From positions 64,001 to 128,000 of the forward strand of contig CAWBHS010000072.1 in NCBI GenBank assembly GCA_963788655.1: DNA of 64,000 nucleotides, in the 5' to 3' direction. Numbering within the stretch: position 1 is the first letter of the stretch; each line of letters starts with the position of its first letter. Made by a program: the position numbers and the translations under genes. Below the pieces are notes generated by a model, which was given only the letters and a program-made list of their open reading frames with translations, was not told the origin of the DNA and ran no database searches. This DNA comes from an uncultured Verrucomicrobiae bacterium (lineage in GTDB: Bacteria > Verrucomicrobiota > Verrucomicrobiia > Limisphaerales > JAFGQR01). This document shows, one piece after another, positions 1-64,000 of this stretch.

Positions 1-170
1 TGGGGCTTGGGAATTCGCCGATCCTTGATCCTTGGCAATTGACCATTTCCTTCCAAAGTGTCGCCAGCAACTGCCACTACGTTGCAATCAAACATCCCAG
101 AGAATTCCCGGTTGACCGTTCGAGTAATCCGGCTGTCTGCGTTTCCGCCGGTGGAACATCGGCCGCACGT

Positions 171-641
171 TCAGCCGCGATAGACGATAAAAGCGCCGTA
201 GTCGGTAATCCAGGCGCGGGTGGCCAGATCCATGTGGGTGTAGTTGAACGTATTGATGCTCACCACATTGGATTCGCCGATTTTGGCCAGGAAGTCGGTG
301 ACCACCTCGTCGAACCGATCCTTGCCCACTTCCACGCAATCGGATCGCCGAATGCTTTTCACCCGCAGCATGATGCCTTCCTTGGCGGCTGCTTCCATGG
401 GCTTCAACGGCTTGGCAATCAGGTCGTCGCCCTTGCTCTCATGCTGGGGCACTTTGAAGTGTTTCTCTTCTTTGGCGGCGGCCGAAGACGCAATGGCATC
501 GACCACATGGGGCGTAACCTGTTCACCTTCCGGAATGACAATCGTTTCGCTGCAGGAGGGACACTCGATTTCGGAACCAACCCCGGAAGCCTCGACTGAG
601 AGTTCCTGTTCGCAGTGGGGACATTTGAAAATCACATCCAT
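171..641 (-). CDS. Zinc-ribbon (CxxC...CxxC) domain hypothetical protein
   Basis: ORF 171..977; likely start at ATG 641 (MDVIFKCPHCEQEL...IECPSCSE), which has two CxxC knuckles; the upstream extension looks non-coding. Confidence 0.7.
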   Translation of the reverse strand: MDVIFKCPHCEQELSVEASGVGSEIECPSCSETIVIPEGEQVTPHVVDAIASSAAAKEEKHFKVPQHESKGDDLIAKPLKPMEAAAKEGIMLRVKSIRRSDCVEVGKDRFDEVVTDFLAKIGESNVVSINTFNYTHMDLATRAWITDYGAFIVYRG

Positions 642-982
642 AACCAATCGCGTTTTGTTCGGGACTGAGGCCAAGCTATGACGGCGCTCCGCCGATTGCC
701 AGAAAAAAATGTACGGTCCTGCGACAGTGTCAAGCCGAGCTAAAGTTGGAAGAAACGGAAGGGGCAGAATTCGAAGGCCGAAATGAGCCCAAAATCCGAA
801 GCCAGAAGTCTGAGAATTTCCGGTTTGGAGGCGTTTTGCCCGGCCATGGTTCGAAATCGGAGCGGCGTTCGGGAATCGGACTTCAGATTTCCAAAGTAAC
901 CGTCGTCTTAAATTTTTTGCGGATTCAACCTGGCAACGCTTCAACGCTGCTACGGCTCTGGTTGCGGCGGCACCCATAGCGT

Positions 983-3520
983 TTACTTCTCAATTTCTTC
1001 GCGCCGTTCGCTCTTTCCGGCAAACAAGATGTCGCGCCCTGTCAGATAAAGGACAAGGGTCAGGATTGCGAACGGAATCAGCGAGAACAAGTCAGCGTAA
1101 GGGCCGCTGTAAAACGGATTGTGCGTATCGGCCCAGGTCGTGATTTCCTGGGTGACGTTGGTGAGTAAGCCGGCCATGAACGCGATGATGATGCCCGCAA
1201 TGGCTCCGCCGGCAATGTAACCCGACGCCAGCAGCACCCCCGGGCTTTTGTCGCCTTCCGCGTTGAGTTGTTCACGCGTCAAATTTGCCCCGCGATGTTT
1301 ACGTTCCAAATAGCGGTCCACCAGCCAGCGCACCATGCCGCCAATGAAAATGGGCGAGGACGATGACAGCGGCAGATACACGCCCACCGCAAAGGCCAGT
1401 GAAGGAATGCTGGCCATTTCCAGCACGACGGCGATCATCACCCCCAGCAGCACCAGCCCCCAAGGCAATTCGCGGCTGAGGATGCCTTTGATGATGTACG
1501 ACATCAGGGTGGCCTTCGGCGCGTCGAACTTGGTTACGGTAGTGCCGTCGGGCCGCGTCTTGTGGGTGCCGTTGATGCCCGGATCCACCAAATACACCGG
1601 CGCGCCTTGGTCGTTGACCAAGTATCTTCCCGGTGGCCCGCCCGACGTATCGGTCTTTTGCCAGACCCAATAGGCATTGGTGTCGCTGCCGGCTTGCGGA
1701 CCGGACAAGGGCTCGCGCTTGGTGAGTTGCGGTAAAGGCGCCCGAAGTTGATCGGAAAAGTTGTGCTGCAACTTCCACGAAACGGCGCCGGCGGAGTTGA
1801 TGAGATACTCGCCAGACTCCAGGCGGGTGTCCTTGGGAAGGGAAGTCTGCGTACCGACTTGCAGGATACGATATGGTCCGCCCTCGGGTGCCTGTAATTT
1901 GGCGGAATAGACCGGCAAGGTGTTCGCGAAGGTTGCTGGAAGGCTGGCCGGGGATTTCTTCAACGGCTCGAAAGTCGTTTGCGGCACATAAACCGTCGCC
2001 GCCTGGTTTAATTGGAGCAGAATCGGTCCGAGGATCAATGCCGATGCCAACGCTCCGATCATGATGGCAATCTGTTGCAGCTTGGGCGTGGCTCCCACCA
2101 GAAAACCTGTTTTCAAATCCTGTGACGTGGCCCCCGCATTGGACGCGGCGATGCAAACAATGCCGCCCACCGACAACGCGGTGATGTAGAAGTGCGGCGT
2201 GGTCCAACCGAGCGCCAGAAAAATCAAGCTGGTCAACAGCAAGGTAGCCACCGTCATGCCCGAAATCGGATTGGACGATGAACCGATCTCGCCGGTCAAT
2301 CGCGAGGAAACCGTGGCGAATAAAAAGCCAAAGAGGACAATCAGCACCGCCCCCGCCACGTTCATGTGCAGCGGCGGCGAGAGCGTAATGGCAATCACCA
2401 ACAACAGGATGCCACCAAAGACCACTTTCAACGGCAAGTCATGTTCGGTCCGCAGGGCTGATTGGCCTCCGTTACCGGCTGAGCCGACCATTCCCAGTCC
2501 TTCCTTGATGCCGTGCCAGATGATCGGCAGCGAGCGGATCAGACTGATGATTCCGCCCGCCGCCACTGCGCCGGCGCCAATGTAAAGCACGTAGGCGCCG
2601 CGAATGTCATTCGGGCTCATGTCTCGAATGGGGATCGTGCCCGGTGCCAAGGGGCCGGTCAGGCCTTCGCCGAAGAACTTAATGGCGGGGATCAACACCA
2701 GATATGCCAGCACACCGCCGCCGCACATGATCGAGGCCAAATACGGCCCGATGATGTATCCGACGCCCAACAATTCCGGTGAAATCTCCGCCGCGATGGA
2801 ACCGGCTTTGAACGGTGCGCCAAAGACTTTTTCCGGCACATCCTTCCAGACCTTGCCGGCCACCATGAGCGCTTTGTAAACCAGACCGATGCCGAAGCCC
2901 GTGAAAATCGTGTGCGCGCCACGGTAATTCCCGGTGGCCTGTCCTTGCGGAGGGGCGGCTTTTTCGGCGTCGGCGGCTGCGCCGGCTTTGAGCACTTCCG
3001 CGCAGGCCGTGCCCTCGGGATATTTCAAGTGGGTGTGTTCCTTGACGATCAAGGCGCGCCGCAGCGGAATCATCATCAGGATCCCGAGCAAACTGCCGAG
3101 CACGGCTACGATGGTGATGCGGGGAATTTCGAGGTCGAAGCCCAAAATGAGAATGGCTGGCATGGTCACGCCCACGCCGAAGGCGATGGATTCGCCCGCC
3201 GATCCGGCCGTCTGCACAATGTTGTTTTCCAGGATGGTGGCGGAACGCATCCCGAATTTGGACAGCACGCGGAAGAGCGTGATGGAAATGACCGCCACGG
3301 GAATGGAGGCGCTCACCGTCAGACCCACTTTTAACACCAGGTACAACGACGATGCACCAAACACCATGCCGAGGATGGTGCCAAATATGATCGGCAGCAC
3401 CGTGAACTCGTGCAGCCGCGCTTCCGGTGAGACAAACGGTTGGAAGCCATCCGCCGGCTCCGTTTCCGGGAGCGAGGCAGCGTTACCGGGCGTTGGGGTG
3501 TCGGGGCGGTGATTCGACAT
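983..3520 (-). CDS. OPT family oligopeptide transporter with a soluble insertion
   Basis: Motifs YLVLKVGLTVSASIP, ENNIVQT, YPEGTACAEVL, SSNPISG, QDLKTGFLVGATP, APKATLM; many TM segments. Confidence 0.93.
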   Translation of the reverse strand: MSNHRPDTPTPGNAASLPETEPADGFQPFVSPEARLHEFTVLPIIFGTILGMVFGASSLYLVLKVGLTVSASIPVAVISITLFRVLSKFGMRSATILENNIVQTAGSAGESIAFGVGVTMPAILILGFDLEIPRITIVAVLGSLLGILMMIPLRRALIVKEHTHLKYPEGTACAEVLKAGAAADAEKAAPPQGQATGNYRGAHTIFTGFGIGLVYKALMVAGKVWKDVPEKVFGAPFKAGSIAAEISPELLGVGYIIGPYLASIMCGGGVLAYLVLIPAIKFFGEGLTGPLAPGTIPIRDMSPNDIRGAYVLYIGAGAVAAGGIISLIRSLPIIWHGIKEGLGMVGSAGNGGQSALRTEHDLPLKVVFGGILLLVIAITLSPPLHMNVAGAVLIVLFGFLFATVSSRLTGEIGSSSNPISGMTVATLLLTSLIFLALGWTTPHFYITALSVGGIVCIAASNAGATSQDLKTGFLVGATPKLQQIAIMIGALASALILGPILLQLNQAATVYVPQTTFEPLKKSPASLPATFANTLPVYSAKLQAPEGGPYRILQVGTQTSLPKDTRLESGEYLINSAGAVSWKLQHNFSDQLRAPLPQLTKREPLSGPQAGSDTNAYWVWQKTDTSGGPPGRYLVNDQGAPVYLVDPGINGTHKTRPDGTTVTKFDAPKATLMSYIIKGILSRELPWGLVLLGVMIAVVLEMASIPSLAFAVGVYLPLSSSSPIFIGGMVRWLVDRYLERKHRGANLTREQLNAEGDKSPGVLLASGYIAGGAIAGIIIAFMAGLLTNVTQEITTWADTHNPFYSGPYADLFSLIPFAILTLVLYLTGRDILFAGKSERREEIEK

Positions 3521-3643
3521 TATGCGGACAAAGCACTAACGACGCGCGCGAAGATTACCGGTTTGGCAGTGGGGAGCAAGACTGCCGAACGAATTGATTC
3601 AGCGCTGGGGTAAGGCGTTCAAAACAGAATGGTCAGCCAAGGC

Positions 3644-4237
3644 TTATTGGCCAGTTGGTACGTACGTCAATTTGAGCTTCTTGAAATACTCCTGATCGGG
3701 AAAAGTCCGGGACTGGGATTGAGTGCCTTTGATAACCGGGAAAGCCGCGATTGGACCTTGACGGTGCGCGTCCGTAAATTCCACAAACAGCCAATAGGTT
3801 CCGTCCGGCAGCGGCTGGTTCTTGGCGTCCCGCCCATCCCACGTCACCTTGGTTGCCTCGTGGCTTTTCAACGTGGCTCCCGTGATTCCGTCCACTTCGT
3901 GATCGTCACCGCGTGCCTTGAGCCACGTGGTCAGGTATTTCTGGCGCTTGCCGGCCTGACGACCGATAGTCTTGACGAAGTTGGTATGGGCATCGGTTAC
4001 CCAGGCGGCGAGCACATGTTTAGGACTGTATTTGCCGCCGGTGGCCACCGTGGAAAACTCAAGTTGCACCTTGCCGTCAGTCGCGGCGGCGGAAAGGGCT
4101 ACGGTGATTGCCAATCCCGCCACCCGCCACCAAGACTGGCCCAATCCTCTTGGAATTCTAAACGCAAGCATTGCCTTTCCCCTCAACGCAATGGCGGTAC
4201 GTACGATCGATCGATTGTGCAAAACCAGGTTTTTCAT
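3644..4237 (-). CDS. Secreted DUF2271-like protein with a putative flavinylation motif (DGITGAT); true start uncertain
   Basis: Signal-peptide-like stretch, then YSPKHVLAAWVTD...FVKTI...VDGITGAT...WDGRDAKNQPLPDGTY, recognised as the DUF2271 pattern. Confidence 0.75.
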   Translation of the reverse strand: MKNLVLHNRSIVRTAIALRGKAMLAFRIPRGLGQSWWRVAGLAITVALSAAATDGKVQLEFSTVATGGKYSPKHVLAAWVTDAHTNFVKTIGRQAGKRQKYLTTWLKARGDDHEVDGITGATLKSHEATKVTWDGRDAKNQPLPDGTYWLFVEFTDAHRQGPIAAFPVIKGTQSQSRTFPDQEYFKKLKLTYVPTGQ

Positions 4238-4393
4238 GCGATTGTTGGCGCGGACGGTGCCCCAGGAAACAAGACTTGGTCAAGTGCCAAGCAATAGCTG
4301 GGGCAACGCTGGTGCTTCAGATAGCTGAAAGTTCGCAAGCTTCGTTCCTCTCAATGCCAATCATAGGGATCTGCGTCGAGTCGCCACGATTCT

Positions 4394-5314
4394 TCAGTGC
4401 CGCTGCTCCAGCACGCCGAGGCTGCGCAGCCAATCTTCAGCGCGCTGCGGCCAAGTGGTAACGGTTTTGCCCGCGGGCCGGAGTCCATAACCGTGACCGC
4501 CGGAGGGATAGAGATGCATTTCCACCGGCACTTTGGCGTTCTTTAGGGCCAGATAATAGAACAAGCTGCACTCGACGCGAATCCCATCGTCCTCCGTCTG
4601 CACCAGAAACGTGGGCGGGGTTTTGGCGGTGATCTTCAATTCCGGCGCGATCTTGTCGCCTTCCTTCTGCACGGTGAGATAGGCGGGGTAAATCAACATG
4701 ACGAAATCCGGGCGGCAACCGACTTGATCCGCAGCATCCACTGCCGGATACGTGCGCTGCCCGTAGTTGCAACTCAGGACCGCCGAAAGATGCGCGCCCG
4801 CCGAGAAGCCCATGACCCCAATGCGCTGCGGATCGATACCCCAATCCTTCGCGTGATACCGCGTTAGACCCAAGGCCCGCTGTGCGTCCTGGAGCGGCGC
4901 ATCATAACGTTCGCGATCTTTGCGCACCGGAACGCGATATTTCAACAACACTGCCGTCACCCCAATCGAGTTGAGCCACTCGGCGACTTCGGTGCCTTCG
5001 AGGTCCATCGCCAGAATGTGATACCCGCCACCCGGGCAGACGACCACCGCCGCGCCGGTGTTCTTGTCGGCCGGCGGCCGATAGACGGTAATGGTTGGCG
5101 TGGACACGTTGCCAAGCCGAATAACCGACTTGCCCGCAACCAAACCGTCGGTTGGCTTGGTCAAATCCTTTTCCTTGCCGATGTCGCCTTCTTCTCCGGG
5201 CGCACCATTGGGCCATAGTGCCATGGGCGGCGGTGAGTCGGCAGCGCCAAGGAGCGCTGGGCCAAAAGCGAGTTGGAATAAAGCCAGGCTGAAAATGGTC
5301 AACGTTCTATTCAT
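4394..5314 (-). CDS. Secreted alpha/beta hydrolase (BD-FAE/acetyl-xylan-esterase-like)
   Basis: CPGGGY oxyanion motif, GFSAG nucleophile elbow, Asp (TEDD) and GGHGYG His; signal peptide from MNRTL at 5314. Confidence 0.88.
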   Translation of the reverse strand: MNRTLTIFSLALFQLAFGPALLGAADSPPPMALWPNGAPGEEGDIGKEKDLTKPTDGLVAGKSVIRLGNVSTPTITVYRPPADKNTGAAVVVCPGGGYHILAMDLEGTEVAEWLNSIGVTAVLLKYRVPVRKDRERYDAPLQDAQRALGLTRYHAKDWGIDPQRIGVMGFSAGAHLSAVLSCNYGQRTYPAVDAADQVGCRPDFVMLIYPAYLTVQKEGDKIAPELKITAKTPPTFLVQTEDDGIRVECSLFYYLALKNAKVPVEMHLYPSGGHGYGLRPAGKTVTTWPQRAEDWLRSLGVLEQRH

Positions 5315-5425
5315 GCCTCTATGAAAGGACCAAAACCGTTCGAGGGCAAGCAAAGCCGTGGAGGGCAGGTCGTTCTTGGGAAAGACTGTCGGCCTGCGGT
5401 CGGCCAGGAGAAAGCCGGCAATCGG

Positions 5426-8261
5426 TCACTGTCGCTTCTCGCGTGCTTGGACGGATGGTTCGGGCGCGCGGTTCAAGAACTTGCGAACCTTTGGATAATG
5501 GACCAACAAAGACCTTTGGAAGTCATCGAATTGATCGAGTTGATCCACGATATCCGCCGACTCGTTCACGCGACGAAAAGAGGTCTTGGAACCGTGGTGG
5601 CTGATTTCATAAACCTCAGTTGAATCAGTACGAGGCGCGGAAGCACTTGGGTCCCGTTTTTCGAGCAGGTAGCGGGAGCCGCGAATGATGGCCCGGTCGG
5701 CATGCGAGTTCAAATAGACGGTCTTGTTTCGATTGGCTGCTTGGTCATACAGAGAAACGCCTTCGTAAAACTGTCCGGCGGGCAACGGCAGATTGAGCAA
5801 GTCAAGGACGGTCGGCAGCACATCGACTTGCGACCCCAAAACCTCGTTGAGCCGGTGGCCCGGGCGTCGAGGATCCAGGATGATCAACGGCACATTCGAC
5901 AGGACCGGCGACAAGTTCCAGCCATGGCCCAGCGTGCCGCCGTCCTCACCCACCATCTCGCCATGGTCATCGGTAATGACCACCAGGGTATGGTCGAGCA
6001 ACTTCAACTGCTGCAGCGTGTCCAGCATGCTGGTGATGATCCAATCCATGTACAAGAGCTGGTTCTTGTAGCGGCCGGTGTAATTGCCGTCGATTTCCCC
6101 CAGCCCGTTGTCGAACTTCTCGAACTCCTTGGACGGTGAGTCGTACGGCATGTGTGGCGCTGCCGGCAAATAGGTCAGGAAAAAACGTTCGTGTTTGGCG
6201 GCATGCCGGGTTAGTTGGCTTTGGATCGCCGCGAGCGTGGCGGTTTCGGATACGCCCCAGGAGACTGAACGATATTTTTCCTTGCCGGGCATGTTTTTGG
6301 CCTCGTAAATCGCGTCAAGGTGCCGGGGCCGAAGGTAATCGTCAAAGCGCTGATACCCCGTATGGCTGGAATAGAAGAGCGACACCTTACAACCGGCCTG
6401 GTGCAACACGTCGAACAAGGAGGGCGCTTCGAGCCAGGGACAAACGTACGTGGCATAATCAGCCGGCGCATAAAAGCCACTAAACACGGTAAAGCGGGCG
6501 TTGATCGAGCACGGCCAATTCGCGTAAAAGTTGGGGAACAATTCCATGCGATCCCGATACTTTCTTAAGCAGCGGTTGCGTTTCATCCGCGGCCCCAAAC
6601 AAGGACAAATACCGGTTGTAGGAAGACTCCATCAGGATGAGCAGCACATTAAGTTCGGCGGGCGCCCCGGTCGGCGGCTGGTGAACGCGGCGATCCGGAT
6701 TCCGCAAGCCCAGGCGAGCGGACACCTGGTCAAATTCTTGAGCGGTGTAGTTCCTGATTCGGGTGTTCTCCAGCCATGGACTCGACGCCAGAATATGGGC
6801 CACTCCCAATCCTTCGCCCTTATCAGTCTTGCTCAAGAGCGGGGTGGCCAGGGCCAGCAAGCCCAGCGCCAGAGCCCCATAAAGAGCCCCGCCCGGCGCC
6901 GGCATCGAATCGGAAACCGCCTTCCGCCGGGGCCAGTACTGCAACGCCCTCAGAAGTCCCGTGTAAAGCCCGATGATCAGAACCATGGCCGCGATTAATG
7001 GCCCCACCAAGGGCGCGATCGTTCGCCATAACAGCACGGGATCCGTATTCATTGCCAGGACATGCCAGTCGAGCCGGATACCCATCTTCCGGGTGACGTT
7101 CAAATCCACCAACGCGATCGCAAGCGCGCCGAGCGCCATCGCATTGAATCCCCACCGCGCGAGCCGGGGATGGCGGCGGTAAACGCGGGCGAATCCCAGC
7201 CACAGCCAGAGGACCATTACGGTTTCCTGCCAGAAGTAATGCGGCAGGGCCAGACTGTATGCCATCACATAAGTGTAGTTGCCGCCGCGCGGATAATTCC
7301 GGTTGGCCAACAGGAGGAAGACCATCATGTAAAACGGCAAGAAATGGCTCAAGCCCACGGAGGCGGGGCTCCGGCGGCCCAGGACATAAGCCAGCGCAGC
7401 CAGAGCGCCGATCAAGGCCAGGAAATTCACCAGATAGGGCTCGAGGTTCTGCAAGGCGACACCATTCCGGGCCAACAATCCCCAACCCAGGAGGATCATT
7501 GCTACGGGCAACAAACTCCACCCCCAGCCGAGCGGCCGGCGTCTCACAGACCAACTCAACAAGCCAGCCAGCCCGAGGCAATTGACCACCCGCAGAGCCA
7601 GGTTCAGCTCCATCAGATCCCGCAAATTGACCAGGAGGTAAAGGACACTTAAAACGCCGAGTCCATAGAGCGACCAATGTTCGCGTCCCCTGCGGGCACC
7701 GATCCAATACCACAAGCCGTAAGCGAAGAGATAGACGAACAAATAGGGACTTTCGAAAAAGAGATCCTGGGTCAGGTAATGCCCTACGTCAGCCCAGTCC
7801 AAGAATCCATCCATGACTGGATAAAGGTAGTTGGAATTGACCCGTTTGAAATTCAGCACCGCAAACAAAAGCGCGGCGAAGCCCAGTCCCAGGTTGGCCC
7901 CGCGAATCGTCCACGGGCGAGCGCCTGCCATTTGGCGTCCCAGAATGGTTACGGTCGCCAGCACCAAACCGGCGAAACACCCCAGGTTGAGCAAGTCGAT
8001 TGGCTCCGTTAGGTGGGGTAACAGGCGCCAATGCGTTTCATACAAATGGGAGGAAAGGTCCACCAATAACCAACCCTTGAGCGCCAACAACAGACTGAAC
8101 AAGACGATGGCCCGGACGGTAATCGGGCAGCTCTGGATCCGCAACCACAGGCGGGCAAGGAAGTCGGTGCCGGTCCCGAGTTGGCGTGTTCCTTTGGCCA
8201 AGTGGGCCAGCATACTCTTTAATTGGGTCATTCGTTCGACCGCCAGTGATGGTCTGGTCAC
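5426..8261 (-). CDS. Membrane-bound LTA-synthase/sulfatase-like (alkaline phosphatase superfamily) protein, split by a frameshift near 6565
   Basis: ORF 6480..8261 has many TM helices and ends in NVLLILMES...ETQP; ORF 5426..6598 continues with PHMPY, YKNQLLYMD, VITDDHGE, SQVDVLPT. Confidence 0.8.
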
Positions 8262-8541
8262 AACGGGCGTTTTAGCAGAACCTATGCCCCCCCTGCGGCA
8301 GATTGTTTTTGCCGGTCACCGTCATTCGCGAGGGTTGGCTGAGGCAAAACGTGCAATCGCCAAAGCGGGTCGCGGACATTCCTTTGTCTCATAATTGGAC
8401 AGCGTGTGTCTGCGAGTGAGCCCCTGGCTGCCGAACCGGAAGCGCCGGGTAAGGCGAGCCGACGTCGAACCGAGCTTGGAAGCGGCCTGTGGCCGGACTT
8501 TTTATCGTGTGAGTGCTGCAAAATGGTTTGCCAACTCACCT

Positions 8542-8557
8542 TGGCACCAACGCTGCT
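8542..8557 (+). promoter_or_regulatory. Putative sigma54 (-24/-12) promoter of the pilin gene
   Basis: TGGCAC-CAACG-CTGCT, GG-N10-GC spacing, ~110 bp upstream of the pilin ATG. Confidence 0.6.
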
Positions 8558-8667
8558 AAAAGCCCGATATGCGGCCGGTAAAAGGCAATGAGTGAACGAC
8601 CCGCAGCACAAATAAATAACCGCCTTTTACCTTCGTTCACACCGCAAGAGAGAAAGGTAAACGCAGT

Positions 8668-9036
8668 ATGAGAATAAACACCTCCCGCAAGGCCGGCTTC
8701 ACGCTGGTAGAAATCATGATCGTCGTGGCCATCATCGGCTTGTTGGCCGCCATCGCCATCCCCAACTTCGTCAAGGCGCGCACCGCCAGTCAGAAAAGCG
8801 CGTGCATCGCCAATTTGAAACAAATCGAAGGGGCCAAGGCGACCTGGGCATTGGAAGAAAAGAAGAGCAATACGGACACCCCGGGCGACAGCGCTCTGTT
8901 TGGTTCGACTTTGTATATTCGCACCAAACCCTCGTGCCCCGGCGGCGGCAGCTACACGATCGGCCAAGTGGACGCCAAGCCCACTCTGTTCGCTTTCGGA
9001 TCACGTTTTGCCCAACTAGCCGAAGCTAAATCATAA
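8668..9036 (+). CDS. Type IV pilin / prepilin with N-terminal cleavage-methylation motif; true end probably 9019 after a 1-nt correction
   Basis: KAG|FTLVEIMIVVAIIGLLAAIAIPNF class III signal; removing one base near 8986 gives the ending KPTCSLSDHVLPN*. Confidence 0.9.
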   Translation: MRINTSRKAGFTLVEIMIVVAIIGLLAAIAIPNFVKARTASQKSACIANLKQIEGAKATWALEEKKSNTDTPGDSALFGSTLYIRTKPSCPGGGSYTIGQVDAKPTLFAFGSRFAQLAEAKS

Positions 9037-9051
9037 TCCTTTTGGATTCCA

Positions 9052-9088
9052 AGCAGGCTTGAGGAGTTCCTCAAGCCTGTTTTGCTTT
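9052..9088 (+). terminator. Intrinsic terminator after the pilin gene
   Basis: CAGGCTTGAGG-AGTT-CCTCAAGCCTG followed by TTTTGCTTT. Confidence 0.75.
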
Positions 9089-9302
9089 GGTTGTTTGGTT
9101 TGGTTTGAATTGATTCCTTTTACGCCAGCGGTTCGGGAACCGTCGAACTCCTGGTGGCCACCCGGAGGTTCATTGGCAGGTTGGCTGACCACCGCCGGTG
9201 GATGACTTGGATCGGTCCCGTAGTCGGATTCTCTGCTCCGGAGCAGCATCGGCCACGTAATTGTGGCCGCAACGCAAGCCGCTCTTTTCAGCCGTCTTCT
9301 AA

Positions 9303-9574
9303 GAGCCTGTTTTAAGATTCGGCGTGGTCCTGTTTTCGCGGAAAAGGCCGGCTGGCGAGGCGCGACGAACGAGCATACCCGCAGCGGTCTGTAAGCGAGG
9401 AGCAACGAAGCCAGCCGGCCTTTTCCGCGAAAACCCGCAGGGCGGCGGGTCTTTTGAACGTGGGCTTCGTTGGCTCGATCCTTACAGCCCACTGCGGGGA
9501 TGCGCGGACCTCGTCGCCTCGCCCGCGTCCAAAATCCCTCGCCGCAGGACCTCGCCCAATTTTAAAACAGGCTC
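9303..9574. mobile_element. 272-bp MITE with IS5-family-like ends
   Basis: 17-bp terminal inverted repeats GAGCCTGTTTTAAGATT / AATTTTAAAACAGGCTC (16/17 match), TAA on both flanks (9300-9302, 9575-9577), internal ~25-bp inverted repeat, no transposase. Confidence 0.75.
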
Positions 9575-9577
9575 TAA

Positions 9578-9768
9578 GTAACGATTGTGTAGGGCAGGCG
9601 TCCCGCCGGTCCCGAACAAGTGCAAGCCAACAACTTGTATCACGGCACCGTGAGTCTTCCTAGGTCACCCAAGGGTGAGGATTCCTTGGGTTATCCGTGA
9701 CAGGCGAGACGCCTGTCCTACCATGCCGAACTGCCTCCTCGCCGCACCAGCCACTGAATGGATACGGC
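9578..9768. mobile_element. ~190-bp REP-containing MITE-like element, copy 1
   Basis: Reverse-complement similarity to 30929..31122 along its length; contains the inverted pair GTAGGGCAGGCGTCCCGCC...GACAGGCGAGACGCCTGTCCTAC; left end degenerate. Confidence 0.7.
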
Positions 9769-9849
9769 TTAAGCCGGTCATCACCCCGGAAAATTGAGGG
9801 AATCTTAAAAAAATCTTGCTTCTGTTCGCCTTCCGCCTGCTAAATCGGA

Positions 9850-11277
9850 ATGACGATGCCGATAGAAAAAATCATTGTTCTCGAGGACGATCTGGTAGTT
9901 CGAAAGAATCTGGAGCAACAATTGCGTTATCGCCGCTATGACGTGGCGGCGGTGAACACGATTGCGGCGGCGCAGGAGCTTTTGACTAAGGACAATTTTG
10001 ACCTGATGATCGTGGACATTCGTCTGCCGGATGGTGACGGACGCGCGTTGCTCAAGCAATTGCAGTCCCGGCCGAGCAAACCCCTGGTCGTCATGATCTC
10101 CGGTTTTGGCACGGTGGACGTAGCCGTGGAGTGCATGAGCAACGGGGCCTTCACTTTCCTGACCAAGCCGTTTTCCCCCGAGCAACTCGCCGTCACCCTT
10201 AAGAAGGCGGAGGAACACACCCAACTGGTCAAGGTCAGCCATTTCCTGAGCCACGCGGAAGATGAGGAATCGGGCTATGAATTGCTGGGCAACAGCCAAC
10301 AGATCGAGACTTTGCGGCAATTAATCCGCAAAGTCGCCCGGACGCATGCCACCGTGTTGATCCAGGGCGAGAGCGGTACCGGCAAGGAATTGGTTGCCCG
10401 CGCCCTCTTTCGCGAAAGCCCCCGCGCCAATGCCCCGTTTATCAAGGTCAACTGTGCGGCGATTCCGGAAAACCTCATCGAAAGTGAATTCTTCGGTCAC
10501 GAAAAAGGGGCCTTTACCGGCGCGCTGACCAAACGCGAAGGCCGTTTTGAACTGGCGCACGGGGGGACCATTTTGCTGGACGAGATCAGTGAGATTTCCC
10601 CCACGGTGCAGGCCAAACTGTTGCGGGTGCTTCAGGAGCGGGAATTCGAGCGGGTCGGAGGCAATCGCACGATCAAAGTCAATGTGCGGGTCATTGCAAC
10701 GACCAACCGGCACTTGGCCGAGAGCGTCGAACGCAAGGAATTCCGGCAGGATCTGTTCTTCCGGTTGAATGTGGTGCCCATCTACATTTCCCCGTTGCGG
10801 GACCACAAACAGGACGTGGCGTTGCTGGCCGAACAATTTCGCGTCCGCTTCGCCCGCAAGCATGGCATCGAAGTCAAAGCGATTTCTGACGTTTGCATGA
10901 ATGCGCTGATGAACCATTCCTGGCCGGGCAACGTGCGGGAACTCCAGAACGTCATTGAACGGGGAGTGATCCTCTGTGGCGAGCGCGGTATCCTGGAACC
11001 AGTGCATCTGGGATTGGCGCAACGTCCCGATGCGGCGCAGGCCATGATCAGTCCGTCCGCGGCCGCAACAGTTCCGCCCTCGGCGAGCGCGGCCGGGGAT
11101 TTCTACACATTGAGCGAAGTGGAGAAGCAGCACATCCTGGCCGCCCTGGAACGCAGCAAAGGCAATCGGACCCACGCGGCCAAAATGCTCTCGATCAGCA
11201 TTCGGACCTTGCGAAACAAGCTCAACGAATACAACTTCAAACATTCGGAAGGCGCTTCCTCGCGCGACGCGGCTTAA
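9850..11277 (+). CDS. Sigma54-dependent response regulator (NtrC/FleR-like: REC, AAA+, Fis-HTH)
   Basis: Receiver LEDD...VDIRLPD; GESGTGKE Walker A; GAFTGA loop; LLDEI Walker B; WPGNVREL; GNRTHAAKMLSIS HTH. Confidence 0.95.
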   Translation: MTMPIEKIIVLEDDLVVRKNLEQQLRYRRYDVAAVNTIAAAQELLTKDNFDLMIVDIRLPDGDGRALLKQLQSRPSKPLVVMISGFGTVDVAVECMSNGAFTFLTKPFSPEQLAVTLKKAEEHTQLVKVSHFLSHAEDEESGYELLGNSQQIETLRQLIRKVARTHATVLIQGESGTGKELVARALFRESPRANAPFIKVNCAAIPENLIESEFFGHEKGAFTGALTKREGRFELAHGGTILLDEISEISPTVQAKLLRVLQEREFERVGGNRTIKVNVRVIATTNRHLAESVERKEFRQDLFFRLNVVPIYISPLRDHKQDVALLAEQFRVRFARKHGIEVKAISDVCMNALMNHSWPGNVRELQNVIERGVILCGERGILEPVHLGLAQRPDAAQAMISPSAAATVPPSASAAGDFYTLSEVEKQHILAALERSKGNRTHAAKMLSISIRTLRNKLNEYNFKHSEGASSRDAA

Positions 11278-11504
11278 TCCGGGAAATCTATAAACGTTCC
11301 TGTGGGTCGAGGGCTACGCCGTGGTCAACGACTACTCGCTCGGGGAATGTGCTCCTGAGCCAGGTTGAGGATACTGGAGCACCCCTCCGCAGACGCCACG
11401 TCAGAGTAACCGCGTCGCTGCCGTTTTCACCTGCTGGTGCTTGAGCACACACCGGCTGTTTCCGGCCCTCTCACTCCGATCTTCGGCCGGCACGTATGAC
11501 GGCC

Positions 11505-11544
11505 CATCCGGCATCCGGCATCTGGTATCCGGCATCCGGCATCC
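11505..11544. repeat. Heptamer tandem repeat (CATCCGG)~5.7
   Basis: catccgg catccgg catctgg tatccgg catccgg catcc. Confidence 0.8.
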
Positions 11545-11647
11545 CGCTCCCCCACTGTCCCGATCGGACACTCAAATCCATCGTTGTCCAAGCGTGCCAC
11601 ACGATGGAACCAGCACTGTCCTGCAAATGGATGTGCGAATCACGGTT

Positions 11648-11706
11648 TGTCTTGATTTAAGACATCAACACCTGGGCTTCTGTCGATGGTGATCTCGTTT
11701 AAGACA
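11648..11706. promoter_or_regulatory. Pair of dyad sites, candidate enhancer for a sigma54 activator
   Basis: TGTCTT-N5-AAGACA (11648-11664) and TGATCT-N5-AAGACA (11690-11706), 42 bp apart and 100-157 bp upstream of a sigma54-like promoter. Confidence 0.4.
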
Positions 11707-11804
11707 ATATTAATAATTGAGTGTCGGGGCTGGGACACCGTTTTCGTTCAATACTCATGGGTTTTCGCCTCTGATTCCGTCCTATCCAAGCCAGGTCCGG
11801 TTGA

Positions 11805-11820
11805 TGGCAGACCAACTGCT
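11805..11820 (+). promoter_or_regulatory. Putative sigma54 promoter upstream of fliA
   Basis: TGGCAG-ACCAA-CTGCT(AAAAG), GG-N10-GC; the 3' part CTGCTAAAAG is identical to the pilin promoter. Confidence 0.55.
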
Positions 11821-12037
11821 AAAAGAAGGCTGCGGTCGGAACATTCAAATCAAATGAAACGGAACCACCAGCATATTGCGCCCCAGGCCGAAAGGACTTC
11901 GAAACGGAACAGAATGGATGCCTGTTCCCGCTTCGTTCGCCAGGTGCGTGTTTGGTTCAATCCTGAGTTGGCAGAAATTGCTCCGCGCCGTTTAACCTCC
12001 CAGCCCTCGTTTAATTCCACTTACCCCCTGCATCCAC

Positions 12038-12859
12038 ATGATCTCTGATTCCCGCGTTAGTGTGCGTCGTCCCTCCACCCGGCCCAAAGCCGTCCGGAAA
12101 AACAATTCGTCCTGGCCGCGTCAGCGGCGCATCCGGCCCGGCAGTGCGATCGAAACCGAGTTGGTCGAAAAATACATCCCGCTCGTAAAGAGTGTCGTGG
12201 CCCGGCTGGCGATGGGCCTGCCGCCCCACGTGGACGGGGAGGATTTGTTCAGCGCCGGCCTTCACGGCTTGTTGAATGCCATCCGCAATTACAATCCCAC
12301 CGCCGGGACTTCGTTCGAAACGTACGCGCGCTTGCGCATTCGTGGCGCGGTCTTTGATGAACTGCGCCGCATGGATTGGGTACCGCGTTCGGTCCATTCC
12401 AAAGCCCGTAAGTTGCAGCAAGTCATGGCCGAACTCGAACAGCGCAAAGGCCGCGCGCCTACGGATGCGGAGATGGCCAAGGCACTGAACATTTCCGTTA
12501 AGGAATACGGCGACTGGCTCGAAGAAACGCGCCCGGCCACGTTTGTCTGCCTGGACGCCGCCTTCAACAGCGAGTACGATGACACGGTCAGTCAGCACGA
12601 AAGCCTGGCTGACCCCCGCCAGGAAAATCCGTTGGACGGCGCCTTTCGCCACGAGGTTTCCGAGTTAATCGCCGAACGCTTGAAGCAACTCCCCGAAATG
12701 CAACGCAAAGTTCTCGCGCTGTATTATTTTGAAGATCTGCGCCTGCGCGAAATTGCCGAAGCGTTCGGCCTGACCGAATCTCGGATTTGTCAGATCCATG
12801 CCCAGGCCATTCTTGCCATCAAAACGTACCTGCGCAAATTCGATCCCTGTTTCGCCTGA
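12038..12859 (+). CDS. fliA: FliA/WhiG family RNA polymerase sigma factor (sigma28)
   Basis: FETYARLRIRGAVFDELRRMDWVPRS and LYYFEDLRLREIAEAFGLTESRICQIH signatures. Confidence 0.93.
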   Translation: MISDSRVSVRRPSTRPKAVRKNNSSWPRQRRIRPGSAIETELVEKYIPLVKSVVARLAMGLPPHVDGEDLFSAGLHGLLNAIRNYNPTAGTSFETYARLRIRGAVFDELRRMDWVPRSVHSKARKLQQVMAELEQRKGRAPTDAEMAKALNISVKEYGDWLEETRPATFVCLDAAFNSEYDDTVSQHESLADPRQENPLDGAFRHEVSELIAERLKQLPEMQRKVLALYYFEDLRLREIAEAFGLTESRICQIHAQAILAIKTYLRKFDPCFA

Positions 12860-13252
12860 CGCCGCAGGTCTCATTGAGCGTTGCAACCCACTCTTAGGAT
12901 TTCTTTGGCACAGGAAGGAACCATGATTACCCGGCCCCCGAAACGATCGCTTCCGCTTGCGGCGTTACCGCGCGGACGTTCACGTCGGGAAGGCTTCGTG
13001 CTACCTCCCATCAATGCATGCTGGCCAAACCAAGCGCAGCGAACAATGCGATGGCGGGCATCCCATTCAGTTACCTCGCGCCGTTCGTGCCGCGGATGCT
13101 CCCCCTTGCTGCCACATCAACCCGGTCACGCTGCAACGGGTCAACCGGTTTGGTCGCGCGGCGGCCATGCGGAGTTCCATGGGCAAGGTCAAAATTGCTG
13201 GTCACCTGTCGTCATCGCAGCAAATCCCTGCGAAATTGGAACTTATCGTTGC

Positions 13253-13268
13253 TGGCACATCCATTGCT
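13253..13268 (+). promoter_or_regulatory. Sigma54 (-24/-12) promoter of flgN-csrA
   Basis: TGGCAC-ATCCA-TTGCT, a consensus match ~60 bp upstream of ATG 13328. Confidence 0.7.
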
Positions 13269-13327
13269 TAACCCAAGTGGCGGCGAGGCAATGGTTGCAG
13301 CCGCCGCCATCGAAGACCGAATTGGTT

Positions 13328-13825
13328 ATGATCGCCATCCTGCAGAAATTCATTGATGCGCTCCGGAACGAGTTACAGCAATACGGAGAGATGCTGGCCC
13401 TGTTGGACCAGCAACATGAAATGGTGATGCACCGCGGCGGCGAAGAGATCCAACAATCGGTCGCCGCCGTCAACGCCCATCGTTCCCTCATTCAAACCGC
13501 GCGCGAACAGCGCCACCAACTCCAGCGCCAATTGGCCGCCCGCCTGGACCAACCGGACACGGCGACCTTTGCGCAAATCATTCCCTTGTTGCCCCAGCAG
13601 TACCGTCCCTTGGTCAAAGCCTTGGTCCAGGAAAACAATGAACTGCTGCATCGGGTCGAACAACGCGCGCAGCAGAACCAGATGTTGTTGCAACATTCGC
13701 TGGAACTGATGCGCGAATTCGTGGCCAGTTTGGCCAACACCGATTCCGGCCGCTCGTCCCGGCCCATCGGCAATTCCTCGCTCTCTGATCAACCCGGTTC
13801 CCTCGTCCCTGATGCTCTCGCTTAA
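13328..13825 (+). CDS. flgN: FlgN-like flagellar export chaperone
   Basis: Helical ~165-aa protein (LRNELQQYGEMLALLDQQ...RAQQNQMLLQHSLE) with the FlgN pattern; lies between fliA and csrA. Confidence 0.7.
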   Translation: MIAILQKFIDALRNELQQYGEMLALLDQQHEMVMHRGGEEIQQSVAAVNAHRSLIQTAREQRHQLQRQLAARLDQPDTATFAQIIPLLPQQYRPLVKALVQENNELLHRVEQRAQQNQMLLQHSLELMREFVASLANTDSGRSSRPIGNSSLSDQPGSLVPDALA

Positions 13826-13844
13826 CCACGGAACCGAGATCAAC

Positions 13845-14120
13845 ATGCTAATCCTCTCACGTAAAATTAACGAAAGCATCGTCATCGATGGCAAGATCAT
13901 CATCAAGATCCTGCGCATTGAAAAAGACACCGTCAAACTGGGCATCCAGGCCCCGCCTGAAGTCAGCGTCCACCGTCAGGAAATTCAGGACCTGATCGAG
14001 CGCGGCCACCAAAATGGTGCCAAAGCCAATCACGCCCCCGCGTCCCGCGCGAACGCCGGCCCCAAAACGACAGAGTACGGAGTGCCCTCCTCGCGGGTCA
14101 CCCCCTCCGGTTCAGAATAG
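13845..14120 (+). CDS. csrA: Carbon storage regulator CsrA with C-terminal extension
   Basis: MLILSRKINESIVIDG...VKLGIQAPPEVSVHRQEI. Confidence 0.93.
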   Translation: MLILSRKINESIVIDGKIIIKILRIEKDTVKLGIQAPPEVSVHRQEIQDLIERGHQNGAKANHAPASRANAGPKTTEYGVPSSRVTPSGSE

Positions 14121-14488
14121 GCGGTGGAGGTTCGCCATTGGGTTTGGCAAGCGTCAGCGCTTTGATTGGCGAGCCTCCTTCCCGTCCACGCCCGATTTCA
14201 GGATTTGCCCGTTCAGCCTTTGGACGTTGGTGGCACGCGTCGCTTCCGTTCCATAAATGGTAACCACCTGACAATTGACTTGGCCAACGAGGGGAGGACA
14301 GTGAACGTGTCCTCCGGTTTTCCAAGCCGACCCAGTTCTCTGCTCCTTCAACTTCGCCACGCTTCAACGCTTCACTCCCTGCCGTCGTGGTTTGGCCACG
14401 GGGGGTATCCTGCCCCGCGACCACCGGCCCCGTAATTCCAGTTGACTCCATGCTGGACGGCCTCAGTAGTTTAAACTAGTTTCGGCGC

Positions 14489-14767
14489 GTGGCACATACC
14501 GCAAGAACCGGCGGGGCCTCCGGCACGGCCAAAGACCTGCCCTTTGAAGAGGCACTGCAGAAGCTCGAGTCCATTGTCGAAGCGATGGAAGCGGGCGATT
14601 TGCCGCTGGAGCAATTACTGTCCCGATTTGAGGACGGAACCCGGTTGATCCGGCTCTGCCAAACCAAACTGGAAGAAGCGGAATTGAAAATTCAAAAACT
14701 TGAGAAAAACGCGGCGGGCGGGATGGAAATCAAACCGTTGGTTGCCAATCCGGAGGAAGAAGTATGA
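14489..14767 (+). CDS. xseB: Exodeoxyribonuclease VII small subunit
   Basis: FEEALQKLESIVEAMEAGDLPLE...FEDG...CQTKLEEAE; stop overlaps the dxs start (ATGA). Confidence 0.92.
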   Translation: MAHTARTGGASGTAKDLPFEEALQKLESIVEAMEAGDLPLEQLLSRFEDGTRLIRLCQTKLEEAELKIQKLEKNAAGGMEIKPLVANPEEEV

Positions 14768-16752
14768 ACCGGTACCTGGACATGGTTGAATGGCCCGTTC
14801 ACGTCAAGAAACTGACCCCCGAGCAACTGGGGGAACTGGCCGAGGAAATCCGGCAGGAACTGATCACCACCCTGGCCGTCAACGGCGGGCATCTCGGCCC
14901 GAACTTGGGGGTGGTGGAACTTACCCTCGCCCTGCACTACATCTTCGATACTCCCCACGACAAATTCGTCTGGGATGTCAGCCATCAGAGCTACGTGCAT
15001 AAGATGCTCACCGGGCGCAAAAATCGGTTTGCCACCATCCGCACCACTGATGGACTCAACGGATTTGCTTTGCGCACCGAGAGCGAGCACGATTGTTACG
15101 GCGCCGGTCACGCCGGCACGGCGCTTTCCGCGGCCCTGGGCATGGCGGCGGCCCGGGACAAACGGGGTACGGACGAAAACGTGGTTTGCATTTTTGGGGA
15201 CGCGGCGCTGACCAACGGCATTTCCTTTGAAGCCCTGAATAACCTCGCCCACACCACCAAGCGGTTCATCGGCATTCTCAACGACAATGAATGGAGTATC
15301 GCCAAGAACGTGGGCGCCATTGCGACATACCTGAACAAAGTCATCACGCATCCCCGTTACAGCCGCTTGCAAAAGGACATCGAGCGCCTGTTGCGCCGCA
15401 TGCCCAAGGGCGAGATTGCCCTCATGTTGGCGCACAAGGCTGAGGAAGGTTTCAAGAGCGCCATGACAGGCGTGGCGCTCGAGCAGAGCCCCAGTGTCAT
15501 GGACTCCGACGGGCGCGGCGGCTATGGTAGCAGCGTGATCTTCGAGGAAATGGGTTTGCGTTACCTGGGCCCCATCGACGGTCATGACCTGCCCCTGTTG
15601 ATCAAGTTCCTCGATTTCGCCAAGACGTACGACCAGCCGATTGTTCTGCACTTGCTGACCAAGAAGGGCAAAGGCTACGAGGCCGCCCAGAAGTATCCCG
15701 AGAAATTTCACGGCCTGGGGCCGTACGACGTCACCACCGGCTCGCCGATTCCTTCCAAACCGGGCAGCCCGCCCAGTTACCAGGAGGTCTTTGGCGACAC
15801 CCTGGTCAAGCTGTGTCAAAACGACAATTCGCTCGTGGGCATCACCGCCGCGATGCCCAGCGGTACGGGGCTTAAAGCGCTCGAGAAAGCGATGCCCGAC
15901 CGCTATTACGACGTGGGCATTGCCGAAGAACACGCGGTGATCTTTGCGGCTGGCATGGCCACCATGGGCTTCCGGCCTGTCTGCGCCATATATTCGACGT
16001 TCCTCCAGCGCGCTTACGACTGCATCATTCACGATGTCTCCCTCCAAAAACTGCCGGTGATTTTCTGCATGGACCGGGCGGGCCTTTCCGCCAACGACGG
16101 GCCAACGCATCATGGGCTGTTCGACATCGCGTACCTGCGTTGCGTGCCGAACATCATTGGCATGGCGCCGAAGGATGAAGATGAATTCGCCGACATGCTG
16201 TTTACGGCCTCCCGCCAAACCCTGCCGACCTGCATTCGTTACCCGCGTGGCACCGCCGAGGGTGTGCCCCTCAAAGACCAACCCCAGGAACTCGAAATCG
16301 GCAAGGCGGAAGTGCTGCAGGATTTCTCGCAGAAAGGCGGACGCAAGGTGGCTTTCTTCTCGCTGGGTAATCTCCAAAAGATCGCCCGCGAAGCCGCCGA
16401 CCAACTGACGGCTGAAGGCTATGATTGCGCCCTCATCAACGCGCGTTTCTTCAAACCGATCGACACTGAAACTACCGAACGGTTCGCTCGGATGGCCGAC
16501 GTGCTGGTCACCCTGGAAGACCACGTGCTCTCCGGCGGCTACGGCAGCGCCGTGCTGGAACTGCTGTCCAGTTGCCGGGTCTCCACCTCGGTCGTGCGCA
16601 TCGCCTGGCCCGACCAGTTCATCGAACACGCCAGTTCCGTCGGAACGTTGCGCCAAAAACACGGCCTTACTGCCGCCGCCACCGTGGCCCGGATCAAGGC
16701 GGAATTCGCGGCCAGCCCCATCGAACTGCGCCGGGAATTCGCAACCGCCTAG
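14764..16752 (+). CDS. dxs: 1-deoxy-D-xylulose-5-phosphate synthase
   Basis: GGHLGPNLGVVELT, WDVSHQSYVHK, GDAALT...LNDN, DVGIAEEHAV, YSTFLQRAYD, DGPTHHG. Confidence 0.97.
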   Translation: MNRYLDMVEWPVHVKKLTPEQLGELAEEIRQELITTLAVNGGHLGPNLGVVELTLALHYIFDTPHDKFVWDVSHQSYVHKMLTGRKNRFATIRTTDGLNGFALRTESEHDCYGAGHAGTALSAALGMAAARDKRGTDENVVCIFGDAALTNGISFEALNNLAHTTKRFIGILNDNEWSIAKNVGAIATYLNKVITHPRYSRLQKDIERLLRRMPKGEIALMLAHKAEEGFKSAMTGVALEQSPSVMDSDGRGGYGSSVIFEEMGLRYLGPIDGHDLPLLIKFLDFAKTYDQPIVLHLLTKKGKGYEAAQKYPEKFHGLGPYDVTTGSPIPSKPGSPPSYQEVFGDTLVKLCQNDNSLVGITAAMPSGTGLKALEKAMPDRYYDVGIAEEHAVIFAAGMATMGFRPVCAIYSTFLQRAYDCIIHDVSLQKLPVIFCMDRAGLSANDGPTHHGLFDIAYLRCVPNIIGMAPKDEDEFADMLFTASRQTLPTCIRYPRGTAEGVPLKDQPQELEIGKAEVLQDFSQKGGRKVAFFSLGNLQKIAREAADQLTAEGYDCALINARFFKPIDTETTERFARMADVLVTLEDHVLSGGYGSAVLELLSSCRVSTSVVRIAWPDQFIEHASSVGTLRQKHGLTAAATVARIKAEFAASPIELRREFATA

Positions 16753-16797
16753 CGACCGCTTCCCCTTCCCATTGTATTATTGTCTTAAACATCCAAC

Positions 16798-18069
16798 ATG
16801 TCATACCAACACGTAACCCCTCCTGCCGGCGAAAAGATCTCCCTCGACCACGGTCAATTAAAAGTCCCCGATCACCCCGTGGTTCCCTTCATTCGCGGTG
16901 ACGGCACCGGCCCGGATATCTGGGCGGCCAGCCAACGCGTCTTTGATGCCGCGGTGCAGAAGGCCTACGCCGGCCAGCGTCAGATCGCTTGGTTCGAAGT
17001 GTTCGCCGGCGCCACCGCCAAGGAGAAATTCGACAATTGGCTGCCGGACGATACGGTGGCGGCGTTCCGGGAATATTTGGTGGGTATCAAAGGGCCGTTG
17101 ACCACTCCCGTCGGCGGCGGCATTCGCTCGCTCAACGTCGCGTTGCGCCAGATGCTCGACCTCTACGTTTGCCTCCGGCCCGTGCAGCATTTCGCCGGTG
17201 TGCCGTCGCCGATCAAACACCCGGAGAAGGTCAACATGGTCATCTTCCGCGAAAACACCGAGGACATTTACGCGGGCATTGATTTCCAAGCCGGCTCGGA
17301 AATGGCCCTCAAAGTTATTGAATTCCTCAGAACCAGTTACCCGGCGGAGTTCAAGAAAATCCGTTTTGGGGCCGACGCTCCCGAACAAATTGGCATTGGC
17401 ATCAAACCCGTCTCGCAACCGGGCACCGAGCGCCTGGTGCGGGCGGCCATCGAATACGCCATTGCGCAAAAACGCAAGAGCGTCACCTTCGTCCACAAGG
17501 GCAACATCATGAAATACACCGAAGGCGCTTTCCGCGACTGGGGCTACGCGTTGGCCCAGCGGGAATACGGCGCCGTCGAACTGGATGGGGGGCCCTGGTG
17601 CAAGATTCCGTCCGGCAAACGCGGCGAAGGGCTGCTCGTCCGGGACGCCATTGCGGACATTACCCTCCAACAAGTCCTCACCCGGCCGGAGGAATTCGAT
17701 GTCATCGCCACGCTCAATCTTAACGGGGACTACATTTCCGATGCGCTCGCGGCGCAAGTCGGCGGCATTGGCATCGCCCCGGGCGGCAACATCAATTACG
17801 TCACCGGCCACGCCATTTTCGAAGCCACCCATGGCACCGCTCCCAAGTACGCCAACTTGGACAAGGTGAATCCCGGTAGTGTGGTCCTCAGTGGTGAAAT
17901 GATGTTCCGTTACCTGGGTTGGAATGAAGCCGCCGACCTGATCCTCAAGGGCCTCAACGGAGCGATTGCCAGCAAAAAGGTCACCTATGATTTCGCCCGC
18001 CAGATGCAAGGCGCCACCGAAATCAAGTGTTCCCAGTTCGGCGATAACCTGATCGAACACATGGCCTAA
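16798..18069 (+). CDS. icd: NADP-dependent isocitrate dehydrogenase
   Basis: [55 protein letters not shown]. Confidence 0.97.
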
Positions 18070-18356
18070 TTGAGCGCTGGAATTTGCCGTCACGTCATGG
18101 CGCGCTGAATTCCTCACGGTTCAGTGGCTCCTCAGTTGCCAAGCCAACTGGCGAGTGCGTCGACTCGCAGCGCCCGAGGGGAGTGCGGTTTCCATGGTTA
18201 GCCACGGAAAGTGCCTTGCTGCCCTTGCGGAGATGGCGCTGCTGTGGCCGGGCCGGCCGCGCATCAGCATCATCAATTCAGGGATGTGTGGCTATTGCGC
18301 TGCGCCGCCATCGCAGACTTGACACGGTGAAGGGAACCGGCAGTCTTGCGCCCACC

Positions 18357-20443
18357 ATGAAGCCGCAAAATAAATCGATTGCTGGATTGGCGTTGCCACG
18401 CCACTTGGAAACTTCTCTCCACACTGTCTGCAAGCGCCCTTGGCTCCGATGGCCAAGCTTCCGCAGCGTGGCCGGGCTTTCGGCCGGTTGCTTGCTGTTC
18501 ATTGCCCTCGGGGCGCCCGCCGCGCAGCCGGATACAATTTCCACGGCGACGCTGCTCAACGATATGACGGACCTGGCCGGTATGGCCGAGTTCCCCACGC
18601 CCGCTTACACTTGCAAGCAGTTTTCGTCTTATGACCGCAAGGCGAAGTCACCGACGCAGGATTGGTTTGCCAACGGCGATTGCGGCCAATATCTGCGCGT
18701 CGAAGAACGCGCCGGACGCAAGGAGTTCGTGATGATGGATACCGACGGTCCGGGAGCCATTGTGCGGATCTGGTCCGCCAATCCGCAGGGCACGCTGCGC
18801 GTTTACCTTGACGGCGCGGCGCAACCCGTGCTCGAAGCACCGATGTCGGAATTGTTGGGGGGCAAATATCCGGGTTTGCCGCAGCCCATCGCCGGCGAAT
18901 ACAGCAAGGGCTGGAACCTCTATTTTCCAATTCCTTACGCGCGGCACTGCAAGGTGACCAGCGACAAGGGCAATTTCTATTATCACGTGAACTACCGGAC
19001 CTACCCGGCCGGCACTCCAGGTCGCGACCTTTCGTGCCGAACAAATCACCGAATTGGCCAATCGGATCAAACAGGTCGGAGCCATATTGGCCGAGCCACG
19101 CAGCTTGGCGCGGACGCTGGGTGGTGAAGTGGAACCGTTCGAGGTGCAATTGCCGCCTGGTGAAACTGTACGCCAGGAATTTTGGGGACCGAAAGCGTTC
19201 ACCCGATCGATGGTGCGTTTGTCCGCCAATGACCCCGTGGCCGCGCTGCGCGGGATCATTGTGAAGATCACCTTTGACGGCGAGCGTTGCCTCGAGGCGC
19301 CGTTGGGTGATGTCTTTGGCAGTGCGCCTGGAATCAATCCGTATGCAACGTTGCCGCTGGGAATGACCAAGGACGGCGAGATGTATTGTCACTGGTTCAT
19401 GCCCTTCAAAGACTCGGCGGTCATCGAACTGGTGAACCACAGCCGCGAAAGCGCCTGGCTCACCGGCGAACTGGCGATCAAAGATTATCGCTGGACGGAG
19501 TCCTCGATGCATTTCCACGCCAAGTGGCGGGCGCAGTTTGATGTGCCTACGCGGCCGATGATCGATTGGAATTACCTCACGGCGAAGGGCCAGGGGGTAT
19601 TCGCGGGCGTAGCCTTCGCGATTGATAATCCCGTGAAGGCTTGGTGGGGTGAGGGCGACGAAAAAATCTACGTGGACGGCGAAACGTTTCCCAGCCACTT
19701 CGGTACGGGCACGGAAGATTATTACGGTTATGCCTGGTGCTGGCCGGTGCCGTTTATGCACGCCTACCATGCGCAACCGCGTTGCGACGGACCGGGAAAT
19801 TACGGCCGCACCAGTGTGAACCGGTTCCACATTCTTGACCGCATTCCGTTCACCAAGGATTTCAAGTTCGACATGGAACTGTGGCATTGGGATGCCAAGT
19901 GCAAGGTGAATATGGCTGTGACGGCGTACTGGTATGCCCGTCCCGGCGGGACCGATGCCTTCAAGCCGATTCGCGCGGAAGACGCCGTGGTGCGGCCAAT
20001 GCCCGAATGGGTGGTGCCGCACGTGGCGGGTGCGCTGGAGGGCGAAAAACTGCGGATCGTCCGCGTGACGCGGCACCGCCGAACCGCAGGATTGGGACGG
20101 CGTCAGCGCCGGACGGCATTTGTGGTGGCATGCCGGCATGAAGCCCGGCGACACGCTGGCGGTAGCCTTTACCGCGCCGAAAGCCGGTCGTTACCGGGTG
20201 TTAGGTCGATTCTTGCAGGCGCGCGATTACGGCATTCATCAACTCGCGATCAATGGCAAGAACACCGGTGCGCCGATGGATTTCTACAATCCCGAGGTGC
20301 GGCCGACGAAGGAAATTGACTTGGGCGTTTACGATTTGAAAGCCGGCGAAAACGAATTCTCCGCTACGGTCGTTGGCGCGAACGAGCAGGCGATCAAGAG
20401 CTACATGCTGGGCTTGGATTACCTGCTGCTGAAGCCGGAATAA
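18357..20443 (+). CDS. Secreted DUF2961 / GH172-like glycoside hydrolase with C-terminal beta-sandwich; frameshifts near 19020 and 20070
   Basis: QFSSYDR, GPGAIVRIWSANP, YFPIPY; then YCHWFMPF, WWGEGDEKIYVDGE.FPSHFGTGTEDYYG; three overlapping ORFs in successive frames. Confidence 0.82.
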
Positions 20444-20485
20444 GGGACGGTTGCAAAATGGTTAAGGGCGGCTCGCCGAGTCCAG

Positions 20486-20615
20486 GTAGGACAGGCGTCC
20501 CGCTTGTCCCGAAAGCACGAACCGGTTAAATTTTATCACAACTCGTCGGGTGAAAAGTGGAGCGTCTGAGGTGGTCCGGCTGGGCGAGGCTCGACAGCCG
20601 AGACGGCTGTCCTAC
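20486..20615. repeat. Inverted pair of GTAG-type REP palindromes between convergent genes
   Basis: GTAGGACAGGCGTCCCGCTTGTC ... GACAGCCGAGACGGCTGTCCTAC; same REP family as at ~9.6 kb and ~31 kb; overlaps the enolase stop codon. Confidence 0.75.
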
Positions 20616-21889
20616 GTAAGCGTATTCCGCCACTTCGCCATGGGTAATCCGGTTTCCGCTTCGATGGCCAGCAGGCGGTTGTATTTGCTCAAGCGTTCGG
20701 ATTGGGTGATGGAACCGATCTTGATTTGATCGCCCGCCCAACCGACCGCCAAGTCGGCCAGCCAATTGTCTTCCGTTTCGCCGCTACGCGCACTGATGGT
20801 CACCTGCCAACCGGCCGAACGCGCGCGTTGACTGGCTTCGAGCGCTTCGGTGAGCGTGCCGATTTGGTTCACCTTGAGCAACAGGGCCGAGGCGGCGTGG
20901 GTGTCGATGGCGCGACGTATACGGCGAGGATTGGTGCAAAGAAAATCGTCACCCAACACGAGCACCTCTTTTGGCAGTTGTCGGCTCAACTCGGGCCAGT
21001 GGTCCCAATCGTCCTCTGCCAATCCGTCTTCAACACTTACCATGGGATACTCCGCACACCAGCGTTTCAATTGGCGGATCATGCCCTGACTATCCAGCGG
21101 CGTTTCACCGAGATGGTAAAGTCCATCGCGGAAGAAATGACTCGAGGCCAGGTCCACGGCCAGCGCGACGTCCCGGCCGGGCTTGAACCCGGCGGCTGTG
21201 ATGGCGGCCACGGCATCTTCAAGCATGGCTTCCGCATTCGGAAACGGCGGTGCCTGACCGCCTTCATCAGCGCGCAGCAGGCGCATCCCATATTTCTTGC
21301 GGCAGAGATCTGCAGCCGAGTAGTAAACGGCAAAAGTCGTGGCCAGCGCTTCGTCCATGGTGCGGGCGGCAACCGGCACCACGAGCAAATCCTGGATTGG
21401 CACTTGCACGCCGGCGTGTTTGCCCCCGCTGAATAAGTTGATGGTAGGGCAGGGGAGTGATCGGAGTGGTTGTCCAGCTTCATTCGCAAAATGCAGATAT
21501 AATGGTATTCCACACTGGGCCGCCGCCGCCCGTGCAAACGCCAGTGAAACGGACAACAAGGCATTGGCGCCTAATCGGGACTTGTTCGGCGTGCCGTCCA
21601 GTTCGAGCATTGCCTGATCGAGCTGGGCTTGGTTTGTGAATGTCCGATCAGCCAGACTTTGGTTGAGCGTTTCGTTCACATTGGCCACCGCGCGGCGGCA
21701 GCCCAACCCGCGATAACGTTGTGGGTCACCATCGCGCAGTTCCAAAGCCTCGGCGCTACCGGTCGAAGCTCCCGAGGGCACCGAGGCAGTGCCGACGGCA
21801 CCGCTGCGCAAACGGCAGGTGGCCTGGACAGTGGGGCGGCCCCGGCTGTCCAGGATTTCGAGCGCGCTGAGTTTATCGATGGTCAACAT
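20612..21889 (-). CDS. eno: Enolase (phosphopyruvate hydratase), divergent copy
   Basis: EILDSRGRPTV, VPSGASTG..EALELRDGD, DGTPNKSRLGANA, DEGG, EDG, GDD, LKVNQIGTL, RSGETED, KYNRLL. Confidence 0.88.
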   Translation of the reverse strand: MLTIDKLSALEILDSRGRPTVQATCRLRSGAVGTASVPSGASTGSAEALELRDGDPQRYRGLGCRRAVANVNETLNQSLADRTFTNQAQLDQAMLELDGTPNKSRLGANALLSVSLAFARAAAAQCGIPLYLHFANEAGQPLRSLPCPTINLFSGGKHAGVQVPIQDLLVVPVAARTMDEALATTFAVYYSAADLCRKKYGMRLLRADEGGQAPPFPNAEAMLEDAVAAITAAGFKPGRDVALAVDLASSHFFRDGLYHLGETPLDSQGMIRQLKRWCAEYPMVSVEDGLAEDDWDHWPELSRQLPKEVLVLGDDFLCTNPRRIRRAIDTHAASALLLKVNQIGTLTEALEASQRARSAGWQVTISARSGETEDNWLADLAVGWAGDQIKIGSITQSERLSKYNRLLAIEAETGLPMAKWRNTLT

Positions 21890-21987
21890 GAGCAGAGACT
21901 ATCCGTTAGAGCGGAGTTTGAAAATCTGGAACCTTGCAGCCACTGACGGGAAGGTGGACCATTCGGCCACTTGGCGCCGGCCAATCC

Positions 21988-22140
21988 GCCTCCTCACATC
22001 GGCTGCTGCCTTTTTAAAATTACTCTCAACCTCCGTCTTAAAACTCCAGTCACCTCGTAGCAGCCGACGTAAGGAGGCTCTAATTCTCGAAACACCAACC
22101 TATTCACGATTAGCATGAGCCTCCTCACGTTGGCTGCTAC
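21988..22140. repeat. REP-like cluster of a second GTAG family
   Basis: GTAGCAGCCGACGTAAGGAGGCTC (22057-22080) inverted to GAGCCTCCTCACGTTGGCTGCTAC (22117-22140); partial third copy at 21988-22009. Confidence 0.75.
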
Positions 22141-22158
22141 CAATTTCCCAATAGGCTG

Positions 22159-23220
22159 TTAGTCCAGCCAACGAAGGAACATATCCCCCAGCCGTGGCGG
22201 CGGTTCGTTCAGCAAGGCACGCACCCGGCGTCGCTGTTGGTTGCGTTCGGCGGCGGTGAAATATTCCAGGGGCGACCGGCCATCCACGCGCGCCAGCAGG
22301 CAGGCCAGCGTATGCCGGACGGCACGCGCTTCCATCTCGGGTTGGCGTCCGATGGCACCCGCGGCTTTTTGATAGGCCTCCCAATAGCAACGGGCGGCCT
22401 CCATGAGCGGTTGGCGATGCGCCGGTAAATGAAACGCTTTGCTCAGCAAATGGGTGAGCGAAAAACCCAGGTCAAACGCCGGATCGCCCCAATGGATGAC
22501 CTCGTGATCGAGCAGGACCAGCCGGCCCTGAAACACCAGGATGTTTTTGGGACTGTAATCGCCATGCACGAGCGCGAGCCGCGTAGCCAGCGTTTCCTCG
22601 ATCAACCGGCCAAAGAAATCGGCGGTGTCCGGATTGCGCGCGGCGGTGAAACGGTAGTACGGCTCCAACCGTAACATCTCGAAAAACGTGCGGTCGCCGA
22701 ACACCGCGCTGAGTTCCTGAGCTCGATTCATGGACTGCCGGTGAATGGTACCCAGCAACCGACCGAATTGTTCCACCTGCCCGCGTTCGACGGTGCCCGC
22801 CAGCAGTTGGGTTTTCCAATTGGCATGCGGTTGGGGCACGGCCTGCATGGCCAGCAGGTATTGGGGACGATCTTCGAACAGCAACGGGGTAATGGTTCCC
22901 GGCGGCGCCAATCGGTTCAACCAATCGAGCCCCAGGGCCTCCCGATGAATGCGCGACGGATCGCAATACCAATCCTCTTTCACGCGCAGTTTGGACAGCG
23001 CCTGCTTCAGCACTATCCCGACCCCGTGACCGCGCTCGACCAGCACCGTGCGATTGGAGACGCCGCCTTTCAGGATGGTCATGCGCGGCGTTTCCGTCCC
23101 TCCGACGCGCCCCGTGTTCCGCAAGTACATCAGCAAGGCTTCCGGTTGTTCGATGTCCAAGTCCACGGGGCGAGTGAAGAGCAGATTTCGTGCAAAGGCG
23201 AGACTTTCGCGGCTCTGCAT
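22159..23220 (-). CDS. APH/choline-kinase-fold phosphotransferase (5-methylthioribose-kinase-like)
   Basis: LKGGVSN, VLKQAL.KLRV..DW, LVHGDYSPKNIL, LLDHE...GDPAFDLGF. Confidence 0.85.
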   Translation of the reverse strand: MQSRESLAFARNLLFTRPVDLDIEQPEALLMYLRNTGRVGGTETPRMTILKGGVSNRTVLVERGHGVGIVLKQALSKLRVKEDWYCDPSRIHREALGLDWLNRLAPPGTITPLLFEDRPQYLLAMQAVPQPHANWKTQLLAGTVERGQVEQFGRLLGTIHRQSMNRAQELSAVFGDRTFFEMLRLEPYYRFTAARNPDTADFFGRLIEETLATRLALVHGDYSPKNILVFQGRLVLLDHEVIHWGDPAFDLGFSLTHLLSKAFHLPAHRQPLMEAARCYWEAYQKAAGAIGRQPEMEARAVRHTLACLLARVDGRSPLEYFTAAERNQQRRRVRALLNEPPPRLGDMFLRWLD

Positions 23221-23320
23221 GGAGGGCGCCGCGCATTAGGGCCGCGAGCGTGAGGGAATGGTGGATATGCGCGGGAGCGAATTATCCCGCAAGCGTCGTC
23301 AGTGGGTTTGCTTTCCCAGT

Positions 23321-25958
23321 TCACCGCTGTTCCGCGACCGAATGTTGAAGCCGCTGGAGGCACTCCGCAATTTGCCGGCGTGCCGTAAGCAGCGTTTGCG
23401 GTTCGGCGGTGTAGGCCAGGTCTTCACGACAAACGTCATCATTGATTGCCAGCAATCGCTCGGCCGCGGCCACATCTTCCCCCTTGGCCTTCGCTTGCGT
23501 CGCGGCGTCGCGCAGCCGGGCGAGCATTTCGTAATCCTCGATGCCATCGCGCAGATTCTCCAGCCGGATCGAGGACCACACGGTGCCCTGCGGGCCGGGA
23601 TAGACGAGGTAACCATCGCCGTTGTAATTGCCAAAGGTGTTGGCCTGCCAGCCGGTTTCGATTTTGGTCAGGAAGGGTTGCTCCCCAAGTTGTTTCAAGT
23701 TCTTGCCCCAAGAGTTGGCCGACCAATATTCGAATCCGCTCACGCCCAGTTTCCAGCTCAGCCAGCCGATGATGCGCGCGTCCATGGCCGGATAATCCAC
23801 GAACAAATTCGGATGCGACGATGGATAGCAGCAGACCGCCCAAATCACGTCGTCGCCCGCCCGCTGGCGTTGGAGGACACCGCTGCGGTGGAATTGTCCA
23901 ATGTACACGTCCCAAAGGTCCGCGAAACCCGCCAGCGCCGCCACACCTTTGGGTTCATTGAGACATTGCATCACCGCCACGTCCGGCACCGCGGACTTTA
24001 CCATTAGATAATTGGTCTGGCACGCCGGCCATTGACTGGCCGGGGCTTCATCAATGTTGTACACGTGTCCGAGCTTCAGCCAATCACGATCACGCAGGTG
24101 GGCGGTGTATGCAGTCAGGAATTTCGAAAATCGCGCGGCGTAATCGGCGGGGTACAGACTTGGGGAATCCGAACTTCCCCAGCTTCGGAAAGCGGGCGAT
24201 GGTAAAAATGTTCATGCCGCGCGCCAGACAATACTCCGCTACTTGGTCGGCGGCGGCGAAATCCCACTGGCCGTTTTGAAAGAGAACCGGCTTTTGCGGC
24301 GCGTCCCAACTCCAGCCCAACATGACGTAAGCCGGACTGAGCCGGTTGGCTAATAAGCGGTCGATAAACGCGTTCGACCGCCCACCATCAACCACCATCG
24401 CGCGGAACTTGCCGGGTGTGGGCAACGTGAAATCCCAAACCGTCACCGCGATGTCCACGGTAGTCGCCGGAGTACCGTCTGCCTTCAAAGTGAGTGTGCC
24501 CCGGTATTCGCCCGGCGGCGCGTTGGTCGGCGCATGCACCGTTACCCAGAGCGGTTGCACCCGGCCCGCTGGAACGTCCACTTGCGGCAGTTGCAAGAGT
24601 GGATCGGGCCAAAGCCCAACGTAGGCCGCGCTGTATTTGTCCGGGCTGACGGTATTGACGTAGCCAACCTGGCGCACGGTGACATTGGTGTTGGCGATGA
24701 CATCGCCAGCGGAGCGTAGATCGGAAACTTTCGCCGTCAGACCGCGCAAATCACGGTTCACGTTGGCGATGACGAGTTGGGCGCCTTCGTATTCGTTGCG
24801 GGCCAGTTCCAATCGCAGCGATTGCCCGAATGCGCCGGCATACGGAACATCCCGACGGATTTTTTCCAGAGTGGTCGCAATTCCGATTTGATACGCCACG
24901 TCGTCACGCGTCAGACGGAATTCCCCGTCCGCTTCCATCCAGTCACTCGTGGCGCCCTGCCCATCGCGCGCTCGCAAGCGCAGTCGATAGCCTCCGCCAA
25001 CTGACAAGCTGGTCGTGTTCCAGCGATATTCGGTTCCGGTCACGCCTCGAGCCACCGGCGTCCAGGCACCGGTGGCGGATTTCACTTCGAGATCGAACAC
25101 CACGGCATCGCCGTTCGGATCGGCGGGATTCAGCGTCCGCCAACGCAAAACATGTTCCCGTCCGATGGTCGTATCGCGAAAGCGCCCTCCCATACCGGCG
25201 CGTAGGGCGGCAAATTCCCAGCGAAACAGTAAGTGATTTCCAATCGCGGACGATCGCCGACGTTGCCGAAGTCTGCACGCGCGGAACTTGATTCCGTAGT
25301 TACCCTTGTCGCCGCGCGACGAATCGCGCTCCGCCACGCGCAGGACCAGACCCTGGTTCGTGGCGGGATTTTGCAGCCAGGACTGCACGGTTTCCGGACG
25401 CAGTTTCCAGGTGATCCATGACGGGCGCGGCGTCTTCTCGCCTTCCTTAAACCGGTCGCCGTAAATGACCGCCGTGGATTCAGATTCGGGAGCGATGTGA
25501 TCGAGCGTGCCATCCAACGACCGGTTCAGGGCAACGTGATAAACATTCACTGACCACCACTCGTCGTAATAGCGCAAGGAGAGGGTTGCGGAAGTGATCT
25601 TCACGCCGTTGCCCGGAATGACCTGTTCCAGGTCGGCAAACCGAATGAAATGGCGATAGTCCGGACTGGGATATTTCGGATTGGTGGATTTCCGATCATC
25701 CATCAACTTGAGACGGCCTTCCGTGCCATCATCCAATGCGCCGGAATAACCGTTCAGTCCGTTCTGAAAAATGACCGTGGCCTGCCCGGCTTTGGCGGGT
25801 GGCAACAGGACCGCGAGCATTGCTACCGCCATCACGCCGAGGACAAACGATATCCGGGCAGCGCGCCTCGTGGCGGGCAGCCAGCAGAAATGCCGGTGAG
25901 CAAAACTGGTTCTACGTCGTTCCCTCGAAGCTTGAAGTAAAGATTGTTCGTTTTGCAT
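23321..25958 (-). CDS. Secreted multidomain GH123/DUF4091-like glycoside hydrolase; frameshifts near 24150 and 25200-25280
   Basis: Signal peptide; LARNEYEGAQL, WPDPLL, QPLWVTVHAP..APPGEYRGTL, VTVWDFTLP; C-terminal YNIDE, GFEYWS, NGDGYLVYPG, SSIRLENLRDGIEDYE. Confidence 0.78.
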
Positions 25959-26183
25959 GGAGGTGTGTTAATCCTATTCACTGAATCTGTCCAACCGAGA
26001 GTCTGCTTCACCGGTGGCTTTGGCACCTTTGTCCAATTGCTCGGGGGTGCCCCATTTCCAGTAGATCACCAACGTGGCAATCTTACCCTGACGGACGTGG
26101 CCCCCCACGCGCAGGGTCGGCTCGGCCGGCGGTTGCCCAGTTCACGAAAAGTTAGCACCTAGCCCCCTTGCGAGGCCGCAGGC

Positions 26184-26450
26184 TTAGCGAATACCTAAAC
26201 ACCGTGAGGCTGGTCGGCCAAACAGAACATACCGGATGTCGGTCAGTGTGCCGCTGCCCGGAATGGAATTCAGTCCATAACCAAACGCAGTGAACAGATT
26301 GCCGGGATTCGTTTGGATAACCGGCGTCTGCCGGAGCGTCACGTAGTCGCCATAACAGGTGGTTCCAACGTTACTGGCGATTGTTAAATACCCTACAAAA
26401 TCCCCCCAGAAACCAACCACGTGATTTCCATAATTGCCGTTGGGCGTTTT
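26184..26450 (-). pseudogene. C-terminal remnant of an uncharacterised protein
   Basis: Protein-like stretch NGNYGNHVVGFWGDF...YGDYVTLRQ...FTAFGYG...RYVLFGR with no convincing start, in a lower-GC gap. Confidence 0.35.
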
Positions 26451-26977
26451 AAGAATACGCCGAATTGGACGAAAGTTCCCGTGATGATTGATCGGCGTGT
26501 CGATGATGGCGGCTGTTCCCCTGGCTCAGCTTTGGCCGCCAGCGAAAGTATTGCCCGTACGCGCAGATTCTGACATGACGAACTCGGGCCATCGCTGGGC
26601 GGGTCCATTTTTTTGGTCATTCCAGCGGTAGTGGTTTTCTTTATCATGTTCCATTAAATGGACCGCTGATCGGCAACCAGTCTTTATCAAACAGCGCAAT
26701 TTCTCACTCGCACTCATCCTATGATCTGTGAGGGTCGTCCACTCGCAAATTGTTCATGGTTAACCAGTTTTGCCATTGGGCGAAGTCGGAGGTGACGCCG
26801 GGTGATCATTGAATCCGCGAATCCCAAATCCATCCTCATTGAATAACGCAGAAGCAAATGGAATCCAATGGTTCACGAACTGAACCAACAAAGTCCTTGC
26901 TCCGGGCCTGCGCCTGCGGGTAATAGTATGGAACATGCTCCCCTTCGTGTGAAGTGGCTGGGCAGCTAGTTGTAACG

Positions 26978-27850
26978 ATGTTGAAGTATTGGAATTATCA
27001 AACTGGCGGGCTCCTGCTGGCGGCGGCAACGCTGCTCGTGGGCAGTTCGTCGTTCGGCAAGGATCTCGAACCGGAAGATCTGTATGCGCAACTGCTCCCG
27101 TCGGTGGTTACCTTGAAGGTCCGGAACGGCCAGGGAGAACATTTCACCGGCGCGGGCTTTTTGGCGTTGGCCCAGGACACCGCCGTTACCGCCTGGCACG
27201 TCGTGAGCGACGCGGTCTGCGTGACCGCCCAGTTTGCCAATGGCGATGAACGCGAAGTCCTCGGCGTGGTGGACAAAAGCACACTGCACGACCTGGCGTT
27301 GCTCAAATTGAGCAGCCGCGACCACCCGCTCACTCGCCTGGCCCAAACCGCCCCGCGCATTGGGGCCCGGGTGTACGTCATTGGCGCTCCGAAAGGCTTC
27401 AGTTTCAGTATTGCCGACGGCCTGGTCAGCCAAATCCAAACCGTGGACGGCTTCCCTCAATACCAGGTGTCGTGCCCCTTCTCCACCGGCAATAGCGGCG
27501 GTCCCCTCGTCAACGAGCAAGGCGAGGTCATTGGCGTTGCTTCCTGGAGCAAACTTGGCGCGCAAAATCTCAATTTTGCCGTCCCGGTTGAACTCATCGC
27601 GAAGTTGAATCCCCTTCATGAGGTGGTTCCCTGGGCCCAAGTGACCCTCCGGGAATCCCCGCCGAACGAACCGCAATTGCCTCCCGCCCTGGACGGCCTG
27701 GCCATCACCAGCGCCGCCGACAACTTGGCCGCCCAACCGGAGTTGAAGGCGTTACAGAAAGTGCTCAAAGCCGCCGGGGGTAAACCCATCACCCTTGTGG
27801 TGCGGCAGGATCAAATGGAGCAAACGTTCCACTTCATCATGCCGCGATAG
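26978..27850 (+). CDS. Secreted trypsin-like (S1C) serine protease without PDZ domain
   Basis: Signal peptide; triad motifs TAWHV, HDLALL, GNSGGP; QNLNFAVP. Confidence 0.88.
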   Translation: MLKYWNYQTGGLLLAAATLLVGSSSFGKDLEPEDLYAQLLPSVVTLKVRNGQGEHFTGAGFLALAQDTAVTAWHVVSDAVCVTAQFANGDEREVLGVVDKSTLHDLALLKLSSRDHPLTRLAQTAPRIGARVYVIGAPKGFSFSIADGLVSQIQTVDGFPQYQVSCPFSTGNSGGPLVNEQGEVIGVASWSKLGAQNLNFAVPVELIAKLNPLHEVVPWAQVTLRESPPNEPQLPPALDGLAITSAADNLAAQPELKALQKVLKAAGGKPITLVVRQDQMEQTFHFIMPR

Positions 27851-28338
27851 TCACCCGTCGCCGCGGTCGTCGTCCCAGGAATCGCTGCCGTTCACCGTGG
27901 CTGGTGTTGGCTTGGGCTGGTCATTGCAACCGGGCCGTTGGGTTCAACTACGAACCGACACAGCCGTGAAAACCCTCCATTCTCCCACCCGCAGGCCAAA
28001 ATTGTCCAGTGACAGTCATCAGTATCAGTAAATCCATCCCCTGCCTCCAGCCCTCCGGCATCTGGCATTAAGAATCCGGCATCCCGTTTCCCCTCATTCT
28101 CAGCCATCCTTGCCAACCAGTTTCGGCAGGTCTGCAAATTGCAACTCTCGTGAAAGCGCCTTCTGCATTCTGCAAGTGGCGTTCGGTCGAGCCGCGCCGC
28201 GACAATTCGCCGGAAGCTGCTATTTTTCAATTGCTTATCAAGCGTTTCATATCGTTGGCATTTGGGAAGCTCATTGTGGGTTTAGAATGAATGACGGTCT
28301 TCGGTCGCATTCGACGAAGCGAAGGCCAGTGAAAATGA

Positions 28339-29505
28339 ATGACAACTGACACGACAGAAAGGATTCACATGACGAAGCAAAACAGAACACTGGTGACCGC
28401 GCTAAGCGCCCTGACGTTGTGCGCGGGCACATGGGTTTACGGGGCGACGAGTGACACCTCGCAATCCCCGATGAAGAATCAGGAACAACAAAGCCAAGGG
28501 CAAGAAAACCAAAATCGCCTGGCGGGCTCAATCAGCAGCCAACCGGTGCAATGCACGCGGGCCAGTGAATTGATTGGCCAGAATGTCTATGGCAGTGCCG
28601 GCAAGAAACTGGGGGACGTGGAAGATCTGGCCATTGACACGCAACACCATCGCGTGGCTGCCGTAATCGTCGGCCGCGGGGGGATTTTAGGAATCGGCGA
28701 AAAACTGTGCGCCGTACCCCCGGAATCGCTCAACCATGTGACGCGTCCGGAGACAATCCCGGCCGCGCCGCGCAATTCCAATGAAACCCCACCGACGGAA
28801 ATGCAATCGCGACTCACGTTGAACATGACTCAGACCCAGCTCCAACAGGCACCGGCTTTTGCCTGGAACAATGGCGATTACGGCAAGGAACTGGCGGCTG
28901 ATTACCGTCTTTTCAACCAGACTGCTTACTGGCAGCAAACCGACACGTCACGCCAATACGTGCGAAATCCCGAAACGGAGAACACCCCGACTCCCGCCCA
29001 ACCAAAGCAGGAATACGGCGAAAGGGGCAGTGGACACCAAGCTGGCGCAATGATGTCGCATGAGCTTCGGTTGAGCAAAGCCAGCGGCTTGATGGGCAAA
29101 GCCGTCCACGACAGCCAAGGGGAGAAAGTGGGCGACCTTAAAGACTTCGCAGTCGATCTGCGTTCGGGACGAATTGTCCTGGCCGTAATCGGCAGTGGCG
29201 GAGTGGTTGGGATAGGTGAAACGTTGCACGCCGTCCCGCCAAGCCAGATCCAATGGATTGCCAAGGACCAACCGCTGCAATTGAACGTTTCGAAGGCGAA
29301 GTTCGATGGTTCACCGCAATTCAAGACGGACGATTGGGCGCAATTGAACAATCGCCAGTGGACGCAGCAAGTGTACAGCTACTACAACCAGACTCCCTTC
29401 TGGAACTCGTCCGCACGCCAACCGGTGCGGCATCACGACTTGAATGACCAAAACCTCAATCAGCAGCAGAATTTGATTCCGGACAATAACAATCAACAAA
29501 AGTGA
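28339..29505 (+). CDS. Secreted protein with two PRC-barrel domains
   Basis: Signal peptide; duplicated module RASELIGQNVY...LGDVEDLAID...GGILGIGEKLCAVP and KASGLMGKAVH...VGDLKDFAVD...GGVVGIGETLHAVP. Confidence 0.88.
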   Translation: MTTDTTERIHMTKQNRTLVTALSALTLCAGTWVYGATSDTSQSPMKNQEQQSQGQENQNRLAGSISSQPVQCTRASELIGQNVYGSAGKKLGDVEDLAIDTQHHRVAAVIVGRGGILGIGEKLCAVPPESLNHVTRPETIPAAPRNSNETPPTEMQSRLTLNMTQTQLQQAPAFAWNNGDYGKELAADYRLFNQTAYWQQTDTSRQYVRNPETENTPTPAQPKQEYGERGSGHQAGAMMSHELRLSKASGLMGKAVHDSQGEKVGDLKDFAVDLRSGRIVLAVIGSGGVVGIGETLHAVPPSQIQWIAKDQPLQLNVSKAKFDGSPQFKTDDWAQLNNRQWTQQVYSYYNQTPFWNSSARQPVRHHDLNDQNLNQQQNLIPDNNNQQK

Positions 29506-29613
29506 GGTCACGGCAAGGCAACGAGTCCTTTCGTCTTGCGAACGGACTTGAACCTTGCCCCCGCGCCGACCCAGGGTACCCTTTACCCTCCGTTGGCTTT
29601 GGGGAAACTGGGC

Positions 29614-29649
29614 AGGCTGGCGTCCCCTTTGGGACGCCGGCCTCTTTTT
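29614..29649 (+). terminator. Intrinsic terminator
   Basis: AGGCTGGCGTCCC-CTTT-GGGACGCCGGCCT followed by CTTTTT. Confidence 0.75.
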
Positions 29650-29746
29650 GGCACCGTCGTCACTGGTCCGGTCCTGGAAGGCTCCCGTTCAAAAATGATT
29701 CGAGCCGAATTCAGGCGCCCGGACCGAGCCTTGAAAGTTGTCCGCC

Positions 29747-30718
29747 TCACCCCATCATAGCGTCCACGTTTTCCAGTGGCGTGCGCGCCGGGATGTCACA
29801 GCCGGAGGAGAGGACGAAGTTCCGGTACGCCGCGGTGTCGGTTCGTAGCTTTTCCGCGGTGGTGCGTATTTCCGCTGGCGTGGATTGGAGCAACACCCGC
29901 GTCGGATCAAGGTTGCCACAGACGATGACGTCCGGTCCTGCTTTGGCCAGTGCGGCGACGACGTCCATCGGCGGACCGAAGTGCATTACTTTCGCGCCGG
30001 TTTCGAGGATGCACGGCAGATGCACCAGCTTGGCTGCACAATTGTGATAGACGAGATTGAACTGCGCATCGTCCACGGCGGTGACGATCTGCCGAATGTA
30101 GGTGGAAGAATAGGCGGCCAGGGAACGGGGCGAGAGCAGACCCGCGGTCGGTTCGGCCATGATGACGCCATCAGCACCCGCCGCTTTGAAGGCTTGCGCG
30201 TAGGCCGTCAGGAATCGCGTGGTTTTGTCGAGCAGGAGATGCATCAGATCCGGATCTTCCATGGTCAGTTCCAGCGATTCACTGACGCCATACAAACGTC
30301 CCGCCAACGAAAAGGGGCCAATCATGCCGGCGAGCACGAAGGGCTGCTCCGGCAGCGTTTTCAAACGGCGCACGGTTTCCAGATACACTGTCCCGCGTCC
30401 GGCGGCGGGATCGGGAATCGGCAACTTTTGCGTGGCTTCGAGAGTCGTTACCAATCGCCCCACCACGGTCGGCGGATCGTCATCATTCATCATCAACTCG
30501 CAGCCAAACGTTTCCGCTTCGACGCTGAGATCCATGCAGGTCTGGACGACTGGCAACCGGTAGCGTTGGTGCAGCGCGGCCTGGGCTTCGTATTGCGCTG
30601 TGGCATCAGTCACCAAGTCCCGCACCCGCACACCAGTAAGCATTGCGCCGGGATAAGTGAGCACAGGCAAGGTCAGCCGTTCCGACCGTTGGATGATGTA
30701 ATCGGTGAATTGACTCAT
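29747..30718 (-). CDS. Uroporphyrinogen-decarboxylase-fold protein, MtaA/CmuA methyltransferase type
   Basis: DLSVEAETFG, GPFSLA, AGADGVIMAEP, YHNC (HxC Zn motif), GNLDP, LSSGCD. Confidence 0.82.
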   Translation of the reverse strand: MSQFTDYIIQRSERLTLPVLTYPGAMLTGVRVRDLVTDATAQYEAQAALHQRYRLPVVQTCMDLSVEAETFGCELMMNDDDPPTVVGRLVTTLEATQKLPIPDPAAGRGTVYLETVRRLKTLPEQPFVLAGMIGPFSLAGRLYGVSESLELTMEDPDLMHLLLDKTTRFLTAYAQAFKAAGADGVIMAEPTAGLLSPRSLAAYSSTYIRQIVTAVDDAQFNLVYHNCAAKLVHLPCILETGAKVMHFGPPMDVVAALAKAGPDVIVCGNLDPTRVLLQSTPAEIRTTAEKLRTDTAAYRNFVLSSGCDIPARTPLENVDAMMG

Positions 30719-30928
30719 GCAAGATCGGACAAGCTCATAAGGCCAGTGGCGCGCGAGGGCAAGCCTGGAAATTTCAGTTGCTGCCCGCCACGTCGGCTTG
30801 CTGGCTTGCCGCAGCAGATTCCCAAGCGCACGGCCACTCCAGCCAACCGCCAGCCTATCGATTGAAAGTACGCGAGGTGAAGATGGCTTGGCAATTCCAA
30901 TCGACCAATAAAGGTTCGTAGCGGCTTA

Positions 30929-31122
30929 GCCGTATCAATTCAGTAGCTGGTGCTGCGATGAGGCAGTTCGGCGTGGTAGGACAGGCGTCTCGCCTGTCTC
31001 GAATAGCCCAAGGCATCCTCACCGTTTGATGACATAGAAATACTCGCGGCGCCGTGATACAAGTTGTTGGTTTGCACTCGTTCGGGACAGGCGGGACGCC
31101 TGTCCTACTGAATAGTCACGGC
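30929..31122. mobile_element. 194-bp REP-containing MITE-like element, copy 2
   Basis: Imperfect terminal inverted repeats GCCGTATCAATTCAGTAG / CTACTGAATAGTCACGGC, TTA on both flanks (30926-30928, 31123-31125), internal GTAG-REP pair. Confidence 0.75.
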
Positions 31123-31524
31123 TTAGGGTGTCAGGATTTCCAAATCTGGCGCGGCGTGGGCGAAGTGTGAGGGATTGCGCGTGACGACCCAACGAGCGCC
31201 TTTGCGGCGCGCAAACGTCGCATGGAGTGAGTCGTAAATACCGCCTCCCATTACTCCGCGGCGCGGTGTTTCACTAATCGCCTGTTCGTAATCCGCCAGC
31301 GGCAAAGGTTCGACCAGCAGACTGGCCTGGAGGCTCAGCGTCAATTCGACAGCGGTCGCCACTGGCACTATGTAGAAGCCGGTGAGCGTGGCGAAGATTT
31401 CCGCCAATGCGTGGGCGTTCGTGAAAGGTGCTTCGGACTCTTCCAGCGTTTCGCGGCAAGCGGCGTGCTCGGGATGCTTCGCCAGCAATGCTCCCACCAG
31501 AACGCCCGTGTCGAGAAATGTCAT
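31123..31524 (-). CDS. vapC: PIN-domain toxin (VapC-like)
   Basis: MTFLDTGVLV...HALAEIFATLT...IYDSLH...VVTRNPSHF; ATGA overlap with the upstream antitoxin. Confidence 0.88.
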   Translation of the reverse strand: MTFLDTGVLVGALLAKHPEHAACRETLEESEAPFTNAHALAEIFATLTGFYIVPVATAVELTLSLQASLLVEPLPLADYEQAISETPRRGVMGGGIYDSLHATFARRKGARWVVTRNPSHFAHAAPDLEILTP

Positions 31525-31769
31525 CGTTCGTAGTGTCGCGCTGCTTCGGTTGCGTCTGCCAACGGTGTGCTGGGCACGTCCCCCGTCCACACTTTCAATT
31601 TGCCGCGTTTGACAACCTTACCCTGCGTCGCGGGTTCCATCTCCAGCACGATCCGGCCCGGCGTCGCCGAGGCTTTGAGTTTTTGACCGCGCAGAACGCC
31701 GGCAGCCCGTCGCAATTCGCGGGGAAGAACGATCCGATTCGAGGCGTCAAGTTGTACAATCGTTGTCAC
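31521..31769 (-). CDS. AbrB/MazE-family antitoxin
   Basis: GTG start; IVQLDASNRIVLPRELRRAAGV swapped-hairpin pattern; coupled to the PIN gene. Confidence 0.85.
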   Translation of the reverse strand: MTTIVQLDASNRIVLPRELRRAAGVLRGQKLKASATPGRIVLEMEPATQGKVVKRGKLKVWTGDVPSTPLADATEAARHYER

Positions 31770-31786
31770 GCCAAGAATTTGGCGTG
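31767..31786. promoter_or_regulatory. Palindromic operator of the toxin-antitoxin operon
   Basis: CACGCCAA-GAAT-TTGGCGTG overlapping the antitoxin start codon. Confidence 0.55.
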
Positions 31787-31875
31787 GTTGTGGCACGGTT
31801 TCAAACCTGAATCGATCCAAAACTCAGCGCATCTCACAGTTGCCAAGCCGAGATTTTCAGGTAAAAACTCCGGCC

Positions 31876-34800
31876 ATGTTAGCTCGCAAATCATTCATCA
31901 ATTCTGGGAAGCATCTCCTGGCCTTGGCCGCCCTGGCCCTAATGGGTTCGCTCGCTGCCAACTCATTAACCGCCGCGTGGCATCCGGCCCAAGGACCGCT
32001 GATGACCCGTTGGGCCAAGGACGTTTCTCCGCAAAAGGCGCATCCGGAATATCCCCGCCCCCAAATGGAGCGCCAACAATGGATGAACTTGAACGGCCTG
32101 TGGGAATACGCCATCACGCCCAAGGACGCGCCCAAGCCCACGAAATGGGATGGCGAAATTTTGGTGCCCTTCCCGGTCGAATCCGCGCTGTCGGGCGTGA
32201 TGAAGATGGTCGGCCCCGACCAGATGCTTTGGTACCACCGCACCTTCAAATTGCCGGCTGACTGGAAAGAAAAGCACGTGCTGCTGCACTTCGGCGCGGT
32301 GGATTGGGAAAGCCGCGTCTGGGTCAACGGCTGGGAATACGGCCCGCACCGCGGCGGCTACGATGGCTTCAGCTACGACATCACCGACGTGCTCAAACCG
32401 GAACTGCCGCAGGAAATTCTGGTGGCCGTTTGGGATCCCACCGACGCGGGCACGCAGCCGCGCGGCAAACAGGTGCGCAATCCCCACGGCATCTGGTACA
32501 CCCCCACCAGCGGCATCTGGCAGACCGTGTGGCTGGAACCGGTCAACGCCAGTTACATCGAAAGTCTCAAGCTCGTGCCGGACATTGACAACGGCCGGAT
32601 TAACGTGTCCGTGAAAACCCGCGGTGAAATGGTCGGCGCCACGGTCGAAACCACCGCCACCATTGGCAAAGATGAAGTGGGCAAAGTAGTCGGTGCTCCG
32701 GATGAACTGCACAAAGTGCCCGTGCCCGACGCCAAGTTGTGGTCGCCCGATTCGCCCTTCCTTTACGACTTGAAGGTCATCCTGCGCGTCAACGGCAAGG
32801 TCACTGATGAGGTCACCAGTTACTTCGGCATGCGCAAAAATTCCCTTTGCAAAGACGACTGACGGCACGTTGCATCTTTGCCTGAACAACCAGCCGCTCT
32901 TCCAATTTGGTCCGCTCGACCAGGGCTTCTGGCCCGACGGCCTCTACACCGCGCCGACGGATGAAGCCCTTCGCTACGACATCGAAGTGACCAAGCAACT
33001 CGGTTTCAACCTGGCCCGCAAACACGTGAAGGTCGAGCCCGCCCGCTGGTACTACTGGTGCGATAAACTTGGCTTGCTGGTTTGGCAGGACATGCCCAGT
33101 GGGGACCGTTCCATTCGCCGGAATCAACGCGATCTTCAGCGTTCTCCAGAATCCGCGGCGCAATATGAAGCCGAACTCAAGGCCATGGTTGAAGGGCGGT
33201 TCAACCATCCCTGCATCGTAATGTGGGTGCCGTTCAACGAAGGCTGGGGCCAGTTCGACACCGCCCGGATCGTGGACCTCATCAAGCAATGGGATCCGAC
33301 GCGATTGGTCGATGATGCCTCCGGCTGGACGGATCGCGGGGTGGGCGACGTGATGGATATTCATCGCTATCCGGGGCCGGCGGCGCCGTCAATCGAAGCG
33401 AATCGCGCCGGCGTGCTGGGCGAATTCGGTGGCTTGGGTCTGCCGGTCAAAGGTCACACCTGGCAGGACGAAAAGAACTGGGGCTATCGCAGTTTCCAGA
33501 ACGCAGACCAACTCACCGAGGCCTATCTGGGGCTCATTGAAAAGCTGCATCCCTTGACCGGGCGCCCGGGACTGGCGGCGGCCGTTTACACGCAGACCAC
33601 CGACGTGGAAATCGAGGTCAATGGCTTGATGACGTATGACCGCGCCCAGATCAAAATGAATGCCGACGCCGTCGCGGCGGCCAACCAGAAAGTCTATGTC
33701 CCGCCGCAACCGCGTCGCGCCGAAGGCAACAAACTGGTACCGCCGGCCACGCCGCTGGTGGCTTGTGATCCGTATTTCAGCATCTGGTCGCAAGCGGACA
33801 AATTAACCGACGTGGACACCACGCATTGGACCGGCAAGCCGCAGCGGTTGTCCAGCTTGGTGCGGATCGATGGCCAGGCCTATCGCGTCATGGGTGCCGA
33901 ACCGCGCCGCGTGCCGGCGCTCGACGCAAACCAGTCTGACCGTGCTGCCGACGCGCACGATCTACAACGTTCGAAGGCGCGGGCGTGGCGCTGACGCTGA
34001 CGTTCATGACGGCGGCGCTGCCCGAGAACATCGACCTGCTGTCGCGACCGGTCACGTATCTCACTTATGATTTCAAGGCGACTGACGGCAAGACCCACGA
34101 CGTGCAAATCTATTTCGGCGCTTCGGGGGAACTGGCCGTCAACACTCCCGACCAGCCGGTAACCTGGTCCAGCGAAAAAGTCGGCGACCTGACGGCGTTG
34201 AAGGTTGGTTCGACCACCCAGCAGATTCTCGGCAAGAAAGGCGACGATCTCCGCATCGACTGGGGCTATCTCTACGTGGCGGCGCCATCCGGCGAAGTGG
34301 CTTCCCAGGTCTTCGCCGGGCCGGCTGTAACCCAAAGTGGTTTCGTGGAAAACGGCATGCGAGCGGTGCGGGTGCTCAGCTTCGAAGCGCCGGAGACGGG
34401 CGGGGATCTCTGCACGGCGATGGCAACGCGCAGCTTCCAAGTCGGCGAAGAAGCCACATCCCGCTGGCTCATGCTTGCCTACGACGATCTCTATTCGATC
34501 CAATACATGAAGCAGAACCTGCGGCCCTACTGGCGGCGCAACGGCTGGGAGGCGGCCGATCTGCTCAAGGCCTCGGCGAAGGATTACGAGTCGCTCAAGC
34601 AGCGTTGTGCCGCGTTCGACGACGAACTGATGGCCGACCTCACCCGCGACGGCGGCGAGAAATACGCCAAGATTGCCGCGCTGGCGTACCGCCAGTGTTT
34701 CGCCGCCGGCAAGTTCGTGGCGGACGCGAACGGCCAGCCGCTCCAGTTCTGCAAGGAGAACCATTCCAACGGCTGCATCGGCACGTCGGACGTGTTCTAC

Positions 34801-36244
34801 CCGATGTCCCCGCAGTTCCTGCTGTTCGGCCCGTCGCTGGCCAAGTCGTTCCTCGTGCCGTTCATGAATTACGCGGCCAGCGACGCTGGACGTTTCCCTT
34901 CGCGCCGCACGACCTCGGCACTTACCCGAAGGCCAACGGCCAGGTCTATGGCGGCGGCGAACGCGGCGAGGACAACCAGATGCCCGTCGAGGAAAGCGGC
35001 AACCTGCTGATCCTGATGGCGGCCATCGCGCAGATGGAAGGCAACGCCGACTTCGCCGGGCTTTATTGGCCGCAGCTGGAGAAGTGGGCGGAGTATCTCA
35101 AGGACAAGGGATTTGATCCGGAAAACCAGCTTTGCACCGACGACTTCGCCGGGCACCTCGCGCACAACGTCAACCTGTCGCGCCAAGGCGATTTGCGGCC
35201 TGGGCTGCGTTTGCGCAAACTGTGCGACCTGCGCGGCGACCAGGCCCAGGCCGACGAGTATTCGAAGCTCGCCAAAGAGTTTGCCGCAGCGATGGATCGA
35301 AGGAGGCCGACGACGGCGATCATTTCCGGCTGGCCTTCGACAGGCCCGGCACCTGGAGCCAGAAATACAACCTGGTCTGGGACCGCATCCTCGGCCTGGA
35401 CCTGTTTCCCGCGAAGCCGTCAAGCGAAAGGAGATGGACTATCTACCAGAAGGTCGCAGAACCACTACGGCCTGCCGCTCGACAATCGACGGACCTACAC
35501 CAAGCTCGACTGGGTGCTCTGGACCGCCACGCTCACGCAGAACCGCGACGACTTCGAATGCGCTGGTGGATCCGGTCTTTCGGTTCCTCAACGAGACGCC
35601 CGACCGTTCGCCGATGACCGACTGGTATTTCACCACCGACGCCCGCAAACGTCGGCTTCACCGCGCGGCCGGTGGTGGGCGGCGTGTTCCTGCAGATGCT
35701 CTACGACGATGCGACTTGGAAGAAATACGCCAGCCGCGACAAGACCAAGGCCTCCGGTTGGGCGCCGATGCCCAAGCCGCCGAAAATTGTGACGGTGGTT
35801 CCCACCGCGCAGCAGGAGGCGGTTACGTGGCGTTACACCACCACCAAGCCTGGCGATAATTGGTTTCAACCGGGCTTCGACGACTCCTCCTGGAAACAAG
35901 GACCGGCGGGCTTCGGCACCCGCGGCACGCCGGGCGCCGTCGTGCGCACCGTGTGGAACACCCCGGACATCTGGCTCCGCCGCGAACTGACTTTGCCCGA
36001 AGGCAAAACTGACGATCTCCAATTGCTGGCCCACCACGACGAAGACATGACGGTGTATCTCAATGGTGTGCTCGCCGCGAGCGCCGGCGGTTACACCTCC
36101 GGTTATGATCCGTTTCCGATGAGCGCCGCTGCGTTGGCCGCGCTCAAGCCTGGCAAGAACGTCATCGCCATCCATTGCCACCAGACGACGGGCGGGCAGT
36201 ACATCGACGTTGGGTTGGCCAAGGTCATCGAAGTGGACGAGTAG
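31876..36244 (+). CDS. Large secreted fusion: GH2 glycoside hydrolase + DUF4964/DUF5127/DUF4965 (GtaA glutaminase-like) + C-terminal jelly-roll; multiple frameshifts
   Basis: [59 protein letters not shown]; in-frame [17 protein letters not shown]; later [45 protein letters not shown]-terminal HHDED...[11 protein letters not shown]. Confidence 0.82.
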
Positions 36245-36310
36245 GCGGGTGGCGCAATAGCGCGCATCACTTGGTACGCCTGGCGGAATCGACCGGGGTC
36301 TTCAGACTTC

Positions 36311-36522
36311 CGCCAGGTTTTGGAGTGCGGCAGTCCTCTGCCGCTTTCGAACGAAAGGTACCTCCCCAAGCCAGTCACCGCGTCCGCCTACCTTGTCCCG
36401 CGCTCCCTTGCGTGCGAAAGCGCCGGCAAGCCGGACGCACTCCAAACGCTGGCGCGACGATGTGGCGGACCTTGTCGAACGTCGCGCCAGCGTTTGGAGT
36501 GCGTGGAGCTTGCTCCCGCTTT
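36311..36522. repeat. Three-unit palindromic REP-like cluster (TTTGGAGTGCG family)
   Basis: Units at ~36311, ~36417 (inverted) and ~36483; perfect inverted repeat GCACTCCAAACGCTGGCGCGACG / CGTCGCGCCAGCGTTTGGAGTGC. Confidence 0.75.
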
Positions 36523-36639
36523 CGTAGGAAGCAAGACGTGTAAATCGCCGACGAGGTCCAACGTTCACCAACCCCATGAAGAATGTATTTCTGCCATTCG
36601 ACAGCGGCATGGAACCGACTCACGTGCGAGTTCAGCCAG

Positions 36640-37014
36640 CTAAATGGGCCTCAGCTTGATCTGGAGCTCTTGCTCAAGCGCCTTGAAATCGCCTTCCTTG
36701 TCGAACGAAAACACCAGTCTGAAGTTTTCGTTCATGTCCGCCACGGCATCGAGCCAGCACTTCTTCCCGCGCCCAATCTCAAACTCCAACAACGCCTGGG
36801 CGACCTCGTCGTATCCCGCTTACGCCCCGGCCATTATCCAGCGCCACGGCAGCGCCAGGAGTTCCCTTTCCGGCGACCGGGCTTGGCCGGTGGGGAACAC
36901 CACGCTGTGCCTGAGCATTGATTTCTTCTTGAGCGAATCGCGAAAAGCGCGCAGGCCCGCCCCGTTGGCACTGGTCACCTTGCGGCTGCGAACGGACTGG
37001 TCCTCAATCATCAC
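36640..37014 (-). pseudogene. Small hypothetical gene with an internal TAA
   Basis: ORF 36820..37014 continues in frame past TAA as AGYDEVAQALLEFEIGRGKKCWLDAVADMNENFRLVFSFDKEGDFKALEQELQIKLRPI*. Confidence 0.35.
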
Positions 37015-37110
37015 CCCCGTTGGTATGGACGCGCCAACGTTCTCCGGAACACAAAACTGAGCTTGCCACCCCCACGAGCAACCCGGAGGATATTACACCA
37101 CAATGCGATT

Positions 37111-38583
37111 ATGAGTGTTCCGCGTAATGCGCCCTGTCCATGCGGCAGCGGCAAGAAATACAAGAAATGCTGTCTCGCCAAAGACGAAACGGCCGCCCGG
37201 GAAAAGGCCCAGGCCGAAGCACGGGCCGCCGAAACGGCCCGTCAGGCGGAAGCGGCTGCCCAACTGGCGCGCCAGGAAGAAGCCGATCGCCAATGGAAAG
37301 AGCAGCGTCAAGCGGATCTGGTTCTCGATGACGAAGAGGGGGCGGCCGAGTCTGCCGAGATGCCGCTTGATCCGGAATGGCCACCGTTGGCAGCGGAGGA
37401 TCAGCAGCTCGTGAATGATTGGTGGGCCGCCGTCGAGCCGCTGTACGCTGACAAGGACACCCAAGCGCAATGTGGCCAATTACTGGAACGAACACTGGCC
37501 TTTCTGGACCAGCACCCGCGACTCTTTCGCTACCTGTATCTCCAGGAAGAGTTCCTGTTCCAACTCGAGGCTGATCTGGCCGTCGCCGGACGCACGGAGG
37601 ATTATCTGGCGCTGCTGCGTCGGCTCCGCCGGGAGCAACCGGAGATGTATTTCGAAGTCTTCGGCGACTTCGATCGTCAGTTGATCACCGAGGCGTTGCG
37701 GACAGGTCGCCACGAAGAAATCTCCACCTGGCTCGACTTGTTCCGGCAGCATCCGGTCAAAGAAATCGATGAACTGGCGAAGGTGGTGGACCTGCTGGCG
37801 TGGTGCGGTTGCGAAACGGAATTGCGCACGTTGCTTACGGACACCGCCCAAACCATCGCGGCTTCGCCCGAAGTATTGGGGGGTGACTTCGGCTTGTATT
37901 GGTTGACCCATCTCGCCATCATTCCCTTCCTGGAAGCCGGCAATACCGCGCCGGAAACAATTGCCCAAGCCAGTCGCACGGGAGCCGCCGTTGGCTATAC
38001 GGAGGATTCGGTAAAGACCCAAAACTGGCTGCTCCGTGCCGTGACGTTGTCTTCCCGGTCCGCGGCCGAAGCCAGATTGGACCTCAAGCAATCGAACGAA
38101 CGGCTTCACGGCGACACCGCCTGGAACTTCACCGGCTGGCTGCGCCGGACCAAGGGCTGCAATTGGACCCGCGCCCGCTTCCTCGCCGACTCCATGTTGG
38201 GGTATTGGGCTTGGAACGACGGCCAGAAGAAGAGACGCCCCAGTCCTTTTGGCTTGAGCGAGTCACGCTTGGACGATTACCTCGGTCAGCGCTGCCGTGA
38301 CTTCATGGGTTTGAACGGGATACGGGTTCTCTCCACGTTGCAAGCATTTCACTACTTCACGGAATATCTCCTGGCCCACGATTACTTCAGCCCCGCTGAT
38401 GCCAGCCGGTTGCAGTCGGCGGCGACCAGATTTTACGAAACCGTCCACAGCGTCGCGGCCCCCAGCGATCCTGCGTTCCGTCTCTATCCCACGTACGATG
38501 CGCTGGTCAACGGCCCAACGCCGCCACCCGTTTCCTCCATGGAGTCCGGTGTCGTCCCTGGTCCAACTCCAACGCCGCAATGA
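37111..38583 (+). CDS. SEC-C motif protein (N-terminal motif, helical body)
   Basis: [21 protein letters not shown]. Confidence 0.85.
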   Translation: MSVPRNAPCPCGSGKKYKKCCLAKDETAAREKAQAEARAAETARQAEAAAQLARQEEADRQWKEQRQADLVLDDEEGAAESAEMPLDPEWPPLAAEDQQLVNDWWAAVEPLYADKDTQAQCGQLLERTLAFLDQHPRLFRYLYLQEEFLFQLEADLAVAGRTEDYLALLRRLRREQPEMYFEVFGDFDRQLITEALRTGRHEEISTWLDLFRQHPVKEIDELAKVVDLLAWCGCETELRTLLTDTAQTIAASPEVLGGDFGLYWLTHLAIIPFLEAGNTAPETIAQASRTGAAVGYTEDSVKTQNWLLRAVTLSSRSAAEARLDLKQSNERLHGDTAWNFTGWLRRTKGCNWTRARFLADSMLGYWAWNDGQKKRRPSPFGLSESRLDDYLGQRCRDFMGLNGIRVLSTLQAFHYFTEYLLAHDYFSPADASRLQSAATRFYETVHSVAAPSDPAFRLYPTYDALVNGPTPPPVSSMESGVVPGPTPTPQ

Positions 38584-38682
38584 GCCCAAAATCCAAGGTG
38601 CGAACTTTTGCGCCAATGCCATCGTCAATGTCCCCTGCTATCGGACTTTGAATTTCGGATTTCGGGTTTATCCTGCGTCTCG

Positions 38683-40731
38683 ATGCAAGCGTTGATCGAA
38701 CAAGCACGTCAGTGTGAATTCTACCGGACTGCCCTGGAGGATTTGGCGCGGGCGTTGCCGTCCGATGACGGCGAATTGAACGCGGTGATCACGGAGGCGA
38801 TTGCCGCCCGCGACGAGCGCGCGTTCCGGAGCCTGTTCTTCGCGGCGATCGGTACGGGACGCCAAGTGGACGCCCAACACCTGGCCGAAGGTAGCGCCTT
38901 GTTCGAGGAACCGAATCAACTGCTCCATGCGGCGCGAGCTTGTGTCGGCGACGTGGCGAGTGCTTTGCTGGCCGCGGTCCAAGCCGGCCGGATGGGCGTG
39001 GAACGTGAAGCGAGCGCGCTCTTGCTGGCCTGGATTTGGTGCGAAGACCACAAGGCTGCCGTTCCGGCGGGATTCTGGGCAACCGCGCGCAGTCTGGCGC
39101 GACGAACCAGCGGAGACGTGCTAACCCAGAGTATGCTGGTGGGGCTGGCGCGTGGGAGCAAGGACGAAGGGCTTACCGCCATATTGGGCACCAACCGGGC
39201 GCCAGGGATGCTTGAAACGGCGGAGCACGTACTGCCCATGTGCCGCGAGATGTACCAAGGATCGCCGTGGGAGGCGGTGCCGGAGCGCCGCCCGCCCACC
39301 ATGCTTTCCGGATACACCGTCCGCCGGGCCGTGCCGCGGGTGGGCCGCAACGATCCGTGTCCCTGCGGTAGTGGCAAGAAATACAAGAAATGTTGTTTTG
39401 AAAAGGACCAACAACGACTCCTGCAATCCTCGGCCGTGGCCGGGATGACGGTGGACGAATGGCGTACTCAGCCGGAAATGGCGCTGACCATTGACCGCCT
39501 GCGCCAGATGCGTTCCTACGAACTGGTGAAGCTCGATCCCGTCAAGGTGCCGCCCGAATTGCACGAACACTTTTTGGACCGGCTGCTTGTGTTCAAAGAA
39601 CACGAGACGATCATCCGATATTTCGAAACCATTCCCTTTCATGAGGATCTTGAATTCTATTGGGATTGGGCCATTGAAACGGCCGGTAGCGACCGGCAAC
39701 TCGAGGTGGCCCGGCGTTTGTTGGCCGTGCGCCCGGGATTTGATCCGACGCAACTGCCCCTGAACGTGCGCCTGTTGCTGGCGGGCGACGAAGGGGCCGC
39801 GCTGCTGGATCTGGTCGAAGCCGAAGCGCGCCTTGGCCTGCGCGACGGGGACGGTCCCTCCGCCATGGTGCCCCTGGCGTACTCGCTGCTGGAGAGCCGC
39901 GCCCCGGCGCTCGGCGTGCTGGTCGCTCGCGGTTTGTTACCTTTGGTCGGTCCCATGGACGGCGATATGTTGCTGGATTCCCTGTTACAAGCCCGGGACC
40001 AGCTCGAATTGAGCAGCGACGATCCGATTGAAAAGATCTTCCAGGAGCGTTTTACCGAGGCGGAAGAAGCGCCGCGCGAATCGGAAGCGATGGCAGCGGT
40101 GCAGCGGGATCTCGAGTCCAAGAGCGACCAAGTCAACCGACTGCGCGCGGAACTCAAGAGTGTTTATCGCGAAATGGAAAAACGCCGACATCGCGCAACG
40201 GTGACGGCGGTCGAAACCAAGCCCGTTGCCCCAGACGACAGCGCCATGACCGAATTGCGGGCCAAGATCAATTCCTTGCAGAGCATGCTCAAGGAGCGAC
40301 ATGGCGAACGAAATCAACTGCGCCGCGAGCTGCAGCGAGCGCACGAACAACTCGCCCGGACCGCGCCGTCGCCACCCGTGGCGGAGCCGAAAGCCGACGC
40401 CGCTAATCGGGAAGACGAGCTATTGCTCGCGGAACCCACGCTTGGAAAACAGCCGGTGCGTGTTCCCGAGTTCCCGGCGAAATTCGCCCACACGATGGCT
40501 GATCTGCCCCGTTCGGTCGTGCGCGCCGCATTGGTGCTGACGGCGCGGTTGGCGGCGGGCGAAGCGGCTGCGTTTGTCGGTCTCCGACCGCTGCGGGCGT
40601 GGCCTGAAGTGTATCGGCAACGGGTGGGCGGCGATTATCGGTTGCTCTTTCGCTTGCACGCCGACCGGCTCGAAGTGGTGGACTTGATCAACCGCCGCGA
40701 TCTCGAACGCACGATTAAGAGCCGGGGTTGA
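38683..40731 (+). CDS. SEC-C motif protein with coiled coil and C-terminal RelE/ParE-like domain
   Basis: [19 protein letters not shown]; heptad region; C-terminal FAHTMADLP...[15 protein letters not shown]...[12 protein letters not shown]. Confidence 0.8.
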
Positions 40732-40764
40732 GAGGACCCAAAGGCGCTTCTTTGACGGCGGATT

Positions 40765-41253
40765 TCACGGGTTCAATTCCTCAAAGCATTGCTCGGCGGC
40801 ATTCTTCCGACTGCGCGCCGGATCGAAGATGCGACCATTCATGGCCAGATAAACGCCGGGTGGCAGGGATTGCACGGCGGCCACCGCGGTGCCGAGGTTG
40901 AAGACCGCATCGGTCCCACGAAACCGCGCCGGCTGCATGGCCCCAGTCAGGACGATGGTCTTGCCCGACAGGCCGTGCAAAGTGAGCGCGGTTTGAATCA
41001 TCGTGTCCGTGCCGTGGGTGATGACGATCCGCGTGGAAGGTTCGGCGGCCACCCGGTCGCGGATGAGCTGGCGGTCGGCGTCGGTCAGTTCGAGACTGTC
41101 TTTGCGCAGGAGCGTTTCCACCTCGAAATCAAACCGGACGTTGACGTTGCGCAGCAACTCCATCACCTGCGGTGGCCCGACCTGGTATTCACTGCGCGCG
41201 TCGAAATAGATTTTGTCGATGGTTCCGCCGGTGGTGATGAATTTAATTTTCAC
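40765..41253 (-). CDS. Short asparaginase-domain protein
   Basis: ITTGGTIDK, KDSLE, ITHGTDTM, VLTGAMQP; GTG start. Confidence 0.9.
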   Translation of the reverse strand: MKIKFITTGGTIDKIYFDARSEYQVGPPQVMELLRNVNVRFDFEVETLLRKDSLELTDADRQLIRDRVAAEPSTRIVITHGTDTMIQTALTLHGLSGKTIVLTGAMQPARFRGTDAVFNLGTAVAAVQSLPPGVYLAMNGRIFDPARSRKNAAEQCFEELNP

Positions 41254-41258
41254 GGCCC

Positions 41259-41591
41259 CTACAAAGCCGAGTCGGCCTTCGCGGCAAAAACGAAATCGCT
41301 CTCGGACAGGCCGTCGATTTTGTGGGTCCAAATCTGGAGCCGGACTTGTCCCCAGGTCAGGTAGATATCGGGGTGGTGATTCTGCTCCTCGGCGACCTTT
41401 CCCACCCGATTGGTGAAGTCCAGTGCTTCCTGGAAATTCTTGAACGAGTAGCTCTTTTCCAGGTGGTGCTCATTGCGGACCTGCCACTCGTTGCCCAGTT
41501 GGTCGTGGAGTTGCTTGAGTTGATCGCCTTTCAAAGGAGGGACGTCGCCGGCGCACGCCTGGCATTGTTTGTTCGCGAGTTCGGATGACAT
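41259..41591 (-). CDS. phhB: Pterin-4-alpha-carbinolamine dehydratase
   Basis: FKNFQEAL.F...AEEQNHHPDI...WTHKIDGLSESDF..AAK. Confidence 0.92.
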   Translation of the reverse strand: MSSELANKQCQACAGDVPPLKGDQLKQLHDQLGNEWQVRNEHHLEKSYSFKNFQEALDFTNRVGKVAEEQNHHPDIYLTWGQVRLQIWTHKIDGLSESDFVFAAKADSAL

Positions 41592-41863
41592 ATTCTTCGT
41601 TGGTTGTTCGGTTATCGGTTTCGTTCGTTTCGGTTCTCGATCCGCCGGCGGAAGCCTTCGCTTTTGAGCTTCGGCCCACGGTCACCGGTTCTCATCATTC
41701 AAATTAGCCGCCAACGGGCAAACCAAAATCAGGGTAAGGCGGAATTGGCCCGGCGCAATACCCGAGCGAAAAGGGCTCGCCGCCACCACCAATCAACGGC
41801 AACGTGGCCGCAAGTTGCGACGAAAGTCTTTGCCCGCAGCGTGGCCCTAACCGCAAAAGGTTT

Positions 41864-41957
41864 GGACGGCTTGATTCACCGCCAAGACACGAAGAGCGCA
41901 AAGGTTTCAGCAACATCCTTTGCGCCCTTCGTGTCTTGGCGGTGAATCAAGCCGTCC
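41864..41957. repeat. Long near-perfect palindrome (41-bp arms, 12-nt loop)
   Basis: GGACGGCTTGATTCACCGCCAAGACACGAAGAGCGCAAAGG ... CCTTTGCGCCCTTCGTGTCTTGGCGGTGAATCAAGCCGTCC, one mismatch. Confidence 0.85.
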
Positions 41958-42047
41958 GCCCGCTGCCAGGCTATTCGATGTCGATTTTCGTATTTCCTGG
42001 GCTACGGTTTCACACCGATGCGCTCTTTGTTCTGGGTGGTGAACCAA

Positions 42048-42326
42048 CTACTTTTCTTGGAATCCCGCTGAAGACGCTGGTCGCCGCCAAATTACCGTGC
42101 CGTCCTTGACGACTTCCCGGACGCGATGAAAGGGGATGCGATGCACTTGGCCTTCGGCGTCGGTCAATTGAAACAAATGTCGGGCGTCCGCGGGAAAATC
42201 CAGTTCCCGATATTCCACGCGGACAATCGCCTTGGTCACCCGGTCATAGTAGCCGATCAGAAAATGGCCTTGCCCAAAGTCCGCGTCCCACCGGATTCGA
42301 TTCAGCAATTCATGGATGGGAAGCAT
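42048..42326 (-). CDS. DUF504 (MJ1316-like) domain protein
   Basis: PIHELLNRIRWD...IGYYDR...RIPFHRVREV...IWRR. Confidence 0.8.
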   Translation of the reverse strand: MLPIHELLNRIRWDADFGQGHFLIGYYDRVTKAIVRVEYRELDFPADARHLFQLTDAEGQVHRIPFHRVREVVKDGTVIWRRPASSAGFQEK

Positions 42327-42353
42327 AATGGGCTTGGAAAACTGAAATGCCGG

Positions 42354-43724
42354 TTAACGAGCGGCACTGGCCCTCGCCCCGGCGCGGATCTCCAGCAGTT
42401 CATTTTGCGGAATGTGCAACTGCCCCGCCATGGGCACGGATACTGACACAGTCCCGTCTTCCCATTGCACCGATGTCGCCCGCAAGTCGGAGCCATCCGC
42501 CGTTATCACCCGAAAGGCGGCCGGCGCGGGGACCGGGTCACGCAATAACACGGCGACCAGACCATCCTCCGCCCGCAGACTCCGGTAACCATAGAGCACC
42601 GAGTTGACTTTGACTGCCCCGCTGGCTAAGCTCCGAAACTCGCCTTCCAGGAATTCGCCGAAGCGCAGCAGCACCCCGAAGCGATTGGTCGGGAACTGGT
42701 CGGCGGGTGACGGTGGTTCCAAAATCAACCGGGCCACGTCCCGCGTTCGCACCCGCAGTTTCTGGCGCCGCTCCGAAAAATGCACCTCGTCATCATCCAC
42801 GGAAACCAACGGATCGGCGATCACGGTTCCATTCCGCAGGACAATTTGCGGCACGAAGGGCGTGTTTTCTTGCAGGCGCCGCACGGCGACGCAATCCAAC
42901 GCTGCTTGTGCCCGGGCATTCGCATCGCGGTTGAACAGCCCCAGTCCCACGTAAATCCTTTCCGGGATGCGCGGGTCTTCGCGCTGCACGTATTCCCAAT
43001 ACTGCCCGTCGCGCGACCGATAGCCGGTCAAAGTGTTGCCCTGCCGTCGCAGCTTCACCCAAAAGGGTGCCGCCAGACCGGCCAAGCCTTGTTCCAATCG
43101 CAGTCCCTTCCGCTTCTCCCAACGGTAGAACGTGCTGCCCCCGCCCTGGCGAATGCCCATCAGCACGCTCAATGAATCCGAATCCAAGCTCGTGCGAATA
43201 ACCACGCCGGCTACTGGCCGCCGACGGCGGTCGCGATCGAGCAGACCTTTAAACTCAGCGACGCGCGCCACGATTTCCCAGTCACCGCGAAACGCCTGGT
43301 ACACGAAATGAAACGCCTCACGATTAGCCGAGCCATGGCCGCGGCTGCATTCGAGACGAAATGTGCCATCCTGCCATTGCGCCTGGCCGGGCATTTCCAT
43401 TTCGCCAATGTCAGTATCCTGCCACGGCACGGGCAGACCGGCAGCATTCACCGCCACGTTGGTCGAGCCGTTGGTGGCGCTGGCCATGCTGAGCGAGTAA
43501 GCCTCCGCCTCGAAGGACAGGCGCCAGAGATTGGTCAACGCCACGCTGACCGCGTCGCTGTGATCGCTTACCACCACCAGCGTTGAGAGCGGCACAAAGC
43601 GCACTTCCCCGAGGAAATTGCGCCCATCGCGGGTCTGGACCAACGCGCCTCCAACCTCGGTGTTCGCTGAAAGCAGGAGCCACGCGACGCCCCAAACTAC
43701 ACCGATTGTTCCAAGCTTGGACAT
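42354..43724 (-). CDS. Secreted hypothetical protein with a central ConA-like beta-sandwich
   Basis: Signal peptide; PWQDTDIG...FHFVYQAFRGDWEIVARV...AGVVIR...PFWVKLRRQGNTLTGYRSRDG..W...IYVGL. Confidence 0.7.
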   Translation of the reverse strand: MSKLGTIGVVWGVAWLLLSANTEVGGALVQTRDGRNFLGEVRFVPLSTLVVVSDHSDAVSVALTNLWRLSFEAEAYSLSMASATNGSTNVAVNAAGLPVPWQDTDIGEMEMPGQAQWQDGTFRLECSRGHGSANREAFHFVYQAFRGDWEIVARVAEFKGLLDRDRRRRPVAGVVIRTSLDSDSLSVLMGIRQGGGSTFYRWEKRKGLRLEQGLAGLAAPFWVKLRRQGNTLTGYRSRDGQYWEYVQREDPRIPERIYVGLGLFNRDANARAQAALDCVAVRRLQENTPFVPQIVLRNGTVIADPLVSVDDDEVHFSERRQKLRVRTRDVARLILEPPSPADQFPTNRFGVLLRFGEFLEGEFRSLASGAVKVNSVLYGYRSLRAEDGLVAVLLRDPVPAPAAFRVITADGSDLRATSVQWEDGTVSVSVPMAGQLHIPQNELLEIRAGARASAAR

Positions 43725-43766
43725 AACACCGCCACGACCTTCCCCCAATCGCGGGTTCGCGCCAAA

Positions 43767-45314
43767 TCAAAACGTCGGGCCCAACGTCCAGGGCGCAAAT
43801 TCCTCGTCGCCCAGGCCGGCCTGTTCGCTCTTCGTTTGTTCGCCGCCGGCCACCGCGATAATTTTTTCCAGAATCCGCTGCCCCACTTGCGCGACCGTTT
43901 CCGTTCCGTCGAGAATGGTGCCGGCGTTCAAGTCCATGTCGTCCTCCATCCAACGATAGAGCGTGGAGTTGGTCGCGACTTTGATCGTTGGGGTGGGCTT
44001 GCAGCCGTACACGCTCCCCCGGCCGGTCGTGAACACCGCCACATTGCACCCGCCCGCCACCAGACCGGTCATGCTCACCGGGTCGTAACCCGGCGTATCC
44101 ATGAAACAAAACCCCGGCGTGGTGATGGGCTCGGCGTAACGGTAAACCGCCGCCAGTGGGGACTGCCCGCCCTTGGCCACCGCCCCCAGGCTCTTCTCAA
44201 AAATGGTCGTCAATCCTCCGGCCTTGTTGCCCTGGGTGGGATTGTTGTCGATCGTCGCTCCGTGGATGCGCACATGGTCTTCCCACCAGCGAATAATCTC
44301 GAGCAACTTCTCGCCGACGGCCGGCGACGCAGCCCGACGCGTCAATAAATGTTCGGCGCCATAAATCTCGGGCGTTTCCGCCAGCACCGCCGTGCCGCCA
44401 TAACGCACCAATTCATCCGCAGCCACTCCGAGGGCGGGATTGGCGGTGATGCCGCTGTTGCCATCCGAGCCGCCGCACTCCTCCGCGAGCATGAGCTGGC
44501 TGACAGGCTGACGCGAACGGCGGCAGGCGTTGGCTTGCGGCAGCAATTGCACGACTGCCGCCGCCGCGGCTTCAACGGTCTTGCGCACACCTCCGACATT
44601 TTGGATGTCCATGAAAACCGGCGCCGATTCTCCGACCCGGTCCAGAGCAAATTCCTGTCGCAACGCCTGCACCTGGTTGACCTCGCACCCGAGGCCGATC
44701 AGCACGTAGCCGGCGATATTGGGATGCCGTGCCAGGCCCGCAAACACTCGTTGCAGCATCCGCAACGGTTCCCCCGGTTGCAGGGCGCAGCCGGTTTTGT
44801 GCGTGAACGCCACGACGCCATTGACATTGGGAAAATCGTGTCGCAGCTCCGGCCCTTTGAAACGTTCGGCAACGTAACGCGCCACGGAGGCCGAACAATT
44901 GACGCTGGAAATGACGGCCAGATAATTGCGCGTGCCCACTCGTCCACCGGCCCGCGCGTAGCCCGGGAAGAAACGCTGCTGTTCCGGCGGATAATAGTTC
45001 ACCGGTCGAACGTCGCTGCCGATCTGGCAATCGCGCGAAAAATCCTTGGCCGCCAGGTTGTGGACGTGGACGTGTTCCCCCGGCGCAATCCGGCTCCGGG
45101 CAAAGCCAATGATTTGACCATACTTGATTACCGGCTGGCCTTCCGTTACTTCGCTCAGGGCGAGCTTGTGTCCGGCGGGAATGGGCTGAGCCGCAATGAT
45201 GCGAAGGGTGTCTCCGGCCAGGGGCGTGCCGGTTTTGAGCGGGCGCTTCAGCACCGCGACATTGTCGGCGGGGTGCAGGCGCAAGGCGTAATCATCAAAG
45301 CGCTCTTCGGTCAT
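43767..45314 (-). CDS. uxaA: Altronate/galactarate dehydratase family protein (SAF + UxaA/GarD)
   Basis: LHPADNVAV, IPAGHKLAL, HVHVHN, GTRNY, SSVNCS, GLGCE, CGGSD, NNPTQGNKAGGLTTIFEKSLG, FTTGRG. Confidence 0.9.
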   Translation of the reverse strand: MTEERFDDYALRLHPADNVAVLKRPLKTGTPLAGDTLRIIAAQPIPAGHKLALSEVTEGQPVIKYGQIIGFARSRIAPGEHVHVHNLAAKDFSRDCQIGSDVRPVNYYPPEQQRFFPGYARAGGRVGTRNYLAVISSVNCSASVARYVAERFKGPELRHDFPNVNGVVAFTHKTGCALQPGEPLRMLQRVFAGLARHPNIAGYVLIGLGCEVNQVQALRQEFALDRVGESAPVFMDIQNVGGVRKTVEAAAAAVVQLLPQANACRRSRQPVSQLMLAEECGGSDGNSGITANPALGVAADELVRYGGTAVLAETPEIYGAEHLLTRRAASPAVGEKLLEIIRWWEDHVRIHGATIDNNPTQGNKAGGLTTIFEKSLGAVAKGGQSPLAAVYRYAEPITTPGFCFMDTPGYDPVSMTGLVAGGCNVAVFTTGRGSVYGCKPTPTIKVATNSTLYRWMEDDMDLNAGTILDGTETVAQVGQRILEKIIAVAGGEQTKSEQAGLGDEEFAPWTLGPTF

Positions 45315-45324
45315 GGAACCGGTG

Positions 45325-46281
45325 CTACGCCCCAAAAACTCGCCGCACAAACTCCCGGCTCAAGCGATGGTTTTCGACGCCTGACCGCGTGACTTTGGTG
45401 CCGCCTTCCAAGGCCAGCTCCACCGTGAAGCGCCGCGCCAGGTGGTGGGCTTTGGCGTATTTGGCCACCGCGGCATAGTCGATGTCCCCCGTGTCCAGGA
45501 TTTCATACCAAACCCCATTTCGGCTTTGGCGAAGGTGCCAGGTGACTATTCGGTTGCCATATTGCTGGAGCACGTCCATGGGCATCAGGCCGCCCTTCCA
45601 CACCCAGTGGACATCGTAGCACAAGCCCACCAGGTCGGGCTTCGTGTGATCGTAATTGTAATGGAACTCGCGGGCATGATTGGCCATGGCGGGCAAATGA
45701 TTGTGAATGCCCAATTGCATGCCCAATTCCTTGAGTCCCTCGCCCAGCTTGGTCAGCGCCTTGACTTGGGTCTGAAGTTCCGCGTCGGTTTTTTCGCGGC
45801 CGATGGGATCGGGATTGCAACTGATCACCTCGAAGCCAGCCTGGCGGCACACCTTGGCGGCGGCCAGCAAGCGGGCCACCGTGTCATCGGCCTTGCCGGC
45901 TTCGTGCAAGCGGGCGCCGGTGTACAGGCTGACCGGTTTGAGGCCCTTGGCTTTCAGTTGATCGGCAAACACGGCGCAATTCTCCGGTCGGCCCACGTCC
46001 ATAAAATTCTCCAGGTAATCGTAGCCCGCGTCGCGCAACGCCGAAATCACGTCCTCGATATTCAACGGTTTCTTGTCGCGCTGCGCATATTGGGTCCAGC
46101 CGTAAATGTTTGAGCCCACCAAAGCTTTTTGGCTCGTTGCCGTTGGCTGGTCGGCTGCGAGCAAGCGGGCAACGGCGCCGGTATGGGCGGCCGCGGCACC
46201 CAGCACGAGGGCGGAGCCGGTTTGGCGAATGAAATGGCGGCGAGACTGACGAAGCGGATGCATCTGGATTGACTGTTTCAT
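45325..46281 (-). CDS. Tat-exported sugar phosphate isomerase/epimerase (AP endonuclease 2 TIM barrel)
   Basis: SRRHFI Tat motif; HNH, YDVHWV, HLRQ, GDIDY, VEL. Confidence 0.85.
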   Translation of the reverse strand: MKQSIQMHPLRQSRRHFIRQTGSALVLGAAAAHTGAVARLLAADQPTATSQKALVGSNIYGWTQYAQRDKKPLNIEDVISALRDAGYDYLENFMDVGRPENCAVFADQLKAKGLKPVSLYTGARLHEAGKADDTVARLLAAAKVCRQAGFEVISCNPDPIGREKTDAELQTQVKALTKLGEGLKELGMQLGIHNHLPAMANHAREFHYNYDHTKPDLVGLCYDVHWVWKGGLMPMDVLQQYGNRIVTWHLRQSRNGVWYEILDTGDIDYAAVAKYAKAHHLARRFTVELALEGGTKVTRSGVENHRLSREFVRRVFGA

Positions 46282-46650
46282 GACGTGATTCAACGCCGCG
46301 GGCCAGGTTTTGGCCACAAAAATCTAATACGCCGGAGAAGGCCAAGGACCAAGCATCAAGAACCAAAGAATGATCGAGGTCCAAGTGCCACTGCCAAGTC
46401 TGGTCTCAAACGACTACGGTCCAGTCCCGCGTCCTGAATTCACTGGCTGATCACAAGGCTGGAACAGAAGAGTTGGATGGTATGACCACATGCGCCCTCT
46501 TTTGCCCATTGCCAAGCATACATTTACTTGGGAACCGCGTGCGGTCTATTCCAGAATTATCTCTAAGAACAAGAAAAACTTTGGTACCTGGACCAGACGC
46601 GCAGGGCAATCGTTCGTTTCCAAGATTGCTGTCGCCAATCGATCCGCACT

Positions 46651-47328
46651 TCAAGGTTTGACCTTGTTGCGCAGGATGACTTTGCCATTGGTGACTTGAA
46701 TGCTTTCGAATTTCGCCACCAGGGACGCCGCTTTCGGATCCTTCGCGATCTCCGAGGCGAAATTCTCCTTCTTCAATTCGGACATGATCAGTCCGGGCAA
46801 CGGTTTGCCTTTGACTTCCAAGTGTTCAATTTGCAGCCGGAGCGTGTCGTTCTGCAACCAAACCTTCAGGATCGCCTGCCCGTTCAGGTAGCGGCCTTTG
46901 AGTTTCAACGGCCCCAGATCTTGCAGGGGAATGCTGACAAGGCCTTGGAGCCGATCTCCGTCGATATTCACAAATATTTTTGGCGCGTTTGTTTCTCCGG
47001 CGGTTTTTTCCTCGATCAGCGCATTGATTTCATCGGCTGACAAAACCAGTTCCTGCGCGTTGGTTGGCGCGTCCAGCGCGGCTTCAAAGGCATCGACGCG
47101 GGCCTTCAGTTCCTGGAGGTGCGTGGGGGAAAGCTCCACCGTGGGCAGGGTCTCAGGTGCTGGAGCGGTGTATTTGAGCGCTAAATCCTGGGCCGAGCGC
47201 ATGGCATACCGAATTGCAAAATATCCTCCGACTGCGGCGATGAGGACACAGATTGCCAGAGTTAGACATCCGTAAAAGAGACATCCCCGTTTTTTGGTTG
47301 CCGCCGTTTGCATGCGACTATTCTGCAA
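46651..47328 (-). CDS. Membrane-anchored hypothetical protein
   Basis: KKRGCLFYGCL followed by one TM helix and a soluble domain (LVLSADEINALI). Confidence 0.7.
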   Translation of the reverse strand: MQNSRMQTAATKKRGCLFYGCLTLAICVLIAAVGGYFAIRYAMRSAQDLALKYTAPAPETLPTVELSPTHLQELKARVDAFEAALDAPTNAQELVLSADEINALIEEKTAGETNAPKIFVNIDGDRLQGLVSIPLQDLGPLKLKGRYLNGQAILKVWLQNDTLRLQIEHLEVKGKPLPGLIMSELKKENFASEIAKDPKAASLVAKFESIQVTNGKVILRNKVKP

Positions 47329-47553
47329 ATGGCCCGTGTCCTGGCAAGCTCTGTGTTTGCGAGCACTGTCTTCGATCTTCCACTGCGGGGGCGCTCCTCT
47401 CGGACGGAAGGCTCTTCCCCGGGGTCGGAAACGTTGGCGGGAGCCTGATCAAAATGCAGGGCATCCCATTGTCGTTGCTCGACAAGGATTCCGACAGAGA
47501 ACCAACCGTCTCCGCGAGTTCGGCTACGATACCGGCACCAACCGCTGGGTGGA

Positions 47554-49059
47554 TTAGAGTGAGTTCTGCGGAGCGGACGGGGGGGTGGCGTTGGGTTTCG
47601 GAACGGCTGTCGAGTATTCCGGCAGGACTTCTCGTTGGGGCTCCGGAAGCCAGAAGGAAGCCACGAGTCCCACCAAGTAAACAAAGAACGCTACGCCGGC
47701 GGCGGTGTAAGCCAGTTTGGCTGGGGCGAAAGCGTGATTCGAAGTGGCGGCGATGGTGGTGGTGACCCAGGCAAACGACGTGCCGATCATGCGCCCGCCT
47801 ATGTTGGCCGCAAAACTTTCACCGGTGCCGCGCAGGTGGAGGGGATACACGCGGGGCAGGTAGTTGCCCCAAAAACTGAATTGCCCCACAGTTAACAACC
47901 CGGCCAGAAACATCCCGACATAAAGCCAGCGCAAACTGGTGACGGCTGCGACGGCGAAAACCAGCGGCAAAATCACCAATCCGGGCACTTGAAACAGCCG
48001 CAATAACTTCTGCCGGCTCACCAAGCGCACGACCAAAATGGCCAATAACACCCGGCCGACCAAGCCACCGATCTCCTGCACTTTGGCCACACTGGACGCC
48101 ACCGACTGCTCAACCCGTTTTTGTTCCCGTGGCGGTTTGCCCGCAACCATCTCCTTGACTTCCGATAAACCTGGAATCATCCGCGGCATGTGCTGAATGG
48201 CTCCGAATGCCGCCCCATACGAGCATGCGAAAATCAGAGTAGTGATCAACGTCGTTCGCCGGAGTTGCGGCGAAAACAACTCGGCCAGGCTGGGCCGTTG
48301 CAACGTTCCTTCTTCGTGCTTTTGACGCCAAGCCGGGGACTCCGGCAGGAAGGGCCGGATGAGAATCAAAGGGATGGCCGGCACCAAGCCCGAGATCAAC
48401 GTGTAACGCCACGCCGCCTGCGGATCTTTGATGGCGCCCCCAAAGAAGTTTAACCAGTCGGGTAAGTGCAACGCCGGGAGGGTCAGAGCGGGAAAAGTAA
48501 GCTCTCCCAACAGGGCGTATGGTTTGCCCGCCGACCAAGCCACCGCCAGACCGTTGGCCACCGCCACCAGCAGCCCGCCGATCGACGAAAAGGCTTGCGT
48601 GTATCCCAGCACGTTTTCGCGCTGTTTGGGATGCGGAAACAATTCGGCCAACCAGGCGACCGCTGCCACAAACTCGACGCACACGCCCACAAATGTTGTG
48701 CAGCGGAAGAACAACAACATACCCGGGGTGGTCGAAAATCCGGCGGCAAACGCCGAAAACGCATACACCAGAATGCTGTACGTGAGCACCCGCCGCCGTC
48801 CAAACCGGTCCGTCAACCAGCCGCCCAGCAACCCAAAAGCACCCCCGGTAATTGCCGGCAGAAAGAACAACAAACCGACCCAGTGACTGAACTCGGGGCT
48901 GCCCGGCACGGCGCCGATAAGTTCCTGGAGTGCCGGACGGACGATCAACGGCAGCATGAGCAACTCGTAAATGTCAAAGGCAAACCCGATGACGGCGATG
49001 AAACATACCAGCCATTGAATGGGCGTCAGTCGGTTTGGCCCTGTTTGCGTGTGACTCAT
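47554..49059 (-). CDS. MFS transporter
   Basis: GFAFDIYE, GGWLTDRFGRRRVL (motif A), PESPAW, YPLHLRGTG; start MSHTQ. Confidence 0.92.
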   Translation of the reverse strand: MSHTQTGPNRLTPIQWLVCFIAVIGFAFDIYELLMLPLIVRPALQELIGAVPGSPEFSHWVGLLFFLPAITGGAFGLLGGWLTDRFGRRRVLTYSILVYAFSAFAAGFSTTPGMLLFFRCTTFVGVCVEFVAAVAWLAELFPHPKQRENVLGYTQAFSSIGGLLVAVANGLAVAWSAGKPYALLGELTFPALTLPALHLPDWLNFFGGAIKDPQAAWRYTLISGLVPAIPLILIRPFLPESPAWRQKHEEGTLQRPSLAELFSPQLRRTTLITTLIFACSYGAAFGAIQHMPRMIPGLSEVKEMVAGKPPREQKRVEQSVASSVAKVQEIGGLVGRVLLAILVVRLVSRQKLLRLFQVPGLVILPLVFAVAAVTSLRWLYVGMFLAGLLTVGQFSFWGNYLPRVYPLHLRGTGESFAANIGGRMIGTSFAWVTTTIAATSNHAFAPAKLAYTAAGVAFFVYLVGLVASFWLPEPQREVLPEYSTAVPKPNATPPSAPQNSL

Positions 49060-49169
49060 AGGTCGAATTTTTATCATTAATGGTTCGAAGTAACAAGTGA
49101 CTTTGTGCGGCGGGGTGTGCCTGTCCATGTTTGCCCATCCGAAGTGCCCTGGGGCATAAATACGTTGAC

Positions 49170-49304
49170 GTGGCGCCGACTTCCAGCCTGCCGTATCGCG
49201 GAGTTCCAATCCGCTGGCCGCACGCCCACCGTGGTCCACGCCGAATTCTTCCACGCGCTGCCGACTGGAAGTCGGCGAGACAGCAGGTGGGAAACCGGCG
49301 CTAC
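49170..49304. repeat. Inverted REP-like pair in the divergent intergenic region
   Basis: GTGGCGCCGACTTCCAGCCTGCCGTATCGCGGAGTTCCAATCCGC ... GCCGACTGGAAGTCGGCGAGACAGCAGGTGGGAAACCGGCGCTAC. Confidence 0.7.
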
Positions 49305-49455
49305 GAGACGTCGCCCGGCAATACGTCACCGAACTTACGCCCCGAACCACTCAGTGACGATCTTTCAGCCGCGCCCGATGCTCATCCATGAGCCCCCGGA
49401 CAGCGCTTCCGCGTTAAACGATGGCGGAGCGACGCCTCCTGCGCTATGGTCTGTC

Positions 49456-50514
49456 ATGTTTGTGAAAGGAATCGGCACCGCAGTTCCCCCGTCGCACTAC
49501 ACGCAAGCCGAATGTTGGGAAGCGTTGCGAGCCGCGCCTGAATACGCGGAGTTGACCACCCGTTCCCGGGCCCTCCTGCGGAAAGTGCTCTTGGGCGACA
49601 ATGGCATCGAGCGACGTTACCTGGCACTGGATCCATTGGCTGAGGCGTTTTGCTTGACGCCTGATGCGATGCACCATCGCTTTCTCAAGCATGCGCCGAC
49701 ACTCGCGGCGAAGGCCGCCGAGCGGGCGCTGCGGCAGGCCGGTGTCGCGACACAAGAAATCGATGCCCTCATCATCAGCACCTGCACCGGGTATTTGTGT
49801 CCGGGGCTCACGAGTTACGTCAGCGAGCGTCTCGGATTGCGCAGCGACACGCTGGGATTGGATTTGGTGGGACAGGGGTGCGGCGCGGCGTTGCCGAACT
49901 TGCGAACGGCCGCCGCGTTGTTGGCGGCCGGCAATTGCGCGAACGCGTTGTGCGTCTGTGTGGAGGTGTGCAGCGCGGCGTTCTATGTGGACGATGATCC
50001 CGGCGTGCTGGTCAGCGCCTGCCTCTTCGGTGACGGCGCGGCGGCGGTGGTGGTGTCGGGGCAACCATCGGGGGTTGGACGGCGGATTGCGTGGAGGGAC
50101 GCGGAGTCCCTGCTGAGCCCGGCGGATCGCGACGGCCTGCGCTTCGAACAACGCAATGGCATGCTGCGGAACATTCTGACGCGCCAAGTGCCGGCCCTGG
50201 CGGCCCGGCATGCCGAGACGGTGCTGAGCACGGCGTTGGCGCGCGCACATGTCAACCGGACCGAACTCACCGGTTGGATCCTGCACGCCGCCGGCCGGGA
50301 CGTGCTACTGGCGCTGCGGGAACGGTGGGGATTGGCCAACGAGGATTTGCGCTGGAGTGCGGCAGTGTTGCGCGAACACGGCAACATGAGCAGCGCCAGC
50401 GTGCTGTTCGTGCTCGCGGCGGCACTGACGGCCGGCGCCCCGGGCGGCTGGTGGTGGATGTCGTCCTTTGGCGCCGGCTTCACCTGCCATGGCGCCTTGT
50501 GGGAAGTCGAGTAA
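49456..50514 (+). CDS. Type III polyketide synthase (chalcone/stilbene synthase family)
   Basis: Cys-His-Asn triad GQGCG, ILHAAG, HGNMSSAS; STCTG; LFGDGAAA; FGAGF. Confidence 0.93.
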   Translation: MFVKGIGTAVPPSHYTQAECWEALRAAPEYAELTTRSRALLRKVLLGDNGIERRYLALDPLAEAFCLTPDAMHHRFLKHAPTLAAKAAERALRQAGVATQEIDALIISTCTGYLCPGLTSYVSERLGLRSDTLGLDLVGQGCGAALPNLRTAAALLAAGNCANALCVCVEVCSAAFYVDDDPGVLVSACLFGDGAAAVVVSGQPSGVGRRIAWRDAESLLSPADRDGLRFEQRNGMLRNILTRQVPALAARHAETVLSTALARAHVNRTELTGWILHAAGRDVLLALRERWGLANEDLRWSAAVLREHGNMSSASVLFVLAAALTAGAPGGWWWMSSFGAGFTCHGALWEVE

Positions 50515-50555
50515 ACCGCGCATCACCCTGCGAAAATCGTTGATTGTTTTTACGC

Positions 50556-51260
50556 ATGACCTCTCGTTTCGTTCAACCCGAATTACTGGATGAACTCCCC
50601 CCCACCAGTCCCGACGCTTTGCGATCACGGCGTGACATCAACCGCATCAACGCCTGGCTGGGCCACGCGCGTTACTTCGCGCGCGCGCTGCGGGAATCCT
50701 CGCGGGCGGCGCCGCTTCGGCGAGTGGCGGACCTTGGTGGTGGCGACGGCACGTTTTTACTCCGCGTTGCCCGGCGCCTTGACGGTCTCGAACCCCCGAA
50801 GGAAGTGACCTTGGTGGATACGCACCCGATGGTTTCCGCCGCCACCCGCGATGCGTTGCGTGCCCGGGGGTGGTCACTGCATTGCGTCCGCGCGAACGTG
50901 CTTGATTGGATTCGTAACGAAGGGGCTTCGAATTATGACATCCTGCTGGCCAACCTGTTCCTGCACCATTGCTCGGCCGAACAGCTCCGGGCTCTCTTCA
51001 CCGCCGCGGCGCAACGCACCCGACGGTTGGTTGCGGGTGAACCCGCGCGGCGTCCTGGTGCGCGGCTCGGCGCCTCGCTGCTCTGGCTGCTTGGCTGCAA
51101 TCACGTCACGCGTCACGACGCCCGCGTCAGCATCTGCGCCGGTTTTCGGGGACGCGAACTCTCGACATTGTGGCCTGGCGACGGTGAGTGGCAGTTGCAA
51201 GAAAAGCCCAGCGGATTGTTCAGCCACTTCTTTTATGCCTGGAGGGCTGACGCGAAATAA
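50556..51260 (+). CDS. SAM-dependent methyltransferase
   Basis: PELLDE, ADLGGGDG, ANLFLHH, VTRHDARVSI.AGF. Confidence 0.88.
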   Translation: MTSRFVQPELLDELPPTSPDALRSRRDINRINAWLGHARYFARALRESSRAAPLRRVADLGGGDGTFLLRVARRLDGLEPPKEVTLVDTHPMVSAATRDALRARGWSLHCVRANVLDWIRNEGASNYDILLANLFLHHCSAEQLRALFTAAAQRTRRLVAGEPARRPGARLGASLLWLLGCNHVTRHDARVSICAGFRGRELSTLWPGDGEWQLQEKPSGLFSHFFYAWRADAK

Positions 51261-51281
51261 GTGCCATGCGATGAACGTGCC

Positions 51282-52322
51282 ATGACCTCGCGCCAACCCA
51301 TCACGATCGTCGGCGGCGGACTGGCTGGGCTTGCCTTGGGTCTGGCATTGCGCCGGCGCCAGGTGCCGGTCACGCTGTGGGAAGCCGGACATTATCCGCG
51401 GCACCGCGTCTGTGGCGAATTCATCAATGGCCGGGGGGTGCAAACCCTTGAGCGACTGGGGATGCTTGAACTAGTATTGCAAGCTGGCGCCCATTGGGCT
51501 CGCGAGGTTGCCTTCTTCGCCACCGACGAATTGCAACTCAAGCGTTCGCTCCCGCGACCGGCTTTGTGTGTGTCGCGTTACGTATTGGATGATTTGTTGG
51601 CGCGCGAGTTTCGCCGGTCGGGCGGCGAGCTGCTGGAGGGCCGGCGGTGGACGGCGAGTACGTCCGGGAACGGTATTGTCCGGGCCAATGGCCGGCGACT
51701 CCAAGCGGTGGTGCGCGGGTGGCGTTGGCTGGCGCTGAAGGTGCATGTTGGCGAGGTTCCACTTGCCGCTGACCTGGAAATGCATTTGTCGTCCGACGGC
51801 TACGCTGGTTTGTCGCGCGCCAACGGCGCCATCAATGTCTGCGGATTGTTTCGGAGCCGCGGACCCTGGCCTCAACTGCGTGAGCATTGGCGCGCGTTCT
51901 TGTTTGGGCCGCCGGATTCCCCGCGGCACTGTCGGCTGAGCCAGGCCGAGTTGGACGACAATTCGTTTTGTTCGATTGCTGGATTGTCCGTGGAACCGCG
52001 GCTGGCCATCGATGACGATTCGTTGGCAGTGGGCGATGCGTTGACGATGATTCCGCCCATCACCGGCAACGGCATGTCCATGGCCTTCGAATCGGCTGAG
52101 CTCGCCGCCCACGCGCTTGAACCATATTGCGAGGGAGAGCAATCCTGGGCGTCCGCGCGCCAGCGGTATGCCCGCCGATGCCGTCAACAATTTGGGTCGC
52201 GACTGGTGGCCGCGGCGCTGTTGCACCGGGTCATGTTCGCTCGCGGGGCGCGACACTTCCTGGCGGCATTTCTGAAACACTGCCCGTGGATGTGGCGGAT
52301 CGGCTTTCAATTAACGCGATAA
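51282..52322 (+). CDS. FAD-dependent oxidoreductase/monooxygenase
   Basis: IVGGGLAG, YPRHRVCGEF, VGDALTMIPPITGNGMSMA. Confidence 0.88.
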   Translation: MTSRQPITIVGGGLAGLALGLALRRRQVPVTLWEAGHYPRHRVCGEFINGRGVQTLERLGMLELVLQAGAHWAREVAFFATDELQLKRSLPRPALCVSRYVLDDLLAREFRRSGGELLEGRRWTASTSGNGIVRANGRRLQAVVRGWRWLALKVHVGEVPLAADLEMHLSSDGYAGLSRANGAINVCGLFRSRGPWPQLREHWRAFLFGPPDSPRHCRLSQAELDDNSFCSIAGLSVEPRLAIDDDSLAVGDALTMIPPITGNGMSMAFESAELAAHALEPYCEGEQSWASARQRYARRCRQQFGSRLVAAALLHRVMFARGARHFLAAFLKHCPWMWRIGFQLTR

Positions 52323-52578
52323 GCTGAGCTTGGAATGTGGTTTTTTGGATGGCGCAATATATGGTTAGTGAAGGTTAATTAATGTATAGCCTATCTTGGC
52401 GGCCACCTTTACCAATATTGCTGTGCTCAACAACTCATACTGTCGGTTAGCGGTACCCGATTGGGGAAATGAGGCTATTGTTCTTGATGACTTCCGGTTC
52501 GAATCAAAGTACTAAATGGGCTTCGTTCACGTCTTGTCATCTTTAAGCCAGTCACCGCGTTACTAAACTCTGGATGCT

Positions 52579-53550
52579 ATGATTACCTCGCGCCGTACCT
52601 TTCTGCGATACTGCTCGCTCAGCGCCGCCGCGCTCGGACTGAACACGGGCAAGTTGGGGCTGTTGCAAAACGCCCTGGCCAATCCCAATGGCCCCTCGGT
52701 GATCTGGTTGATTGGCAGTGCCTGCACCGGATGTTCCGTCTCTTTTCTCAACCGCATTTCCGACAAGGTGGGCGAACCCGCCACAGTGGCCGAAGTGCTG
52801 ACCGAAGCTGTGAACCTAGTGTTCCATCCCACCATTATGGGGGCGGCGGGAGAAACCTCGGTGGCGGCCCTCAAACGAGTGTACAACAGTGGCAATTATG
52901 TATTGGTGCTGGAAGGCGCCGTGCCGACCGCCTTCGGGGGCCATCCCTGTGTGGTGTACAGTTACAACGGGGTCGAAGTGACCTTCCAACAAGCGGTTCA
53001 GGAACTGTCGGCCCGGGCCAACGCCGTGGTTTGCGTGGGGACTTGTGCGTCCTTCGGCGGCATCCCGGCTTCCGGCTCCAACCCCACGAAAGCGATGAGT
53101 GTGCGGCAACTCACCGGTCGGCCGACCATCAACATTTCCGGCTGTCCAGCGAACCCGGACTGGGTGGTTTGGGCCATCGTGCAATTAATCCTCGGCGCCC
53201 CGGTGCCGCTCGATGAAGACGGACGCCCGATTGCCATTTACAGCACGGATCATCAAGGGGCGGCGGCGGAACCGTTCATTCATGACAAATGCCCGCGCAA
53301 TCCCGGCCTGCATGGCGTCCTGGAAGCCGAAAATTTCGGTGAACAAGGCCATTGTCTGCGCTATTTGGGGTGCCGGGGTCCGTTCACTAAATCTCGCTGC
53401 GAAGCGTCCTGGAACGGCATTGGCGGGAACACCTATCCCGATCCCCACCCCGGCAACTGGTGCATCGGAGTCAATGCTCCATGCCATGGTTGCGTGGAAA
53501 AAACGTTTCCCGGTCCGCAATCGTTTTCCGAAAACTACAATCCCGAATAA
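52579..53550 (+). CDS. [NiFe]-hydrogenase small subunit, Tat-exported, group 1a-like
   Basis: SRRTFL Tat motif; ACTGC, GTCASFGG, SGCP (proximal cluster); HDKCPR, CLRYLGC (distal); C...WC...PCHGC (medial); no C-terminal TM anchor. Confidence 0.93.
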   Translation: MITSRRTFLRYCSLSAAALGLNTGKLGLLQNALANPNGPSVIWLIGSACTGCSVSFLNRISDKVGEPATVAEVLTEAVNLVFHPTIMGAAGETSVAALKRVYNSGNYVLVLEGAVPTAFGGHPCVVYSYNGVEVTFQQAVQELSARANAVVCVGTCASFGGIPASGSNPTKAMSVRQLTGRPTINISGCPANPDWVVWAIVQLILGAPVPLDEDGRPIAIYSTDHQGAAAEPFIHDKCPRNPGLHGVLEAENFGEQGHCLRYLGCRGPFTKSRCEASWNGIGGNTYPDPHPGNWCIGVNAPCHGCVEKTFPGPQSFSENYNPE

Positions 53551-53568
53551 CCCCCAATTGAGAATCGT

Positions 53569-55034
53569 ATGCCAGTCATCACGGCAGCCATAGATCCGAT
53601 CACCCGCATCGAGGGTCACCTCAAAATCAACGTCAAGGTCGATACGGTGAACGGCGTCCAGCAAGTGGTCGATGCCTTTGCCATCGGCACGCTGTTTCGC
53701 GGTTTCGAAAAACTGCTCGAACAGCGCGATCCGCGGGATGCCACCATCATTACCTCGCGGATATGCGGGGTTTGCCCGAACGTCGCATGCGATGGCTGCG
53801 GCGCTGACGCTCGACCAGGCCTACGGCGTGAACGGCGACACTCTGCCGCGTAGCAATTCCCGGTTGTTGCGCAACTTGGTGCATGGGGCCTGCTACATCG
53901 AATCGGCCATCTTGCACTTTTACCTGCTTTCTCTGCCCGACTTTATTCAAGGGTTGCCGATGGCGCCCTGGCTGCCGGGTTGGGACGTCGGGCGGCGATT
54001 TGATCGCGACACGCAAAATCGCCTGACCGGTCATTTCCTCGAAGCCGTTACCATGCGCCGCAACGCGCACGAAATGGGCGCCATTTATGGGGGCAAATTG
54101 CCCCATACGCCTGGTTACATCATGGGCGGGTTTACGGCGGTTTCCACCCCGGAGAACAAAACCCTCTTCGGGCAATACTTGGACCAGATCATTGCCTTCG
54201 TCGAAAACACCCACATTCCCGATGCGGAATTGCTGGCGTCCCTTTACAGCGAATATCAGACACTCGGCCGGGGCTACGGCAATCTGCTGTCCTTTGGCGT
54301 GTTTCGAATTGGATAACGGGGCCGAACCGCAATTGCTGTTGCCCCGCGGTCGGGTGGAAAACGGTGGTTCAACGGTCCAACCGGTGGACGCGGGGCAAAT
54401 CACCGAACACGTACGCTATTCCTGGTACACCGACAGCGACAACGACAAGAATCCCACGGTGGCCGATACCGTGGCGCAGTATCCGAAAGGTGATGCTTAT
54501 TCGTGGTTGAAAGCGCCCCGTTACAACGGCCTGCCACACGAGTGCGGACCGCTGGCTCGCATGACGGTTTCCGGCGAGTACACCAACGGCATTTCCGCCA
54601 TGGACCGGCATTTGGCGCGGGCGCGCGAGACGCTCAAGATTGCCAAAGCGATGCGCGATTGGCTGGCGGCGGTGACCCCCGGTCAAGGCGGTTACACGCA
54701 TCGTGATGCGCCGGCTTCGGCCACAACGGCGGGATTGACCGAAGCGCCTCGCGGCGCGCTGGGCCACTGGCTGGAGGTAGCGGATGGAAAGATCGCTAAA
54801 TACCAAGTCATCACCCCCACCTGTTGGAATGTGTCACCCAAAGACAGCGCCCAACAGCGTGGTCCACTGGAACAGGCGTTGATCGGTGTGCCGGTCAACA
54901 ACGTGGATAAACCCATCGAAGTGCTGCGGATTGTCCATTCTTTCGATCCCTGCCTGGATTGCGCGACCCATGTCACGCGCGCCGAACCCGGCGCCCAAGT
55001 GTTTGCGCTGGGTGGCCTCCCTGCCAACGTCTGA
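53569..55034 (+). CDS. [NiFe]-hydrogenase large subunit; frameshifts near 53780 and 54305
   Basis: DPITRIEGHL, L1 SRICGVCP, ILHFY, YSWLKAPRY, EAPRGALGHW, PTCWN, L2 SFDPCLDCATH followed by a cleavable tail. Confidence 0.92.
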
Positions 55035-55044
55035 ATCCGCTGAC

Positions 55045-55548
55045 ATGGATGATTCGCCGCGAATCCTGATTGCCGGAGTCGGCAACGTGTTGCTAACCGA
55101 CGACGGGATTGGTGTCCACGCCGCCCGGCAATTGCAGCAGGAGGATCTCACGGGAGTGGAAGTGGTTGAAATCGGTACGGCGATCCTTCACGGGTTGCAC
55201 TTCCTGGAAGGCGCCGACCGGGTTCTGATCATCGACGCCGCACGCGGAGGACAAGCTCCCGGCACGATCTATCGGTTCGACGCGGGCGAGCCGACCTCGC
55301 CCAACCAGTTGCTTTCCGTTCACGCCGTGGGCTTGCAGGAGGCGATCCGGCTGTTGCCACCCGAAGTCCCGCCGCCGGCCATTACCGTGTTGGGCGTTGA
55401 ACCGGAATCACTCGATTGCGGAATGAATTTGTCTCCGCGACTCCAACAAGTGCTGCCGCGCGTGGTTTTCCTGGCCCAGGAAACCGTTGCGGCCTGGAGG
55501 CTGGAAGCTTCGGAAGAATTGGCCAGTTTTGCCGGAACGCTCAGATGA
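55045..55548 (+). CDS. Hydrogenase maturation protease (HyaD/HybD/HycI family)
   Basis: GVGNVLLTDDGIGVH, IIDAA, PGTIY, SVHAVG, LGVEP. Confidence 0.92.
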   Translation: MDDSPRILIAGVGNVLLTDDGIGVHAARQLQQEDLTGVEVVEIGTAILHGLHFLEGADRVLIIDAARGGQAPGTIYRFDAGEPTSPNQLLSVHAVGLQEAIRLLPPEVPPPAITVLGVEPESLDCGMNLSPRLQQVLPRVVFLAQETVAAWRLEASEELASFAGTLR

Positions 55549-55583
55549 ACGCTCCATTTTCGCGACAACCAAAAAGAGTTGCT

Positions 55584-58500
55584 ATGAAGAATCGCTTGAA
55601 ATTCCTGTGCGCCGCGATGTTCGGCCTGGGGCTCGTTGGAACTGCGCCCGCCGCCACCACCGACGGGTCCGTGACCTTCACCGTTACACTTTACAATGCC
55701 GGCGGCAATTATCAGCCGCGACACGTCGATGCCGTGTGGGTGACCGATGACGCCGGGAACTTCATCAAGACCCTGCGCCGCGAAGGCTCGAACTGGTCCG
55801 GCGAAGGTACTCGTCACCTCGATCAATGGCAGGCCACCCGCAATGGCTCCCAAGTTATTGACGGCTACACCGGCGCGACCACCCGGAACTACGATCCGTT
55901 CACCGTCCAATGGAATTGCCGCGATGCGAACAACACGGTGGTGCCGGATGGGGTTTACAAGTTTTTCGTCGAGACGACGGATCGGAACGGCCAGGGTCCC
56001 TGGACTCAGGGTGGGATTGCCTTCACCAAGGGACCGGCACCCCAGACGATTTTTCCTCCCGATTTGCAGTATATTAAGGGGATGCGGCTCGAATACATGC
56101 CGGCGGGGCCGCTGCCACACGATGTGGCAGTGCTGGGGATCGAGCCGCTGGTCTTTGCCAAAAGCACTTTAGCCCGTCCTTATGTGATTGTGACCAACCT
56201 CACGACCACGCCGGACAGCTTCAATCTTTCATTGAGCAACTTGACAACGGGAACACTGATCCGCAATCAGACCGTCAATCTCGCAGCCAATGCCGGCCAA
56301 AGTATTCCCATGCTATGGGTCATTTCCACCACCCCGGTCGGCACTTATCTCCTTGAGGCCAGAGCAACCCCCATCGATGGCGAAACGAGTCTGGCGGACA
56401 ATGTTTTCACCGCCGAGGTAGCCATCCGGACGCCAACGCACGATGTCGGCATTACCGGAATCACTGCATCCGGCGTAATACCTCCGGACACGCTCACCAA
56501 TATCGAAGTGACCGCCAGCAATCTTGGTGATTACGCGGAAACCTTTGCGGTGACCCTGACCGATGTAACCACCTCCATCCTGATTGGTTCCAACCTCGTT
56601 TCCGGATTGGCGGCCGGCGGCGATTCAGTGCAAACCTTTCCTTGGGATACTGCCGGTTTGGCTCCGGGCTATCACACGCTGCGCGCGTCCGCTGCTTCGG
56701 TAACAGGGGAACTCGAATTAGCGAATAACGATTTTGAGCTGATGGTGCCGGTCGCCGCCAGTGTGCAAACGGTGCGACTGGTGCCGATGCAAAGTGTCTG
56801 GCGCTATAATGACACCGGCATTGACCTCACTCAGACGCCCTGGCGGGAACTTGCTTACTACGACACATTCTGGGCGCAAGGACCGGGCCCCTTGGGCTAC
56901 GGTGAACTCAGCGGGCTGAACACGGATACCCTGCAATTCGGTCCCGATTCGGATAACAAGTATCCGACCTACTATTTCCGGCAGACCTTTAACGCCGACT
57001 TCCTGCCGCTGGAATTAACCTTGCGCTTGCGCCGCGACGACGGTGCGGTCGTGTATCTCAACGGTGAGGAAATCGCGCGCGACAATATGCCGGACGGCCT
57101 CATTGCGTTCACCAATCTGGCAACCACGACCATCAGTGGCGCCGCGGAATTGGCCTATTATTCGTTCAGCGTGCCTGCCTCCAAGGTCCGGTCGGGTGCC
57201 AACGTGCTGGCGGTGGAAGTGCATCAAAGCACTCAGGACAGCCCCGACCTTTCCTTCGATTTGGAACTCGAAGCCGTCGTTCCGCAGATCCCCGCCCAGC
57301 ACGAGGTCGCTGCGGTGCAAGTCAGCCCGGTTGCCGATGCTCTGGCTGGCGATCTGATGCCGGTCGCCGTCACCATCACCAACCAGGGCAATATCACCGA
57401 GACGGTTATCGTCATCCTCCAAGACACCACCGCCGATCAGATTTTGGGAACCCAGTCGGTGGGTGATGTGGCGCCCAACTCTGCTGCCTCTGTCCAGTTC
57501 AATTGGCAAACCCTTGGCGCCACGGCCGGCGGCCATCAACTGGCTGCCTACACCGTGGTCAATGGCGTCACCAATCTGGCCGGCACCGCGACCGCCACCG
57601 CGACGATCAGCGGAACCGGCCTCGGGGCGAATGCCGTCAATGCCCTCGGAACCATTGGCGGTCGATGCACTGCGGTGGCCACTTCCGGTAATCACCTGTT
57701 ACTGGGAGCGGGGGCCGCGCTGGAAATTTTCGATAAGTCCACGCCCACCACCCCCGTCAAACTGGCCGCGCTCCGGCTGCCCGGAGTGATTGAAGATATT
57801 GTTGTCGCCGGCTCCGAAGCGTATGTCGCCTGCGGCAATGCGGGAGTTCAGATCGTGAATATTGCCACGCCGGCCAATCCCGTGTATCGCACCACCTTTG
57901 ATTCTTCCGGCCACGCGTACGGCCTGGCGGTTAGCGGCACGTACCTGTATGTCGCCGATGGCGCCAGCGGGTTGCGGATTCTGGACATTTCCAATCCGGC
58001 CTCGCCATCGATTGCCGGCTCGTATCACACGACTGGTCCGGCCCGCGCGGTCGCGGTGTCCGGCTCGACGGCTTACGTTGTCGATTTGCAGAATGGAGTG
58101 GTCGTGCTCAACGTCTCCAGCCCGCAATCGCCCACGCTTCTGGGGGCCAGCAGTGCCTTCGATGCGGGCCAGGCCCTGGCCGTTGCCGGGGCGAATGTTT
58201 ATGTTGTGGATGGCAACCGAATGCTCCACGTCATTGACGTTTCCACACCGAATACGCCCACGGCGGTGGCCAATTTCCTGTTGAGCGCGGTTGGACAAGC
58301 GGTGACACTGGACGGTTCCGTTTTGCACGTCGCGGCCGGCAACTCCGGTTTGTTGACCGTGGATGTGTCCACGCCGTCCGCGCCCGAGGAACTCACCCCG
58401 CAGGCCACGCCGGGTGAAGCCGCCGATGTCACCTTGGATGGCGCCTCCCTTTACCTGGCCGAAGGTTTCGCTGGCTTTCAAGTCTATGATGTTTCCTCAC

Positions 58501-59780
58501 CGACCGCTCCGTCACTCCAAGGTGAATTTGCTGAAGGCGTGCGGGCGGCAGACGTGGTGGTGGCGAATGGCAAAGCTTACGTGGGAGCCGGCGAGGCGGG
58601 ATTGCAGATTTATGATTTGGCCAATCCCGCTGCACCGGTCTTGCTCAGCCGGTTCACCGAGACCGCGAACGCTCGTTGTCTGGCCCTCGCTGGCAACATG
58701 GCGTGCGTCGGTGACAGCCAGTATGGATTGAAATTGGTGGACGTGGCCGATCCGGCTCATCCCGCCTTGCTCGGGACTTTGTTGAGCGCCGACTTGAGTT
58801 ACCTCCGCAGCATTGCCGCCGTCGGCACCCAGGTGATTGTCACGGACGGACGGAAGATTGGATTGGTGGATGCCTCCGATGCCGCGCATCCGGTGCTGAG
58901 TGATACTTACGATGCGCCTGCCTTTGCCTACGCGGTTGCGGTCGCCGGCTCGCACGCTTACGCCGCTTGTGGCAACGCCGGTTTGTTGATTCTCAACGTC
59001 GGGGCCAACAGTCTTTCCTTGGCCGGTTCGTACGACACTCCGGGTTTGGCCCAGGGAGTGGCCGTTGCCGGAACCACGGCGTTTGTGGCGGACGGAGGCA
59101 GCGGTTGGCTGACGTTGGATGTTACTGATCCGGCGGCGCCGGCGTTGCTCCAATCCTCGTCCAGTGAAGGACCGGTCCGCGACATTGCGGTTTCCGGCGT
59201 TCTGGCCGCCCTCGGCAGCGGGGCCAATTCGGCGCAACTGCTGGATGTCACCACTCCGGTCACGCCGGTGCCACAACAAGCCTTTGGACCGCTGGTGCAT
59301 GCCTTGCGGGTGGCTCTGAATGGTCAAGTAACCCTGACCGCCGAAGACGAAGCCGGTGTTGCCATCCTGGGCATGGTTGCCAATCCCGAGGATACCGACC
59401 ACGACGGTTTGCCCGACGACTGGGAAATGCTCATCGTCAACGCGAATCCCAATGATGCCATCACCGGTATTGAAGACGTGCTGCCGACCGATGACTTCGA
59501 CGGCGACTCGCTTTCCAATTACGCCGAATACCTCGCCGGCACATCTGCCACTGACCCAAGTTCCAAATTCATGGTGCAGGTCAACGGCGGCATTGGTGGA
59601 ACCGGCGCCAATCTGCAGTGGGACAGTGTTGCGGGTCGGATTTACACCATTTACCGGACCACCAACTTGGCGGATGGCTTCACCGAGTTGGACAACCATA
59701 TCCCCGCTACCCCGCCGCGGAACACCTATCCGCTCAGCGCCGGCGGCGGCACCGCGTTTTACATCATCAGCGTACGGTAA
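55584..59780 (+). CDS. Large secreted protein: DUF2271-like domain, CARDB/Ig-like repeats, jelly-roll, LVIVD repeats, Ca-binding DxDxDG motifs and C-terminal domain
   Basis: Signal peptide; YQPRHVDAVWVTD...IDGYTGAT...WNCRD...VPDGVY; three HDV/HEV-starting CARDB-like repeats; DDGAVVYLNG...NVLAVEVHQ; >10 repeats such as YLYVADGASGLRILDISNP; DTDHDGLPDDWE; ends FYIISVR. Alternative start ATG 55545 overlaps the protease stop. Confidence 0.88.
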   Translation: MKNRLKFLCAAMFGLGLVGTAPAATTDGSVTFTVTLYNAGGNYQPRHVDAVWVTDDAGNFIKTLRREGSNWSGEGTRHLDQWQATRNGSQVIDGYTGATTRNYDPFTVQWNCRDANNTVVPDGVYKFFVETTDRNGQGPWTQGGIAFTKGPAPQTIFPPDLQYIKGMRLEYMPAGPLPHDVAVLGIEPLVFAKSTLARPYVIVTNLTTTPDSFNLSLSNLTTGTLIRNQTVNLAANAGQSIPMLWVISTTPVGTYLLEARATPIDGETSLADNVFTAEVAIRTPTHDVGITGITASGVIPPDTLTNIEVTASNLGDYAETFAVTLTDVTTSILIGSNLVSGLAAGGDSVQTFPWDTAGLAPGYHTLRASAASVTGELELANNDFELMVPVAASVQTVRLVPMQSVWRYNDTGIDLTQTPWRELAYYDTFWAQGPGPLGYGELSGLNTDTLQFGPDSDNKYPTYYFRQTFNADFLPLELTLRLRRDDGAVVYLNGEEIARDNMPDGLIAFTNLATTTISGAAELAYYSFSVPASKVRSGANVLAVEVHQSTQDSPDLSFDLELEAVVPQIPAQHEVAAVQVSPVADALAGDLMPVAVTITNQGNITETVIVILQDTTADQILGTQSVGDVAPNSAASVQFNWQTLGATAGGHQLAAYTVVNGVTNLAGTATATATISGTGLGANAVNALGTIGGRCTAVATSGNHLLLGAGAALEIFDKSTPTTPVKLAALRLPGVIEDIVVAGSEAYVACGNAGVQIVNIATPANPVYRTTFDSSGHAYGLAVSGTYLYVADGASGLRILDISNPASPSIAGSYHTTGPARAVAVSGSTAYVVDLQNGVVVLNVSSPQSPTLLGASSAFDAGQALAVAGANVYVVDGNRMLHVIDVSTPNTPTAVANFLLSAVGQAVTLDGSVLHVAAGNSGLLTVDVSTPSAPEELTPQATPGEAADVTLDGASLYLAEGFAGFQVYDVSSPTAPSLQGEFAEGVRAADVVVANGKAYVGAGEAGLQIYDLANPAAPVLLSRFTETANARCLALAGNMACVGDSQYGLKLVDVADPAHPALLGTLLSADLSYLRSIAAVGTQVIVTDGRKIGLVDASDAAHPVLSDTYDAPAFAYAVAVAGSHAYAACGNAGLLILNVGANSLSLAGSYDTPGLAQGVAVAGTTAFVADGGSGWLTLDVTDPAAPALLQSSSSEGPVRDIAVSGVLAALGSGANSAQLLDVTTPVTPVPQQAFGPLVHALRVALNGQVTLTAEDEAGVAILGMVANPEDTDHDGLPDDWEMLIVNANPNDAITGIEDVLPTDDFDGDSLSNYAEYLAGTSATDPSSKFMVQVNGGIGGTGANLQWDSVAGRIYTIYRTTNLADGFTELDNHIPATPPRNTYPLSAGGGTAFYIISVR

Positions 59781-60125
59781 CCAACGGCGCGGTTGAGGTC
59801 GTAACCAACGGTAAGGCGGGCGCGGGCAGTCCTCTGCGCGTGGCGGACATGAAGAACTCGTGGATGCATTGCTTTTTCCGGCACAGAACATCCAGCAAGG
59901 GTTGTATGTGATTATTGTCGGCTAAGTGGAGACGCTACAGAGAAGTATGGGCTCGACGGAGTCTCGCCCTACCGGGATTAATTTGCAAACGCGGCGAACA
60001 AAGCGCGCATCTCCTCCTCGACTTGCTCGGGATGCGCCAGGATCCGATGCCAAGATGGCCGCGCGTTCAGGATCCCGCCCATCACCGGTCTTGCGGCCGG
60101 AATATTGCTGGGCTAGGCTGGCGGT

Positions 60126-61536
60126 ATGAAGATTTGGGCGGCGTTATTCTTGACACTGATTACGTTCGGTAGGGCAGGGGAGTCCACGCCCGCGTTGTCC
60201 ATGCCGGCCTAAAAAGGTTTTTATCCTGCCCATTCGTCAGGACATCGATCCGCCGTTGCTTTACTTGGTTCGCCGCGGGGTGAAGGAAGCAATGGAAGCG
60301 CATGCTGGCTTGTTGGTCGTTGATATGGAAACCAACGGTGGGCGTTTGGATACTTGCCGGGAGATCATGGCCATCCTCGGTCAGTTCCCGGGTGAGACGG
60401 TCACTTACGTGAACAAAGATGCTTTTTCGGCCGGTGCGTTCATCGCCGTGGCGACCCAGCACATTTATATGGCGCCGGGGAGCGTGATCGGCGCCGCTGC
60501 CCCGATCATGTTAAGTCCTGGCGGCGAAGGCGTCATGAATGTGCCCGAGACGTACGAGAAGAAAATGATTTCCGCCGTGCGCGCCATGATCCGGACCGTG
60601 GCCGAGAAGAACGGGTATAACGTCGATGTCCTCGAAGCCATGATTGACAAGGACAAGGGCCTGACCGTTGACGGCCAGGTTATCCTCAAAGAAGGCAATT
60701 TGCTCACTCTGACCAACACCGAGGCCGAGAAGGAATACGGCAAACCACCCAAACCGCTGCTCTCTTCCGGCACGGTGGCCAGCCTGGACAAACTGCTCGA
60801 CAAGCTTGGCTACGCGAACGCCGAACGCCATGAGATCAAGACGACCGGCATGGAGGACGTGGGATTCTGGCTCAACAAGATTGCGCCGATCTTGCTCATC
60901 ATCGGCATTGTTGGGTTCTATGTCGAATTCAAGACGCCGGGCTTTGGTATCGCCGGGATCATCGGGATCATCGCCCTGGCGCTTTACTTTTCCGGCAGCT
61001 ACCTGGCGGGGCTTTCCGGGATGGAATGGGTGCTGGTGTTTGGGCTCGGCATCGTGCTGGTGATCCTGGAGTTGTTCGTTTTTCCAGGCACCATTGCGTT
61101 GGGCCTGGGTGGGGCGGCCTTGATGTTGGTGGCCATCATCATGGCCGGCGTGGACATTTATCCGGGCGAGCCAACCATTCCGTCACTGCCGAAGTTCACG
61201 AATTCAATGCACAATTTGACCATCGCCATCGTCTTCTCGCTGATTATTATCCTGATCCTGAGTCGGCTCCTGCCGCGCACCCCGCTCTACAAGGTGCTCG
61301 TCTCGGAAGGTGCCAGCGGCGTGCGCTCCGAAGCACAGCAACAGCAGGAGCGTAGCGTATTGCTCGGCCAAGTCGGCGTCGCCGTCTCCAACCTTCGCCC
61401 CGGGGGCAAAGGGCAGTTCGGAGACCAAATTATCGACGTGATTTCGCAGGGCGATCTGGTGGACAAAGGCACGCGCGTTCGCATAATCGACTTCAGTGCC
61501 CGCGAGGCGATCGTCGAGGTCGTCTCGGAAGGGTGA
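60126..61536 (+). CDS. nfeD: NfeD family membrane-bound serine protease; frameshift near 60200 separates the signal peptide
   Basis: MKIWAALFLTLITFG then PKKVFILPIRQDID; METNGG, AFSAGAFIA, MAPGSVIGAA, EFKTPGFG, ELFVFPG, LRPGG...DVISQGD OB domain. Confidence 0.88.
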
Positions 61537-61736
61537 TTTTACGTTCGGGCTGCTCGGTAACAAGGAGGAAGCCGATGGCCGCTCGATTGTCGGAAGAGAA
61601 ATCCGGTGCTGGCTAAAACCGAAATCCGAAGCGGACGCTGCCTTTGCGTTTCTTCGAGTTTATTGCGGCTGGATTGCTCCTTTCGGAGTGCAATTTTCGA
61701 TTTGCAGTCTTGGGTGGTTCTTCCGCACCTTCCGGC

Positions 61737-64000
61737 ATGCCTTTACCGACATGCAGACTGTTCTCGCGAACGGCTCAACTGGTGGTTGCCAGTGTGTTGT
61801 TCGGAATTTTTGCCCCGACCACCTATGCCGCTCCGGCGCTAACCAGTTTCGATTTCACCCAACCGGAGGTTGTCCAGCAGTGGCACGCGGAGCACCACAT
61901 TGCTTCGCTTAAAGCCGCGCCGGAAGGCTTGGAGGTCATGATCAACGGGCCGGATCCCTATTTTTCCGGACCACCGCAGGATTATCCGGTGGAGATTCCG
62001 TTGTGGGTGACACTGCGGTTAAAATCCGAGGCCGGTGGCAGCGGGCAATTGTTCTTCTACCGGGACCATCCCCGCGAGGAACAGTCAGTGCATTTTCCCG
62101 TGTTTCCTGGTGACTGGCGGGAGGTGCGGGTGAAGTTGCCGCCGCTTGGCCCCGGTTTTCGCTTCCGCATCGATCCACCCGGCGCGCACGGTCAATTCCT
62201 GCTGGCTGCGATAACCATTATGCCGGCCGTTGCGTTGCGTGCGCCGGAATGGACCAAAGCCAGCCCGCCGCGTTTGGCCGGTGATGAGGCTTCGATTCAA
62301 TCCGGTGCGCTCCGATTTATTCAACCCGTAGTGAACTGGGGCAGTTTGCCGTGCAAGTCGCCGGCAACCCCATGGCCATTGGGCACAATCGGCAGCAGAT
62401 CGGCTACCTGCTAGACGATCACTTGCACTGGTTCGCTTTGGCGCCGGCGTCCACCCGCAGCTTTGAAGTCCGCCAGGAAGGCCAGACCATTTTCGTGCAA
62501 GGCCGGTATGTGGACCCGAACCAGGGTGTTTGGGAAGTTGCCCAACGGTTTTCGCCGGCGACGATTCCCGATGCGATCGATGTGGCAGTGACCGTGCAGG
62601 TCAGCGCCGCGCGTTCGGTCGTGTATCTGCCGCTACTGACCTTGCTGCCTGGGGTCGGCAGTTTCGGCACGAACAAACATCAAGGGTTGTTTGCCGGTTT
62701 GGAATACCTGGCCAACGAACCAAGCAGTTCGGAGGCGGACCTCCGCGGACCGGCGGCCCATCGTCTGGTGCCGGATACGCTTAAGATCACGTTCCCGCTG
62801 ATGGCCATTCAGGCGGAGCAACGTTATGTAGGTCTGATTTGGGAAATGCAGCCGGAGTTCAGCGCCCTGTTTGATTCACCGGATCGCACCTTCAACAATG
62901 GCGGGCACGCCCTGGTCATCCTGTTTCCCGGCTCGAACGGCGCCAACCGCGACGATGGGCAACTGCTCCCCAACGACGGAACCGTGATCCAACCCGGACA
63001 GCCTGTGACCTTGCGGGCAACCATCCTTGGCGGCCGCGGAGACAGCGTGGTACCGGCGGTCGAAAACTATGTGCGGCTACATAAGTTGCCACCGCTGCCG
63101 GAAGCCATGACGATGAAAGATTACCTGCGCGTGGCGGCCGGCGGTTGGCTGGATTCGGGCTGCCGCGAAGGCAATCGTTTTCGGCACGCGGTCTGGCCCG
63201 GGTTTGGCGCTCAACCCGCCGCCGACGCTGCGTTCTACATGGACTGGCTGGCGCAGCAGACGGGCGATGCGGATTTATCCATGCGCTTACACGATACCGC
63301 GAGTCAAGCCTTGGCGGCGGTTCCCCTGGAAAATTATTATGCCTCCGCCGTCAGTCACGTGCGTTTTCCGGTCGTACCATTGGTGTATGGCCACGTGCTG
63401 GAGAGCGTTCAACAGGCGACAGCTATTGGGCGAAATCTGTTGCACCGGTTCGAGCCGGATGGGCGCGTTTTGTATCGCCCTTCGCCCAACAAGCCGGATT
63501 ATGGTTCGACCCATTTCGCGCCGGACGCCAATGGCTTGACGGCCCAAGTGGTCATGAGTCTGTTGGACGCCGCGGCCTTCTCCGGCGACGCCGATTTGAT
63601 TCACGAAGGCTTGCAAAGTCTTCGGGCATTGGACCGTTTCCGCAACACCGTGCCGCGCGGCGCGCAAACCTGGGAAGTCCCGCTGCACACGCCCGACATC
63701 CTGGCGGCGGCTTACCTGGTGCGCGCCTACACGATGGGGTATGAACTGACCGGCGATCCGGAATTTCTCGACGCGGCGCGGTACTGGGCTTGGACGGGCG
63801 TGCCGTTCATTTACTTGCGCGATCCCTCGCCCCAGCCCATTGGCCGTTATCTGACGCCGCCGGTGTACGGCGCGACCAGTTGGGTGGCTCCCGTGTGGAT
63901 GGGGCTGCCGGTGCAGTGGTGCGGCCTCGTTTATGCCGATGCTCTGTATCGACTGGTGCGTCACGATTCCCAAGGGCCATGGCAACAATTGGCTCAAGGG
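61737..64000 (+). CDS. Large secreted hypothetical protein (partial; frameshift near 62330), C-terminal part possibly an (alpha/alpha)-barrel glycan-active domain
   Basis: Signal-like N-terminus in ORF 61644..62414; another + frame stays open from ~62340 to the window end (GLFAGLEYL, VPRGAQTWEVPLHTPDILAA, YELTGDPEFLDAARYWA, WMGLPVQWCG). Confidence 0.65.

Follow-up and report, generated by a model that had tools for sequence, protein, structure and literature searches.

Gene order and reading frames

The window, the whole 64,000-nucleotide stretch of DNA that was analysed, carries four co-directional units on the + strand, recognised from open reading frames and profile matches: a [NiFe]-hydrogenase small subunit (52579..53550; PF01058 and PF14720, closest solved chain 3ze6_A), a large subunit split by two +1 frameshifts (53569..55034; three PF00374 pieces), a hydrogenase maturation protease (55045..55548; PF01750, HycI, at 65.8 bits) and a giant protein headed by a DUF2271 domain, hereafter gene 4. 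The database call for gene 4 (P0279, 1398 aa) corresponds to the ATG at 55584, and the gene ends at 59780; an alternative in-frame ATG at 55545 overlaps the TGA of the protease gene, as the first-pass annotation had pointed out and the sequence bears out. A predicted Sec-type signal peptide (55584..55658, +; judged by eye, with 25-35 residues ahead of the DUF2271 domain in relatives) precedes the DUF2271 domain (55659..56102, +; PF10029 above cut-off), in which the flavinylation motif DGYTGAT lies at 55860-55880. There follow, on the same strand, an arm made of two CARDB domains, a GH2-like jelly-roll and a third Ig domain (56112..57617; AlphaFold model, mean pLDDT 89), LVIVD repeats of about 580 aa (57636..59387; PF08309) and Asp-rich TSP3-like repeats with a C-terminal Fn3-like domain of about 73 aa (59394..59780; shared profile and structure model). 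The first-pass annotation had listed a DUF2271-like domain, CARDB-like spacers, a jelly-roll, LVIVD repeats and a C-terminal domain. The gene order was found again at 28 of 31 GTDB loci, the contigs of the remaining three stopping before gene 4 could appear, and the arrangement is therefore not due to chance. A scan for promoters and terminators gave no promoters and six terminator-like sites, below the shuffled means, and no upstream motif common to 10 close relatives was found.

The first-pass annotation described four tightly spaced genes; the four co-directional units stand, but it missed that the large subunit is spread over three frames (53569-53853, 53672-54316 and 54087-55034) by two frameshifts. 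Single extra bases lie near 53779 and 54303, each in a short homopolymer run. Because 15 of 84 orthologs tested in the same assembly are split as well, very conserved genes among them, the two frameshifts are, from the sequence, probably assembly errors; hypD is also split. If both were instead real and recent, the operon would be dead in the source organism, a matter separate from the function of intact operons. The genome-wide frameshift rate of 0.19 per kb makes two or more in this gene improbable (P about 0.03), which speaks for such a loss, but the pieces show no decay: they agree with 46 intact relatives at 168 of 170 conserved columns, i.e. two mismatches against 0-7 in the intact relatives themselves. 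Together with the homopolymer context and the other split genes, this makes a dead operon quite unlikely. One DNA read run contained 8% of the sequence words and left the frameshift sites uncovered; no RNA run was listed as containing such words.

An anchor-less, group 1a-like hydrogenase

The small subunit has three Fe-S clusters with a Cys at the medial site, as in the NiFeSe/group 1a type; the ligands are kept in 33 sequences, with the second proximal Cys replaced by Asp in two of the 33. Its three [4Fe-4S] ligand sets, Tat export and absent membrane tail are those of group 1a. The Tat signal (RRTFL) and the missing C-terminal anchor had already been noted, and no hydrophobic tail was found. 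In the large subunit, the metal-binding motifs L1 (RICGVCP) and L2 (DPCLDCATH) are present in the window and in relatives. The best NCBIfam model for the small subunit is that of the NiFeSe small subunit, under its cut-off, and the scores are far under the HysA/HysB cut-offs; the best solved matches are likewise NiFeSe enzymes (E 1e-110 versus 1e-75 for group 1b). A [NiFeSe] enzyme was nevertheless rejected, as L2 has a Cys codon (TGC) in place of selenocysteine and Cys in every complete relative listed. The nearest solved chains for both subunits are those of HysAB from Desulfovibrio vulgaris and Desulfomicrobium baculatum (PDB 3ze6, 5jsu, 1cc1), which share with the present enzymes Tat export, a soluble small subunit and the medial-cluster Cys; the clade differs in having Cys for Sec and in co-encoding a 1400-aa DUF2271-propeller protein.

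Profile scans of the neighbours revealed no adjacent cytochrome or HybA/HybB gene, in agreement with the first-pass annotation, and the membrane-bound groups 1d/1c (HyaABC, HybOABC) were rejected for want of a C-terminal anchor and of a neighbouring cytochrome b or HybA/B. The known partner of HysAB is cytochrome c3. The first-pass annotation named a cytochrome b as what is missing; cytochrome c3, the partner of group 1a, fits better. In quick trees, built without HydDB group 1a references, the small subunits linked to a giant form a single branch (SH-aLRT 98), and in a sample of 401 genomes from the phylum all 10 small subunits above 430 bits, the enzyme's own excluded, are followed by the giant. 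By sequence, then, the enzymes are one group 1a-like clade, anchor-less and with no adjacent cytochrome b. At 8 of 12 outgroup loci the sister hydrogenases have no large neighbour, and the group 1a enzymes of the phylum can therefore use partners encoded elsewhere.

The DUF2271 head and its loss in one lineage

The assignment of the gene 4 head to DUF2271 held when checked against PF10029 (29.9 and 33.8 bits, cut-off 27.3); the last Thr of DGYTGAT is predicted to carry the FMN. DUF2271 has been shown experimentally to be a substrate of ApbE (excerpts of PMC8238504). All 32 aligned heads keep the motif's Asp and last Thr, 22 of the 53 heads being outside the individual alignment; 21 of the 32 have [ST]GAT, nine [ST]SAT, and two are further off [ST]GA[ST]. 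The search for apbE suggested by the first-pass annotation found three copies in the source genome, none adjoining the operon in the window; of 33 complete relative operons, 15 have apbE as the gene that follows and 18 have none adjacent. All 34 operon genomes carry apbE, as do 115 of 151 in the phylum baseline, and with a baseline of 76% its presence in the genome was dropped as strong evidence. FMN_bind was not found in the source genome (86% complete). Synteny with the hydrogenase clade is near-perfect, hydrogenase genes lying at most 3.5 kb upstream of 51 of 53 distinct giant heads; the two exceptions are a tandem paralog within an operon and a contig that begins inside the gene. The DUF2271 match, the conserved motif, apbE and the synteny together mean that a flavinylated partner in place of a cytochrome, as first proposed, fits most of the clade. 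A complex prediction of the small subunit and the DUF2271 head with Fe-S clusters and FMN scored 0.00 and gave no answer.

The proposal does not extend to a nested lineage (quick tree) of five genomes, which keep the propeller and tail only. Three of the five have, in the same neighbourhood, an MtrC-like cytochrome with nine haems and a similar tail, and four have no DUF2271 of the gene 4 type anywhere; since the head is dispensable in this lineage, FMN is not essential to the enzyme, and we rejected DUF2271 as an invariant partner. An enzyme family served either by a flavinylated domain or by a multihaem cytochrome is described for the interchange between Listeria FrdA and Shewanella FccA (excerpts of PMC8238504), and loss of the flavin head with a nine-haem cytochrome nearby matches it. 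The operon differs in that a hydrogenase, not described for these systems, is involved and a distinct scaffold protein bears the carrier.

Gene 4 could also be no more than an anchor or export escort, with a structural, FlgD-Ig-like head or one with a separate redox job; the true partner would then be a cytochrome from another locus, for example the nine-haem protein. The head-less genomes, which retain propeller and tail, are in line with this, as are the frequent co-scoring of FlgD_ig by DUF2271 members, the motif-less DUF2271-like heads on other surface proteins (L102, L104, L105) and the nine-haem cytochrome in 21 of 39 carriers, the source genome included. It was, however, not seen in 18 of the 39, many of them incomplete, and both the strict retention of Asp and Thr in the aligned heads and the apbE genes immediately downstream in 15 of 33 operons argue against a purely structural head; we regard this alternative as very improbable.

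Known ApbE-DUF2271 systems, mostly PepSY-linked, share with the operon the DUF2271 domain, a motif of the [ST]GA[ST] type and a neighbouring apbE, and pair a small DUF2271 protein with an electron-transfer protein of the membrane, with a presumed role in iron reduction (excerpts of PMC8238504 and PMC11334425). Here, in contrast, the domain forms the head of a giant repeat protein next to a hydrogenase, and a membrane component is lacking: no PepSY-type membrane protein was found among the neighbours scanned. A PepSY-DUF2271 cluster does occur at the unrelated loci L102 and L104. The word 'hydrogenase' does not occur in the main text of either paper (PMC8238504; PMC11334425).

Possible cell-surface routing and the direction of electron flow

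The LVIVD region (214.7 bits, seven stretches) probably folds as two beta-propellers. Its motifs are conserved in 34 giants and are common also to the propeller-only forms, so that, as far as the sequences go, propeller and C-terminal domain are the only part of gene 4 that no lineage has lost; a homolog search with the propeller region was dominated by generic LVIVD proteins. CARDB scored weakly by profile (22.6 bits, cut-off 22.7), and fold searches of the model matched the CARDB of the arm to 3idu (Z 14.2; 102 residues at an rmsd of 1.7 A) and the jelly-roll to 9m0e, a sugar-binding domain of GH2 (Z 12.1; 142 residues at an rmsd of 3.5 A). With the 664-residue model as query, Foldseek gave generic multi-Ig proteins only. 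In the ESM Atlas, tail and jelly-roll matched unnamed clusters only.

The C-terminal domain lies within 25 aa of the end in 158 of 176 profile-matched ORFs of the source genome, where it ends LTD, CotH, PKD, Ig, HYR and cytochrome proteins, a position that suggests a candidate export or anchoring signal. It gave no match at E<=0.001, and its best fold matches (Z 6.8) were generic Fn3 folds only, with no T9SS sorting domain among the fold matches listed. The T9SS cargo of Bacteroidota likewise includes many large modular proteins that end in a small beta-sandwich, and the same DUF2271 subfamily occurs as such cargo, joined to T9SS sorting domains in 14 of the 43 representatives scanned (hand-picked from 150); gene 4 itself has no Por_Secre_tail match in Pfam. 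PorV was found in none of five genomes, while its control matched, and several secretins are present instead; the search for SprA gave no match anywhere, its controls being silent too.

We propose, with somewhat better than even confidence and on sequence evidence, that the product of gene 4 is dedicated to partnering a [NiFe]-hydrogenase that is soluble, group 1a-like and exported via Tat, with the propeller as tether and the FMN arm as electron carrier. From sequence and established knowledge, the hydrogenase is matured by Hyp proteins and the protease and exported folded via Tat. The gene 4 product very probably leaves via Sec and receives its FMN from ApbE in the periplasm, on the final Thr of DGYTGAT. 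The propeller-plus-tail core would hold the hydrogenase, and the C-terminal domain would route the complex to where the other large modular proteins of the genome go, most likely the outer surface. On its CARDB arm the FMN head may accept electrons from the distal [4Fe-4S] cluster, the role of cytochrome c3 in Desulfovibrio; candidate extracytoplasmic acceptors after it are a secreted multihaem cytochrome, Fe(III), humic quinones or O2. In this way H2, possibly from the cell's own fermentation, would supply the cell envelope with reducing power, and protons would probably not be pumped directly.

Tat by itself delivers to the periplasm only, and the complex might stay there, with the FMN head relaying electrons from H2 to a module of the inner membrane whose genes lie elsewhere (a cytochrome b or multihaem protein, alternative complex III, Rnf/Nqr). 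The enzyme would then be a respiratory uptake hydrogenase of the ordinary kind, its carrier alone being unusual. The source genome has 26 ORFs with at least three CXXCH motifs and seven cytochrome-b-type matches; cytochrome-b-type genes are found in 22 of 34 carriers and RnfD/NqrB in 19 of 34, which together with the result for PorV would suit a periplasmic complex. Yet no membrane module common to all 34 carriers was found (RnfD/NqrB is absent from G000 and from the complete G048), the tail is common to adhesin-like modular proteins, and a scaffold of 1400-2100 aa with a variable number of Ig spacers exceeds the needs of a periplasmic shuttle. We consider this location unlikely.

Electrons could also run the other way, the head gathering them from reduced humics, FeS, Fe0, partner cells or a cell surplus and the enzyme evolving H2, like the MIC hydrogenase. 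NiFeSe hydrogenases, with the same all-[4Fe-4S] relay, are good H2 producers. The potential of protein-bound FMN is -250 to -280 mV; the H2 couple at 10 Pa, at about -296 mV (calculated from -414 mV), is close to these values, and the direction is therefore not fixed. A secreted, H2-evolving [NiFe] enzyme is known (excerpts of PMC6181927). At higher H2, however, transfer from H2 to FMN is favoured thermodynamically, and Kiritimatiellia already have [FeFe] enzymes that serve H2 release (excerpts of bioRxiv 10.64898/2026.10.06.756941); H2 evolution by this enzyme seems quite improbable.

The MIC (Foh) hydrogenase of corrosive methanogens is also a Tat-exported, anchor-less [NiFe] enzyme with its own protease that acts extracellularly (excerpts of PMC6181927 and PMC12667266). 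Compared by description, it differs in being archaeal, with no outer membrane to cross, co-encoded with TatAC and a carbonic-anhydrase-like protein, devoid of a flavin partner and reported outside groups 1-4 (same sources). The window has no cluster of TatAC and FohE; a few relatives (L033, L035, L036, L049) have flanking tat genes.

The literature searches yielded no hydrogenase with an ApbE-flavinylated partner, nor any operon of this architecture; the first-pass annotation likewise knew of no such operon. To our knowledge, the known partners of exported hydrogenases are cytochromes. An exported hydrogenase encoded next to a large secreted protein that probably holds it and bears a covalent flavin, in many uncultured Verrucomicrobiota, is apparently an undescribed link between H2 and chemistry on or outside the cell surface. 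More tentatively, a diderm may display an active [NiFe]-hydrogenase on its outer surface by means of a propeller adaptor and a C-terminal-domain export pathway undescribed in Verrucomicrobiota (about 150 cargoes in the source genome), with a covalently flavinylated arm exchangeable for a secreted multihaem cytochrome, and thereby link H2 directly with minerals, humics, oxygen or cells nearby. The large subunit of one propeller-only form is identical to the NCBI entry for Pontiella desulfatans, a cultured species, so that location and binding could be tested in cells. If true, a hydrogenase tethered at the surface and equipped with its own flavin relay would be of interest to bioelectrochemistry. 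The carriers are anaerobic bacteria of lakes, soils and digesters that are usually regarded as plain sugar fermenters, and the operon hints at a possible phylum-wide export signal in Verrucomicrobiota.

The operon and its enzyme

The four units proposed in the first-pass annotation are all present on the plus strand: a small subunit (52579-53550, +), a large subunit, a maturation protease, recognized by its match to HycI, and gene 4, which encodes a protein of 1398 aa (the giant) from an ATG at 55584 (+); an in-frame ATG at 55545 does overlap the protease stop. The large subunit, however, is not intact, since extra single bases near 53779 and 54303 spread it over three frames. This is likely an assembly error, for three reasons. 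When 219 ORFs, taken from 400 kb of a complete genome in the same order, were compared with the assembly, 84 gave clear orthologs and 15 of those 84 were frameshifted; hypD is likewise split; and the pieces agree with 168 of the 170 columns conserved in 46 intact relatives, each of which itself departs at 0-7 columns. Against an error count the Poisson probability of two shifts in one gene, about 0.03, and the finding of no read across either site. Further genes appear split across frames at 31840-36244, 19054-20443 and 61644-64000 of the window, which fits an indel-rich assembly. The small subunit carries the expected twin-arginine signal and lacks a hydrophobic tail, and no cytochrome gene is found among the operon's neighbours in the window, as had been noted. 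Upstream (49105-52322) lie a type III polyketide synthase-like gene (assigned by eye), a methyltransferase and an FAD-dependent monooxygenase, a set not kept next to the relatives' operons.

The solved structures closest to both subunits are NiFeSe enzymes of group 1a, and the medial cluster ligand is Cys, as in those enzymes; unlike them, L2 here carries Cys, not Sec. Across the 33 small subunits compared, the Fe-S cluster ligands are kept and a membrane tail is absent from all. The suggested search for hyp genes found hypF, hypD and hypE in the source genome, whose three other large subunits lie, in our reading, in 3c/3d-type neighbourhoods. Two Hdr-Mvh-like (group 3c) clusters (L111:3392-10554; L113) were seen in the same genome.

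In the giant, the DUF2271 domain (the head) matches above the family cut-off, the LVIVD repeats (the propeller) match strongly and CARDB matches weakly by domain search. A model of residues 26-689 (mean pLDDT 89, pTM 0.58) bears out the CARDB and jelly-roll assignments, giving the head, two CARDB domains, a GH2-like jelly-roll and an Ig domain; the low pTM is consistent with flexible joints. The last 73 residues (the tail) are predicted to form a small Fn3-like sandwich.

Linkage to the hydrogenase and probable flavinylation

The gene order recurs in searches from both the small subunit and the head. The former, in GTDB, gave 31 loci, with titles mostly from Verrucomicrobia, Kiritimatiellae and Lentisphaerae; a DUF2271 gene stands behind the protease in 28, and the remaining three contigs end earlier. 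The latter, in metagenomes, gave 35 loci, 26 with hydrogenase genes upstream; among the other nine, one contig begins inside the gene, one locus had no match and seven are stand-alone, differently built or multi-DUF2271 proteins. In a sample of 401 genomes of the phylum, all 10 small subunits above 430 bits, besides the window's own, are followed by a giant. Pooling all loci, hydrogenase genes precede 51 of 53 distinct giant heads, and the 46 giant-linked small subunits form, with three from short contigs, one branch (SH-aLRT 98) in a quick tree of 59 sequences. Since the carrier genomes are related, what these counts demonstrate is that the operon is inherited as a block; they do not stand for many separate events. 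Duplications take three forms (L045/L088, L050, G454): a tandem pair of giants, a contig with two divergent operons, and a genome with two operons.

The operon is real and conserved, and apparently undescribed, with known parts in a new arrangement. No description was found in the full texts searched, which include few subscription journals; such operons may already stand uncommented in a table, for instance in the list of clusters in Supplementary file 1 of PMC8238504. The word "hydrogenase" is absent from the main texts of PMC8238504 and PMC11334425, and a preprint on [FeFe] loci (bioRxiv 10.64898/2026.10.06.756941) is without DUF2271, ApbE or LVIVD.

Some results count against a dedicated partner: of 12 outgroup hydrogenases, eight stand without a large gene beside them, and in two of the genomes concerned neither apbE nor DUF2271 was found. 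The remaining four adjoin different secreted repeat proteins, which hints that the scaffold pairing arose more than once. A second hydrogenase type precedes a secreted FGE-sulfatase-like and cadherin-repeat protein beside a hyp cluster (L140:8960-13478; L141:5805-11207), in genome G317 about 8 kb from a giant operon; in a third pairing, a sister hydrogenase precedes a secreted repeat protein with MBG domains (L188:7816-11028; L189:4983-8438).

DUF2271 is a shown ApbE substrate, modified at the motif Thr (PMC8238504). The reported DGYTGAT is located at 55860-55880, and all 32 aligned heads keep its Asp and last Thr (21 with [ST]GAT, nine with [ST]SAT, two deviating further). Among the 33 complete operons followed by at least 1.2 kb of sequence, apbE comes next in 15, Pfam-confirmed for 10 of the 15; none adjoins the operon in the window, and the source genome's closest copy (50-52% identity) lies on another contig. 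All 34 operon genomes tested encode apbE, vs 115 of 151 genomes of the phylum, a frequency that leaves only adjacency with much weight. We strongly infer from these sequences that the head carries FMN.

Other DUF2271 proteins were encountered. One in the window (3644-4237, -), stand-alone and secreted, has DGITGAT and 39% identity to the giant's head, and is flanked by an esterase on one side and an OPT transporter on the other. Other secreted proteins combine several DUF2271 domains, and three flavinylation motifs, with interspersed Ig domains (L082:3525-8594, L083, L085:6195-10058; likewise P0001, a giant with three heads, and P0003-P0005); they are followed by a small PEP-CTERM-like gene and may be a new multi-flavinylated class. 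Clusters of apbE, a ferredoxin-FNR-PepSY fusion, DUF2271 and a DUF5777 barrel (L102:4912-15973; L104:6124-12837, -), ending with a motif-less head on cadherin repeats, are possibly complete cytoplasm-to-surface flavin conduits. A secreted FGE-sulfatase-like protein of the source genome (L114:5890-7029, contig C66), with DGVSGAT near its C-terminus, is possibly an unlisted ApbE substrate, or has the motif by chance.

Propeller-only relatives and a nine-haem cytochrome

A named relative, P0263 (Pontiella desulfatans in NCBI), from a genus with cultured status, pointed to another form of gene 4. Among 54 genomes of one family six matches were found. One encodes a giant of the usual build; in five the propeller directly follows the signal peptide (four complete at 600-654 aa, one cut by a contig end), and these proteins have specific motifs, and the tail, in common with the giant of the window. 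They nest within the giant clade in a quick large-subunit tree (support 96 and 100), which indicates that the head was lost and leaves propeller and tail as the invariant portion of gene 4. The proposed flavinylated partner would fit most of the clade, but not these five genomes, only one of which has a DUF2271 of giant-head type elsewhere. That gene 4 is an anchor only would suit the headless forms, whereas the invariant motif residues speak for a working head; we consider the anchor-only reading improbable.

A protein with nine CXXCH motifs, MtrC/MtrF-like domains and a tail similar to the giant's is encoded directly behind the operon in one propeller-only genome, about 7 kb behind it in two and on a separate contig in a fourth; it was not found in the fifth (1.9 Mb). 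Head loss with a nearby cytochrome resembles the flavin/cytochrome interchange of reductases (PMC8238504). Of 39 operon genomes, 21 encode the nine-haem cytochrome, the source genome among them, vs 11 of the 401 genomes sampled across the phylum, with differing thresholds and search depth; within the phylum-sample search alone the figures are 2 of 9 carriers vs 8 of 391 others. Members of this family (L181, G000:C6:32708-35152; L185:8600-11167) are secreted and also contain Big_9 and PKD domains. Two DUF2202 genes lie upstream of propeller-only operons (L182:1052-3200, L183, L186), and a two-component pair, a possible outer-membrane barrel and a repeat protein of about 750 aa downstream.

The tail and the proposed route of electrons

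The tail domain (59559-59777; about 70 aa, ending in an FY-x-V-like strand) has no Pfam family. A profile built in three rounds from C-terminal hits, a procedure biased towards them, matched 176 ORFs of the source genome, 158 of them within 25 residues of the end (104 of 115 among ORFs of at least 400 aa). In 17 of 20 tail-bearers scanned (18 randomly drawn, two hand-picked cytochromes) Pfam found mostly lamin-tail, CotH, PKD, Ig, HYR and TIG domains. T9SS sorting domains occur in 14 of 43 representatives of the giant-head subfamily, hand-chosen from the best 150 matches; PorV was not found in five genomes searched, which have 4-8 secretin matches each. Position and cargo type make the tail a candidate Verrucomicrobiota export or anchoring signal, and display of the hydrogenase at the surface by an undescribed export route is a tentative reading, rather doubtful as yet.

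Counting against the mechanism favoured below, no membrane module is present throughout the carriers: of 34, RnfD/NqrB occurs in 19 and cytochrome-b-type genes in 22. A periplasmic relay, to which these partly shared modules might belong, is unlikely, and H2 evolution, the opposite direction of electron flow, distinctly more so. The source genome also encodes other multihaem cytochromes able in principle to serve the hydrogenase, which likewise weighs against the favoured mechanism. In Desulfovibrio, cytochrome c3 is the hydrogenase's partner. We lean slightly towards a mechanism in which the propeller and tail would hold and place the hydrogenase, the FMN head would stand in for cytochrome c3, and electrons from H2 would pass to an acceptor outside the inner membrane.
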